55,092 nucleotides of DNA from a virus (IMGVR_UViG_3300044624_000829:1-55092), one strand, 5' to 3'. Counted from the stretch's first letter, positions 1-55,092 are shown. The notes: generated by a model not told the origin, from the letters alone. Numbers and translations are program-made.

Positions 1-3000
1 TTACCCATTTTACCAGCATAAGAACTTTCAAATAAAGCTGATCCAAATATCCATACTTTATCTGTTTCTTTAAACTTAGTTGTTTTAGAAGCTAACTTTT
101 CAGGATATAACCTTTGTATTTCTGTAGCGTAAAATGTTGCAACGCTAGGTTTAGCAATCATATCTGTTTCTTTTCCTATAGCAATAGTAGAACTATTTGC
201 CATTTGTTCATCTACAAAAGAATGTTTAGCTCGCTTTTCTTCTGAAAATGCAATAGATATGTTGTCTTTAGTTTGACCTATTGATTTTGGTCTAATTTCA
301 ATAACGTCTCCTGTATTATCAATACCAAAATAATCCATTAGTATTTCATCTAAAGCTTCTTGTAAATATTCATCTTGAACATGAAATTTAGTTTTGTTAA
401 TTACTGCTACAGGTTTTCCTTTAACAGCATCTAAAAACTCCCAGTTAATATCCAAACCAGGTGAACTTAAATCTAACTCTGCACCTTTTTTAATCTGTTC
501 TGCTTGAGAAGAAGTTGTAGTTGATTGTTGAGTAGATACAATAGCTGGTGCTGTAGGCATACCAGGTTCTAAAGGCATTACTCTTCTCATAGTAATAGTA
601 ATCCTGTGAGAACCGGCAGGATATGTTTTACCATCAATTTTTGTAGTAAGTTCTGGTAAGAATGTATTTTGTGGAGTTGGAAATGTTCTATGCCATACTT
701 CTCTATTAACACCATCTACTCCAAATATATAACCTGTCCCAGCTTCTAAATTTAATTGACCTTCTCCTGGTATTCTTTCAATTGAGAAATTGCCTTTACC
801 GCCAAGATTAATCCCAATTACTGGATACTTGCTAGCTGATCTACTTTCATCTACATCATTATGAGAAGATATAAAAGTATCTTTCTCATAAAGATTAATA
901 ATTGCACCATCATAGTTTGTCATATCAACTCCGGTAGCTTTTTGCATCAGCTCTCTAAATCTTGGTGAAATCTGTCCAAGTGGTTGATCATTAATAGATA
1001 CATCATAATATCCATATTTGTTTTTATTACTTGGATTAATTACATCCGGAATATTAACAGCAGTTCTTCCTACATTGTTACTTTTATAATCCCATCTTAA
1101 ACCAAGACCAATCATTTTACTAGCTTGTGCTCCTTTATTAGTTTTAGCAGCTTGTTCTTCAAGATAGGGTTTTAAATAATCAAACAACTCAAGTTGTTCT
1201 TCTTTAGTTAAAGCAGCTTGATTTACGTATATTCCAGGTACTACTTCTTCACCTTTAGGTTTATTAATATTACTTACTGGTGCTTTAGTTGGTTGAGTAG
1301 ATGGTTGAGTAGACATTGCTGTATCAATAAGCAAGTTATCAAGAGTTAATTTTGGATAAGGAATATTTACTCCATCAAATTTAGTATATGCTTTTACAAG
1401 AACAGTACTTAGATTATTTAAAGCTTTTCCTTCACTTTCAAATTCAAATTCATCAATCATTAAGTTAAGACCTTTTTTACGCTGATACCATTTAGGTACT
1501 GATTCACGTTGGTACACTTCCACAAACTGATCTAACAAAGGAACTTTAATATCTTTCATTGGAATGCCTTGACGCATTTGAGATACCCCTTCTTCTAATT
1601 GTTTTACAATTTCAGAAACACCAATTTCTTCTTCAATTGTGCTATAAAATTTAGATTGGTCTATTATACGAGACAAGTTAGTAATACCAGAACTAGAAGC
1701 TCCAGCTTGTAAAATTGCTAAATGATCAAATAACTCAAATAATTCTGCTACTTCCGGATATTCACTATTTTTTAAATCAGCTAAATTTTCTTTATATGTA
1801 TTAACTAACAATGGATCTTCCAAGTCATCGATATAAAAATTTGCTTTTTGTGTAGCTACTGTGTACTCTCTTCGTAAATCTGCTATAAACTGAAAACGTT
1901 CTTTTAAATCTGGATGTTTTTTCTTCATAGATTCAATCATCGTAACAACACCCATTCTCATATCAAAAAATGCTACATTATTACGAGATCTCCATAAAGC
2001 TAATTTATCTTTTATAAACGAAATAGTATTAGTTGTACTACCCATATAATAATATTTAGCTCGTATTTCTTTATCTGTTAATTGAGAAAATTCAGCTTCT
2101 ATTTTTTCTAATTCAACTCTATATCTTAAATAGTGCCCTTTTGTTGGAAAAAATTCAGTTTCATATTTTATATTAAAGTCTAATATACTTCCTTCAATTA
2201 ATGCGGGACTATAGTAAATTGTATTGCCTTCAACATTTATAGGAACTTGTATATTTTCATTAGCAACAAATTCATAACCATCATAATTTTGAGATTTAAA
2301 AAATGCATTTTGATATAAGAAAAATCCAAAATCATCTTTAAATCCAATATAAGCTAATTCCTTATCAACATTTTTAGGTCTATCTACAAATAAAGATTTC
2401 TTCATTGTCATAGGGTTATTCCTAATGGCAAACCTACTAGCAAAGAGATCAATTATAAATTGATCGTTATTAAATATTCCTAGAATAGATCCAAAAACTC
2501 CATTTTCATCTTTCTCTAACAATTTTTCATACCACATAAAAGGAATGGCCGATTTTGTATTAGCTCTTAATTTTACTAATTCATCAAGTCTTGCTTGATA
2601 TTCTGTTAGAGATTGAGGTTTTTGAGTGTCAAATTTAGTAGCCATTGTAAATGCTGTAAAATCTTCAGCCATATCTTCTACTTGAAAATAATGCGCTAAT
2701 AGTTTATAATGATCAGCTACATTGTCTTCAGTTATATCTTGTGTTACTCTATCAGATAAATACTTATCAGCCATTAAATCTAATGGATTTAAACTATTTG
2801 CCATAAATGCATTGTATTCATCATCTGGCATTATTTCTAACTGATCTTTCATTAGCATTTCTTGATAACGTGCTAATATTTGAGCTCTTGCTACAGTTTT
2901 AGTGTTGTTTGATGCAAATGGAGCCTTTTTGTATTCTTTAGTAATACCACTAAACACACCTTTCATTTCTTCTTTTAGTGTATTATATTCTATTACCATT

Positions 3001-6000
3001 GGCAATGATGCAAAATTAACAACATCATCTACTTTCATTCCGGCCATTACCATTAATAACATTTGCGGAACATTTTGCATATTACCTTGAACATTGAATA
3101 TCCAAGGATTTGCTGCAACATCTACAAAGCCGTTAATTAATTGTCCAATAACATCTTGAATTGTTTTTCCATCAATATTTTCTAAATACCCTAATGCTAT
3201 TTTATTACCATCTTTATTATGTGGAAACTTTATAGTTAACGCTTTTGGAAAACTTGCTAATGTTTCTTTTGCTTTTGCTAATTTATTTTCATTTATAGCT
3301 TCTCCATTTAAAGATCGAGTAACAATAAGTAATGCATCATTATATATTTCTTGTTGCGAATCACTTAATCCATTTAATGTGCCGCCAAATTGAGTTAGTA
3401 ATGCATAATACGTTGAAGTAACCGCAGCAATACCCAATGCATCCATTCCTTTAAAATTCTCTTGGTGCTTTAGTAAGTTATAACGGTAATCAAAAATGGT
3501 ACTATTTGCAATTGTAGAATTTTCATTAATAGGCGCAACAGGTACATTATTACGTATGTCTTCAACAGTTCTATTATCAAACTTATTGTAAGCTTTAGTA
3601 AGCTTTCTACCTAAGTCTGCAGCAATGCCGTCAAACATATCAGTAGAGTTAGGTTCAGCTAAAGATTTAAACATTGAAGGATTTGTAATACGCTGATTTA
3701 ATAGAGATACAATTTTATTTTCAATTGCCTTTCTACTCTTACCGTATAATCTACGTAATGCTAAATCTAATTTTTCATTAGCTTTAGCTAAATCTTCAGA
3801 CTTTAATCTTTCTATTTCATCATCGTATGCAGCATATTCTTCAGAAATAATTTCACCACCCTCAAGTTTTATTTGATCGTGTAGTTTATTAATTTCATCA
3901 TTTAATTCTTTAATTCTAGCTGTTGTACCATTTGGACCATGATGAAATTTATTCTTTTTACTTTGATTCCAATTCTTATATTTTCCTTCTCCTTTAAATA
4001 CTTTTTCTGCTTCTTCTCTTAAAGTTTTACGTTCTGAACGTAAAGAATTCATGTTATCATATACTTCTGAAAGAATTTCTTTTACTTGAGCGCTAACGCT
4101 TTCTTTATTTTTAAAAAGCCATTCTTTACCTGAATATTCTTTATTAATTAAATCTTGAACTTTTTCTACTTCTTGACGTGCTAATTCAACAGCATCTGAT
4201 AATTCAGTGCGCGTTTCCTTAATACCTGGTATGTATTCCGCTAATTCAATATTTCCATTTATGTTAACAATGTTAGGATACAATGAAAACAATTTATCAA
4301 TATCGAAGTCAGATCCAGACTTAGCTACAATTTCAGAAGGTAGAATAACTATAGGTCCTGCAATAGGAGGGAGAAATTCTTTTACCCTAGCTGATTCTAA
4401 CATTGAGAATTGTGATGTAGGAATACGTGTAGCTGGTAATGTAATAAATTCTTCGTATAAATCTAACCATTCTTCATCTAGTAAGGCTTCATTAAGTCTT
4501 TTTAAAGACGCATCAAAGTCTACTTGATATTTAAACTCTTTTGTTTTTTCATCAAAGACAGATTCATATTGAATAATTTTTTGTCCTTTAAATTGTGTGT
4601 ATAAAAGTTTTTTAAAATCTCCTTGTAAAGAAATTTTAATTTCCATGCTTTTTACATATTTAAGATCATTTTCAGATGTAGCAACTGTGCCATCTTCTTT
4701 TAATCCATAATATGTAGATAATCCATTATTACCGTATTGAAATACTTCTTCCGTACTAGCAAGTCTAGGTTTTTCTACAACACCTTCAAGCATTGTTCCC
4801 GGAACTTGCACTAAAGGCTCTCCATTAACTTCCAAACGTCTTAATTCATCATCTGCAAGTTTAATTAACACCTCTTCAATTTTTGAAGAGTTTAATGATA
4901 AAGAAAGATCTGGTATTAACTGGTTAGTAGATTTATCATAAATAAAAGCTACTTCTTCAGCTGTTAATTGTTTATTTGAAAGTTGTTCTTTAATATATTG
5001 AGCAAACTTTTCAGTTGTACCTGAGTATTCTATTTCACCTGTAGTAGGATTAACTACACGTCGTAATCCTAAATCTTCTACAATTTCATCTCTAGCAATA
5101 GCTACTAAATTGTCCATTGTAGAAATATATTCTTGAATCCATTTAAAGTTTTCAGAAGCTGCTAATTTTTCGTTATAAGATAAATTTTTCCACTTCTTGC
5201 GTCCTTTATAATCTCTAGGCACATCGTTCTTATCAAAAAGTCCTGTCAAATTAATTTTACGCATCTGAGAAGGTAAAGTAACTGTGCCATGATAACCTTC
5301 ACTTTGTTGACTTACACTTTTTAAATGTCTTACGTGTATTGTATTTTTTGTAAACTTAATATCTCTATTTAAAGATCTAACATCAATATCTACTTCCTTA
5401 CCATCTATAGTTGTTTTTTCCTTATTAATAACATAAGGATTATCATATTGCGGCCCATCTTGATTTATTCTAACTACGTTAGATAATTTAGAACCAGTTT
5501 GAAAAGTAACGTAATCAATACCTTGTTCCATCATCATTTGATGAACTTGCTCTAATGGAGCACCTTCAATTAATGTAGGTATCAATGGTATAACCGAATA
5601 TTTATGAAATGATATAAGTTGTAATCTAACTTGTTCACTTATATCAGCATTTAATAACGGACCATATTCTTGATATTTACGTACAGGAAAAGTAGCTTTA
5701 ATTTTTAATTGGTTAATGTTTTCTCCACGTAACATAGCTTGATATACATCTTCTTGTTCGTCTGACCATTCTTGATGAGATTTACTTAATAAACGATATG
5801 TGTCAAATGAAATATAAGCTGCGCCATCAGCTTCTTTCATTTCGCTATACTTCTCTTGAGGAATACCTAATACTTCTGCATAATGTTTTCTGTAAACAGA
5901 ATCGGATTTAGCTTCTAATATGATAGCTGTTTGTAAATGACCATTGTAAATTCTTTCTTGATATGTATCAGTTAATCCTAACTCTTGTCTTCTTTCTTGA

Positions 6001-9000
6001 GATAAACTATCAAAATGGTTTTTACTAAACCCATCTCTTTCGTATTTACTTGAATTAATATAATTATACCATGATTCACTATGACGCATCATTCTACCAG
6101 TAGATATTTTACCGGCAATACGTTTATGAAAAGCTTCTTCAGACACTCCATAATTAGCTGGATCACCTAAGAATGTACCGTAATTTAAATTCTGAATGTA
6201 ATTGTTAATTATAAAAATCTGAAATAACCTCATACGAGTTGTAAATTCAGACTCTTCTCCTAGTGTATATTCTTCAGAAATATTATCAGCAACTGTTAAT
6301 ATCTTATCTTTTTCAGTATGCAACTGAGTAGCTCTCCACCCAAAATAATCTTTTAAATCTTTCTCTATATCTTGAATTAAAGTAGGATCAAATTCATTAA
6401 TTGCATCTACAATAGTAAAAGATTCTTCTAATTGTAATTCCTGTAACCGGTCTTTAACAGATTTAGATAATAACGAACTAAACTTAAACCAGGTTTTACC
6501 TCTTGCTAAAAACTTAGGATCAAATAAAACTGTTTCACCATTATCAATACGCTCCTGAACTTTATTTAAACGTGTCATACGTAATAATTCAGATTCAATA
6601 TGACCTTTAAATACATCAAATAATAAAGTTCCGTTATAATTATCCTGATACATTTGAAACGTTTCCAGATTATTTATCCATAAACCTTTACGAATTTCAG
6701 TTTCATTATCTTTTTTAATAGGATGATTTGTAACCATAGAACTACTTTTATCAGAAGTTCTCATGATCTCTTGATAGTTTGCTAAGGTTTGTCCAAAATC
6801 AGTATTAAACTTTGTACGTTCATCAGATTTTCTAGATTTAACACCTTTTTCAACTCCATTATGTACAACTTTTGCACCAGTTAAATGTTGTAATGTTATT
6901 TTAATATCCAAATTTCTTTTACCATAATCACTGTCTGTTTTATCCTTATCCAAATTGTACATTTTTACAATAGTAAGGTTAGCTGAAACTTCCGGATTAT
7001 TTTCATAATTGTAATGTTGCATACCTGGAGTATTAATCAAATCGCTATATACTACAGGTCTATACTCTCCAAGAGTTCGATCATAAATTTCAGTTCTATT
7101 CAATAGTGATAACTCAATTGAAAGAGATGAATGCAAAGACTTAGTAGACATACGTTCACCATATGCCGTATATTCCATAAATGACATCGCTACTTCATCA
7201 AGAGATAAAGCCAGATTAGCAAGTTTAGTTAAATAACCTGTTAGAGATACTTGCTTACTAGAAGATTTGGAATTTTCATTTTGCAAATAATCAAAGGATC
7301 CAAAAACAAATTTTAAATTTGTAATTATTCTTTGAGATTCTTTTATAGCACCTTCTCTATTGACTATTGAATTATAAATATATTCAGTCATTTTAGGTTC
7401 TATATCGTACTCTGCTGAACCTTCTAATAAAATTCGTTGCAACTCTTCTGAATATGAAAAATCAATTCCCAGATCTCTATAAAAACCTACAGGATCCATC
7501 TTCCACATTACTTGTTCTTTAACTTTAATTCCTTCTTTTTCTAATTGATTTCTTCGTTCAATACTTGTAAAGTAATTTGTTTCATCACCTTTAATATAGT
7601 ATGCAATTGCTCCCCATTTATTTTTAATAGCTGTTGGCAACAAACCAGTTTCTAGCTTACCGTTTATAATATCTTCACCATAAACATCTAAAACGCCATC
7701 AATAACATTCTTTTGAAAATCAAAATCCCAATCTTTTATTTGACTATTTGTATTGTTGTGAGTTTTACCTACTTTAGCTATTAACCTACTTTCTTCTTTT
7801 TCAGCATTGTCTTCTTTTTCTAATTGATAAGCCAATAATTTAATGTCAGCTTTATTAAGACTTCTCCAAAAATTTCCCCATTGATCAATCTCAAAAGGAG
7901 TAATATTTGGATTAGTAGGATCACCCAATCTTTCAACTAATTGTTTTAATACATTATCTTTTGCTGAAGCTTTAACTAAAGCGTGATACATTTCTTCTTC
8001 AGTAGTTCCTTTATTAGCAGTAGCATTAACAACTTTAACCAAAGCTGTCGCAAATGGTAATAATTTAGGTATACCCAAACTACTCATATTTGCAACTGTG
8101 CTTCTTCCAGCTTTTTGATAATCGTATAATGTACTTAATATAAATTTTGTAAAGCCGTCAACATCGTCAGCTATTTTCTTTTCTGTTCCTGTTTTATCAA
8201 AATTCCAATCTTCCGGATTTATATCTTTTTCATCTTGTACATATTCAACACCTTTTAAATTAAGCGGTGTAAAATTGTTTAAGAAGATACCCATTATTGA
8301 TGTATTGTCGCCATCTAATGCGTCAAACCCTTCAGTAATTACATTGTAATCACCAAAATATTCTAAGGCTTTACTTAGCATTACTACGTCTTGCAAATCC
8401 GTTCTATTAACTGAAGATTCTATATTAGAAATTGTGGCTTTAGCTTTTTGTACTAAATCTTGATTTAAACTTTCATCCGTTAATGACTGCTTAACTAATT
8501 GCATAGCCTCAATATACGCATCTATTTTTCCTTCTGTAATTCCAGCACCTTTAAGTTTTACTTTACGTAATTGATCCATACGTATTTGAATATATTGAAT
8601 AGCATTCAATAACATTCTAGGATTTCTTTGTAAAGCAATAGAGTTACGTCCACTAAAATTTTCAGCTGACTGTTTATACTTTGTTCTAAAACTTACGGTA
8701 GCTTTTTTAAATCTTTCTTCAAAAGGTTCTATTGCTGTTTTATTTAAAGGATCAATGCGTGCTATATCTATCCATGCTGTTGTGGCCTGGTCAAATATTT
8801 CATCAGATGCAAAAATAGGATTGACTACATTGTCAATATAGTTTACATATAATGTTTGCATTGTTGACATAGCTTTATGCATTTCTGCATTTGTCATATT
8901 TATGTCTTGATCAAATTCAAAACTCTGAAATTTTTCAAAATTACTTTGAGGTGCAACAAATTGAGAAATATCTATTTGTCCATCATATAATTGTTGAAAG

Positions 9001-11405
9001 TGAGTTTTAACTTTATTAGATACAAACCCTAATGTAACAACTTCACTATAAGATCTATTACCAAACATTCTTTGAAATAAATCTTTAAGAATTTCAAAGA
9101 ATCTTGCGATTGGAGATTTTAATTCTTTATTATATTTACTTCTATTACGAGCATATTTTCTAAATTCTTCTGCTAAAAATTCTTCTAGTTCTAATTCTGT
9201 TGCTGTATCAAAAGATCTGGTTTTCTTTTTACCTTGTACAGTTACAGTAAAAGTCTTTCCTTTATTTTCAGTACGTAATGAATTATATATTTCATTTCGT
9301 TGTGTTTCAGTTAATAGTCCTTCAAAATAAGCGTGAAATACTTCGTGATATAAATCTGTATTATTAGATCCTTTCCATAAACTAATTGTATTCCCAATAA
9401 AAGATGCTACAAACTTTGGACCTTTAGCATGAAAATCATCACTCATTGCTAATTTTAATACTTTCAACCATCCTGAATTCTTTAACCAAGTCATAGCTAA
9501 AGTATCTTCATTCCAAAACAAATTGCTTTCTAAATCATTTATACGTGACTTATCAGCTATAGATTGAAACATTATATCTTCAGAAGGTGCTGTATCTTCT
9601 GTATTAGGCATAGTTGGATTAAATGCCAAATAAGGAAACGCAGGTCTTATATTTTTACTTGCATCAACAACAATAGTAGTATCTGTACTTTCAATAATAT
9701 GTTGTTTTAACGGTTTTGTTTTTACAGTTAATACGTTACTTTGAATAGAATCTATTCTATATATTTCTCCAGTTTCAATACTAAGTGTGCTGGGTAGTAA
9801 TCCAAAACTAACTGTAGGTTTCATAAGAATCATAGGTCGTCCATTAACTCTTACATATTGACCTTGCTTTATATTTTTTAATTTTCTTAATATTTCTTGT
9901 TCTGTTTTGCCTTCTACAACTGTATAATTTGTAGGAGCTGTATAGTTATTTGAAACAGGAACAAAATGCCATTTACTAATATGTTCTTTAAAAGCAGTTC
10001 TAAAGTTTTCAATATTTGCTCTTAGTTTCTCTTTATCTTTAACTGCAGTAGTACTTATGGTATAATTTTGACCAGCCAGCACAATTCCCGTTACTTGATT
10101 AAACGTGTTAAATTTAATTTCAAATCCTACACCACTTGTTCCTCCATGCGATAATATAGGCATGTATGATCTTATAAATTTTTCTCTAACATCTTTTGAA
10201 ATAGAAACACCTTGATATCTTAAACTATTATTAGTCAATAAATCAACAAATAAATCTATTTCATCTTCAGTTAAAACTTCAGCAAAAGCTCTTTCTCGTA
10301 ATGGTTCTATAACATCATAGTTAGGAATTCTTATAGCCGCACCTTTAAATGTACCAGTAGCATTTATTTCAAAACGTAATTGATTTAGATTAGCTACCTC
10401 TACTAGCGGTGTAGCTAGTAAAGTGTGATGTTCAATAGTACCTTGACTACTACGCGATAAATCTATTGTAAAAAATACTTCATTTTCTGCTTGTACTTGT
10501 TTAATACCATCTTTTATAAATTGTAAGTAAACATCAACTTCTTCATTAATTTCTGCAAGCGCTTGTTGTTTAGTTTTATTTTTTGAATTTTCTACGTATG
10601 CTTTTATTTGAAATTCAAATGCTTTCTTATTAGTCTTTATAGGAAAAATAGGAAATACGCCGTTATCATCTAAAACACCTTGCTCATTAAACGTAACTAA
10701 ATTTCCACTAGAATTAACGAGCACCATTACATATGGACCAGCATTAATTTGTTCTTCTGCAGTTAAAGTTTCACGATATGCCGGATTATTAATTACATCC
10801 TTTTTATTTACAAGTTTAAATTGTAAATTTTCAGAATTTGAAGAATTATAAATTCTTAATTGTATTTTAGATACAATTTCTTTTTTAGGATCTAACTTAT
10901 TTAATTTATAAGATCCGTCTTCATCTTTTGTTGCTTCTTGATTTATTACTGTGTATAAAGGAATTTTAACACCTTCAAATCTTCCAATTATTATTTCTTG
11001 TAACGGAACATAAATTTCTTTTGATCCTACTGCGGATCCAATATTTTGTACAACACTTTTAAAATCTTCTGTATTATCTGACTGAACAGCTTTAATAATT
11101 AATGCACTATTTTCATCTAACTCTTTTTTAATAGATGAAAAATTATTTGCAAGTAGCGGATTAGTAGCAATATATGTACTAATAAGTTGTGGAGCAACAG
11201 TTAAATGTTGCAAAACTAATTCTTCTAAAGATATATCTTCAGCAGCCAATGAAACCTGTTCAGCATTAAAATCAGAAAGAGCTTCATTATAAAGCTCTGT
11301 TAATATCTGATCGTAGGTTTTATTTTCTTTTACTATATCTGGCAGTTTTCTATTAAAATAAGTTGATAATAATTTTAATGAACTAGGCGAAATACAAACT
11401 TTCAT
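1..11405 (-). CDS. Giant multidomain virion RNA polymerase (>3800 aa, runs off the left edge): zincin + two-barrel RNAP + AlkB-like domain + further domain
   Basis: ATG at 11405, 1 nt after the TAA of the 2719 aa gene (MKVCISPSSLKLLSTYFNRKLP...). Segments translated by hand at 11405-10870, about 9300, 5800, 4300, 3100 and 1320-3 are all open in one frame. The ORF track lists no terminated ORF in this frame, consistent with no stop before the edge. Motifs: HEVFH, EADGAAYISFDTYR, KYSVIPLIP, RIPT...GSDFDIDKL, FVDVAANPW. Confidence 0.93.
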   Translation of the reverse strand, partial: MKVCISPSSLKLLSTYFNRKLPDIVKENKTYDQILTELYNEALSDFNAEQVSLAAEDISLEELVLQHLTVAPQLISTYIATNPLLANNFSSIKKELDENSALIIKAVQSDNTEDFKSVVQNIGSAVGSKEIYVPLQEIIIGRFEGVKIPLYTVINQEATKDEDGSYKLNKLDPKKEIVSKIQLRIYNSSNSENLQFKLVNKKDVINNPAYRETLTAEEQINAGPYVMVLVNSSGNLVTFNEQGVLDDNGVFPIFPIKTNKKAFEFQIKAYVENSKNKTKQQALAEINEEVDVYLQFIKDGIKQVQAENEVFFTIDLSRSSQGTIEHHTLLATPLVEVANLNQLRFEINATGTFKGAAIRIPNYDVIEPLRERAFAEVLTEDEIDLFVDLLTNNSLRYQGVSISKDVREKFIRSYMPILSHGGTSGVGFEIKFNTFNQVTGIVLAGQNYTISTTAVKDKEKLRANIENFRTAFKEHISKWHFVPVSNNYTAPTNYTVVEGKTEQEILRKLKNIKQGQYVRVNGRPMILMKPTVSFGLLPSTLSIETGEIYRIDSIQSNVLTVKTKPLKQHIIESTDTTIVVDASKNIRPAFPYLAFNPTMPNTEDTAPSEDIMFQSIADKSRINDLESNLFWNEDTLAMTWLKNSGWLKVLKLAMSDDFHAKGPKFVASFIGNTISLWKGSNNTDLYHEVFHAYFEGLLTETQRNEIYNSLRTENKGKTFTVTVQGKKKTRSFDTATELELEEFLAEEFRKYARNRSKYNKELKSPIARFFEILKDLFQRMFGNRSYSEVVTLGFVSNKVKTHFQQLYDGQIDISQFVAPQSNFEKFQSFEFDQDINMTNAEMHKAMSTMQTLYVNYIDNVVNPIFASDEIFDQATTAWIDIARIDPLNKTAIEPFEERFKKATVSFRTKYKQSAENFSGRNSIALQRNPRMLLNAIQYIQIRMDQLRKVKLKGAGITEGKIDAYIEAMQLVKQSLTDESLNQDLVQKAKATISNIESSVNRTDLQDVVMLSKALEYFGDYNVITEGFDALDGDNTSIMGIFLNNFTPLNLKGVEYVQDEKDINPEDWNFDKTGTEKKIADDVDGFTKFILSTLYDYQKAGRSTVANMSSLGIPKLLPFATALVKVVNATANKGTTEEEMYHALVKASAKDNVLKQLVERLGDPTNPNITPFEIDQWGNFWRSLNKADIKLLAYQLEKEDNAEKEESRLIAKVGKTHNNTNSQIKDWDFDFQKNVIDGVLDVYGEDIINGKLETGLLPTAIKNKWGAIAYYIKGDETNYFTSIERRNQLEKEGIKVKEQVMWKMDPVGFYRDLGIDFSYSEELQRILLEGSAEYDIEPKMTEYIYNSIVNREGAIKESQRIITNLKFVFGSFDYLQNENSKSSSKQVSLTGYLTKLANLALSLDEVAMSFMEYTAYGERMSTKSLHSSLSIELSLLNRTEIYDRTLGEYRPVVYSDLINTPGMQHYNYENNPEVSANLTIVKMYNLDKDKTDSDYGKRNLDIKITLQHLTGAKVVHNGVEKGVKSRKSDERTKFNTDFGQTLANYQEIMRTSDKSSSMVTNHPIKKDNETEIRKGLWINNLETFQMYQDNYNGTLLFDVFKGHIESELLRMTRLNKVQERIDNGETVLFDPKFLARGKTWFKFSSLLSKSVKDRLQELQLEESFTIVDAINEFDPTLIQDIEKDLKDYFGWRATQLHTEKDKILTVADNISEEYTLGEESEFTTRMRLFQIFIINNYIQNLNYGTFLGDPANYGVSEEAFHKRIAGKISTGRMMRHSESWYNYINSSKYERDGFSKNHFDSLSQERRQELGLTDTYQERIYNGHLQTAIILEAKSDSVYRKHYAEVLGIPQEKYSEMKEADGAAYISFDTYRLLSKSHQEWSDEQEDVYQAMLRGENINQLKIKATFPVRKYQEYGPLLNADISEQVRLQLISFHKYSVIPLIPTLIEGAPLEQVHQMMMEQGIDYVTFQTGSKLSNVVRINQDGPQYDNPYVINKEKTTIDGKEVDIDVRSLNRDIKFTKNTIHVRHLKSVSQQSEGYHGTVTLPSQMRKINLTGLFDKNDVPRDYKGRKKWKNLSYNEKLAASENFKWIQEYISTMDNLVAIARDEIVEDLGLRRVVNPTTGEIEYSGTTEKFAQYIKEQLSNKQLTAEEVAFIYDKSTNQLIPDLSLSLNSSKIEEVLIKLADDELRRLEVNGEPLVQVPGTMLEGVVEKPRLASTEEVFQYGNNGLSTYYGLKEDGTVATSENDLKYVKSMEIKISLQGDFKKLLYTQFKGQKIIQYESVFDEKTKEFKYQVDFDASLKRLNEALLDEEWLDLYEEFITLPATRIPTSQFSMLESARVKEFLPPIAGPIVILPSEIVAKSGSDFDIDKLFSLYPNIVNINGNIELAEYIPGIKETRTELSDAVELARQEVEKVQDLINKEYSGKEWLFKNKESVSAQVKEILSEVYDNMNSLRSERKTLREEAEKVFKGEGKYKNWNQSKKNKFHHGPNGTTARIKELNDEINKLHDQIKLEGGEIISEEYAAYDDEIERLKSEDLAKANEKLDLALRRLYGKSRKAIENKIVSLLNQRITNPSMFKSLAEPNSTDMFDGIAADLGRKLTKAYNKFDNRTVEDIRNNVPVAPINENSTIANSTIFDYRYNLLKHQENFKGMDALGIAAVTSTYYALLTQFGGTLNGLSDSQQEIYNDALLIVTRSLNGEAINENKLAKAKETLASFPKALTIKFPHNKDGNKIALGYLENIDGKTIQDVIGQLINGFVDVAANPWIFNVQGNMQNVPQMLLMVMAGMKVDDVVNFASLPMVIEYNTLKEEMKGVFSGITKEYKKAPFASNNTKTVARAQILARYQEMLMKDQLEIMPDDEYNAFMANSLNPLDLMADKYLSDRVTQDITEDNVADHYKLLAHYFQVEDMAEDFTAFTMATKFDTQKPQSLTEYQARLDELVKLRANTKSAIPFMWYEKLLEKDENGVFGSILGIFNNDQFIIDLFASRFAIRNNPMTMKKSLFVDRPKNVDKELAYIGFKDDFGFFLYQNAFFKSQNYDGYEFVANENIQVPINVEGNTIYYSPALIEGSILDFNIKYETEFFPTKGHYLRYRVELEKIEAEFSQLTDKEIRAKYYYMGSTTNTISFIKDKLALWRSRNNVAFFDMRMGVVTMIESMKKKHPDLKERFQFIADLRREYTVATQKANFYIDDLEDPLLVNTYKENLADLKNSEYPEVAELFELFDHLAILQAGASSSGITNLSRIIDQSKFYSTIEEEIGVSEIVKQLEEGVSQMRQGIPMKDIKVPLLDQFVEVYQRESVPKWYQRKKGLNLMIDEFEFESEGKALNNLSTVLVKAYTKFDGVNIPYPKLTLDNLLIDTAMSTQPSTQPTKAPVSNINKPKGEEVVPGIYVNQAALTKEEQLELFDYLKPYLEEQAAKTNKGAQASKMIGLGLRWDYKSNNVGRTAVNIPDVINPSNKNKYGYYDVSINDQPLGQISPRFRELMQKATGVDMTNYDGAIINLYEKDTFISSHNDVDESRSASKYPVIGINLGGKGNFSIERIPGEGQLNLEAGTGYIFGVDGVNREVWHRTFPTPQNTFLPELTTKIDGKTYPAGSHRITITMRRVMPLEPGMPTAPAIVSTQQSTTTSSQAEQIKKGAELDLSSPGLDINWEFLDAVKGKPVAVINKTKFHVQDEYLQEALDEILMDYFGIDNTGDVIEIRPKSIGQTKDNISIAFSEEKRAKHSFVDEQMANSSTIAIGKETDMIAKPSVATFYATEIQRLYPEKLASKTTKFKETDKVWIFGSALFESSYAGKMG
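579..1245 (-). other. AlkB-family 2OG-Fe(II) dioxygenase domain within the virion RNAP ORF
   Basis: ...MIGLGLRWDY...KYGYYD...YDGAIINLYEKDTFISSHNDVDE...PVIGINLGG...LNLEAGTGYIFG...REVWHRTFP...HRITITMRRV. HxD at 855-863, distal His at 690-692, R-x5-R at 605-585. Collinear with E. coli AlkB motifs as recalled (DACLINRY, HQDKDE, PIVSVSLG, RLFYHG, RYNLTFR). Confidence 0.88.
4290..4440 (-). other. RNAP catalytic double-psi beta-barrel region, Mg-binding loop DFDID (4296-4310, about residue 2366)
   Basis: TRIPTSQFSMLESARVKEFLPPIAGPIVILPSEIVAKSGSDFDIDKLF; DFDID is the DxDxD variant of crAss-like virion RNAPs such as phi14:2 gp66. Confidence 0.93.
9140..9420 (-). other. Zincin-like metallopeptidase domain within the virion RNAP ORF
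   Basis: TDLYHEVFHAYF (HExxH at 9333-9347, about residue 687), followed about 50 aa later by ELEEFLAEEFRKY (third-ligand helix). Confidence 0.82.
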
Positions 11406-11406
11406 A

Positions 11407-14400
11407 TTACTTACAAGTTTTAAATTGTTCTGCTATTTGAGATCTTAAATCTTCTTCGTTAAGATCTTTATCAACATCAGACATGATATTATTAAAGTTA
11501 CTAAAAAAATCGGTAAAACTAGCCTTAATTATCTCAACATCATTATTATTTAAAGATAAATCTATAGGGTTAGTGTTTAGTGTACTACCTGGTTCATATA
11601 TATCAGCAATGCTAGGAAATAGTTCTGTGATACCTTCTACTTGAAATATCTCATTTGTTAACTGATTCCTTAATCCAAAAAGTACACGTTGATCTGTATT
11701 AGTATTTATAGGCGTTATTTCGTATACACCTGCCGGAACAACATCCGTTGAAGATTGAAATTCATTAATTTTTATAGTACGAGAAGGACTAAATATCTGA
11801 TTGCTAAATGATGCTAAACGATATTTAATAGATCTAATAACTGCATTTTTTTGATTATCGCTATATGCTGTAGATGTATTGTACAATGACAAGTAAATAT
11901 AAACCAAATCTTCAAACTTAGAATTAGCTGTAATTAAGTTGAACATTGTTCCTACTTTTTGTGCTGGATTCATACCAGAGATAGTATTTACATCATACTC
12001 TCTAACTTTTTTTACAATAGGATCAATTGCTGTTTTAGGAACAAAATCTTCTTCTTCTACATCTTCTTCAACGTCTGGTTTTTTTGTTGTATCCTTATAT
12101 ATTTCATCATAAGCTCTACGTTCTACATCATTAGCAAGGTCTTCTCTTGTACCTTGATATGTTCCGTTGAGTATTTGCCCTAACGTAGTTGCTTCAAAAT
12201 CTAAATAAATTTGATTTACGTTTGAGCCTTCTGATTCCCAATAAGCATTTAAAATTTGATTATATTCATATGCTTCTTGTTCTTCAGCTTCTTTAAATTC
12301 TCTATTACGTTTTTCTTCTTCTGTTTCTTCTGTTTCAATTTCAGGTTGACCATAAGTATTTATTAATTCATCTATCATTTTAGATATACCGCCAAATCTT
12401 AAAATTACATCTACAACTTCTTTTTTAGCATCCTCGGTATCAAAATTCATAGCTTCAGTACGATTCTCCCATATAATATGTGCAAGTCCATCAAGTGTTA
12501 CTCCTGTTGTATTATTAAGAATACTCATTCTTGCGGCACTTTCAGCTTTAATACTTTTAGGACCTTTTAAGCTTTTTGTATTACCTAATAATTTTTGTAT
12601 AACTGAAGAATTTATTTTACCTCCTTTAATAAACCATTTTAAAACTAATGCTCGCACATCATTACCAGTATCAACAAGTAACGCTTGTTCTTTTCTAGAA
12701 AGCTTTGTTGATTTTGTATCAAGCTTATCTTGTTGTTGCTGCATAGTATCAATCTGCGCTTGAGTTTTAGTTGTAATTCCATAGTTACCAACTTTTCTTT
12801 TACTTTCACTCCAGGCAATAGTTAAATTAGATCTAACAGCATTTAATTTTTTGTTTAAAGCGTTTACTAATTCAGATGTTATTGCTCGATTATTTGCCGC
12901 ATTATTTAATTGTGTACGAACATAATCTTCAACTTGCGTAACAGATTTATTTTTAACATTAAACTTACTTACTGTTTCAGCCAACCTGGAACCATTAGAT
13001 AAATATTTTAAAACAGCATCAACAAAATCTAAATGCTCTAGTCCAAACAAACTTATTTGAAAATTACGCAAATACGCAAGGTCTCGTTTATTAATACTCC
13101 ACGTTGAAAATCTCGAAGCATAGCCTTTATTAGTTCCTTCGTAGTTATGTTTAGATGTATCTAAATAATTCCAATTATACTTAACATTACTTGTTACTTC
13201 ATCAAATTCATCAGCAGGCACCCCAGAAGATTGTTTTAATTGATCTTCAGTTTTTAAAGTTCCTAACGTTGAAAAATCAATAGGTGTTGTAAATGATGAA
13301 GTTGTGGTACTTTTACTTTTGTTAACAGGACTTAATACAGGTAAATCTATTTGAACAACTGAACCCGTTTGAGCAACCGGGCCCGTAGGTTTTTTCCAAT
13401 ATATATTATTCTCATTTAATCCAAACTTTTGTAAATAAGGTAACAATGCAGCTTTTACCTTTTCAAATTCTTCTTGAGTTTTAACTTTTATATTTGGAGT
13501 TTTAACGTTTGTATTTTGAAACGCATCCTGATTTAGATCTATCCCTAGTTCATTTACTATTGCGTCACCATTTATAGAAACTCTATCTGTTATTAGATTA
13601 CCATTTTCATCATATTCTAATTGATATGTGTTTCTATCTATTTGATTACCCCATATTCTAAGTCCATCAGTAGATATACTAGTTTTTTCTGTGTACTTAT
13701 GATCAGAGGGTAGTCTTTCCTGAACAGAAGACATCATTGTCTTAAAGTTCTCTTTCTTTTTATTATCTACTTCTGCGTTTCCAGTTTCTTTGTTTTCAAA
13801 TTTAGAACTCCACTTATTTGTTGGTTTTCCATTTTCGTATATTCTATAATATCCTACAAAATTCTCTTCTGAAAACCCGCTTATTACAGTATCTATTAAT
13901 CCAGTTTTTTCATTTGCATATGTAGCTACAGCTATTCCATTTATCACATCAACAGTAACAGGAATTGCATTTTCTGCAGATCCTGTTGGTAACGTTGCTC
14001 CTATAAATAAATCATCAACGCCTTCTTCTTTTAGTTTAGTTTCTGTTTCTTGATTCATCCGAGTTATTTCAGATGTATCAATGCTACTAGGATTTTTTAC
14101 TTCTGCAACTGGTATATCAAACGTAAGACCATCTGTAAATCCTTCAGTAATATCAAACAATGTTTGATCAAATGCTTCTGCTAATTTTTTAAATTCCTCA
14201 ATAGATGTAGCATTTGCAAGTTCAGTAGCAAACTCGTTTAATTGTTCCGTAGTAAAGACAGTTGTTAAGTCAATATCAGGATACACTGATTGTATATCTT
14301 CTACTGATTGTATAGGAGAGGTATACTCAATTTTAGGTTCTTTACGATTAGGATCAAATGGAACAATAGAAGCTTTTGTTGTAAAGTCAACAATATAGTT

Positions 14401-17400
14401 TACTTTATCTTCTGCTTTTGATACAATCCCTGTATCCGTTTCAGTAAAGGTATATATCATACCTGAACGACCAACTAAAATATTGTATCGTTTATTTGCA
14501 TCACTTCGCGTAGCATAAATTTGATAGTTGCCTTGCGGTGTAATCTTAACTTTATCAATAGTAATTGTTACTTTAGCTTCTGTACCCCTATCACCTATTA
14601 TAGCTTCAAATTCTACACCTACAATATTATTAATATTGTTAGCCCATCCATTTTCAGAATACGTATCATTAATAAGTTGTTCTAATACAGTACGAGAATT
14701 TTCCGTTATTGTTACTTCTTCTCCTAAATGATTTATAAAAGTTGTAGTATAACGTAAGTTACGATCAATAAAAACCTCTTGAATGTTATCTAAAGCCCTT
14801 TGATTTGCATCATTTAATTCTTTGATAGCTTCAGCACTAAGCATTAAAGGTTTTGCTTCATCATTTTCTTCCTCATCTTCTTCCTCTGTAGTTTCTGTTA
14901 CAGCAGGTGCAGGTTGCTTATTTGCATTCCTATTATATTCTCCAATAATATTAATAAAAGACGTAGTAGGCATTAAGTCTTGTATCTCTTGTATCTGCTC
15001 GTCAGTTAAATAATCCAAAGCTTTTTCATCTCCTTGTAAAGCCAATAGATTAAACCCTCTAAAAACTGCTTCCTTAAATGCTACAGCATCGTCTTCTGAT
15101 ACCTTTTTTAAAAAACCTTGTACATTATCAGGTATATCTTTCTCATCCCTAGCTTGTAATTCTTGTAACTTCTCAATAGAAATAAGGGGAGCTTTACCTT
15201 TATTATTATTAAGATAAAACGCAGCTAACTTTAATTGAAGGTCTAACGGTAAATTTATAAATTCTGAACGGCTAGTGACAACTTGATTACTATCATCGTC
15301 CTCTTCATTTAACACAGGAGTTTTCAAATCAGGCTTTGCTCCAGTTGGAGTTTCTGTAACTGACTTTTCTTTTTGCTCAATACTCTTTAATTCTTTTATT
15401 AAAGTATCTACTTCTTTTTGTATAGCCAGCTTTTGTTTCTCTAGTTGTCCTATACGTCTAAACTTTAATCTACTTGTTCTATTAATCTCTGAGTTAATAC
15501 CATTTACATCTTGCTGTAATTTTTTAATTTTTAAATTAATTACTTTCTTTCTATCAGCTAATTCATTTAAATTAACAGGTACAGGTGCCGGCTCTTCAGT
15601 TACTTGTTCTTCTTCTACTTCTTCTTCCGGAGGTACGTTTGCTACGGGTGCAGTTTCTTCACCTTCCATTTCTTCAGGAGTAGGCTCTTCATCTTCTTCT
15701 ACCTCATCAGTTTCATCAGTTTCTTGTATAGGACCGCTTTCAGCAGTGTCTTCTATTATAGCTTCATCAATACTTAGTTGAGTTATACCCAGTATAGAAT
15801 CTAATAAAGATCCTTTAATACCATTTGCCCCTAATTCATCACGTAATTCATTATTTAAATTTCTCCATAATGATTCTTGGTTGACATCTGTTGAATTAAC
15901 AGTAGATGCTAAAAAATTTTGAAAGTTTATATTAGCATAAGCTTCTGTTAAAAATACCAAAGGATTATTAAAAATGTCAGAAGTTTCAGCTTGCGCTATT
16001 TCCATGCGTTTCTGCTGATCATCCTTATTGCTATTGTTAATGTTGTTAATGTGAGAAGTCTTTGCTAAATCCATTAACGTGGTAATGTTATTTTTTAACT
16101 CTTCATCAACTTGAAAACGTTTAACAAATACATTTTGTACAATTCCAGAAATAGCAATATACTCAAATGGCGTAGCTCTAAGTGCACGCACACCTTGATC
16201 ATATTGAGATTCTGTAATTTTATTTGAATTAACAGCTTTATCTAATTCAGCAATACTAGAATACTTTACTCCATTTATTTCATAATTAGCTCTAGCAAAA
16301 TCAAATGCCCCAAACCTTACATCTAATACCAGATCGCCATTTTCATTAAACGATACAGGACTTTCTGCTTCATCTGTAAGAATTACATTTCCGCTTAGTA
16401 TTTGATTTGTTATATGATACTCTTGTAACTTTTCTAATATGCGAATTTCAGATTTAGATAAATATCTATTTCCATAAGCCATCATATTATTTACAAAGTC
16501 TATAATAGGAACAGGAACGCCTTTATTTTTAGCTCCTACATATTGTTTAATTATTGTAGCTGCTCTACGTTTATCTGTTTTAGATTTATCTCTTGTTGCT
16601 CTTACACCAGTTTTAGCCCCTATAAGTTTTTTACCTTTAAGCTTTTTGTAATACTTTTCAATTATTTTAACTGCTTGTTTATACTTTTCGGCACTAATCT
16701 CTTCTTTACTATTAACATCAAATAATGTAGAAGGCATTACACCTTTATCGTACAAATCATCTAGTTCATCTAATTCAAAGATGATTCCATTTTCTAATAA
16801 CTCATTAAGCATATCATCTGATACTTCACGAGTTTGCCATGCTTCAATAGCTTTTTCTATATAAGCTTTTTTGTTTTTACCAAATTCAACAAGCATTTCT
16901 CTATTGGCACGTAACCATTGTGAACTATATTCCGGATTACTTAAAAGATCTGCATAGTATTCTAACTCTTTTGATTCTTCATCTAATCTGTAAAAATCAA
17001 ATAAAGAAGCAAAACGTCTTTTATATCTTTGATACAAATTTTTATCACTTGCTAACGCACTTGCATCTGGCATACTATTTAATTCAGTATTTACAGCAAG
17101 CATATATCTAGCAAATGCATCTTCCATGGCATCACGTTCTTTTTGAACAGAAGTAGCGTTAGATCTATCAAATTTAGGATCATTAAATTTTGTTAAAGAT
17201 TCTTGTAATGATTTTAAAGCGTCTAGCTTAATTACAAGTTGTTGATGTTCTCTAGTATTATCTAATTTATACTCTTTGTTGCTTTCAACTTGAGTAGTTA
17301 ACATATCTATTTGTTGCGCTAAATCTGATTCATTAGTAAGAGCTACAACATCTAAATCCGTAAGTTTAGTATTCTTTTTTAAATCAGATTTGATATTTTC

Positions 17401-19566
17401 TTTACGTTGAGATAAATTTCTAACCTTATCTCCTGTAAACAACATTTCTTCTTTTAACTCATCCCAAGCTAATATATCAAGTACAGCTTCTTGTTTTTCT
17501 TCTGGACTTAATCTATCATTTCTAAAAACTGCATCAACGTTACCTTTTGAAGGCATTTCCTCTTCAATGCGGTCATATTCTTCTTTTAATTTTAAAATAT
17601 CTTTTTTACGCTGTTTGATCTTATCGTAATATTCTTGTTTGTTTTCTTCAGTAATATCTATTCTATCTAAAGATTCATTTAATTCTTTTGCTGAATGTTT
17701 AAGCATTTGATCTAAATGGTCTACTAATTCTCCATGCATCCCTGTTTTAAACATTGACCGCATACCTAACCTAAAGATTTCTGCTTTATTATCCTCAAAG
17801 AATTTTTGATCACCATTACGAGCAGCTTCTAGCATTTTTTCACGTAGTCCAGTCATTCGGTGTACAGGACTAGTGATATCTACTTCTAATGCTATACCTT
17901 GCTTTTTACTAATTTCCGTTAAAAACTCTGCTGTTTTTTGACGTTCTTCTAAAAGATTCTTATAATTCTTTTTTCCTTCTTTCGTCCATGCATTATATTC
18001 AGAACCAAAGCCTCTTTCTCCAAAACTATATTCACTAACAACCTTAGTAGCAAAGTTTACAGGAGAAGCAAAGATACCCATAAGGGCGCCAGACATAAAA
18101 GTTTCAATATTACTATCTCCCATAGAATTAGCCACCTGACTCCAATACGCACCTCGGCTCATATCAGATGTAGGATCTGTAATCATTTTACCATAGATAG
18201 GTATTTTTTTACCTTCTCCGTTTAATACAGGTTTGCCAAATACATCTTTTTCGTAACCTTTTATTTCAAACTTTATATCTCCATATTTTTTAGCGGCAGA
18301 TGAAATAATATCTTGTCCATATTCTTGAACACCTTCCATACTTGCTCTTACCGTACCGCCAATAACATTACCAAGTGTTAGTTCGGATGCTTTCTTTTTA
18401 ATATAATTTTTAACTGTAGGTGTAACAGCATTAAACGCAATACTTCTACTTCCTTTTCCAGCTACACTAAAATTATCAACCATACCAAATAATTTATTGG
18501 TAGGAGAAAATCCTTTTAATAAACCTTCAAAGGTTATGGCATTGGTAAGATAGATTAATCCAAAGTTTGTTTCATAAGCTCTATCGTAAGCTTTTTGCGC
18601 TTTTATATCAATAAAATTTTTAACACTTTCCGGCATTGATTGTCCGGGATTAGCTCTATTCCATTTTGCAATAGCATCCGTTGTAAGTTCATCTCTTACA
18701 AATTTTGCTTCAAGATCTGATTCTGAATGAGACATGTAAAATTTACGAGCATCACGGGCAATAGAACCAGCCCCCAAAAGAGTTTTTTGCAATCCATTAA
18801 AATCTTTTATTTTATCTGCACTACGTATAAAGTCTAATGTATTACCTAAAGGCATTAAAGCTTTACCAAATCCTCCAACACCTCGGCTAAGAGAACCTAC
18901 AGCTCCCATTCCAACAGCTCCTGCATCTTTAGCTTCTTTATACCATCGGGCATTATCAATGTTTTTCATCCATCCAAAAACACCAACGGTATTATCTACA
19001 CCTTTTAAAGTTTTATTTGCTTTGCCTAATAATGATGCACCTCGAGCAACTTCAGCACCCATTGCTGGAACTGTAGCTCCACTTAATAATCCGCCTGATA
19101 ATGCTGTTGCGCCCGCTAATAATAATTCTTCAGCAGCAATAGATGAAATAATTCCTACAGTATATCCCGCAGATAACATAGTGTTTGCAAAAAACCCGGA
19201 AACACCACCACGCTGTGAACCATAATCTTGCATAATTTTGCCAAAATCTTTATGGTTTTCAGAACTACCAAAAGCACCAAAACCAAAAGTATCAGACATA
19301 CCTACGCCTGCAAGTTTTGTCATGCCGGTAAACCCTCTAGATATATCTTTAGTCCAAGATGTAGCTTGCTGGTATTTTTTTTCATTATTGCCAAAAGGAT
19401 TATAACCTAATTGACCATATACCTTACTACCGTAAGTTAAATATCTATCAGCTCCTTCTGCTTCAAAAGAAAATGTTTTACCTGCATTTGTAAACTGATT
19501 AAAATCAGTACTACTATTTTTTGCTATTTCATCTAATGATAAAACTGGTTTTGTAGGATCTGCCAT
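11407..19566 (-). CDS. Giant internal virion (cargo/ejection) protein, 2719 aa
   Basis: Long ORF directly upstream of the RNAP gene; N-terminal Gly/Ala-rich hydrophobic segments, coiled coils, acidic linkers, degenerate zincin-like region. Function inferred from crAss-like synteny. Confidence 0.75.
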   Translation of the reverse strand: MADPTKPVLSLDEIAKNSSTDFNQFTNAGKTFSFEAEGADRYLTYGSKVYGQLGYNPFGNNEKKYQQATSWTKDISRGFTGMTKLAGVGMSDTFGFGAFGSSENHKDFGKIMQDYGSQRGGVSGFFANTMLSAGYTVGIISSIAAEELLLAGATALSGGLLSGATVPAMGAEVARGASLLGKANKTLKGVDNTVGVFGWMKNIDNARWYKEAKDAGAVGMGAVGSLSRGVGGFGKALMPLGNTLDFIRSADKIKDFNGLQKTLLGAGSIARDARKFYMSHSESDLEAKFVRDELTTDAIAKWNRANPGQSMPESVKNFIDIKAQKAYDRAYETNFGLIYLTNAITFEGLLKGFSPTNKLFGMVDNFSVAGKGSRSIAFNAVTPTVKNYIKKKASELTLGNVIGGTVRASMEGVQEYGQDIISSAAKKYGDIKFEIKGYEKDVFGKPVLNGEGKKIPIYGKMITDPTSDMSRGAYWSQVANSMGDSNIETFMSGALMGIFASPVNFATKVVSEYSFGERGFGSEYNAWTKEGKKNYKNLLEERQKTAEFLTEISKKQGIALEVDITSPVHRMTGLREKMLEAARNGDQKFFEDNKAEIFRLGMRSMFKTGMHGELVDHLDQMLKHSAKELNESLDRIDITEENKQEYYDKIKQRKKDILKLKEEYDRIEEEMPSKGNVDAVFRNDRLSPEEKQEAVLDILAWDELKEEMLFTGDKVRNLSQRKENIKSDLKKNTKLTDLDVVALTNESDLAQQIDMLTTQVESNKEYKLDNTREHQQLVIKLDALKSLQESLTKFNDPKFDRSNATSVQKERDAMEDAFARYMLAVNTELNSMPDASALASDKNLYQRYKRRFASLFDFYRLDEESKELEYYADLLSNPEYSSQWLRANREMLVEFGKNKKAYIEKAIEAWQTREVSDDMLNELLENGIIFELDELDDLYDKGVMPSTLFDVNSKEEISAEKYKQAVKIIEKYYKKLKGKKLIGAKTGVRATRDKSKTDKRRAATIIKQYVGAKNKGVPVPIIDFVNNMMAYGNRYLSKSEIRILEKLQEYHITNQILSGNVILTDEAESPVSFNENGDLVLDVRFGAFDFARANYEINGVKYSSIAELDKAVNSNKITESQYDQGVRALRATPFEYIAISGIVQNVFVKRFQVDEELKNNITTLMDLAKTSHINNINNSNKDDQQKRMEIAQAETSDIFNNPLVFLTEAYANINFQNFLASTVNSTDVNQESLWRNLNNELRDELGANGIKGSLLDSILGITQLSIDEAIIEDTAESGPIQETDETDEVEEDEEPTPEEMEGEETAPVANVPPEEEVEEEQVTEEPAPVPVNLNELADRKKVINLKIKKLQQDVNGINSEINRTSRLKFRRIGQLEKQKLAIQKEVDTLIKELKSIEQKEKSVTETPTGAKPDLKTPVLNEEDDDSNQVVTSRSEFINLPLDLQLKLAAFYLNNNKGKAPLISIEKLQELQARDEKDIPDNVQGFLKKVSEDDAVAFKEAVFRGFNLLALQGDEKALDYLTDEQIQEIQDLMPTTSFINIIGEYNRNANKQPAPAVTETTEEEDEEENDEAKPLMLSAEAIKELNDANQRALDNIQEVFIDRNLRYTTTFINHLGEEVTITENSRTVLEQLINDTYSENGWANNINNIVGVEFEAIIGDRGTEAKVTITIDKVKITPQGNYQIYATRSDANKRYNILVGRSGMIYTFTETDTGIVSKAEDKVNYIVDFTTKASIVPFDPNRKEPKIEYTSPIQSVEDIQSVYPDIDLTTVFTTEQLNEFATELANATSIEEFKKLAEAFDQTLFDITEGFTDGLTFDIPVAEVKNPSSIDTSEITRMNQETETKLKEEGVDDLFIGATLPTGSAENAIPVTVDVINGIAVATYANEKTGLIDTVISGFSEENFVGYYRIYENGKPTNKWSSKFENKETGNAEVDNKKKENFKTMMSSVQERLPSDHKYTEKTSISTDGLRIWGNQIDRNTYQLEYDENGNLITDRVSINGDAIVNELGIDLNQDAFQNTNVKTPNIKVKTQEEFEKVKAALLPYLQKFGLNENNIYWKKPTGPVAQTGSVVQIDLPVLSPVNKSKSTTTSSFTTPIDFSTLGTLKTEDQLKQSSGVPADEFDEVTSNVKYNWNYLDTSKHNYEGTNKGYASRFSTWSINKRDLAYLRNFQISLFGLEHLDFVDAVLKYLSNGSRLAETVSKFNVKNKSVTQVEDYVRTQLNNAANNRAITSELVNALNKKLNAVRSNLTIAWSESKRKVGNYGITTKTQAQIDTMQQQQDKLDTKSTKLSRKEQALLVDTGNDVRALVLKWFIKGGKINSSVIQKLLGNTKSLKGPKSIKAESAARMSILNNTTGVTLDGLAHIIWENRTEAMNFDTEDAKKEVVDVILRFGGISKMIDELINTYGQPEIETEETEEEKRNREFKEAEEQEAYEYNQILNAYWESEGSNVNQIYLDFEATTLGQILNGTYQGTREDLANDVERRAYDEIYKDTTKKPDVEEDVEEEDFVPKTAIDPIVKKVREYDVNTISGMNPAQKVGTMFNLITANSKFEDLVYIYLSLYNTSTAYSDNQKNAVIRSIKYRLASFSNQIFSPSRTIKINEFQSSTDVVPAGVYEITPINTNTDQRVLFGLRNQLTNEIFQVEGITELFPSIADIYEPGSTLNTNPIDLSLNNNDVEIIKASFTDFFSNFNNIMSDVDKDLNEEDLRSQIAEQFKTCK

Positions 19567-19575
19567 TAGTATAGA

Positions 19576-22131
19576 TTATTTAAACTGATTGTTGTATTCT
19601 TTTAAAAATTGCATTGAATTTTGTACTGCTTGATCAATGGTCATATAACTACCGGGACCTAAGTAAATATCTTTTTCTTCTTCCACGCCCGTTTCAGGAT
19701 TAGTAACACGCGCAAATAATACTTTATTACCTGCAGCATCATTATAAATATATGAATCACGAGTATATGGCATAAGTTTTTTATCTTCAGATCCATACCA
19801 TTTTAAATCTTCTCTTCCCGTCATATCATACCATTTATCATCATCATCATTATACTCATTAGATGCAAACTGTTCTCCCATTGCTTTAGCTTCACTTTTT
19901 GGCATTACAACAGATAACGTTTTTTTAGTTTTGTTATCGGTAAACATATATAAAGCTTGACCAGAATCTCTTATTGTATTTACATAGGTAAGATCATATG
20001 TAGTTTTATCTTGATTTTTAAAAAAATTAGTTATAGTTGAACTTTTAACTGATTCTTCACCTTCATAATCTTTAATACTTTCATCAAATCCCCATTCACC
20101 TTGTTTTACATAAATTCCAGCATTAGCTTTTTCTGTTTGCTGAGTAATGAAATTTATTAAATTGGCAGCGTTTTGTGATTTAGGAACACCTTTTTGTAAA
20201 TTAATATTGCCATCAATTAATGAATAATTTCCTTTTGCTGTAAGTCCTGCCATCTGAGAAGCAATGGCATAATATTGAGTTTGTGAAAAGTTATCCCATT
20301 TATCTTTATAAGCGCCTTTATAATTATTATATGCTTTTTCTATGTTATCGTTAACATTACTTTTTGTTTGACCTCTTCCCTTATAAATACTTGAATAAAC
20401 ATTTACCTCATTTAATCCTTGTTTACCAAATTTTTTTTCTACTGCTGCTTGTGCTTCAACTTCAGGCGAATAAGATGTAAAATTTGTTCTTTCTTTTTTA
20501 TAAGCTTGTTCTAATTCTTGCGTATATAATTTTACAGAAGGTGTATAGAATTCACTTGAGCTACCTTTTGTAGGCAATGCTGACCAAAATTTTTCAAAAG
20601 ATACAGGATTGCCTCCTTTATCAAACATACGTTTATTAAATACTTCAGATAAACCGTCAGCTTTAAAATAAGGAACTACTTCTCCAATATCTGAATCAGA
20701 TAGCTCATTTCTATATTTATCTTTAATGTTTTTATCCTTAGTACGTCTTTCCATTTGCTTATCTAAAGCCATACCTATTTCTTTATTTAATCTAGCACCA
20801 CGCCAACCTTGAGCAGTTGAAACATCAACACCTTTTTGTTTTGCAAAATCTTCTAATTTGCTTCCATCAACATATTTAGGTTCTGCAAAATTATCTTTGT
20901 GTTTGTAGTAAAGACTTACTTTAGAATAATAACTATATCCAGGATCATCTATTAATTTTTCTACATCATGTCTAAACGCAGAACTTTGTAATAACTTTAC
21001 TTTACTTGACCAATCTTTGCTAACTTTTGCTAATTCGTCATATACAAGTTTAGTTTTAGCTTGAATATTTTTATCTTTACTTTTAAATCCTTCTCTTAAT
21101 ATATCTTGAACATAAGAATAAGATTTTAAAATATTATCGTTATATTTAGTTGTATTATCAAATTTTCCTTTAGCTGTAGGACTGTTTAGTTTTAATGACG
21201 TAGTAGCCCAATCTCCTACAAGTAAATTTAATTTTGCTTTAAGTGCTGGCGGTTTACCGTTTACAATCTTTAAATAAGCATTGTAACCTTCATGTTTAGT
21301 AGTAACTCGTTCATCTGCTTCATCAGTTAACGCATATCCAGCAATTGCACTTCCACCCGCTGCAACTAATCCTCCTATTATCATTCCCGGCCCTGTCCAT
21401 GATGTTGCTGCTGCACCTATCATAAATCCGGTTCCAGCTGTTGTGGCACTTTTTGCGGCACCAGCAGCTTTATCAGAAAGTATTCCATCATCTTCAAGTT
21501 TTATATTTGAACCTCCCCACTCACCGCGCCGTATATCTTGATTATTTTCTTGAAAATTTTGATATGTAATAAGTTGTTTATTTTTTGGATCGTATACATA
21601 ACGATTTGCATATTCATCACTTCTAACTTTACTACCTTTTATAGTTTTATCGTATGCTTTACTTGGATCAACATTTTCATCACCTCCCAATGTTTCAAAT
21701 GCAGCACGTTGAGATAATTGATGATATTGTTGAAACTTAGCAATCATTCCGTTAAGTTCTGTGTCCTTTTCATCAGACCAAACATTTCTATTAGTATTAA
21801 GATAAGTAGCAAGTTCTTTTCCCTGTTGCCATGTTTTTTGCCAATAATTTAAAGCTAATGCTTGTTTAGGATCAGCTTTCATTGCTTTAAATGCAGCTTG
21901 ATCTTTACCCTCCATTAAATTAAAATACATAGCATTAAGGGTTCCGCTTTCATCACCACTAAATAAACGTTTCCAATCATCATTACTAATATTTGAAAAT
22001 TGAGATTTAAACGATGATTGGTCAGGTTTTGGTTGTGATTTAACGCCTACAGTAGGTGGTGTGGTACCGCTTAATTGTCCTTGTGATTTATCACGTATAG
22101 CATCTATTCTTGCTTGAGTATCTTTATCCAT
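19576..22131 (-). CDS. Putative internal virion/ejection protein with a glycine-rich hydrophobic hairpin, 851 aa
   Basis: ORF track; GTGFMIGAAATSWTGPGMIIGGLVAAGGSAIAGYAL; position in the cargo cluster. Confidence 0.65.
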   Translation of the reverse strand: MDKDTQARIDAIRDKSQGQLSGTTPPTVGVKSQPKPDQSSFKSQFSNISNDDWKRLFSGDESGTLNAMYFNLMEGKDQAAFKAMKADPKQALALNYWQKTWQQGKELATYLNTNRNVWSDEKDTELNGMIAKFQQYHQLSQRAAFETLGGDENVDPSKAYDKTIKGSKVRSDEYANRYVYDPKNKQLITYQNFQENNQDIRRGEWGGSNIKLEDDGILSDKAAGAAKSATTAGTGFMIGAAATSWTGPGMIIGGLVAAGGSAIAGYALTDEADERVTTKHEGYNAYLKIVNGKPPALKAKLNLLVGDWATTSLKLNSPTAKGKFDNTTKYNDNILKSYSYVQDILREGFKSKDKNIQAKTKLVYDELAKVSKDWSSKVKLLQSSAFRHDVEKLIDDPGYSYYSKVSLYYKHKDNFAEPKYVDGSKLEDFAKQKGVDVSTAQGWRGARLNKEIGMALDKQMERRTKDKNIKDKYRNELSDSDIGEVVPYFKADGLSEVFNKRMFDKGGNPVSFEKFWSALPTKGSSSEFYTPSVKLYTQELEQAYKKERTNFTSYSPEVEAQAAVEKKFGKQGLNEVNVYSSIYKGRGQTKSNVNDNIEKAYNNYKGAYKDKWDNFSQTQYYAIASQMAGLTAKGNYSLIDGNINLQKGVPKSQNAANLINFITQQTEKANAGIYVKQGEWGFDESIKDYEGEESVKSSTITNFFKNQDKTTYDLTYVNTIRDSGQALYMFTDNKTKKTLSVVMPKSEAKAMGEQFASNEYNDDDDKWYDMTGREDLKWYGSEDKKLMPYTRDSYIYNDAAGNKVLFARVTNPETGVEEEKDIYLGPGSYMTIDQAVQNSMQFLKEYNNQFK

Positions 22132-22153
22132 AAGTTATATTTTATTTTAATTG

Positions 22154-23989
22154 TTATCCTCCAGCTGGACCATTTTGATTATATCCGCTATTATTACTTG
22201 ACGAGCTGCTTGAATTATTTCCACCTACTGTAAAACTAGTACCTGCATATTTATTACTTAAGTCAACAAGTACCGAAGAATTAGGATAATCTTGAGCCCA
22301 CGTTTTTAATTGTTTTTTTGCATAATCATCTAATGGTGCGCCCTCAAATAATACAGGTGTATTTACTACACCGCCGGTGCCTATTTGTTTTTCAACATAA
22401 GTTAATGCTAAACGATTTGAAGTACGTTTTTTTGCAAGTAATGTTGTTTCAGCTTCCTTATAACTATTATTAAATGTAGCTAATACATTTACATCTGTAA
22501 TACCAGCTCTTACTTGTTTAAGTTTTTCTGCTCTACTTAAATTAGGATTTTCTGTTATTTTTTTTAAGTCATCTACCGCATCCCATTCACCACCTTTCTT
22601 TTGTGCAATATCATCAAGAATATCACCCATCATAGTACCTGCATATGTATAGACATCTTCTCTCGCTACTTCATAACTTTGAGCTGTTTCAAAAGAGTCA
22701 GCTTTAAAATCTGGAGTATCAAGAGCAGCTTTTAATTCAGCTTTAATAACTTCTAATTCTTTATTATGCGCAAACTCTAAGTTTTCTAAAGCAACATCAT
22801 ATTCATGTTCAATACGCATTTTTGCTTTTTCTTCTAATTTAATAGTTTGTTCATAATCCTTCCATTTTAAACTATCTACCGTTTTAATTAATTCACCATT
22901 AAAAAGATTAGCAGATGTAATATCATCTAAATAGTCTGTAAGATTATTTAAAGATTGTTGACTATGCATATTTTTTTGTGCATTTTTATATATCTGATTA
23001 TAACCATCTACATCTAAAGCATTTTTATACAAGAATTGTATTTCTTCATACTTTTTAACGTCGTCTTGAGTTAGTTTGCCAGCTTTTTCGTCTTCTTCAT
23101 ACCCTTCTAAAAGTTGTTTTAATTGATCTTTATCGTGGGTAATCTCCGCACTTCTATTATTAAATAAAGTTTCTTGTTCTTCTTTAAAAGCTTTAGTATA
23201 ACCTACAGCCGCTTCGTTAAGCGTTTTAAATTCTCCAGATTGCATTCTATTATACATCCAATCATTACGTTGATTATATGCCATAACTTTATACATATCA
23301 TGAAACTCAGGATTCTTTTCATACAACTGCTTATACATTAGCAGCATAGGCTGTGTAATTTGATTACCATTTTTAGTTGTATATTGATAATCATCTCCAC
23401 TAATAACATCTTGTGTAAAATTAAAACCTCCCATCTCTTTAAGATCCTTGAGAGCTTCTTCCATCATATTATTGTACGGAATATATCTTACATCTTGCGC
23501 GCCTAATGCTTCATCAGCAGAAGCATTTTTAAATTCTTGACGTTTATATTGCATAAACTTTTCACCATCTTCCCAATACATACCACCACACTTAGTATGG
23601 TCAACGCAATTTTTAAATGCATCTGCTCTACGCATTTGAGATTGATAGTTCTTTGTCCATACCATATCTTTAACCATATAGTTATTAGTATAGAACTGCT
23701 TAAATACATTTTGTGCTTTACTTACATTAGAATCAAGGGAAAGATCCATTCCCGCAATTTTTTGCAAATCACCTTCAACTAATTTAAAAAATTCTTCTCT
23801 GGCTGCAATATTATCATCCCGTGTTAATCCGGAACTTAATATTGTACCATACATTTTACTTAGCTTCGCATGCGCCTGATCATACTTGCTTTGCCTCATT
23901 TGAAGCAATTGCATATTAAACTGTAACCCCGGATCTGGTGGATTTAAAACAGTTACTGCGTCGGTTACATTTTGTAAATACGTTGCCAT
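22154..23989 (-). CDS. Putative internal virion (cargo) protein, 611 aa
   Basis: ORF track; helical/coiled-coil composition, Ser/Asn-rich tail; position in the cargo cluster. Confidence 0.6.
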   Translation of the reverse strand: MATYLQNVTDAVTVLNPPDPGLQFNMQLLQMRQSKYDQAHAKLSKMYGTILSSGLTRDDNIAAREEFFKLVEGDLQKIAGMDLSLDSNVSKAQNVFKQFYTNNYMVKDMVWTKNYQSQMRRADAFKNCVDHTKCGGMYWEDGEKFMQYKRQEFKNASADEALGAQDVRYIPYNNMMEEALKDLKEMGGFNFTQDVISGDDYQYTTKNGNQITQPMLLMYKQLYEKNPEFHDMYKVMAYNQRNDWMYNRMQSGEFKTLNEAAVGYTKAFKEEQETLFNNRSAEITHDKDQLKQLLEGYEEDEKAGKLTQDDVKKYEEIQFLYKNALDVDGYNQIYKNAQKNMHSQQSLNNLTDYLDDITSANLFNGELIKTVDSLKWKDYEQTIKLEEKAKMRIEHEYDVALENLEFAHNKELEVIKAELKAALDTPDFKADSFETAQSYEVAREDVYTYAGTMMGDILDDIAQKKGGEWDAVDDLKKITENPNLSRAEKLKQVRAGITDVNVLATFNNSYKEAETTLLAKKRTSNRLALTYVEKQIGTGGVVNTPVLFEGAPLDDYAKKQLKTWAQDYPNSSVLVDLSNKYAGTSFTVGGNNSSSSSSNNSGYNQNGPAGG

Positions 23990-24003
23990 TTATTGAATTT
24001 TAT

Positions 24004-24031
24004 CAAAAGTATTAATTATAGAATAAACAAA
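24004..24031 (-). promoter_or_regulatory. Candidate Bacteroidota primary-sigma promoter (TTTG-N16-TACTTTTG)
   Basis: TACTTTTG at 24011-24004 matches the -7 consensus TAnnTTTG; TTTG at 24031-24028. Spacer is shorter than the usual 19-21 nt. Confidence 0.4.
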
Positions 24032-24037
24032 AATTAT

Positions 24038-26344
24038 TTAGCCTAAGTAATTATCAGGATCATATTCTGTTGAACCAGCTCCAGATACTTTATATTTTTC
24101 TGAATGCATTGCCAAAGCCATTTTAGCAATAACCTCATCTGACGCGCTTGGTAACTCTGTACGAAGTGTTTCAAAGGTAGAAGCAATATCTGTAGTTTTG
24201 CTTGTATCAGGAAAGAAATCTTTTCCTTTAACAAACATTTGAATACCTGTATTAGGATCAGTTTTAAACTGTTCTCCAATTGCAGCTTCGCTATTAAGTC
24301 TATCTGCACGTTCTTTATGCATTGCTATCTCTTGCATAGCCACAGCATTATCAGCATTAGAAGCTGCTGTACGGTATTGTTGTTTAAGTATCGCCCATTT
24401 ATCAGCATTACCTTGCATAGCTGCCGCTAATCTATTTGAAGAGTTTTGAGCAATATTAGTATTCATATTACGTTCTGCATTATATGAAGCTACGTTCTTA
24501 TCTGCATATTCACTTATAATAGAATTCATTTTCAAATACTCTTGATCAGCTAATTGATTTGCTAATTGAGTTTGTGGAGAAGCAAACATTGCTTGTTGTT
24601 CACCACGAGTAGATGACATTGATTGTAATGCGCCTATTGCTTGATCTGGACTATAGTAAGCCATATCAGTATAATAGGTTTCAGGCATTGCTGTAAAAGG
24701 AGTAATAAAAGGTATATTACGTCTGTTCTTTTTAGCTTGCGCTAATGCTCTACGGTTTTCCCATCTATATTGCATATCAATAGGAGCCGGTCCTTCATCT
24801 GGTATATTCTTTACATTCCATTTGTAAAGTTCGTCCATGATTTTTGGATCCGGTGTAATAGCTTCTATTGAACCATCTGCTTTATAACGATAACCTTCAT
24901 ATTTACCTTGACCTCTAAAGATATACCAGTTACCATCAGATGCTTGAAAACCTTTTTGTTTTACTTCACTATCTAATTTTTGATATTCATCTCCATCTTC
25001 AATATCATAGATTTTAGTATATGGTGCGCGATAATGCCATAGACCATCATTAAAACCTTTAACAATAAAAGCATCATTTATTTTACCTTCGTCATAAAAT
25101 TTTCGCAAATCTGCATTAGTAAATTCTTTTCCATTTGATGGTACTAATTTTGCCTCCTTCAACATTCGTTGAAGTTGATTATTTGGACGATGGCTTTTTG
25201 TTGCGTTATTATCTCTATTAAGAAAATAATCAGCTATAATTTTTGGATTTTTAGAACCAATGGTTTGCACATCGCGAATACTTTGCTTAACCTCTTTTCT
25301 ATAATCAGTCTTATCTTTAACTACTTCAATTTCACCAAGCCCTAATACTTTTAAAATTTCATTTAATTGCGTAGCACCTTCCTTACCATAAGCTTGTTCT
25401 GGAGTATAAGGGCTATCATCTTCTCCCCATCTTTCTCCTTCTTTAGGCGCATTTATTTTTGCTTCAGTTTCGGCACCGTTTTCTACAAATCTTGGAACTG
25501 ATTTAGTTGGTGTTGCTGGAGTTGTTTCAGTAGGAGTTGCATCTGGAACTGAACCTGCATAGGAACTACTACCTATCATTGGTTCTTCCTGTATAGGAGC
25601 AAATTGTATATCGTAATTTTTACGGAATAATCCTTTACGATTTGCTTGCATGCCAATTATTTGAGGACCTTGACCAGTTTGATTATAATCTAACGCTTGA
25701 TTTAAAACATTTTTCATAAACCCTCTTGATTGTCCACCAAAAGCCATAGGTTTATCTTCTTGCTGATCTGTAGGAGCTTCTGTTATTGAATCAGAATTAA
25801 GTAATTCATCATAACTTAATCTAGTTCTTTCTAAGAATGGTTCAAAATGACGCGAATGATCATCTTGTTCTCCTTTCTTTTCTTCATGAAATTGCTGAAG
25901 AGTAAATAGCAAACTTAATTTATAATTAGCATCGGTAATACTTTTTTCTAATGATGTTTTAGCAATCTTATCAATGTTTGTATCTGGATCAGCTAACTTA
26001 TCATTAAGTTCAGATATATTATACTGCTTACTAATTTCTGCAAAAGTTCTAGCTTTCTTACCTTTATAACCAAATAGACCTAACATTTTTTCATCTGCTA
26101 ATTTTAAATGGTCAGAAAAGATTGCACTTCCTGCAGGTAAATCTAAGAATGTACCACCTTCGGAATGTTTCTTTCCTCCAATATTAGCTAACTCTTTTTG
26201 ATTGCCAACATTACCTGAAGTAGTTAAAACCGTTTCACCTTTCTCTGCTTCTACAGTAGCTTTATTAGGATCATCTCCATGAAGTACAGGACGACTTGAA
26301 GGTTTGACACTATTATTGGGATCTTTGACAAATTTAACTTTCAT
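24038..26344 (-). CDS. Putative internal virion (cargo) protein, 768 aa
   Basis: ORF track; N-terminal VEAEKGE...GGKKHSEGGT...IFSDHLK module, MAFGG motif, C-terminal Ala/Gln/Asn-rich helices. Confidence 0.62.
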   Translation of the reverse strand: MKVKFVKDPNNSVKPSSRPVLHGDDPNKATVEAEKGETVLTTSGNVGNQKELANIGGKKHSEGGTFLDLPAGSAIFSDHLKLADEKMLGLFGYKGKKARTFAEISKQYNISELNDKLADPDTNIDKIAKTSLEKSITDANYKLSLLFTLQQFHEEKKGEQDDHSRHFEPFLERTRLSYDELLNSDSITEAPTDQQEDKPMAFGGQSRGFMKNVLNQALDYNQTGQGPQIIGMQANRKGLFRKNYDIQFAPIQEEPMIGSSSYAGSVPDATPTETTPATPTKSVPRFVENGAETEAKINAPKEGERWGEDDSPYTPEQAYGKEGATQLNEILKVLGLGEIEVVKDKTDYRKEVKQSIRDVQTIGSKNPKIIADYFLNRDNNATKSHRPNNQLQRMLKEAKLVPSNGKEFTNADLRKFYDEGKINDAFIVKGFNDGLWHYRAPYTKIYDIEDGDEYQKLDSEVKQKGFQASDGNWYIFRGQGKYEGYRYKADGSIEAITPDPKIMDELYKWNVKNIPDEGPAPIDMQYRWENRRALAQAKKNRRNIPFITPFTAMPETYYTDMAYYSPDQAIGALQSMSSTRGEQQAMFASPQTQLANQLADQEYLKMNSIISEYADKNVASYNAERNMNTNIAQNSSNRLAAAMQGNADKWAILKQQYRTAASNADNAVAMQEIAMHKERADRLNSEAAIGEQFKTDPNTGIQMFVKGKDFFPDTSKTTDIASTFETLRTELPSASDEVIAKMALAMHSEKYKVSGAGSTEYDPDNYLG

Positions 26345-26346
26345 AA

Positions 26347-29300
26347 TTAAAGCATTTCAATTGTAAGACCTAATTGTTGTAGGTAAGGCATAAGTTCATC
26401 AAGATCGTCTTGAGTTAAATCATATTCTTGATCTATTTCAATTCCATTTTCAGCAAACTTTAATATACCACCTTTACGCGAAAATAAATTTACACCTCCT
26501 GGATTAATGTCCTCAAAGATATTATTTGCAGCACCTTCTGTATTTGCACTTTGATCTGAACCTGTGCCCGGTAATACTTTAGCTCCTGTTCTATCAGGAA
26601 TAAAGTCACCAAACTGAGTATAAAGACCTTCGTTTCCACTTCTAGGAGTTATAGGGTTAAACATACCCGCGCGTGCATCAGCAGCTTCATATTTTGATGT
26701 TGCTGAATTTAACAAACGTTTCTTTTCATTAAGATAACTACCAGTACCATAAATTGAATTTGCAATATTATCCCAATCTAAACCGCTTTTTTGTTGTACC
26801 ATTTCGGCACCTTCTTCATAACCTTGACCTTCAGAATAAGTTTCGCCAACATTATTTTGATTTGTTTTTTGTGCAAATATATTTAACGGGTTAGAAAACA
26901 TTTTAGGCATTGCCAATCCGTTCTTAGCTATAAGTGTTGGAGCGTTTTTATATTTTTTATTTTTAAAATCCCAAACAAGTTTTTCATCTAGTTCTCCACC
27001 TTGAGCATAAAATCCTCTTTCTGGATCGTAACCTTCAGAACCTGTTGGATTAAACTTTTCATATCTCTTTGTTTTGTTATTGTAATACCAACGCATACCG
27101 GATGGATCTTCCGTATCAAAGCTTAATTCAGGACGATTTGGTATCTTATAAGCTTCTTTATTGTTTTTGTATACAGGATCAAAATTATAAATTTGATCTT
27201 GTGCTTCAGCTCCAAAGTCCTTTTGTTGTTCCTCAGAAAATTCAGGTGTTAACTGCCATTGGTCCCAAAACTCTTGTTCAGAATAATCTTTTTCTTGCCC
27301 CGTGGAATTACCCCGATTAAAATAATTAGGATCATTTAATTCTGGACTACCGTAAGCTGTAGTTTTTCCTGTAATATTATTTTTAATATTATAAGCTTCG
27401 TAAAGATTATCTTTAATAGGAGTTACTGTATTTTTTACAATACTAGGATCTTGATTAAATTGATCTATGGTTAATCCATTTTCATTTAGATAATTTTCAA
27501 TTTCGTTTTGTCTTTGAATAACTGCATTACGAACATTTTCATCAGCATCATATTCATCAGGACTAATTCCTAATTGTTCTAATACATTAAAACGAAAGTT
27601 ATCTTCAGGATCACCTTTATCAGCTAACCTTAATCTTTCTTCTTCAGCATATACTTTATCTCGCACTTTAGGGTTTTTGTCAAATTGTTCTTGAGTATAT
27701 CCTAAAGTAGTTAATGCTTGATCAGTAAACCTATTTGCATATTTCTCATCAGCAGTAGGAGTATTTAAAGCAGCGGCTTCAGATTTTGCAGTATTAGCTT
27801 GTTCAGCATTATTTGTATTAGTTGGAGTATTTGTAGGAGTATTTGTAGGAGTATTTGTAGGTGTGTTTCCTGCGTTTCTATCTTTAAAGTATTCTAATGC
27901 GGCATCTCTTTCTTTTTTATCACTAGAAGTTAATAGTTTTTGCATTTTTTCATCTAATGCTCTTTGGTTTGCATCTTCAGCAGTATTGCCTTGTGTACCT
28001 TGAGATTTTAAAAATTCATCAACTGTCAAATTAGGATTTAAGTTTTGAGCTTTTAAATAATCGTTTGCTTGAGCTTCAGTAACAAATCTTTTAGATTCAC
28101 CTTGACCAATACCAAATGTACTATTTCCTTGTGGTTCAGTATAACCCGCATTTTGAGTTGTAGTAGCTTTAGGATCAGTTGCATTATCGGTAGTTACCGT
28201 TTCAGTCTTACCTGTATTAGGATTCCAAAGAATACGTGTACCAATTACTTTTTTCTTTTCTCTACCAAAAATTCCTTTTTTATGAATATCCTCAAATGCA
28301 ATTTGTCCTTTATAATTAGGATCATTTAATACTTCTCGCAGTCTTTTCATAACATCAGCTTCTGAAGAACCTGCTAATGAGCCAACACCTTGTATAAACG
28401 GATTAACGTTTCTTCTACCTAATTGCTGTGCCATATCTGTAACCGAACCTATAAACCTATTAGTAGGTCTATAGCTTTGTCCTGATATAGAACGTCCATA
28501 ATCTGAATACTGACCGGGATAATAATACTGAGCATTATTTGTGTTAGCTCCCGTATTTACCCATTGTGTTCCATTCCATACCATATTGGTATATGATCCA
28601 GGTTGCGATTGCTTACCTGTACGAATAGCAAATGAATCATAAGATTCGCCTTGATTAGGAATATTACTATTTGTATTAGTTTCTGTTTTAGTTTTAGTTT
28701 CAGTTTTCTTTGCGGGTTCTGCTGTTTCAAATAAATCTGAATTTTTCATTTGATCTTGAACAGCTTTACGATATTCTTCTTCTGTAATTACCTTATCATC
28801 CCAAGCTTTATTTAATTCGTCAATGTGTTTATATGTAACGCCTTTGATTTCAATTCCTGTTACAGCCCTAGGGAGCATTGCAACACTCTCAGGTAATTCA
28901 TCAAATAACTCTAGATTCTTTTCGGTTCTTTTCTTAATTAAACCTATTTTATTATTTGTACTTACCCAATTAGAAATAGCACCTTTTAAATTCTGAATAT
29001 AAGCTTCGGTGTTAGATGTGTCTAACTCTCCCATAGAAGAACCACCTTTGCGGTATTGCTTAATCATTTGTTGACCTATTTCCTGAAAATCTATAGGTGT
29101 AGGCCCACCATAACGCATAGCTGGAGTTGAAGTTTGACCATCTATTATTGGAGGTGCTATTTGAGATTCTCCGGGAACTACTTGCTGAACTCCTTGCCCC
29201 ATACCTTGAGGTTGAGTTTGTTTCTGTTGAATTTCAACTATAGCTTGTTCTAATTGATCAGATATAGTTTGAGCATCAGTACCTTGTTGAATCATAGTTG

Positions 29301-29805
29301 TAACCATGTCTTCAACATCTTGTTCGTTTTGCCCTGTTAACTGTGCAAATTCAATAATGTTATCGTTTAGTGCTGTTTCACCACCTAAAGCCATCATTGG
29401 TTGTCCTTCTGCAGGCGGTTGTTGTTGACCACCACCTTGTTGCATCTGAGCCATAGTGTCTTGGATCATTTGCGAAGCTGTTTGTTCATCTTGCGCCATA
29501 CCTGTCTGCATAACTACTTGCATAACCATTTCTGGAGCTAAACCACTTTGCAGTAACCCTCCAATAATAGTCATAGGATCAGCACCTTGTTCTAACATAG
29601 ATGCAACTTCTTGAAGTAACGCTTGCATTTGTTGATCCATACCTTGTGGAGGCGGACCTTGTTGTTGCATTTGTGCTTCTTGCGGTGGCATACCTTGTTG
29701 TTCAGGAGCCATTGCTTGTTCTTCAGGACGAGATCCCGGTGCTGGTACAGGCATACCTTCTTGTGCTTTAGGTAACCTTGTAAGTACAGTTCTTTTCTTT
29801 TTCAT
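26347..29805 (-). CDS. Putative internal virion (cargo) protein, low complexity, 1152 aa
   Basis: ORF track; Gln/Met/Pro-rich N-terminus, many xxxGG motifs; first large gene after the muzzle gene. Confidence 0.62.
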   Translation of the reverse strand: MKKKRTVLTRLPKAQEGMPVPAPGSRPEEQAMAPEQQGMPPQEAQMQQQGPPPQGMDQQMQALLQEVASMLEQGADPMTIIGGLLQSGLAPEMVMQVVMQTGMAQDEQTASQMIQDTMAQMQQGGGQQQPPAEGQPMMALGGETALNDNIIEFAQLTGQNEQDVEDMVTTMIQQGTDAQTISDQLEQAIVEIQQKQTQPQGMGQGVQQVVPGESQIAPPIIDGQTSTPAMRYGGPTPIDFQEIGQQMIKQYRKGGSSMGELDTSNTEAYIQNLKGAISNWVSTNNKIGLIKKRTEKNLELFDELPESVAMLPRAVTGIEIKGVTYKHIDELNKAWDDKVITEEEYRKAVQDQMKNSDLFETAEPAKKTETKTKTETNTNSNIPNQGESYDSFAIRTGKQSQPGSYTNMVWNGTQWVNTGANTNNAQYYYPGQYSDYGRSISGQSYRPTNRFIGSVTDMAQQLGRRNVNPFIQGVGSLAGSSEADVMKRLREVLNDPNYKGQIAFEDIHKKGIFGREKKKVIGTRILWNPNTGKTETVTTDNATDPKATTTQNAGYTEPQGNSTFGIGQGESKRFVTEAQANDYLKAQNLNPNLTVDEFLKSQGTQGNTAEDANQRALDEKMQKLLTSSDKKERDAALEYFKDRNAGNTPTNTPTNTPTNTPTNTNNAEQANTAKSEAAALNTPTADEKYANRFTDQALTTLGYTQEQFDKNPKVRDKVYAEEERLRLADKGDPEDNFRFNVLEQLGISPDEYDADENVRNAVIQRQNEIENYLNENGLTIDQFNQDPSIVKNTVTPIKDNLYEAYNIKNNITGKTTAYGSPELNDPNYFNRGNSTGQEKDYSEQEFWDQWQLTPEFSEEQQKDFGAEAQDQIYNFDPVYKNNKEAYKIPNRPELSFDTEDPSGMRWYYNNKTKRYEKFNPTGSEGYDPERGFYAQGGELDEKLVWDFKNKKYKNAPTLIAKNGLAMPKMFSNPLNIFAQKTNQNNVGETYSEGQGYEEGAEMVQQKSGLDWDNIANSIYGTGSYLNEKKRLLNSATSKYEAADARAGMFNPITPRSGNEGLYTQFGDFIPDRTGAKVLPGTGSDQSANTEGAANNIFEDINPGGVNLFSRKGGILKFAENGIEIDQEYDLTQDDLDELMPYLQQLGLTIEML
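27817..27867. repeat. 12-bp coding tandem repeat (about 4 copies) encoding (NTPT)n
   Basis: gtatttgtagga units on the + strand; protein NTPTNTPTNTPTNTPTN. Confidence 0.9.
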
Positions 29806-29860
29806 ATTACTATATGTTATAACAATATACTTATAATTTTTCTTGTAGAATAACTATTTT

Positions 29861-29998
29861 TTATTTGGCCTTATTCTTATTTTTCATTTTAACCGGCGGT
29901 TTTTTATTAGCTTTAGCATTTATATCTTTAAAGATATCTTTATTACCGGTCTTAACTTTAGCTGGCGTAGTGTAATACGCATCTCTATTTAAACTCAT
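29861..29998 (-). CDS. Small Lys-rich protein, 45 aa (not in ORF track)
   Basis: ATGA overlap with the muzzle gene stop; MSLNRDAYYTTPAKVKTGNKDIFKDINAKANKKPPVKMKNKNKAK*; fills an otherwise empty gap. Confidence 0.65.
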   Translation of the reverse strand: MSLNRDAYYTTPAKVKTGNKDIFKDINAKANKKPPVKMKNKNKAK

Positions 29999-32900
29999 CG
30001 TTCTGAAGGTTGAAGTTTAGTATTATTTAAGAACATTAACATTTTATTATTGCCTGAAACAACACGTCTTAAAATTACTCTATTATTATTATGTCTTAAT
30101 TTTTTACGTTGAAATTCCGCTTTAGAATAATTAAGATTGACAGGGTTAAGGTTTTTGATATAACCGTTAGGTTCAGTAATCCATATTGAATTCTGCGCTA
30201 ATGTAAATTCTCCACGATCTTTTGTAATATCCCAAAACTGATTAAATCTATACTTGTGTTCTTCTTTAGAATACACTATATCAATTTGGTTTAATCCAAC
30301 AATAGGATATTGCATTAAAGCTAATACGTTATTTTTAGGAGCATTGTTTAATTTTAATAATCCGCTTACTTGTTCTGAATTATATAAAATAGCTTCATCA
30401 AAATTAAAATCTAAGACATGGTATCTATCTCTACAGTTATCACTAAATCTAAATACTTGTAAATAGTATTCTACATTTCGTATAGTAGTAATAGAAGGAG
30501 TATTATCTATTTGAAATTCTAATTCAAAAGGATAATCTACATTGTAATAATTACAATACAAATCACAACGCACGTTATGTTTCCATATTGTTTGATTCTT
30601 AGTTGTCAAAAATGTATTTGTAGCACCTATAGTTAAATCAGGATGCCAGTCATGCCATGAAATAAAGTTTTGAGATTTAGGATCAAAACTCATTGTCCAT
30701 GAGGCATTATCAAAATAACGAGAATCTCCAGTTTTAACTTGTGCTATACCATCAACTAAAAAATTACCATTACCTATATACTCTATTCGTGATAACCATT
30801 CAGGTTTAACTTTAAAATCTTTTTTACAGAAATAAAGAATAGCCCATTCATTATCATAAATAGATTGACAACCTATACCAACAACAGGATTATCTATTAA
30901 ATCATATGTTGGAAAATCTAAAAGTAATTGATACGGTAAATACTGATTAATCCAAAACGAATTAGCTTTTAAAGAAATTTCAGTTAATGATCCGGCTACA
31001 CCAAATATTTTTCCTTGATCTAAAGACATATAATACACGCCCGCAGGAGTATTAATTACACTACGTCTGCTTTGACATGAACCGTATTGATATTCTTTAT
31101 CTACATTAGAAAGAGCTTGCATATCTCTTAAAAACAATCCTCCATCGCCAACTGTAACAGATGTACCACTACGTAATTGCAATTCATCAACTCCCGGATA
31201 AATACCCGGAGAATCAGTTTCAAATAATAATAAAATACCTGTACGTTGAATTGCTTTAATAGCTGTAATCTTACTTGAAAAATCTTTGTAATTATTAGCT
31301 AAGAATACACTCCAATTATCTTTCTTTAATTCAGTTTGTTGCGGTAAAGAGTATAACAAACGTTTTGGAAATTCAGTATAACATGTTTCCGCTTTAGTAG
31401 GATTATAATCTCTATCTTGCATTTTTCCCCAACGTAATTTAGTTGCAGGATGTTGAGCTACAGATAATGATCTATCTAACGCGTAATAGTTTCCAGCGCG
31501 TATAATTTCAGTATCAAACATTTGTGGTAAATCTTGTAATACCGCCCAATGTCTTTGCGCTAATAATTCTCCGTAATCTCTATGATCAATATTTAATTCA
31601 GTTTCCACAAAGAAATCTCTAACACTTGAATGAAAAAGATACATGTATACATTCTTTAATGTAAAGAAACCTGTATTATTTAAACGATCAAAACAATGTT
31701 TATCTGAAGGTGTAACTATACTTGTAAATATATCTGTAGGGTTGCCTGATGTAAAAGCATCTGTAATTGCTTGACCAATACTATTTACAAATTCTCCAAT
31801 ATCAAATGGATCAGTATCCATCCAAAAAGCTTGATGTTGTACTGTATCATATAGATGATAATTCCATTCAGCTCTATCTGGTTGATCATATAACCATTGA
31901 TAAAAATGAAAGAATGTATTTTTCTCTTGATATCTACCTATATAAACATCACCTCCAAATATTGGGCCTGTAGTTGTTTCAGTAATATTAATAGGACAAT
32001 ATGTAGCTTGCAATTGGCGAATTCCTGTTAATTGACCATATTGATTACGCAATCTATTTTTAAAAGCTACATAATGACTAGAAGCTCTTCTATTAAATGT
32101 ATCAAATACATTATCGTTTCCTAAATCAGAAGCTTTCATATTTTTTAGCGTATCATCTTGTAATACACCTGTTAAATCTGTTACATCTGCTGATGTATCA
32201 AACGCAACTGTTTTAAAACGTACAATATTATTAATTCTATGAGTTATTCCATAATTTTGTAATTGACTATCTAAATAAACAGCTTCATTAATAAGTCGTC
32301 TTCTATTGTCATTGTAAGGAATTCCAAAATATTCATAACCACAATGCGCTACATATTGTAAGGCGAACTGTTTTACCTTACTAAAGTTTTGAATTAACTC
32401 AAGTGTTAAATTAGTACCTTCACCTAAATTTGTAGTAAACATTGGAACTGCTTGAAGAACTCGCAATACAGAAGGAGTTTGATTTTTATCTTCATAATAT
32501 ACTTCTGCACCATCCCATGTTACACCAGTTCCCGGAATAACATTTAAACCTGCACCTATATCTGCTGCAGTATTTAAAGTTGATTCAACTGTATCTACAC
32601 CTATTGCTGCACTAAGTAATCCGTTAACATTTTTATTTAAAGTTTCTGCTGCAGTAATAGATGTATCTCCGCCTTGCCATATTGCATATCCTGCAGCATT
32701 TAATCCAGGTACTGTAGTTGAACTACCAGCTACTAAGTCATAAGAATAATATGAAGGTCTTTTCATTTTAGTATTACGTTTACCCACTTGTTTAGCTATT
32801 GCTAAACCAATACCAAATAAAACACCTAGTATAAATGAAGCATCTGTTACAAATACATGTTTAGGATGTTTACGGGGATAACGATAATTACATTCAGCTA

Positions 32901-34872
32901 AACCGTATAATGCACCATAAATCTTTAATTCCTTTTGACTTAAAAAAGGTTTATTAAACATTGTATCGGGAGAATGAAATGTAAAATGTTTTTTGCTATA
33001 ATTTGGGTTAGGATTATAATCTTTTAATCCGCCTATAGTTTCATAAGATGTTTCAGTAGTTGAAGTAAAAGGATCTGGAAATAAACTATTAAAAGGATAA
33101 TTAGGATAAAGTCCTTGACGATTAACAGCAACATTATCAGGAATAGCATATTCCCTCATGTTATTAATCATTCCTTTGTACAATACTGTTTTATTGCCAA
33201 AACGAGATCCTCTTAATATTTCATATCCAGTAATGTTTGAAATTAAATTTCCATCGTTATCAGTAGGAGGAAGAATGTTTTCAAATGCTACAGCCATTAT
33301 GCGAATCTTTTTTTGATTATCCACATAATGATTAGAAATAGAACTTACACCTCCACCTGAATATAATGTATTTTCTGGAAATTTATGATGCCTAATTCGT
33401 TTACCGCAAAGATCTAACTCTGGTCTACCTAGAATATTTGAATTCCATATATCAGGATTTTTATCATCGTAAAATTCATCAGACTGCCAATAACCCATCA
33501 GACCTTCTGCTGTTACAACACCTCCATCCGGCAAAGGTATATTTACATTATATCCTAATGCTGTATTATACATTTCAAAAACATACGGAGTACCTCCTTG
33601 TAAGTTTTCAATATTGTTAGAATTAACTGGTAAGAATAAATCATCTTCATTTAATGTACCGTAACCATCAGGCGTAAGATATGGTAAAGGTCCTCTTCCC
33701 GGTATATGATAACTATTTGACTTATCTCCTGTATTATATACAAAACGAATAAAGTATGAATATACTTCATCACGCATATGTCCTACATTAACACCACCAT
33801 CACGATAATAGTCTTCAGGATATTCTACAACTTGCCACTTTGTTACAATTTGATTAGCTAACGGTTGATAGTTAAAATCAAATTTTCCTATTACATCTGT
33901 ACGAAATAAATATTTACCAACATTGAATATTCCACCTGATTTATCAGCAATAGGATTAGTTATAGGTAATTTATTTACATCAACTGCCGGTAACGCAGGA
34001 TCTACATAATCAATAGTGACTTGATTTTGATTTGTACTATATGTACCTATCTTATAAGCTGTAAGTTTTTCAGCAATAAACTGAACTAAAACTAATTCGT
34101 ATTCATCAAAGTTTTCATCTAAATTATCTATAGTTATATCTAGTGAAAAATTTAAATTGTCGTGTTCAAACAAACTTAAAAAGTTAGACATAGCAAAGTA
34201 ATCAGTTACTCTTTGGCTATCTATAACATAGGCTATTTGAACATAATAAGTTCCATTAAATATAGTACCTCCTGAAGGCCCTCGTTCTACTTTAACGCAA
34301 GGTTGTTTAATAATAGACTCTAATAGTATTTTATCACAATCTAATTCATCTGTATCAACACATGTAATACAACCACCTGGATCTTCTCCATTATCGTCTG
34401 TACAAATTTGAACCCATGGTACATCTTGAATATCTAAAGTTCTATCTGGATTTAATTTATCTTGCCAATATATTCTATATGAACAATCAAATGTTGATCG
34501 AGATGCTCCCGTAATTAAATAGCTTGTATGAAAATTTAAACATGGATCGTTTACTATTTTTTCATATGTGCATTTTTCTTCATCAAAAGTTCCTATTTCA
34601 GAATTTACATTATCTGTTGAAAATAATACCCATTGTGAATTTGTTAAATGAATAACTCCAATAATGGTATACGGAGCTGCTGTACAAAATAAATTTGCCG
34701 GCTCATTACCCATTTCACCTAAATCTCCAATATGCGTATTATTAATTGCATTACGCGCATTAGTAATTGATTGTGTATCTAAATGATAATCTCGTAAATC
34801 AGTTACTAAACCTTTATCAAACGCGTTTGTTGATTGAGGTATCGTTAATTGTTTTTTTCTCTTCTTTGCCAT
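29995..34872 (-). CDS. Tail stabilization / muzzle protein (P22 gp10-like in crAss annotations), 1625 aa
   Basis: N-terminal FDKGLVTD...NARNA..., MRDEVYSYFIRF, YQYGSCQS, WTMSFDP...FISWHDW; size and position after the ring-protein genes. Confidence 0.75.
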   Translation of the reverse strand: MAKKRKKQLTIPQSTNAFDKGLVTDLRDYHLDTQSITNARNAINNTHIGDLGEMGNEPANLFCTAAPYTIIGVIHLTNSQWVLFSTDNVNSEIGTFDEEKCTYEKIVNDPCLNFHTSYLITGASRSTFDCSYRIYWQDKLNPDRTLDIQDVPWVQICTDDNGEDPGGCITCVDTDELDCDKILLESIIKQPCVKVERGPSGGTIFNGTYYVQIAYVIDSQRVTDYFAMSNFLSLFEHDNLNFSLDITIDNLDENFDEYELVLVQFIAEKLTAYKIGTYSTNQNQVTIDYVDPALPAVDVNKLPITNPIADKSGGIFNVGKYLFRTDVIGKFDFNYQPLANQIVTKWQVVEYPEDYYRDGGVNVGHMRDEVYSYFIRFVYNTGDKSNSYHIPGRGPLPYLTPDGYGTLNEDDLFLPVNSNNIENLQGGTPYVFEMYNTALGYNVNIPLPDGGVVTAEGLMGYWQSDEFYDDKNPDIWNSNILGRPELDLCGKRIRHHKFPENTLYSGGGVSSISNHYVDNQKKIRIMAVAFENILPPTDNDGNLISNITGYEILRGSRFGNKTVLYKGMINNMREYAIPDNVAVNRQGLYPNYPFNSLFPDPFTSTTETSYETIGGLKDYNPNPNYSKKHFTFHSPDTMFNKPFLSQKELKIYGALYGLAECNYRYPRKHPKHVFVTDASFILGVLFGIGLAIAKQVGKRNTKMKRPSYYSYDLVAGSSTTVPGLNAAGYAIWQGGDTSITAAETLNKNVNGLLSAAIGVDTVESTLNTAADIGAGLNVIPGTGVTWDGAEVYYEDKNQTPSVLRVLQAVPMFTTNLGEGTNLTLELIQNFSKVKQFALQYVAHCGYEYFGIPYNDNRRRLINEAVYLDSQLQNYGITHRINNIVRFKTVAFDTSADVTDLTGVLQDDTLKNMKASDLGNDNVFDTFNRRASSHYVAFKNRLRNQYGQLTGIRQLQATYCPINITETTTGPIFGGDVYIGRYQEKNTFFHFYQWLYDQPDRAEWNYHLYDTVQHQAFWMDTDPFDIGEFVNSIGQAITDAFTSGNPTDIFTSIVTPSDKHCFDRLNNTGFFTLKNVYMYLFHSSVRDFFVETELNIDHRDYGELLAQRHWAVLQDLPQMFDTEIIRAGNYYALDRSLSVAQHPATKLRWGKMQDRDYNPTKAETCYTEFPKRLLYSLPQQTELKKDNWSVFLANNYKDFSSKITAIKAIQRTGILLLFETDSPGIYPGVDELQLRSGTSVTVGDGGLFLRDMQALSNVDKEYQYGSCQSRRSVINTPAGVYYMSLDQGKIFGVAGSLTEISLKANSFWINQYLPYQLLLDFPTYDLIDNPVVGIGCQSIYDNEWAILYFCKKDFKVKPEWLSRIEYIGNGNFLVDGIAQVKTGDSRYFDNASWTMSFDPKSQNFISWHDWHPDLTIGATNTFLTTKNQTIWKHNVRCDLYCNYYNVDYPFELEFQIDNTPSITTIRNVEYYLQVFRFSDNCRDRYHVLDFNFDEAILYNSEQVSGLLKLNNAPKNNVLALMQYPIVGLNQIDIVYSKEEHKYRFNQFWDITKDRGEFTLAQNSIWITEPNGYIKNLNPVNLNYSKAEFQRKKLRHNNNRVILRRVVSGNNKMLMFLNNTKLQPSER

Positions 34873-35813
34873 CAGATAAACATTTTATAATATTTATTGA
34901 ACATAGCTGCTCTATTCATTTCCCATACTTGTTTTAATTCAGCAAAGTCTGGAGTATTTACAATAGAAAGAGAGTTAGTACGAGCCATTCTTAATTTAGC
35001 ATCAATACGTGCTACAAAATTAGGATCTACTGTTTCTTTATTTGCCATTAATGATTCTAATAATCTTTCTTTAAAAGCATATTCATAAAAGTCATTAATG
35101 TAATCATGATCTAATACAAGTAACTGACCATGTTCATCTTCAAGTAATCCTTCATAATTAAAATATATTCTACCCGTTTTAAAAGAAGTCCAAATATATC
35201 CATCTCTAAGTGAAGCTGTAATGCCTGCATGCCAACTTAAATTAGGACATAAAGGATCAAAGTCATAAGGAGTAGAAATCATTTTAATACGATAAAATTC
35301 TTTCCATTTACGGGTTTCATATTTTATCTTTTGTATTAAAGTCATTTCTTCTCCTTTACAATTTATCCATGTAGAACAATTACATTGATTACATCCACAA
35401 GGACTAGGTGCTTGACAAGGATCAGAACAATGAGGTTCAGGTGTAGGACATATAGGTGTAACTGCGCAAACATCAATTGATTTTGTACCGGGATGATATT
35501 TAGGTGCATCTAATGGCACTTCTTCTACATGAGTACCTTGCACAACAGGAGAAATTAATTCATATTCACCTAACCCTAATACATAGTTAATCACTAAGAA
35601 ATCATCCGGAAGTTTAGCTCTTCCGTTCTCAATATCTAAAACAATATTTTTTGTTTTATTAATTCTTAAACCTAATTCGTAGTTTACTCTTTTAGCAACT
35701 TTAATAAAGTGATGCGGTTTAATTAGATCTTCTAGATTATAGGCTTCAAAATCACTTTTGACTTCTGCTAAAACTTGCTCAAAAGTTTTATATTTTAAAT
35801 TATGTCTGTTCAT
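34872..35813 (-). CDS. Tail ring / tail tubular protein with a Cys/Pro-rich insertion, 313 aa
   Basis: IENGRAKLPDDF and GYIWTSFKTGRIYFNYEG...DEHG patterns resemble crAss-like ring proteins as recalled; immediately upstream of the muzzle gene. Confidence 0.65.
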   Translation of the reverse strand: MNRHNLKYKTFEQVLAEVKSDFEAYNLEDLIKPHHFIKVAKRVNYELGLRINKTKNIVLDIENGRAKLPDDFLVINYVLGLGEYELISPVVQGTHVEEVPLDAPKYHPGTKSIDVCAVTPICPTPEPHCSDPCQAPSPCGCNQCNCSTWINCKGEEMTLIQKIKYETRKWKEFYRIKMISTPYDFDPLCPNLSWHAGITASLRDGYIWTSFKTGRIYFNYEGLLEDEHGQLLVLDHDYINDFYEYAFKERLLESLMANKETVDPNFVARIDAKLRMARTNSLSIVNTPDFAELKQVWEMNRAAMFNKYYKMFI

Positions 35814-35819
35814 GATTTA

Positions 35820-36491
35820 TTATCTTAATAAGTTTTGTCCATCATCTGAACCATCATCTGGTATCTTAAGAGTTATAGTAAATTCTTGTTGCGCCATTTG
35901 TTCTACTTCTGCAAATAAATAATCAGGCATCGGTATAGTTTGTTCTTGCATAGGCATACATTCATCATCTTCTGTAGAGCAAAAACCATCTAAACTATCT
36001 TCCCATAAAGCTTCAACCATTACAGCTTCTATATCTACATCAGGAAAATATAAATATCCATTTCTAAACCAATAATACTTTGACTTATTGTATTTAAAGT
36101 TTGTAGACATTGTAATAGCAATATAAGCAGCCGGAGATATCTGAACAAACTCTAATGATCCATCAATAGAATATATCTTTCTTATTAGCGGTCCTCTATT
36201 ACCATTAAATATTTTTGGTAGTTTTTTTTCAGTTCTTTTAATAGTACAATTACTTTTAATTCCAGCACAATCAGCTTCAATCTTATCTACATCAATAAGA
36301 TCAACAAACGATAACATTTTAAATAAATCTTCATGTTTCATTAATTGATTTTGAAGTTGCTGTTTTCTTAACGTAAGTTTTGTGTATTTTGAAATAATAC
36401 TATAAACAAAACGATCAGTAAGAAATGAATCTTCCGTAGTACCTTTTAAAATACCACGCACTCTTGATATGCTTTCTCCAATTGTAATCAT
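35820..36491 (-). CDS. Putative tail ring protein, 223 aa
   Basis: ORF track; KRTEKKLP...KYYWFRNGYLY...VEALWED pattern; synteny. Confidence 0.55.
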   Translation of the reverse strand: MITIGESISRVRGILKGTTEDSFLTDRFVYSIISKYTKLTLRKQQLQNQLMKHEDLFKMLSFVDLIDVDKIEADCAGIKSNCTIKRTEKKLPKIFNGNRGPLIRKIYSIDGSLEFVQISPAAYIAITMSTNFKYNKSKYYWFRNGYLYFPDVDIEAVMVEALWEDSLDGFCSTEDDECMPMQEQTIPMPDYLFAEVEQMAQQEFTITLKIPDDGSDDGQNLLR

Positions 36492-36493
36492 AA

Positions 36494-36997
36494 TTATTTC
36501 TTTTTGCGACTATCTATATTATTGTTGAGATAGACATATTTTTGCCAATTTTTATTAATAGCATCCGATACAGTTTTTTTAAATTCCCTATTAGGAAGAA
36601 AACCATAAAATCTACCATTCTTATTACCGTAATTATTTATGGAACTATTATACATTATTTTACACAACCTATTATCAGTATTCCAATTCATGTGATAATG
36701 TAACTGACCTGTTTCATTTGATTTACCAAAATCAATAATCTTTCTTTTAGATCGCGAAAAAGTTATAATAGATAATTTTCCAATGTTCTCAGGTAAGACA
36801 ACACCATCTCTATTTGAAATTACCGTGTTAATAATTTCACCATTAAATGCTCGTATAATATCTGAAAATTCTTTTAGAGTTAAATCCGGATATTCAGGAT
36901 ATTTTCTGCTAAATTTAGACAACTCAAAAGTATTCATAATAGATGTTGATTTTAATCTATTACGTGAAGCATTTCTATCTGGAGTATTGTATGCCAT
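36494..36997 (-). CDS. Basic IHF/HU-like protein, 167 aa
   Basis: Helix followed by GVVLPENIGKLSI, reminiscent of the HU/IHF fold; IHF-like genes occur in crAss-like structural blocks. Confidence 0.5.
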   Translation of the reverse strand: MAYNTPDRNASRNRLKSTSIMNTFELSKFSRKYPEYPDLTLKEFSDIIRAFNGEIINTVISNRDGVVLPENIGKLSIITFSRSKRKIIDFGKSNETGQLHYHMNWNTDNRLCKIMYNSSINNYGNKNGRFYGFLPNREFKKTVSDAINKNWQKYVYLNNNIDSRKKK

Positions 36998-37007
36998 AGT
37001 ATTTAAT

Positions 37008-37036
37008 AATATACGGATTTTTTAGGAGACTTACAA
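37008..37036 (-). promoter_or_regulatory. Candidate promoter TTGTAA-N17-TATATT
   Basis: TTGTAA-N15-CGTATATTATTA, same boxes and spacing as 41165-41193; lies just downstream of a terminator. Confidence 0.55.
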
Positions 37037-37057
37037 TGTCTTCTAGTAAAGATAGAT

Positions 37058-37098
37058 AAATAAAATAAACCCTAGCTGATTTCTCAACTAGGGCTTTT
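37058..37098 (-). terminator. Intrinsic terminator ending the fibre gene cluster
   Basis: AGCCCTAGTTGA-GAAA-TCAGCTAGGGTT hairpin followed by a T-rich tract; a short T run on the other side suggests it may be bidirectional. Confidence 0.8.
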
Positions 37099-37135
37099 GT
37101 CAGTCACAAAGAAACCAACCAACTGTGACATTTTA
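37058..37135 (-). ncRNA. Candidate 3'UTR-derived small RNA (GUUGGUUGGUUUCU-loop hairpin + terminator)
   Basis: GTCACAG-TTGGTTGGTTTCT-TTGTGAC hairpin (37129-37103) directly before the terminator; loop complementary to the AAAAACCAAC leader motif. Expression is inferred, not shown. Confidence 0.35.
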
Positions 37136-37140
37136 AATAT

Positions 37141-37761
37141 TTAAAGGCAGCCAACAAGATAAAGAAAATATGTGTCAGATGCTTTAGTACCTTCTGAATC
37201 AGTAACTACAACTTTAGCCATTCCTGCTCGTCCTGTATTAGAAGAAGAGCAAGCATCAAAAACATTTATTATAGCCGGATTTGCTGAAGGTAATACTTTT
37301 GCGGGATTTGTAGGATCAAGTGGATCAACACCTAATTGCCACATAGAAACTCCGCCACCAAATGTCCAATCAGCCATATACCAAGTATATGTATATGGTG
37401 CTCTACCACCAGTTACATTTGCTTCTAATCCTCGAACACTAGGTGATATTTCAACATAAAGAGGAATTGCTGATATTGTTACTGTAGTTAGATTACTTGT
37501 AACACTTATACCATCACCTTCTACTATTGATTTAGTAAATAAAGCTGGCCCAACGCCATCGTTTACAATTGATTCACCGGTTCCCACTGAACCTAAAGTA
37601 ACATCGTTACCTGATCCCGTTGATCCTTGTGGACCTTGTGGACCAACTACGCCTTGTGGACCTTGTGGACCTGCAGGACCTTGTTCTCCTTGTAAACCTC
37701 TTAATCCACGTTCTCCTCTTTTTGGAACGCAATCATCACACTTTTTACATTTAGTTGCCAT
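37141..37761 (-). CDS. Collagen-repeat fibre protein, 206 aa
   Basis: CKKCDDC N-terminus, about 12 G-X-Y triplets, a fibre repeat shared with the 468 aa protein, Ig/PKD-like C-terminus ([12 protein letters not shown]...VVVTDSEG). Confidence 0.8.
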
Positions 37762-37773
37762 AGTTTTATTTAT

Positions 37774-38805
37774 TTATTCGCAAGGAACATTTGTTGTTAA
37801 TATACATGCTGGAACACCGTAACATTCCGAAAAAGTTGTAGAAGGATCAGGACAACTCCATGTTCCTGTAGATCCAAAACCGGCTACAGTTAAAGGTGGT
37901 AGTTGTAATAGATTTTTAGTAGAAAATAAAATATAAGGTTCTAAATCAGTTACCGTTGCACCTAATGACATTAACGATAACATTTCATTTCTAGTTCTAT
38001 TGTATATCTCTGCTCCTACACCTTTTGATCCTCCTTGATCAATACCTTCCATTATAATAGTATGTGTTCCTGCCGGAAGTGTTATAGGGAATAGATGCCA
38101 TGTCTTAAATGGTTCTTCAATAAAAGGATTAATCAATCCTCCGCTAGGACTAGTATCTGCTAGTAATGTAACTACATCAACTAAACCGCCAAAAGCTGGA
38201 GAATTAATTCTTATTCTTACTTGATTATCGCCACCTATACCTAAAACATATTCTTTTTCTTCAGGAACAACAACGCAAAATTCAAATGTAACCCATTGAT
38301 TTAACGGCCATGGATTAATCCACAACCCCGCAATATTCAATCTACCTGTTACTGAGTTTGTGGATTTAAAAATTGAATTTACAGAAGCTGCTGTAATAGG
38401 AACAGGTACTCCTATTCCGTTATTATCTTTTAAAATATATGTACTAGATGGTGGTTCAAATCCTATTACGGGCCAAGTATATACATCTAAACTACTATAC
38501 ATTTTTGCGCCATTAATGCTGTAAGCTGATAAATTATCCCCTCCTACTACATTAGCGGTAGTTCCTGTAAATGTTGCAGTTGATAAAGTTACTTGTTCGC
38601 AATCATTACTTATAGGGTTAAATATAAATCCTTCAGGACAATTACAAGGACACACAATAGGAATCCATTCACATCCGTTCCAATATTTTGTTGGACAATT
38701 TTTAGGATCTAATAGTACCCATGTATTTGTACTATCTAATAAATGAATATTACAATTACACGGATCTAACCAAGTTGTACCATCATATATTTTCCACCCA
38801 CTCAT
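37774..38805 (-). CDS. Cys-rich fibre/receptor-binding protein with a PA14-like beta-sandwich, about 343 aa
   Basis: Start probably the ATG at 38805 (ATGA overlap) rather than TTG 38811; [16 protein letters not shown]; [17 protein letters not shown]...[14 protein letters not shown] resembles PA14-like carbohydrate-binding domains. Confidence 0.6.
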
Positions 38806-39230
38806 GTACAAGGTTCAATCCAGATATCTCCGGGCTTAATTTGATTATTTCCTGTAATATAATTTACCCCAAAACCTTCTATACCGCCGTACTGTAAATT
38901 AAAATCAGCATTTGTAGGTATAGAAATTTGAGCAAAAACAGCAATACCTCTTCCTGATTTTCCATCTACGCCGTCAGTACCATCAGTACCATTAGCACCA
39001 TTAACACCTGCAGCACCCGGAAGTCCCGGCGCGCCAGTTAAGCCAATTGATCCTGCCGCTCCAGTTGCTCCTACAGGGCCTTGCGAACCTGTTGCACCAA
39101 CGGGGCCTTGAGGTCCTGTTAAACCCGGTAATCCCGGTAGTCCTTGAACACCTTGTATACCTTGAACGCCTTGTATGCCAGGTATTCCTTGAGGGCCTCT
39201 ATCTCCATCTTTACACGGACAATTTGCCAT
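38802..39230 (-). CDS. Collagen-repeat protein, 142 aa
   Basis: About 29 consecutive G-X-Y triplets; ends [12 protein letters not shown]. Confidence 0.85.
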   Translation of the reverse strand: MANCPCKDGDRGPQGIPGIQGVQGIQGVQGLPGLPGLTGPQGPVGATGSQGPVGATGAAGSIGLTGAPGLPGAAGVNGANGTDGTDGVDGKSGRGIAVFAQISIPTNADFNLQYGGIEGFGVNYITGNNQIKPGDIWIEPCT

Positions 39231-39232
39231 TA

Positions 39233-40639
39233 TTAATAGATTTTATTTAAAACAAATATGTCACTGTAGATATTATTTCCTAAAAATGCAGTGCCCCATT
39301 GAGCTGTTACATCTAATGTATTAGAAATTGTAGTATCAAATGTTGTATTATTCACTGTGTTAAATCCAAATCCTTGCACAGAAGCATTGTTAGTTTTTGT
39401 ATAATGAAAAGAACCTAAAGTTACAATAGATGCTACACCAGCAGCTCCTATAGCTCTAATAGTAAAATCAATATTTAAAGACCAAATATCATTTACAACA
39501 CTACTCCCTAGATTCTGTATACCACTATCCAAAAGAACAATAGATCCCGCTTTAACTCTAATTGTAATATTTTGATTGTTATTAGCATTCATTACACCAC
39601 CAAACACAGCTCTAAAAGTATCTCCTACTTGAAATCCAGAATAGGCAGGCAATGTCAATGTTCCTACACCACCACCTATAAGACTGCTTTCCACAGTAGT
39701 GTTAGTGATTATAGCACTGTTTGTTGTTTGTGCAAATAGACCATAGTTTATTGTAGCTGGAGGTACCGGACTTGTATTTGTAATTTGTATTTCAGTTGCG
39801 CTAGATGTTATTGCAATACCACTTCCTGCAGTAATTGATTTAGTAGCAAGAGCTGATCCTATACCATCATTTACAATTGATTCGCCAGCTCCAACTGAAC
39901 CTAAAGTAACGGCAGATCCTAGATCTGTATTTGTAACTGTAAAGTTTGGATATGTTCCGGTAATATCAATACCCGCTCCTTCATTTAATACCACAGTTTG
40001 ATCAGGCGCAGAGTTAGTTATTGATACGGTAGCTGCAGCAGCACCAATTAATATTCCGCTACCCGCAGTAAGACCTTTTGTTGATAAGGTAGGACCTGTG
40101 CCATCAAAAACTAAACTAGTACCACCCGCAGAAGTTAACGTTACGGCAGATCCTGAATCATTATTAGTTATTGTAAATGTAGTAACTGCACCTACAGTAT
40201 TAGAAGTAACTGTAATACCAGTCCCTCCTACAATTGCATCAACAGGAAAATCAATATTATCTATTGCTAATTCTAAATTTTCTACCTGTTCACAAAAATA
40301 AGTTACAACTAGTTCTAATGCAGAATTTAAGAGCGTTCCTTCTGGAACAACAATATCCTGATCGCAAAGAATATCAGCATTTACCGTTACCGTATCGCTA
40401 GCACAAATAAAAGATATTATGTTTGATAATGCTTGTGCTACATTAGTATCTGTTTCAACAATAGTAATATTGTCGCATACTAAGTCAGCTCCTGTATATC
40501 TTATACATGCTGCTGAAAATGATTCTGCGCATTCATCAGAAGGACATACAATAGGATTACAAATTTGATTAATATGTAATGCTTCTGTTGTACAACCGCA
40601 GTTTGGATCTTGAGTTTCGTTACAATTATTGCAAGCCAT
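39233..40639 (-). CDS. Fibre protein, 468 aa: Cys-rich N-terminus, beta-repeat shaft, C-terminal head domain
   Basis: Repeats of the type (I/L)xAGxGIxIT...; two copies of VTLxSxG...DGxG...TK. Confidence 0.7.
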   Translation of the reverse strand: MACNNCNETQDPNCGCTTEALHINQICNPIVCPSDECAESFSAACIRYTGADLVCDNITIVETDTNVAQALSNIISFICASDTVTVNADILCDQDIVVPEGTLLNSALELVVTYFCEQVENLELAIDNIDFPVDAIVGGTGITVTSNTVGAVTTFTITNNDSGSAVTLTSAGGTSLVFDGTGPTLSTKGLTAGSGILIGAAAATVSITNSAPDQTVVLNEGAGIDITGTYPNFTVTNTDLGSAVTLGSVGAGESIVNDGIGSALATKSITAGSGIAITSSATEIQITNTSPVPPATINYGLFAQTTNSAIITNTTVESSLIGGGVGTLTLPAYSGFQVGDTFRAVFGGVMNANNNQNITIRVKAGSIVLLDSGIQNLGSSVVNDIWSLNIDFTIRAIGAAGVASIVTLGSFHYTKTNNASVQGFGFNTVNNTTFDTTISNTLDVTAQWGTAFLGNNIYSDIFVLNKIY

Positions 40640-40654
40640 AATTTTATATATTAA

Positions 40655-41146
40655 TTACAATACAATAGCTTCTAAAGCAGTAACCCTAGCTACTAATTGT
40701 TGTATTGCAGTTTGTTGATTTTGAATTGTTACTTCTTGTTCACATACTTTTTGTCCAATAGCTTGTATGTAATTTGAAATTGTTTGTTGTACTCCTTCAT
40801 TTACAAAACATGCTGCTACGACAACACTTGTATCGTTAGTGGGATTTGATGTTTGATCATTACAGCAAGTAGCTTCTATATTACAAATACGATCTATAAT
40901 AATTTGAATAAACTCTCTAAATGTGTGAGGTAATTCACATGTTGCAATATCTAGACAAGCTAGATCATAAGTATCTGGATCTAATTGATCTTTAAGTGTA
41001 CACAACAAACATCCCATTTGGAATATAATATCTGAAACTGTATCACCTTTACACAAGTTTAAACATTCTATATCATTACCTTGCCAAACAACACAGTTTG
41101 ATGATGTTGGTGAACAAGGAAGAGATTTTTTATTTACAGGTTTCAT
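40655..41146 (-). CDS. Cys-rich structural protein with C-terminal coiled coil, 163 aa
   Basis: ORF track; SSNCVVWQGNDIEC module; IQQLVARVTALE coil. Confidence 0.6.
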   Translation of the reverse strand: MKPVNKKSLPCSPTSSNCVVWQGNDIECLNLCKGDTVSDIIFQMGCLLCTLKDQLDPDTYDLACLDIATCELPHTFREFIQIIIDRICNIEATCCNDQTSNPTNDTSVVVAACFVNEGVQQTISNYIQAIGQKVCEQEVTIQNQQTAIQQLVARVTALEAIVL

Positions 41147-41164
41147 ACGAATGTTATTTATAAT

Positions 41165-41193
41165 AATATACGCAAATTAATTAACAATTACAA
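41165..41193 (-). promoter_or_regulatory. Candidate promoter TTGTAA-N17-TATATT
   Basis: TTGTAA-N15-CGTATATTATTA, matching 37008-37036. Confidence 0.55.
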
Positions 41194-41208
41194 AGGCGGT
41201 GACTCAAA

Positions 41209-42018
41209 TTAACCACAATTAGCTTGACATTCTGTTAAAGTTAAGTACTGCCCTTCTGTTCCTTGTATTTCTACACAATTAAATGTTGACTCACATGTAC
41301 CTAGTCCAGTAATTGATAAAACTACAGATCCTATTGCATATATATCACTACTTGTTGCATTAGGAATTGAACATATATTAACCAAAATATTAGATTTAGA
41401 TGCAAAAAAATCTACTTCTACTTCAATACCTTCACAATTCTTATAAAATAAAGTTCCACCTTCACTTGCTTGTATAAGACATTGATATAATACACAAGTT
41501 ATTATTTCTACGCAATTATATGACACTAGAGTTGGAGGTGGTGGAGGTGGTGGAGTTTTAGATTGAATTAATAATAGTTTTATTTTTTCATTGTTTATAT
41601 AGATTTTGTCTTCATCTTCCGGACAACAATCTTTAATTCCAAATCTTTTATTTAAAACTTTTTTATATTCATTTTCAGCATATTTACAAAAAACACTTTC
41701 AACTATATCTGGATCGCAATTTCCAGTAGTATAATTTGGATCAACAATTCTAGGTTTTAACGGATAAGGTGTAGGATCTGGTGGCAAACAATCACCGCAA
41801 TCTTCATAACATTTATAAACTCCTAATACAATATCTTCTTCTACAGGTTGATATGCTATTTGAAATACTTGCCAACAACCATCTAGCGGTTTATTATTGT
41901 TATCTCTAAGAGTAATAACTTGATCTACTACTTCAGATAAATCAAAATTTGTAATTATATCCTCTTGAATATTTGCACAGTCTTCTAATCTATATGAAAA
42001 TTCCGTTTGATATAACAT
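41209..42018 (-). CDS. Cys-rich structural protein with poly-Pro hinge, 269 aa
   Basis: ORF track; many Cys; TPPPPPPPT linker. Confidence 0.6.
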   Translation of the reverse strand: MLYQTEFSYRLEDCANIQEDIITNFDLSEVVDQVITLRDNNNKPLDGCWQVFQIAYQPVEEDIVLGVYKCYEDCGDCLPPDPTPYPLKPRIVDPNYTTGNCDPDIVESVFCKYAENEYKKVLNKRFGIKDCCPEDEDKIYINNEKIKLLLIQSKTPPPPPPPTLVSYNCVEIITCVLYQCLIQASEGGTLFYKNCEGIEVEVDFFASKSNILVNICSIPNATSSDIYAIGSVVLSITGLGTCESTFNCVEIQGTEGQYLTLTECQANCG

Positions 42019-42028
42019 TTTTTAATCT

Positions 42029-42175
42029 TTATTTATTTTGAGAACTTTTTGTTTTTAAATTAGCCTCATAAGTAGTGACACAACTTTTACAACAATGTTT
42101 ACCATCAGAGGCAACACGTTTTTGACATCCGCAACTTATACCTTTTCCACAATTACCACATTTTTGATTTGACAT
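42029..42175 (-). CDS. Small Cys-rich putative metal-binding protein, 48 aa (not in ORF track)
   Basis: MSNQKCGNCGKGISCGCQKRVASDGKHCCKSCVTTYEANLKTKSSQNK*; 7 Cys; preceded by the AAAAACCAAC leader; fills the gap between neighbours. Confidence 0.8.
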   Translation of the reverse strand: MSNQKCGNCGKGISCGCQKRVASDGKHCCKSCVTTYEANLKTKSSQNK

Positions 42176-42187
42176 ACAGGTTGGTTT

Positions 42188-42745
42188 TTAGCAAGTCTGA
42201 CATTTTAATTTATTTAATCTTTTAAGAGCATAGTTATATAAATCCATACCCTTATCTGCTTTATGGCAAAACTCTACCATATTTTTTGCAGCCTCAAGAT
42301 AAGATTTAATTTCCATAAGTTCCTTTAGTTTTGTTTTTTTATCTACAGGAGGATCGCATGGAGCAAGTTCTAGTTCGCATAAATGTTTATTCCATTTAAT
42401 TAAAGCTTGAGTAATTCTTAAATGATTGTATTCTACAAAAACTATTTCATTAGGAGATACGCTATATTTAATTACATATATACCATCCGGTAAACAATCA
42501 TATGTAGTTCCACAATTATTTGTTTGTATTTCTAAATTACATGCAGACAAATTTACAATAAACCCTGCTTGTATCTCTACAGGAGTAGTATCGTTAAATG
42601 TTGTAGCTGTAATAAATCCCGGAACCAATACTTGTAATGTAGGACAAGATATAGGAATTAAATCTGTATAGATACTAGAATCTTGAATTGTCAAAGACCA
42701 GTCATTCATTGTATCAGGTATAATTAAGCTTAATGCGTGCTTCAT
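42188..42745 (-). CDS. Structural protein, possible tail hub, 185 aa
   Basis: TLQVLVPGF...LPDGIYVIKYSVSP Ig-like half plus helical C-terminus; position after the auxiliary-capsid-like gene. Confidence 0.5.
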   Translation of the reverse strand: MKHALSLIIPDTMNDWSLTIQDSSIYTDLIPISCPTLQVLVPGFITATTFNDTTPVEIQAGFIVNLSACNLEIQTNNCGTTYDCLPDGIYVIKYSVSPNEIVFVEYNHLRITQALIKWNKHLCELELAPCDPPVDKKTKLKELMEIKSYLEAAKNMVEFCHKADKGMDLYNYALKRLNKLKCQTC

Positions 42746-42759
42746 AACTTATTAGTTAA

Positions 42760-42799
42760 TATAAAAAGAGAGAACAGAGAAATCCTCCGTTCTCTCTTT
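42760..42799 (-). terminator. Intrinsic terminator after the 540 aa gene
   Basis: AAAGAGAGAACGGAG-GATTT-CTCTGTTCTCTCTTT followed by TTATATT. Confidence 0.8.
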
Positions 42800-42823
42800 C
42801 AAGAATTTTAAATAATTATCCTA

Positions 42824-44446
42824 TTAAGGCGCTGGTACAGGAACTGGAACAACAGGACAAACAACATGTCCAAACGTTTCAATTCCAGACAATAAGATCT
42901 GATCTCCAAGTGGATTTCCTGCTGCAGACAACCATACTTGCATGAAGTTAATAAATACCGTAGGGTTTGTACCTGCTGGTAAATAAATATTCAAGTTGTA
43001 TTGATCATCATCATGTACAGATGACGGGTTATTGTAACGAGGAACAATGTGTTGAATTACATACTTATCATAGAAGATAGGTTGATTCAAGCTGTTAACT
43101 GAAGGAAGTGCATTAAAAATATCATTTCCTTGAGTAATCTCACGGATACGAAGATCAGTTGAAAACTTATTTTGCAAATAAGATTCAGCAAGAATCAATT
43201 CACGAACATAAGTATCACCATAACCTTGTCCACCAAAACCACAACATTCTTGTTCAACACAAAGACCGTTAAATGTACAAGGATCTCCATTCTCATCAGA
43301 AAGAGAAATATCCATTTGTACTACCTCTCTTCCATAGTAATCAGAAGTTTGGAATGTACATGTACCAAAACGAGTATCAACATAAGCACCAATCAAACGA
43401 ATACCTGCCAATGCTCCCGGAGTATGTCCTGTAGAAACATAGTTAGTCCACACTTGAGTTGCTGGCCATCCTGCCGCTACAGCTTCTGCTGCTGTTGCAA
43501 ACCAAGGATCATTTGCTTCATCAAATACAATTGGACGTACAAATTCCTTCAAGTAAGGAGAAGTAATTATTTGGTTAGCCCAATCAATCATTACCAATGT
43601 TGAATCAACAGCTACCGGCGCAATAGAATTTTCAGGACAACATCCTGTATATGCCGCTAACAAACGGTAAGAATCATGATTTAAATAACGAAGAACTGGA
43701 GCACCATTTAAATTGATAAACAAGTTGTAAGTTTCTCCGCAAAGAAATTCAAACTCGCAATTTTGTGTACCTACTGCTGCTACAGTAAATGTAGGATATG
43801 TACCACAAACTAAACCGGTAGATGGATCTGGATCTAGTGTAACAATGTTACCTATAACATAATCAACTCCAACTTGGTTTTCTACAACAGAAACAACTAC
43901 ACCGCCAACAACAACAACGTCTACAGTCATACCTGTACCTGCTCCACCTGAAACAGGAACATTTGTGTAACTTCCGTTAGCAGCACACCCAATACCAGGA
44001 GTGGTAATAGTTAGTGTTGTACCTGATTGAAAGTTTGTAACTCCAATATGCCAAATTGACTGCTGTGACGCAGCTGAAGTCATTCTGTAAAAGTTAGTAA
44101 CCAATTTAGGATTAATATACTTTGATTTGTTAGACTCTTGATAACCTCCATGAAAAGGACCAATTTTATCATCTCCCATCAAAGAAGTTCCAGCCAAAAC
44201 CAAAGCTTGTCCTTGAGTTACTGCAGTAGATGCAGCAGTTACGGAAAGATAAGTGTTTTTGTCAAAGAATCCAAATGTACCAACACCCAATGTATTTGGA
44301 GCACCGGTATTTTTAAGAGCGTTAGTTGCAACACCCGCAGTGTCAAGGAAACCATTGTTTACAGCATTAGCCGTACCAGGTACAGCTGCTTGCGTAGCTT
44401 TAGTTCCAACAAATGCCTTATTAAAGGCGTGAGAAAAATAACTCAT
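42824..44446 (-). CDS. Abundant structural protein, probably auxiliary capsid protein, 540 aa
   Basis: Codon bias similar by eye to the major capsid gene (TTC, AAC, ATC, CGT); own promoter candidate and terminator; crAss-like synteny. Confidence 0.55.
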   Translation of the reverse strand: MSYFSHAFNKAFVGTKATQAAVPGTANAVNNGFLDTAGVATNALKNTGAPNTLGVGTFGFFDKNTYLSVTAASTAVTQGQALVLAGTSLMGDDKIGPFHGGYQESNKSKYINPKLVTNFYRMTSAASQQSIWHIGVTNFQSGTTLTITTPGIGCAANGSYTNVPVSGGAGTGMTVDVVVVGGVVVSVVENQVGVDYVIGNIVTLDPDPSTGLVCGTYPTFTVAAVGTQNCEFEFLCGETYNLFINLNGAPVLRYLNHDSYRLLAAYTGCCPENSIAPVAVDSTLVMIDWANQIITSPYLKEFVRPIVFDEANDPWFATAAEAVAAGWPATQVWTNYVSTGHTPGALAGIRLIGAYVDTRFGTCTFQTSDYYGREVVQMDISLSDENGDPCTFNGLCVEQECCGFGGQGYGDTYVRELILAESYLQNKFSTDLRIREITQGNDIFNALPSVNSLNQPIFYDKYVIQHIVPRYNNPSSVHDDDQYNLNIYLPAGTNPTVFINFMQVWLSAAGNPLGDQILLSGIETFGHVVCPVVPVPVPAP

Positions 44447-44484
44447 TTTTTTTACTTTTTAATTAAACATACACATTACAATAT

Positions 44485-44513
44485 AATCTAATCATTTAAA
44501 CTTTAAATTCCAA
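44485..44513 (-). promoter_or_regulatory. Candidate promoter TTGGAA-N17-TAGATT(ATATT)
   Basis: Same TTG-N20-TAnATTAT geometry as the 37008 and 41165 sites. Confidence 0.4.
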
Positions 44514-44529
44514 ACAATTAGAATACTTT

Positions 44530-45228
44530 TTAATTATTTGTTTCAACTTGACTTTCTGATATTTGATTTGTATTATAGTTTTCAATATCAGCTGCAAGTA
44601 TTTTAACAGTTTCATCAATTAACAATTCTACTATATCATCTTTAAATTCAGATTCTATATCTACTGGAGATATAGTTCCTGTATAAGGATTAGATATTCC
44701 GGCAAATTCAATACGTCTTGGTTGCTTATAATACGTGAACTTAATTTCTGAAATATCAAACTTATTATTAGTAAAGACCTTTACCGTATTACCCAATAAA
44801 GTGCAGAAAGTTTCTCTCCATTCAAAACTAGGATTCTTTAAAGGATCTCTTAAATATAAATCTATATTAGCTTCTTCTACAAGATATACTACGAAGTCAT
44901 TAGCCTCACAGCAATCCGTCTTTCCTTTAAATGATACACGTTTGTACTCAAAGTAATTATCAGGAATTGTAGCAGAATAATATTTATCTTGCTCCAATGG
45001 AGTTAACGTATCAACCGTTAATAGTATTTGTAAATCGTCAATTCTTCTTTTAGATTGTTCATCCCCGGTTTTTGTATAATTGGTGCCGTGTAATTGTCTA
45101 CGGCACCAATCTGCAGATCCTTTATTAAATGCTTCAATAATTTGCCAATCTTGGATATTATCATAGTCAAAACTAGCTAACTTATTTAGCCTTTGATATA
45201 TCTTTAATTTTAATGTCAAATTATCCAT
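44530..45228 (-). CDS. Tail ring / head-tail connector protein, 232 aa
   Basis: GDEQSKRRIDDLQIL, IPDNYF, LRDPLKNPSFEW, TYYKQPRRI patterns resemble crAss-like ring proteins as recalled; two genes after the capsid. Confidence 0.62.
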   Translation of the reverse strand: MDNLTLKLKIYQRLNKLASFDYDNIQDWQIIEAFNKGSADWCRRQLHGTNYTKTGDEQSKRRIDDLQILLTVDTLTPLEQDKYYSATIPDNYFEYKRVSFKGKTDCCEANDFVVYLVEEANIDLYLRDPLKNPSFEWRETFCTLLGNTVKVFTNNKFDISEIKFTYYKQPRRIEFAGISNPYTGTISPVDIESEFKDDIVELLIDETVKILAADIENYNTNQISESQVETNN

Positions 45229-45237
45229 AACGTATTA

Positions 45238-46245
45238 TTAAAACCAAGTCTCTTCAACCTTTTCTTGAAGAATAACTAATACATCTTCATTCATTGGATT
45301 AATCAAATATTCGTATACTTCAGAAGCATTACGTCCCAGCAATACATTTTCTGGAGTTAAATATAGTAACCCATCTCCTTTCAAAATAATAAACTTATAG
45401 AATGTTGCATCCTTAATCATTGCGCGAACTTTAAGTTCTTGCATATCCAATTCTGTATAATCTATAAATTGTTGCGCTGCTTTACGTATGCTAGATTCAT
45501 TAGCAAGACCATTAATAAATTCATCCATGTTATCATAGATTACGTCTTGCAATGTAGAATTTTTGTATTGCATGCTATTAGTAGAAATCAACTTAGCTAT
45601 GTAGAATAATTTACGCGGCATTTCATCAGAAATAGAATCTAATAGTGCCGCTGCTTTATTCTTAATCTTACTAACAGATGCTTTATTTTGTGCAGTATCA
45701 ATCTGACGATCTAAATACCATTTTCTTTTATGTAATCCGGAAATACAATCTTCTTTGCTTTTTGCAATAATAGGAAAACCTCCAGCTTCAATAGCTAAAA
45801 CTTTTAGTAGATCTTCTGTTTTATTTACAGGATCTAAAAAGATAACATTGTTAGCAACTTCTAACATAATAGTTCCCCAAAATTCAGAATTGTTTGGTTT
45901 GTACGTTTGCACCTTATTCCAAAAATCTGTATCTTCTATATCTAGGGTATTATAATGTTTTTCAAATTCTAACATTGCTACAATAGAACGTATTTCTTTA
46001 ATCTTTGCGTTTCTTTTTTCAGAATCAGCTATACCTTTTACTTCTGGTGCTGCTTCATCTAATCCGTTAAGATATCTTATTTTACCGTTTTGCTCTATAC
46101 AAGCCATAGGCTCTCTTTGAGCAGTACCAGGAAATAAAACCATGTCATATGTTTCCAAGCCCATGTTTTCTTTTCTTGGATCGCAGTAAGGTCTGATAGT
46201 CATCCTGCCTGCGTTCTGATAACGTTCTTTAATTTTTTCAATCAT
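45238..46245 (-). CDS. Hypothetical protein following the major capsid gene, 335 aa
   Basis: ORF track; position corresponds to the conserved post-capsid gene of crAss-like phages. Confidence 0.6.
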   Translation of the reverse strand: MIEKIKERYQNAGRMTIRPYCDPRKENMGLETYDMVLFPGTAQREPMACIEQNGKIRYLNGLDEAAPEVKGIADSEKRNAKIKEIRSIVAMLEFEKHYNTLDIEDTDFWNKVQTYKPNNSEFWGTIMLEVANNVIFLDPVNKTEDLLKVLAIEAGGFPIIAKSKEDCISGLHKRKWYLDRQIDTAQNKASVSKIKNKAAALLDSISDEMPRKLFYIAKLISTNSMQYKNSTLQDVIYDNMDEFINGLANESSIRKAAQQFIDYTELDMQELKVRAMIKDATFYKFIILKGDGLLYLTPENVLLGRNASEVYEYLINPMNEDVLVILQEKVEETWF

Positions 46246-46275
46246 TTTGTTGGTTTTTATGTGATAGACAAATTT

Positions 46276-46309
46276 AAAAAAACTCCCCGATATATTTTAC
46301 CGGGGAGTT
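46276..46309 (-). terminator. Intrinsic terminator after the major capsid gene
   Basis: AACTCCCCGG-TAAAATATA-TCGGGGAGTT followed by TTTTT. Confidence 0.88.
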
Positions 46310-46327
46310 GTATGATGACAAAATCAA

Positions 46328-47938
46328 TTACAAACTAAATCCTGTAACAGGGTTACGCATAACGATTTTGAGAACTTTTGTAGGATCTTCTACCCAAATT
46401 GCCGGCATAGCTTGTGTCATATAAACACGGTATCCGTTAAATTGTCCTGAAGAAGCAAACCCTTGAGTTCTTCCCATATAGTCCATAGTACCATTTTGAT
46501 ACCACCACTTCAATTCAGAATCCCACTTCTTACGAAGTAATTTGATATTATCACTTCCGTTATCAGTTACATCAAAGATGATAAATGAATAAGAAGAAAG
46601 AGGATAACCATCAATGATAGGGTTCTCAATTTTGTTCTGATGAACATTATCAAATGCTGGGTTCAATACAAACTTAACATTTGCCAAGAAAGGAATATGG
46701 TAAGAAGTGAAAGCAAATCCAAATCCTAGATCCATTCCTTTTCTTTCAATAGCACCCAATTCATATGCATTCAATACAAGACCTGATCTTACTGCTTCTT
46801 TAAGAACAGCATCGTTGATCATTTTCATACCAGCAATACCTGTTTGAACAATAAGTTCACGCTTAGAATCTGGACCTTCAAATTCAACTTTACCTCTAAA
46901 GAAGTTAAGAAGTTCTGAACGGAACATATCCAAACGGAAATCAACTTTATTGTAAACATACTTAAACGCATTGTCAAGTTGTTTCCAAAGACCGACAGAA
47001 AGACGTAGATCATCTGGACCATCTTGTGTAATACGTCCTCCCTTACCCCACATTAGGTAAGTTTCAATATCGTATGCAATCTTAGAAAGGTGAGCAGCTT
47101 CCATCTTAGTTAAGAAAGTCTTAACCATATCTCCATTTTCTACTGCACGTTTTACATAATCAGAACCTTTAGCTTTGATCATTCCGTCCAAAGAGTTGAT
47201 TGAAGGATCAAGTGATGTATCAAAAGATTTCCAAATTTCTGTAACAGGAATTTTACCATCTAATGTCATACCACCTTTTTCCATCAATTTAACACGAGAT
47301 GAAATTGAATAGTGAACGTGAGCTTCTGCGTTTCCTACATAGTTGTAGAATTCACGAGAAGATGCAGAAGTAGTCATATCAGAGAAACGTTCTCCATATT
47401 CACCTCTAGCAGAAGATACTCGGAAGTATTCAGTATTACATGCCAAATATTCAACATCAATAAATGCGTTAACATCATTATCTACAAGACGAACTGTATA
47501 GATAACTCCGTCACCCATATCAAGGATATCATCAGAAGTAATGTAAAGTTCCAATCCGTTGTACTTGTCATAAGTGATGATATCACCATGTCCAAATATA
47601 CGCTTGTTCAATTTAATTTTGAACGTAGTACCATCAATACCCGGTTGCTGAAGTCCAGAAATGTCTTCAGTAATGTAAGGTAATTCATCAGATACAGGAG
47701 TTCTCCATGTAAATTCCCCATTAGGATGTTCAACATTAATTACATTCTTTCCGTTGAAAGAAGACATTTGATATAAAGGCATCTCTACTTTTTGAAGTTG
47801 AGCCCACATATCGATAGGCCCAAGATCATCTGGCTTAGAGTCTTTCATCAAGTTCATAAGGTGATAACTATCTACGTGCGATGTAGCAACATACAAGTTA
47901 TCTCTTAGAAATAAACCATTGTTTAAACTCGGTGTCAT
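46328..47938 (-). CDS. Major capsid protein (crAss-like, HK97 fold expected), 536 aa
   Basis: After portal and scaffold; biased codon usage; terminator downstream; ETYLMWGKGG, GLWKQL, QTGIAGM, IWVEDPTK motifs. Confidence 0.85.
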   Translation of the reverse strand: MTPSLNNGLFLRDNLYVATSHVDSYHLMNLMKDSKPDDLGPIDMWAQLQKVEMPLYQMSSFNGKNVINVEHPNGEFTWRTPVSDELPYITEDISGLQQPGIDGTTFKIKLNKRIFGHGDIITYDKYNGLELYITSDDILDMGDGVIYTVRLVDNDVNAFIDVEYLACNTEYFRVSSARGEYGERFSDMTTSASSREFYNYVGNAEAHVHYSISSRVKLMEKGGMTLDGKIPVTEIWKSFDTSLDPSINSLDGMIKAKGSDYVKRAVENGDMVKTFLTKMEAAHLSKIAYDIETYLMWGKGGRITQDGPDDLRLSVGLWKQLDNAFKYVYNKVDFRLDMFRSELLNFFRGKVEFEGPDSKRELIVQTGIAGMKMINDAVLKEAVRSGLVLNAYELGAIERKGMDLGFGFAFTSYHIPFLANVKFVLNPAFDNVHQNKIENPIIDGYPLSSYSFIIFDVTDNGSDNIKLLRKKWDSELKWWYQNGTMDYMGRTQGFASSGQFNGYRVYMTQAMPAIWVEDPTKVLKIVMRNPVTGFSL

Positions 47939-47965
47939 TTGTATTTGTTTTTAAAATTTACTTAA

Positions 47966-49249
47966 TCAATCTCTAGAAAATATATTCCTAGAATTTTTGT
48001 TTTTGTTTCGTTGAAGAGTGTTCCTTGATGGAGCATTTCTCTCTTCCCCTTGTTTGGATGATGAAGTCATACGTTCACCTTCTGCTGTTTTTAAACTTCT
48101 ATAGGTTTTAGCAGCTGCTTGTTGTTGTCCTACTGACAAAACTGACTCTCTATAACCATTAGGATCTTTTAATAACCATAGTGCCTCCAATAGGACAGAC
48201 GGATTAGCTTCTTTACCAAACTGGTACTTCTCCAAAAGATATCCTAATTCATTTGTAGGATTACCTTCTCTATCCTGATAATGCCCGGTATCAGTTAGAC
48301 CGTAATACAATGCTGTCTGTATTCTATTATTTAAACGTAAACCATTCAAATGATTTTTATTTAAAACATTAAATATGTTTTCAGCATAACTTTGTTTAGC
48401 TATTTCAGCATCTTTTCGTTTTTGTTCTTGCTCTACAAGTTGCTTTTCCATAATCTCCGCCTGCTTCTTATCAAGCTTCGGTTTAAATTGAGCAGCTTTT
48501 TTTGCCAAATTGTTACTGTCAATATACGTAGTTATCTCATCTTCAATCTCTTCATCTGAATAACTACCTAGTTGACGTAACCATTCGCGTACAATTCTTT
48601 CTTGATGGTCATCATTATCTAAACTAAGATCAGTTATCTCTTGAGCTCTAGCAACGTTTTTTAATACATTAGATATATCCGTTCCTCCATTCAAAGCATA
48701 AGATATAACATCTTGTAACTTTGGATCTAACTTGCCAAATATTTCTAAAGGAGCTTGCTTTGCTACTTCATTTATTTTAGCAATCATATTAGTTTCAATC
48801 AACTCTTCAATATCATCTAACGTGTAGCTAGATATATCAGCATTGTCTTCAAATAAATCTAATAAGCCTTTCTTTGATAACTTATCAATTACCTCAACAA
48901 GTCCAGGTTTACGTCCTACCTTATTTGCTGAACGTTGATTAGCTGAAGAATCTTCTTGTGAATCATCCTCATCCTCATCACTGATATCTTGATCTAATAT
49001 ATTAGATAAAGCATCCTTTGTTTTAGGTGTTGCTGTATTAGATGTACTTTGCGGAGTAGGATTACTATCATCACTATTCTCTGTATCATCATCCATATTG
49101 TCAAGGAACGAAGTGTCTACATCAGTATTTTCAAGTACAGACCTTTTTGATTCCTCCGTAGGTGCAATTACAGTTGCTGCTTTTGTACCTAGTAGATCAT
49201 CCATGTCTTGGAACTCTACTTCTTTTGCTGTAGTGTTTTCTTTTGTCAT
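47966..49249 (-). CDS. Acidic scaffold-like head assembly protein, 427 aa
   Basis: Asp/Glu-rich N-terminus, coiled coil, basic C-terminus; located between portal and capsid. Confidence 0.6.
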   Translation of the reverse strand: MTKENTTAKEVEFQDMDDLLGTKAATVIAPTEESKRSVLENTDVDTSFLDNMDDDTENSDDSNPTPQSTSNTATPKTKDALSNILDQDISDEDEDDSQEDSSANQRSANKVGRKPGLVEVIDKLSKKGLLDLFEDNADISSYTLDDIEELIETNMIAKINEVAKQAPLEIFGKLDPKLQDVISYALNGGTDISNVLKNVARAQEITDLSLDNDDHQERIVREWLRQLGSYSDEEIEDEITTYIDSNNLAKKAAQFKPKLDKKQAEIMEKQLVEQEQKRKDAEIAKQSYAENIFNVLNKNHLNGLRLNNRIQTALYYGLTDTGHYQDREGNPTNELGYLLEKYQFGKEANPSVLLEALWLLKDPNGYRESVLSVGQQQAAAKTYRSLKTAEGERMTSSSKQGEERNAPSRNTLQRNKNKNSRNIFSRD

Positions 49250-49280
49250 AAGTGTTGGTTTTTTGTTTTTGACTTAATAT

Positions 49281-49309
49281 AATTTAATAATAATCTTTGC
49301 AATAAACAA
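49281..49309 (-). promoter_or_regulatory. Candidate promoter TTGTTT-N17-TAAATT(ATATT) for scaffold-capsid
   Basis: Same geometry as the other three sites, but in very AT-rich sequence. Confidence 0.35.
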
Positions 49310-49375
49310 TTAATGTTTAAATAAATAGATTAATCAATTTAGAAAAATGGCAGTATATAACTAAAACTAGAGTGG

Positions 49376-52153
49376 TCATTTAGATCCGGTATTTCTTTTC
49401 TGTGCGTCTATTTCACTTTTGGTTTGATTCTCCCTTGCTATCTTCAGTTTATTTTCTGATTCTTGCCTAGCCACATTAACCTTTTCCTGTTCAAGATCTA
49501 ACTTACGGTTAGCTATAGAAGCTTTATTACTTTCGCTTTCACGTTTAAAACTCATAGTATCCTGATATTCTTCAGATGCTTTTACTTGATCTAATACATC
49601 CATGAAATCTGACTGTGCGTTTTGATTAACATCTTGCATAGCACCATATCCTGCAGATTTAATTTCAGCTTCAAGTAATCTTGCTCTACGGTCTTTTTCT
49701 TTCTCACGGGCTTGATGATCTTGTTCCATTTTCATTTCATCTTTCTTAGCCTGAATCTTCATCTGCTCAAGTTCTTGTTCTTGTTTTGCTTGCATTTGAG
49801 CACGTTCTTGAGCGCGTTTATCCATTTCTTTCAATTTGCTATTCAATGTACCTAATGAATCAGATTCTAAGATTTGCCCTAATTCATAGATAGATGCTCC
49901 AGCTGTATTATTAGTAACTGCTAAAGATTGAATTTTTTCTAGCATTGCCCGGTGATTAGCATTTGTCTTACAGAATACATTTATATCAATTAACATAAGA
50001 TCCGTACCGTTAATCTCAAAGAATGTACGTTCATCTGTTGATACCATGTTTTGTAAACGTACAGATGATTTATTAGAATGATAATACTGTGCAAGGTCTG
50101 TACGCATCTGGTGTACTCTAGGCATTAAATAATCTGAATGCTGAATAAAGTACATTTCTGTTTGTGCATATGAACCTACTACTGCTTGTTCAATAGCACG
50201 AGCTGTATCAGTTTGACCTATTTGTTGTCCTAATCTTTGTGGAGTAATACCAATAACTTCTAATGCTTGTTGCTTAAAGAAGTTTGCCATTTGAATACGT
50301 GTCATAAGTCTATTAGACTGTTCCAAGTTCAAAGTTTGGTAATGTTGAAAGTTAAGAGCATTTTCGGTATTGGTAATAGATGTATCTAAAGGAAGTATTG
50401 AAAAGTCCTTCATAGCTACATAAGCTTTAGCATAGTTTCCTTTACCCCAATCTTCTCCTAATGAATGTCTAGGAAGAGCATTTTGGTCTAGTGCTATTAC
50501 TGTACCTATTTCATCAATAAGAATATCAGCTATTTGATTGTTTACAAGATTAAAACCAATTTGAGCAGGTTTCATTAAATCAACTAAAGCTGTAGATTTT
50601 GTATTACGTTCTGTAAATACTTTACCTTCTACTGGTAGTTTACATCCGTATAATGAATCATCACCTTTAAACTGAAAACGTAGAGGCCCTATTTTGTTAC
50701 CACCTATTCCAATGTAAATAGGCATCATATCATCTTTATCTAATGTATCTTGAAATACCATACGATTAGGACCAATTTTAACACCTCCATAAACTTGGTT
50801 AATCCAGATCCATTCTATATGATCCCCAAATACTAACGTTTCAGCATTTTTACGTTTATCAAATTTATTATTGTAAACGGGAGTGTTTGATACTTTATAG
50901 TTTTCGTCTACAATTTCAACTACAGTTTCTCCACCCTCATTGATACTTGTTAAATATCCTACTTTACGTTGAGATTTCCAATAGGATGTAGTTACTCTCA
51001 ACATTTGATGATCATGAAGTATTCCTGTATGTTCACTTTGACCTATAATCCAAGCTATAATATCATCCGGATTATATGCGTTTTCATTAAAAGACAACCA
51101 CTTCTTCATTTGTAATGAAGGACTCAAGTTTTTTTCATGAGAAATTTGAGGATTATAATATGATCCATCATTTTGTAAACCATCTAATAAGTATCTACCA
51201 GCTCTAACAGGATATAATTCTTCAAGTTGCGCTAACTGTTCGGTATTTAAGAAAGGACCGTATAAGTCAATTACATCGGAAATGGTAAGCATATCAATTT
51301 TACCTACCCAACTGCCTTGTGAAATATATCTTACATCAGGAGATTTATGATAAAATGTAAGGACAGGGTTCCATAATTCAATATCATAATCTTCTTCTAA
51401 CATTTTAAAATGCCAAAACTCTCTATCAGTTATTAGCATATCTTTAAAACCTATCTCTTCTAATTCATCTAAATTAAATCTATTTGTATCTACTTGGTGT
51501 TGTTTAGCCGCCCATTGTTCTCCTAAAGTTTGATAAGTCTTAGAATAAAACTCTTCAATTTCGGGTAACTTCTTCATTGCCTCTGGATCAAATTGCTGTT
51601 GCGCTTCTGGTGAATTAGGATCTAATCCCATTTCCATCATTTTTGCTAACAGTTTTGATTGAGCGTCTTCTAATAAAACAGCTTCAATTTCAGCCATTTT
51701 ATTAGTCATGATTTCATTATATGAATATTCATCAACAGCCCTATAATCTATCTTAGTATTTCGTTTAGCAAATTCAGCTACTAATACATTAATGACATTT
51801 GGAATTATTGGGTAAAACTTTAATTCCATTGCTGAATCATCATTTTGATTATTGATAAAATCAGAAGATAAAATATCTACCAGTTCAGAAACATCACTCA
51901 TTTCAGGTGTTGGCATATAATCTTCTTTATCGATAGTACCTTTGGCAAGTTTGTAGTTTTTTAATAATCTACGAGCATTGTAACGTATTTGTTTAATACC
52001 TTGCCATTCTAACCAATCAAGATTATGTTGAGCCCATTCTTCATCTTTTTCTGTTATAGATAAAAACTGAATGGGTTGCGTAAAAGAGTTAAATCCTCTT
52101 GGATTCGGCTTACCTTCTCCGTCTCTTATTTGTAATGCGTTCTTAATTTGCAT
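49376..52153 (-). CDS. Portal protein, 925 aa
   Basis: Directly after terminase; FYPIIPNVINVLVAEFAKR, CKLPVEG, LVDLMKPAQ, IGITPQRLGQ; C-terminal coiled coil. Confidence 0.88.
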   Translation of the reverse strand: MQIKNALQIRDGEGKPNPRGFNSFTQPIQFLSITEKDEEWAQHNLDWLEWQGIKQIRYNARRLLKNYKLAKGTIDKEDYMPTPEMSDVSELVDILSSDFINNQNDDSAMELKFYPIIPNVINVLVAEFAKRNTKIDYRAVDEYSYNEIMTNKMAEIEAVLLEDAQSKLLAKMMEMGLDPNSPEAQQQFDPEAMKKLPEIEEFYSKTYQTLGEQWAAKQHQVDTNRFNLDELEEIGFKDMLITDREFWHFKMLEEDYDIELWNPVLTFYHKSPDVRYISQGSWVGKIDMLTISDVIDLYGPFLNTEQLAQLEELYPVRAGRYLLDGLQNDGSYYNPQISHEKNLSPSLQMKKWLSFNENAYNPDDIIAWIIGQSEHTGILHDHQMLRVTTSYWKSQRKVGYLTSINEGGETVVEIVDENYKVSNTPVYNNKFDKRKNAETLVFGDHIEWIWINQVYGGVKIGPNRMVFQDTLDKDDMMPIYIGIGGNKIGPLRFQFKGDDSLYGCKLPVEGKVFTERNTKSTALVDLMKPAQIGFNLVNNQIADILIDEIGTVIALDQNALPRHSLGEDWGKGNYAKAYVAMKDFSILPLDTSITNTENALNFQHYQTLNLEQSNRLMTRIQMANFFKQQALEVIGITPQRLGQQIGQTDTARAIEQAVVGSYAQTEMYFIQHSDYLMPRVHQMRTDLAQYYHSNKSSVRLQNMVSTDERTFFEINGTDLMLIDINVFCKTNANHRAMLEKIQSLAVTNNTAGASIYELGQILESDSLGTLNSKLKEMDKRAQERAQMQAKQEQELEQMKIQAKKDEMKMEQDHQAREKEKDRRARLLEAEIKSAGYGAMQDVNQNAQSDFMDVLDQVKASEEYQDTMSFKRESESNKASIANRKLDLEQEKVNVARQESENKLKIARENQTKSEIDAQKRNTGSK

Positions 52154-52155
52154 AA

Positions 52156-54387
52156 TTATTTAAGTCTTCTAAACGGGTTTCTATTTTTTTTCATATCTAA
52201 ACCTATATTAGATCTACCTATGTTTTTAAACGGTACACCCTTATTTAATTTATAAATTTTATCTGAATTTTGCAAGTGTTCGTTATCTATACTTTCAATT
52301 CTTTTCTTTGGACCTTTGTTAGCAATTTGCAATTTAACAAATGCTATAAGGGCCGAAAGAGAAATTAAACGGTCAACGTTAAGTCCATGTTCATACTGAC
52401 GCATTTCTTCTAAAGCCATAGTATCAGGTATTCTCTCAATACCATAAACCACTTTAATAACGTTACCTGTATCATCTGTTTCCTCATAAATCTTTTCTTT
52501 TAAAGATTCAATAAGATAAGTTAATAAATTATTTGCAAATATAGTTCCTGTATTTTTCCAACCATATTCTTGATGGCTACTATTATTAAACCCATGTTCT
52601 TTTAGAAAGATCATTTCTGACTTTGGTACAAGATAACGTTGTAATCTATGATGTATCATATACAAGATAAATAAAGATACGTTGGCTTCCACTAACGTCC
52701 ATGCATTATACCATTTAATAATTAACTCCAATCGTTTATGTGTATCGTTAATATCATCAAATCTGCCAGCCCACGCACAGACAATTTTATCTCCTTCAAT
52801 AAAAGTCTGAGCTTTACCATGTTCAAATCTTTGTACTTGTACCGGTGTTTTGTAAACGTAAATAGAACATAAAGATTCAGAAGATGTAGTTTTACCTTCC
52901 GATACGGGATCTATAGAAGCATAATAGATACCCCATTCTGGTTTTTCCATTGGTCTTTCCCATACTACAATAGAGCCAGTTTTATCTATCATCTTTTTAT
53001 CTACAGGAAAATCTCGTATAGGTGGTTTTGTAGTTAACTTTACATCTATTGAACCATCTATTTTTTCTGATAGGTTGATTAACTCAAAAGGATATTTTCC
53101 ATCATCAACTTCTAGTTTGTGTGTATCAACAAGTGCCAAAGGAAAACGTGATTCAGTTCTTGCAGCAAAAGCTACTTGCATGTTAATAGGCCTCTGCGAT
53201 TTACGGATTTGACATGTTTCAGGTTCAAGATCGCGTTCCCATTCAGCATACAATTCTAATAATCTTTCGGTAGCTTCTTTAACTTGTGAATTACCGTAAG
53301 CATCAATAAAAGGCGGCATTGAATATTGCTCTGGTACAAACAAACCTGTTTCTTGAATATTATCTTTCCAATTAACCCATTTGTTTCTAATTGTATAAAA
53401 GCCGTTAGCTTTAGCTTTATACATGTAAGTTCTTAACGGTTTGCATTGATCAAGATCCCCCACAGTTCCGGCAGCAACAAAAAATCCTGTAGTTATATCT
53501 CCCGCTTGCATTGCTGGTAATAAAAATTCTAATGTTTTATCCATACGTGGAGCAATACCTGCTTCTTCATAAAAAAACATAGTTGTTAAACCCCCTACAC
53601 CGGCTGTATCTGATTGCTGAAAAGATATAGATTGTAATGTTCCCATTAAACCTACATCATATTTTTTACCTCCCTCTGTTACTTCTTGTTTTTGCACCCA
53701 TTCGCCAACAGTACCTGGATTCATTTCTCTTGTCCATGCTGTATGTTTATTAAGATGCGTTTTATACATTTGAGCAAACTTCCATGAACCATTTACTCCT
53801 GTAAGATAAGCTTCTAGAGATCCTCCTATTTTTAACACTGGCGCATCTTCAAACCATAGTAGATTTATAAGTTTAGCTACATGATACAAAGAAGATCCAA
53901 ACTGACGTTTCTTTAAAACTACTCCATGAAGATACTTTAACTCTGCAATAAACTCATATAAGTCCATCCAAATTTGAGTATCCCATATATCATTAAGCCT
54001 TCGTGTTTTTTTTACTTTATCTATAATTGGAAGAAAGTTAATCCAGAAGTAATAGTATCGAGTTAAATAATATTTATTTTCTCCTTTCCAATAAAATACA
54101 CCTTTGCGTGATTTTAATTTTTCAAAATCCCAATAATCTTCAAAATCTAAAGTTCCTTCTAAATAATCACAATAATAATCGTCTTGTTCAAATTTTATTG
54201 CTTGTTTTTTAAACTCAAGGATAATATCATCTAAATTATATTCTCCAGGTTCTTTAAAATATTCATCTTCTAATGTTGCGGCAAACTCTTCTCGTGAATT
54301 AAAAGATATTAATTTCCATGTACCGTTATCCCAACAAGGAATATTTTCGTATACATCACCTAACTGTTTAGAATTATACTGTATCAT
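52156..54387 (-). CDS. terL: Terminase large subunit, 743 aa
   Basis: Walker A-like LKKRQFGSS, Walker B FFYEEAG, coupling motif GTVG, nuclease YASIDPV and NVDRL. Confidence 0.93.
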   Translation of the reverse strand: MIQYNSKQLGDVYENIPCWDNGTWKLISFNSREEFAATLEDEYFKEPGEYNLDDIILEFKKQAIKFEQDDYYCDYLEGTLDFEDYWDFEKLKSRKGVFYWKGENKYYLTRYYYFWINFLPIIDKVKKTRRLNDIWDTQIWMDLYEFIAELKYLHGVVLKKRQFGSSLYHVAKLINLLWFEDAPVLKIGGSLEAYLTGVNGSWKFAQMYKTHLNKHTAWTREMNPGTVGEWVQKQEVTEGGKKYDVGLMGTLQSISFQQSDTAGVGGLTTMFFYEEAGIAPRMDKTLEFLLPAMQAGDITTGFFVAAGTVGDLDQCKPLRTYMYKAKANGFYTIRNKWVNWKDNIQETGLFVPEQYSMPPFIDAYGNSQVKEATERLLELYAEWERDLEPETCQIRKSQRPINMQVAFAARTESRFPLALVDTHKLEVDDGKYPFELINLSEKIDGSIDVKLTTKPPIRDFPVDKKMIDKTGSIVVWERPMEKPEWGIYYASIDPVSEGKTTSSESLCSIYVYKTPVQVQRFEHGKAQTFIEGDKIVCAWAGRFDDINDTHKRLELIIKWYNAWTLVEANVSLFILYMIHHRLQRYLVPKSEMIFLKEHGFNNSSHQEYGWKNTGTIFANNLLTYLIESLKEKIYEETDDTGNVIKVVYGIERIPDTMALEEMRQYEHGLNVDRLISLSALIAFVKLQIANKGPKKRIESIDNEHLQNSDKIYKLNKGVPFKNIGRSNIGLDMKKNRNPFRRLK

Positions 54388-54902
54388 TATCTAAGATCAT
54401 AAGGTAATTTAGAACTTCCCCGGGCTTTTACTTTATTTTCTTCTTGAACATCTTCATAAACTCCTTTAAAAGACTCTCTAACACTTTTAAATTCTTTTGC
54501 TACTCTTAATAATGCACCAATGTTTCCATCTCTACCATCTGTAATTTCTGTATGTTTTAAATATGTGTTTAGATTTTCTAGCATTGTTTTAATAGCATCA
54601 TAGGATCTCATTGTAGGTGTCATAAACAAATCTTTGCATCTATCAATAGCATGTAAGATAGCAGGCGATTCTACATTAAATTCGGGTTGTAAATCTTTAA
54701 GTATTTTTTCTTCTCTATCTACTTCTGATATATTAAAATAAGGATTATCTGGTCCTAAATAACTCATGTAGTATATGTAAGCAAAAACTTTTACATGATC
54801 TTCCGGATGTTCATCAATAATTTTTTTTAACCAACTAATCATATAGCAATGTTCTGTTGGTTTAACGGTTCTTCCGTCTAGTTCAAATAATCTAATGTGC
54901 AT
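54387..54902 (-). CDS. Helical protein upstream of terL, possible terminase small subunit, 171 aa
   Basis: TAATG overlap with terL; size and position. The ORF is solid, the function is inferred. Confidence 0.5.
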   Translation of the reverse strand: MHIRLFELDGRTVKPTEHCYMISWLKKIIDEHPEDHVKVFAYIYYMSYLGPDNPYFNISEVDREEKILKDLQPEFNVESPAILHAIDRCKDLFMTPTMRSYDAIKTMLENLNTYLKHTEITDGRDGNIGALLRVAKEFKSVRESFKGVYEDVQEENKVKARGSSKLPYDLR

Positions 54903-55092
54903 TGTATAAAACTTGTTTCTTATTAATATCTAACCACTTTAACATTGAAATTACTTCTTTTTTTAAATAAGGTAAAGCAATAGTGTTTATCTTTTTAATT
55001 ATAGGTTCTCCTTGCGGATCAGTAGCATGCACAGGATAACCATATTCATCTAAACTTTCTACTTCAAATTCTACATGATGTATTTCTAAAAC
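54892..55092 (-). CDS. 3' end of a gene entering from the right edge, possibly a PD-(D/E)XK nuclease
   Basis: ...VLEIHHVEFEVESLDEYGYP...ALPYLKKEVISMLKWLDINKKQVLYNAH* (TAG 54892-54894). The PYLxxEV tail recalls phage PD-(D/E)XK nucleases; catalytic motifs lie outside the window. Confidence 0.5.
   Translation of the reverse strand, partial: VLEIHHVEFEVESLDEYGYPVHATDPQGEPIIKKINTIALPYLKKEVISMLKWLDINKKQVLYNAH

Follow-up and report, generated by a model that had tools for sequence, protein, structure and literature searches.

A conserved hairpin in the 3'UTR of a tail-fibre gene of crAss-like phages exposes a loop complementary to a start-region motif of phage genes and may belong to an antisense RNA

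The window, by which we mean the whole 55,092-nt stretch of DNA that was analysed, is a 55-kb virus record of IMG/VR (IMGVR_UViG_3300044624_000829, ~46% complete, 32% G+C). Its minus strand carries all the large genes, and the features located below lie on that strand. Judging by its gene content, the window phage is crAss-like. A 223-aa and a 313-aa protein matched the Pfam families CrAss_Ring_2 (E = 1.5e-19) and CrAss_Ring_1 (E = 9.2e-07, 29.0 bits vs a cut-off of 27), respectively, and the portal and the major head protein were assigned by PHROG. Three giant ORFs accompany them, one of >3800 aa that runs off the window end (3-11405), one of 2719 aa (11407-19566) and one of 1625 aa (29995-34872), the last with weak PHROG "virion structural protein" matches only. 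By their size and context, they would be typical virion-packaged proteins of crAss-like phages, in which the giant virion proteins include an RNA polymerase. The start regions of the window genes have no Shine-Dalgarno sequence and are A/C-rich, and leaders made of A and C only are found in many genes with high expression, such as that of the capsid.

Near-identical DNA was present in 24 sequencing-run matches, all of them DNA-type lake or marine metagenomes. The DNA comparison with GenBank phages returned nothing beyond short collagen-repeat matches, and the search with the fibre protein as query found no relatives. The clade to which the phage belongs counts at least 527 capsid relatives and comprises several hundred uncultured genomes; its nearest isolate, Leptolyngbya phage Lbo-JY46, has a capsid protein 28.8% identical. 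Sixteen capsid-bearing contigs of the clade (L274-L289), some of them 115-120 kb and near full length, had been binned into MAGs labelled Fluviibacter, Pseudomonadales, Clostridium, Rickettsiales, Campylobacteraceae, Bacteroidales, Bacteroidia, Chitinophagaceae, Bacilli, Patescibacteria and others. As these labels span many unrelated phyla, we have rejected host assignment from the bins as binning noise, and no host is therefore proposed for the window phage. The spread of one phage clade over MAGs of unrelated phyla is in itself a warning on host assignment from bins.

The gene that precedes the feature under study encodes a 206-aa collagen-like tail-fibre protein (37141-37761, stop codon 37143-37141), recognised by PHROG tail-fibre families and Pfam Collagen. 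Its 3'UTR is occupied by a hairpin and an intrinsic terminator. The hairpin lies 12 nt past the stop codon of this last fibre gene and has a 7-bp stem, formed by the 5' arm GUCACAG (37123-37129) and the 3' arm UUGUGAC (37103-37109). The stem closes a 13-nt G/U loop, UUGGUUGGUUUCU (37110-37122), which is unpaired in the centroid fold and contains the conserved core GUUGGUUU, the proposed seed. A single-stranded spacer, UGACAA (37097-37102), semi-conserved as [U/A][G/A]ACA in alignment columns 41-46, leads to the terminator, a stem-loop of 13 bp with a GAAA loop (37067-37096) that starts 6 nt past the hairpin and ends in a U-rich tail (37055-37066), where the RNA 3' end is expected. The sequence-only reading had described the pairing GUCACAG-loop-UUGUGAC after the last fibre gene and, just after it, a GAAA-capped terminator. 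Both were recovered, the hairpin in the MFE as well as the centroid fold and the terminator with its 13 bp (37096-37067) and its U-rich tail. The 86-nt unit of hairpin and terminator had a fold energy of -27.7 kcal/mol (z = -4.84).

No Rfam family, including GcvB, C4 and NsiR1, reached its gathering score anywhere in the window. The two best sub-threshold matches were put aside: His_leader on the opposite strand (29.4 vs 49 bits) was judged a chance match, and NsiR1, a cyanobacterial sRNA, over the terminator (37061-37109, minus strand, 20.1 vs 39 bits) probably is one. The NsiR1 match is mentioned since the nearest isolate infects a cyanobacterium. We have also considered two alternative pairings within the unit. 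A pseudoknot of UUUGUU in the loop with AACAAA in the spacer was rejected because the spacer varies while the loop does not, no loop-spacer covariation being visible by eye. An attenuator-type alternative pairing was dropped as well, no complementarity between a hairpin arm and a terminator arm being seen on reading the sequence.

Through an alignment of the ring-2 protein, we have gathered 80 related loci with 42-56% protein identity, and a covariance model, R1, was built from 40 copies of the hairpin. R1 matched 75/80 loci strongly, once each and on the gene strand, as it did the window (44.9 bits), and the hairpin of one further locus (L065) was recognised by eye, for a total of 76/80; the remaining four loci hold at most 1161 nt of DNA upstream of the ring gene. 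The complete 126.6-kb genome of one relative, G002, contained a single strong match (36.2 bits), all others scoring 18.3 bits or less. Among 61 distinct copies, 87.8% of the stem cells pair, vs 30-55% when the partner is slid, and the copies comprise 45 distinct stem-arm pairs. The covariation score was 0.567, compared with 0.06-0.12, and was reached by 0/500 shuffles, in an alignment that had been fitted to model R1 and so favours structure; an independent MAFFT alignment yielded five covarying stem pairs. The loop varies in length from 11 to 15 nt among the relatives, and GTTGGT is found in 60/61 and TTTGTTGGTTT in 39/61 of the distinct copies. The sequence-only reading had looked to covariation for a loop that is kept and a stem that changes in compensation, and this is what we have found: the loop core TTGGT is present in 61/61 copies, and all 7/7 stem pairs show changes on both sides. 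G-U pairs account for 46 of 419 stem cells (11%); as the opposite strand would have A-C mismatches in their place, it is the gene-sense RNA that folds in this way. On these results, the hairpin is real and conserved as an RNA structure.

The position of the hairpin is also shared. A terminator follows it in those relatives that were read, after a gap of 5-10 nt and at the border of two transcription units. The hairpin lies 2-12 nt past the preceding stop codon in 46 of the 56 copies with an assignable upstream ORF, the coding sequences upstream being unrelated to one another among the relatives. Most genomes have the hairpin without a conserved upstream promoter. Located right after a stop codon and mostly lacking a promoter of its own, the hairpin would have to be processed to yield a free small RNA.

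The motif complementary to the loop, AAACCAAC, has five minus-strand copies in the window. On both strands together there are six copies, vs 2.07 expected, and 1/100 shuffles reached six. Three copies sit within AAAAACCAAC, 3-4 nt before an ATG. They belong to a 427-aa post-portal gene (motif at 49254-49261, gap to the ATG 4 nt), a 335-aa post-capsid gene (46249-46256, gap 3 nt) and a 48-aa Cys-rich gene, where the motif, as AAACCAAC(C) (42180-42187, gap 4 nt), shares bases with the stop codon of a 185-aa gene. The proposal that the reverse complement of the loop stands before these three genes was exactly right, at positions 49254, 46249 and 42180. Judged within the window alone, the match between loop and leaders is only moderately unlikely as a coincidence. 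Elsewhere in the window (~54829-54863, minus strand), within a 171-aa ORF (54387-54902), AAACCAAC and GTTGGTT occur 20 nt apart and make up an inverted repeat of 7 bp without mismatch. With an in-frame ATG 13 nt past this AACCAAC, the true start of the 171-aa ORF may be 20 codons downstream.

The first of the three proposed targets, the 427-aa protein (47966-49249), is encoded in the portal-capsid interval and has no Pfam or PHROG match. Its structural model shows a disordered N-terminus and long helices (pLDDT 63). The name "scaffold" that it had been given is only compatible with its position and the mostly helical, partly disordered model. The second, of 335 aa (45238-46245), comes after the capsid gene and its terminator and has no family match. 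It was modelled at a pLDDT of 87.5 with no clear fold match, the fold search giving only a ~60-residue match to a RecA C-terminal domain (Z = 6.4) and common helical bundles. A profile comparison with PDB sequences, meant to identify the targets, returned nothing. Directly past the capsid gene lies a strong intrinsic terminator (46281-46309, minus strand) with 12 bp, 6 G-C pairs and a T-run; the leader of the 335-aa gene, with its AACCAAC, comes next, which suggests attenuated read-through past the capsid gene. The third target, the 48-aa Cys-rich protein (42029-42175), was recognised as an ORF with homologues (CxxC...CGCQ), whose leaders are mostly AACCAA(C/T). It belongs to a family of small proteins of 48-75 aa, found in the window and in loci L119-L198, with the pattern CxNC...CGCQ...C..C...YE. 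Judging from this pattern, the family looks like a zinc ribbon. Its gene always stands 3' of a ~185-aa gene and usually has an AACCAA leader.

We have then surveyed the leaders (-22 to -1) of 80 capsid-centred loci, with capsids 66-94% identical. AACCAAC was present in 107 of 818 distinct leaders, vs 3.6 expected, and this 29.7-fold enrichment was the highest among the 25 most frequent leader 7-mers. The spacing is also restricted, with 94/134 occurrences ending 3-6 nt before the ATG. The same orthologues are marked as in the window: the post-portal gene has AACCAAC in 64/78 loci (74/78 with a relaxed 6-mer) and the post-capsid gene in 48/53 (51/53 relaxed), as expected from the earlier suggestion that the leaders would be conserved together with the loop. 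The motif was absent from the leaders of the portal (0/78), the capsid (0/66), a ~232-aa gene (0/46) and a ~740-aa gene (0/55). When R1 was applied to the opposite strand, the leader sites were the next-best matches. With the relatives compared, the agreement between loop and leaders is, on these counts, much more than chance.

In the complete genome G002, AACCAA precedes 18 of 173 predicted genes (~10%), vs 1.28 expected, in both genome arms and in an orientation that agrees with the gene direction on each of them; tandem doublets of the motif also occur. Since the motif marks genes of both arms, the target set would be wider than three structural genes. Thus, of the circuit for three assembly genes that had been proposed, the three leaders stand, but the set was drawn too narrowly. 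AACCAAC may even be a wider or general translation signal of the phage, of which the hairpin RNA is not the primary reader. On the opposite arm of G002 (~36-90 kb), about ten of these 18 genes are small (66-149 aa) and have, in many cases, an extended leader, AACTAAAACCAAT(A/C)..., located 6-8 nt before the ATG. These leaders may represent a second promoter or leader class with the same AACCAA core. AACTAA is likewise enriched in leaders (17.9-fold).

The leaders also gave a view of the transcription units. Most distinct post-portal leaders contain, by eye, TATATTA, often as TTTG-TATATTA, ~10-20 nt upstream of AACCAAC. In the window, four intergenic (TTTG)TATATTA boxes were located 9-35 nt upstream of start codons. 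One stands before the post-portal gene (49275-49281), upstream of its AACCAAC leader, and one before a 167-aa gene (37007-37013), 9 nt from the ATG and at the start of the next transcription unit past the terminator. The other two precede the 185-aa gene (42763-42757) and a 163-aa gene (41170-41164). We regard the box as a candidate promoter of the clade, for late or middle transcription. As it lies upstream of AACCAAC, the leader motif is probably within a short 5'UTR and not itself a promoter element. From this layout, the hairpin and the terminator are predicted to end one transcription unit at the border of the next.

In four of the 61 copies (L092, L099, L102 and L104), a TATATTA box is found 18-20 nt upstream of the hairpin itself, which suggests a stand-alone RNA gene in these loci. 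They also carry a copy of AAACCAAC ~5 nt upstream of this box, ~20-45 nt from the hairpin; the promoter region of the putative RNA would therefore itself bear the target motif in this four-locus sub-lineage.

A more distant comparison was provided by four IMG/VR contigs that form a clade with Lbo-JY46, with capsids ~30% identical to those of the window clade. In three of the four contigs of this sister clade, a clear hairpin with the loop UUUUGUUGGUUUU precedes a terminator upstream of the ring gene, and their post-portal and post-capsid genes have AAAACCAA leaders. The fourth contig, with 29% G+C, shows UUUUUGGUUUUU without a convincing stem and the leader AAACCAAAAAA, which could be either a matched change of loop and leader or plain A+T drift. 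Lbo-JY46 itself has the GU-rich stretch UUUGUUGGUUG and then a terminator, with a weak A-U stem only, and its two canonical genes are without the leader motif. The hairpin of this cultured distant relative is a degenerate version.

We have investigated the pairing of loop and leaders by duplex energies and by covariation. The three duplexes of the window had energies of -13.1, -10.0 and -10.0 kcal/mol and ranked 1-3 of 27 window start regions, the best being that of the 48-aa gene leader (-13.1 kcal/mol over 9 bp). Duplexes of -10 kcal/mol or below were also obtained for 229 of 5505 (4%) 50-nt windows of the coding strand; duplexes of 8-9 bp are energetically unremarkable, and the ranking is not discriminating. 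Covariation between loop and leader could not be scored because both cores are invariant. At the flanking positions, none was found in the four contigs that hold both parts (8 leaders): just 5' of GUUGGUU the loop has A, G or U, and just 3' of AACCAAC the leader has A in 8/8.

The reading that we favour, with a confidence slightly above even, is that of a phage antisense RNA that acts in trans, occluding start regions and lowering translation. Functional RNA-RNA pairing, with all its forms taken together, is probable. It is preferred because we estimate that, if loop and motif were independent, the chance of an invariant loop 7-mer being the reverse complement of the top leader motif would be at most a few per cent, even with G/U and A/C as the only letters, and because the match is found in two deeply diverged clades. 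A small structured RNA of ~70-80 nt would be produced from the 3' end of the late virion-gene transcript, with the hairpin and its exposed G/U loop, a short spacer and the intrinsic terminator. It would be either the 3'UTR itself or a fragment released from it, with a promoter of its own probable in one sub-lineage. The loop, (U)UUGUUGGUUU, would pair over 8-11 bp with AAACCAAC(AAA), 3-6 nt upstream of the start codons of a defined set of phage genes, which in the window would be the post-portal scaffold-like gene, the post-capsid 335-aa gene and the 48-aa Cys-rich gene. Since the leaders have no Shine-Dalgarno sequence and are A/C-rich and unstructured, a duplex that spans -4 to -13 would mask the place where the ribosome lands, with reduced translation as the most likely result. 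Repression in trans is the most likely form because the pairing would cover the landing site of a Shine-Dalgarno-independent ribosome. The RNA would act as a late-made feedback or timer. That it accumulates, that it pairs with the leaders, that the effect is negative and that it is exerted in trans and not within one long mRNA is what we infer from the sequence.

The same loop could be read by a protein. In that case, the hairpin would bind a phage or host RNA-binding protein, or a terminator read-through factor comparable to lambda N at boxB, with read-through into the ring-protein and giant-protein genes; the leader motif would be an independent translation signal, and the complementarity a by-product of G/U-rich vs A/C-rich composition. 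Hairpins recognised by proteins likewise combine an invariant loop with a stem that covaries freely, the location 5-10 nt before a strong terminator at a transcription-unit border would suit such a factor, and the four contigs gave no intermolecular covariation. Leaders made of A and C only also narrow the sequence space in which a chance complement has to arise. We nevertheless consider this explanation unlikely. It has to accept that the loop core matches, as an exact reverse complement, the leader 7-mer with the top, 29.7-fold enrichment, for which we estimate a chance of a few per cent even within two-letter alphabets, and that the match recurs in two clades whose capsids are ~30% identical. 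Moreover, on reading the sequence, the arm complementarity between hairpin and terminator that an attenuator needs is missing, and PHROG and Pfam gave no candidate binding protein among the window proteins. A protein-bound or antitermination hairpin would explain the loop and the terminator, but not the complementarity.

Pairing could also be real and take another form than repression in trans. It might occur in cis, between the 3' end of the late mRNA and its own leaders, or it might be positive, protecting or activating the mRNAs, for example by blocking a nuclease site or by opening a structure. The hairpin is located in the 3'UTR of a multi-gene unit that contains the three leaders on the same strand, usually with no promoter of its own, and the direction of the effect cannot be told from sequence. 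Yet the leaders are 5-12 kb away from the hairpin, and the capsid terminator (46309-46281) divides the unit; in G002, the motif also precedes genes of the opposite arm, which cannot share the transcript of the hairpin. As to a positive effect, the leaders are A/C-rich and predicted to be unstructured, which leaves little to open. We hold these variants to be unlikely as well.

The possibility that AAACCAAC acts as DNA, being either a promoter element or a binding site in double-stranded DNA that a phage polymerase or transcription factor would use (sense-oriented before genes, inverted once) or, in a variant, that the hairpin is an N4-type single-stranded DNA promoter for a virion RNA polymerase, would agree with the giant ORFs of the window (1625, 2719 and >3800 aa) and the crAss-like virion RNA polymerase, with the motif following gene direction on both arms and, for a double-stranded binding site, with the complementarity itself, but it is very unlikely: with 11% of its cells G-U, the stem is better suited to RNA than to a hairpin or cruciform of DNA, each genome has a single copy, with an 11-15-nt loop and immediately followed by a terminator, the post-portal motif lies downstream of a -10-like box and 3-6 nt from the ATG, the motif forms tandem doublets in G002, and a covarying G-U stem that always places the site in the loop is left without explanation. 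N4-type promoters occur in several copies before early genes and have a short stem and a 3-nt loop; with its single copy per genome, its 11-15-nt loop, its terminator and its G-U pairs, the hairpin was rejected as one of them.

An antisense RNA of the kind that we favour would have several known counterparts. Base-pairing sRNAs derived from 3'UTRs are known in enterobacteria (CpxQ, DapZ, SroC and MicL type). As in these, the hairpin is located between a stop codon and the mRNA's own terminator, its seed is short, conserved and predicted to be accessible in a single strand, and the complementarity to several start regions is conserved, so that by its features it would qualify as a 3'UTR-derived sRNA. 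Unlike the enterobacterial sRNAs, it would be encoded by a phage, of the virulent-type crAss-like group, would target the phage's own genes and would have its seed in a hairpin loop; the CpxQ-type sRNAs have no sequence or Rfam relationship to it.

GcvB is a chromosomal, Hfq-dependent RNA of ~200 nt with a linear seed. Its G/U-rich region has been described as silencing C/A-rich (ACA) translation-enhancing elements (PMC3879156), which would resemble the G/U seed set against a C/A element just upstream of many starts in the phage, where the target element may likewise enhance translation. The phage RNA differs from GcvB in its putative size of ~75 nt, its loop seed and its target leaders without Shine-Dalgarno sequence, and no Rfam GcvB match was obtained. 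Among phage RNAs, the c4 antisense RNA of P1 is, by analogy, the closest. The c4 RNA of P1/P7 acts within one immunity operon of a temperate phage, has two loops and is released by RNase P, and Rfam has a C4 family. Like c4, the candidate would be a phage RNA from the operon of its target whose loop pairs with the ribosome-binding region of phage genes; unlike c4, it has a single loop, several dispersed targets and a virion-gene context. The lambda boxB hairpin, with its 5-nt loop read by the N protein, lies near a promoter and upstream of terminators. The nut sites share with the phage hairpin the small size, the sequence-specific loop and a place near terminators at a transcription-unit boundary, but the complementarity of loop and leaders has no counterpart there. 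No N-like protein was recognised among the proteins of the window, which is about half of the genome, and no boxA was found there.

Literature searches on small or antisense RNAs of crAss-like phages and Crassvirales found no RNA regulator described, and those on AACCAAC phage leaders and on Lbo-JY46 found neither the hairpin nor the motif. A term search of a 2025 review of phage sRNAs gave no mention of crAss or Bacteroid*, and the phage S21 paper (PMC9723584) was dropped as a source for the leader motif, since the term search counted 0 uses of "motif" or "UTR".

The evidence from both arms of G002 allows a broader version of the antisense reading, which we put forward as doubtful. AACCAAC would be a phage-private translation-start signal, carried by about a tenth of the genes on both arms, and the hairpin RNA its dedicated trans-acting switch. 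The RNA would be made only after transcription has reached the end of the late virion operon and would work as a timer, re-programming which phage mRNAs are loaded by the Shine-Dalgarno-independent host ribosome.

In samples from the gut and the environment, crAss-like phages belong to the most abundant phages. To our knowledge, little is known about the post-transcriptional control of gene expression in them. If the loop pairs with the leaders, the phage would encode a multi-target antisense RNA that acts on its own assembly genes in a translation system independent of Shine-Dalgarno sequences, and several hundred uncultured genomes would share it. The RNA of ~75 nt and the 8-nt leader tag form a compact and easily testable pair. 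If the RNA also served as the timer of a phage-private start signal, it would represent a virus-encoded, multi-target post-transcriptional regulon in crAss-like phages.
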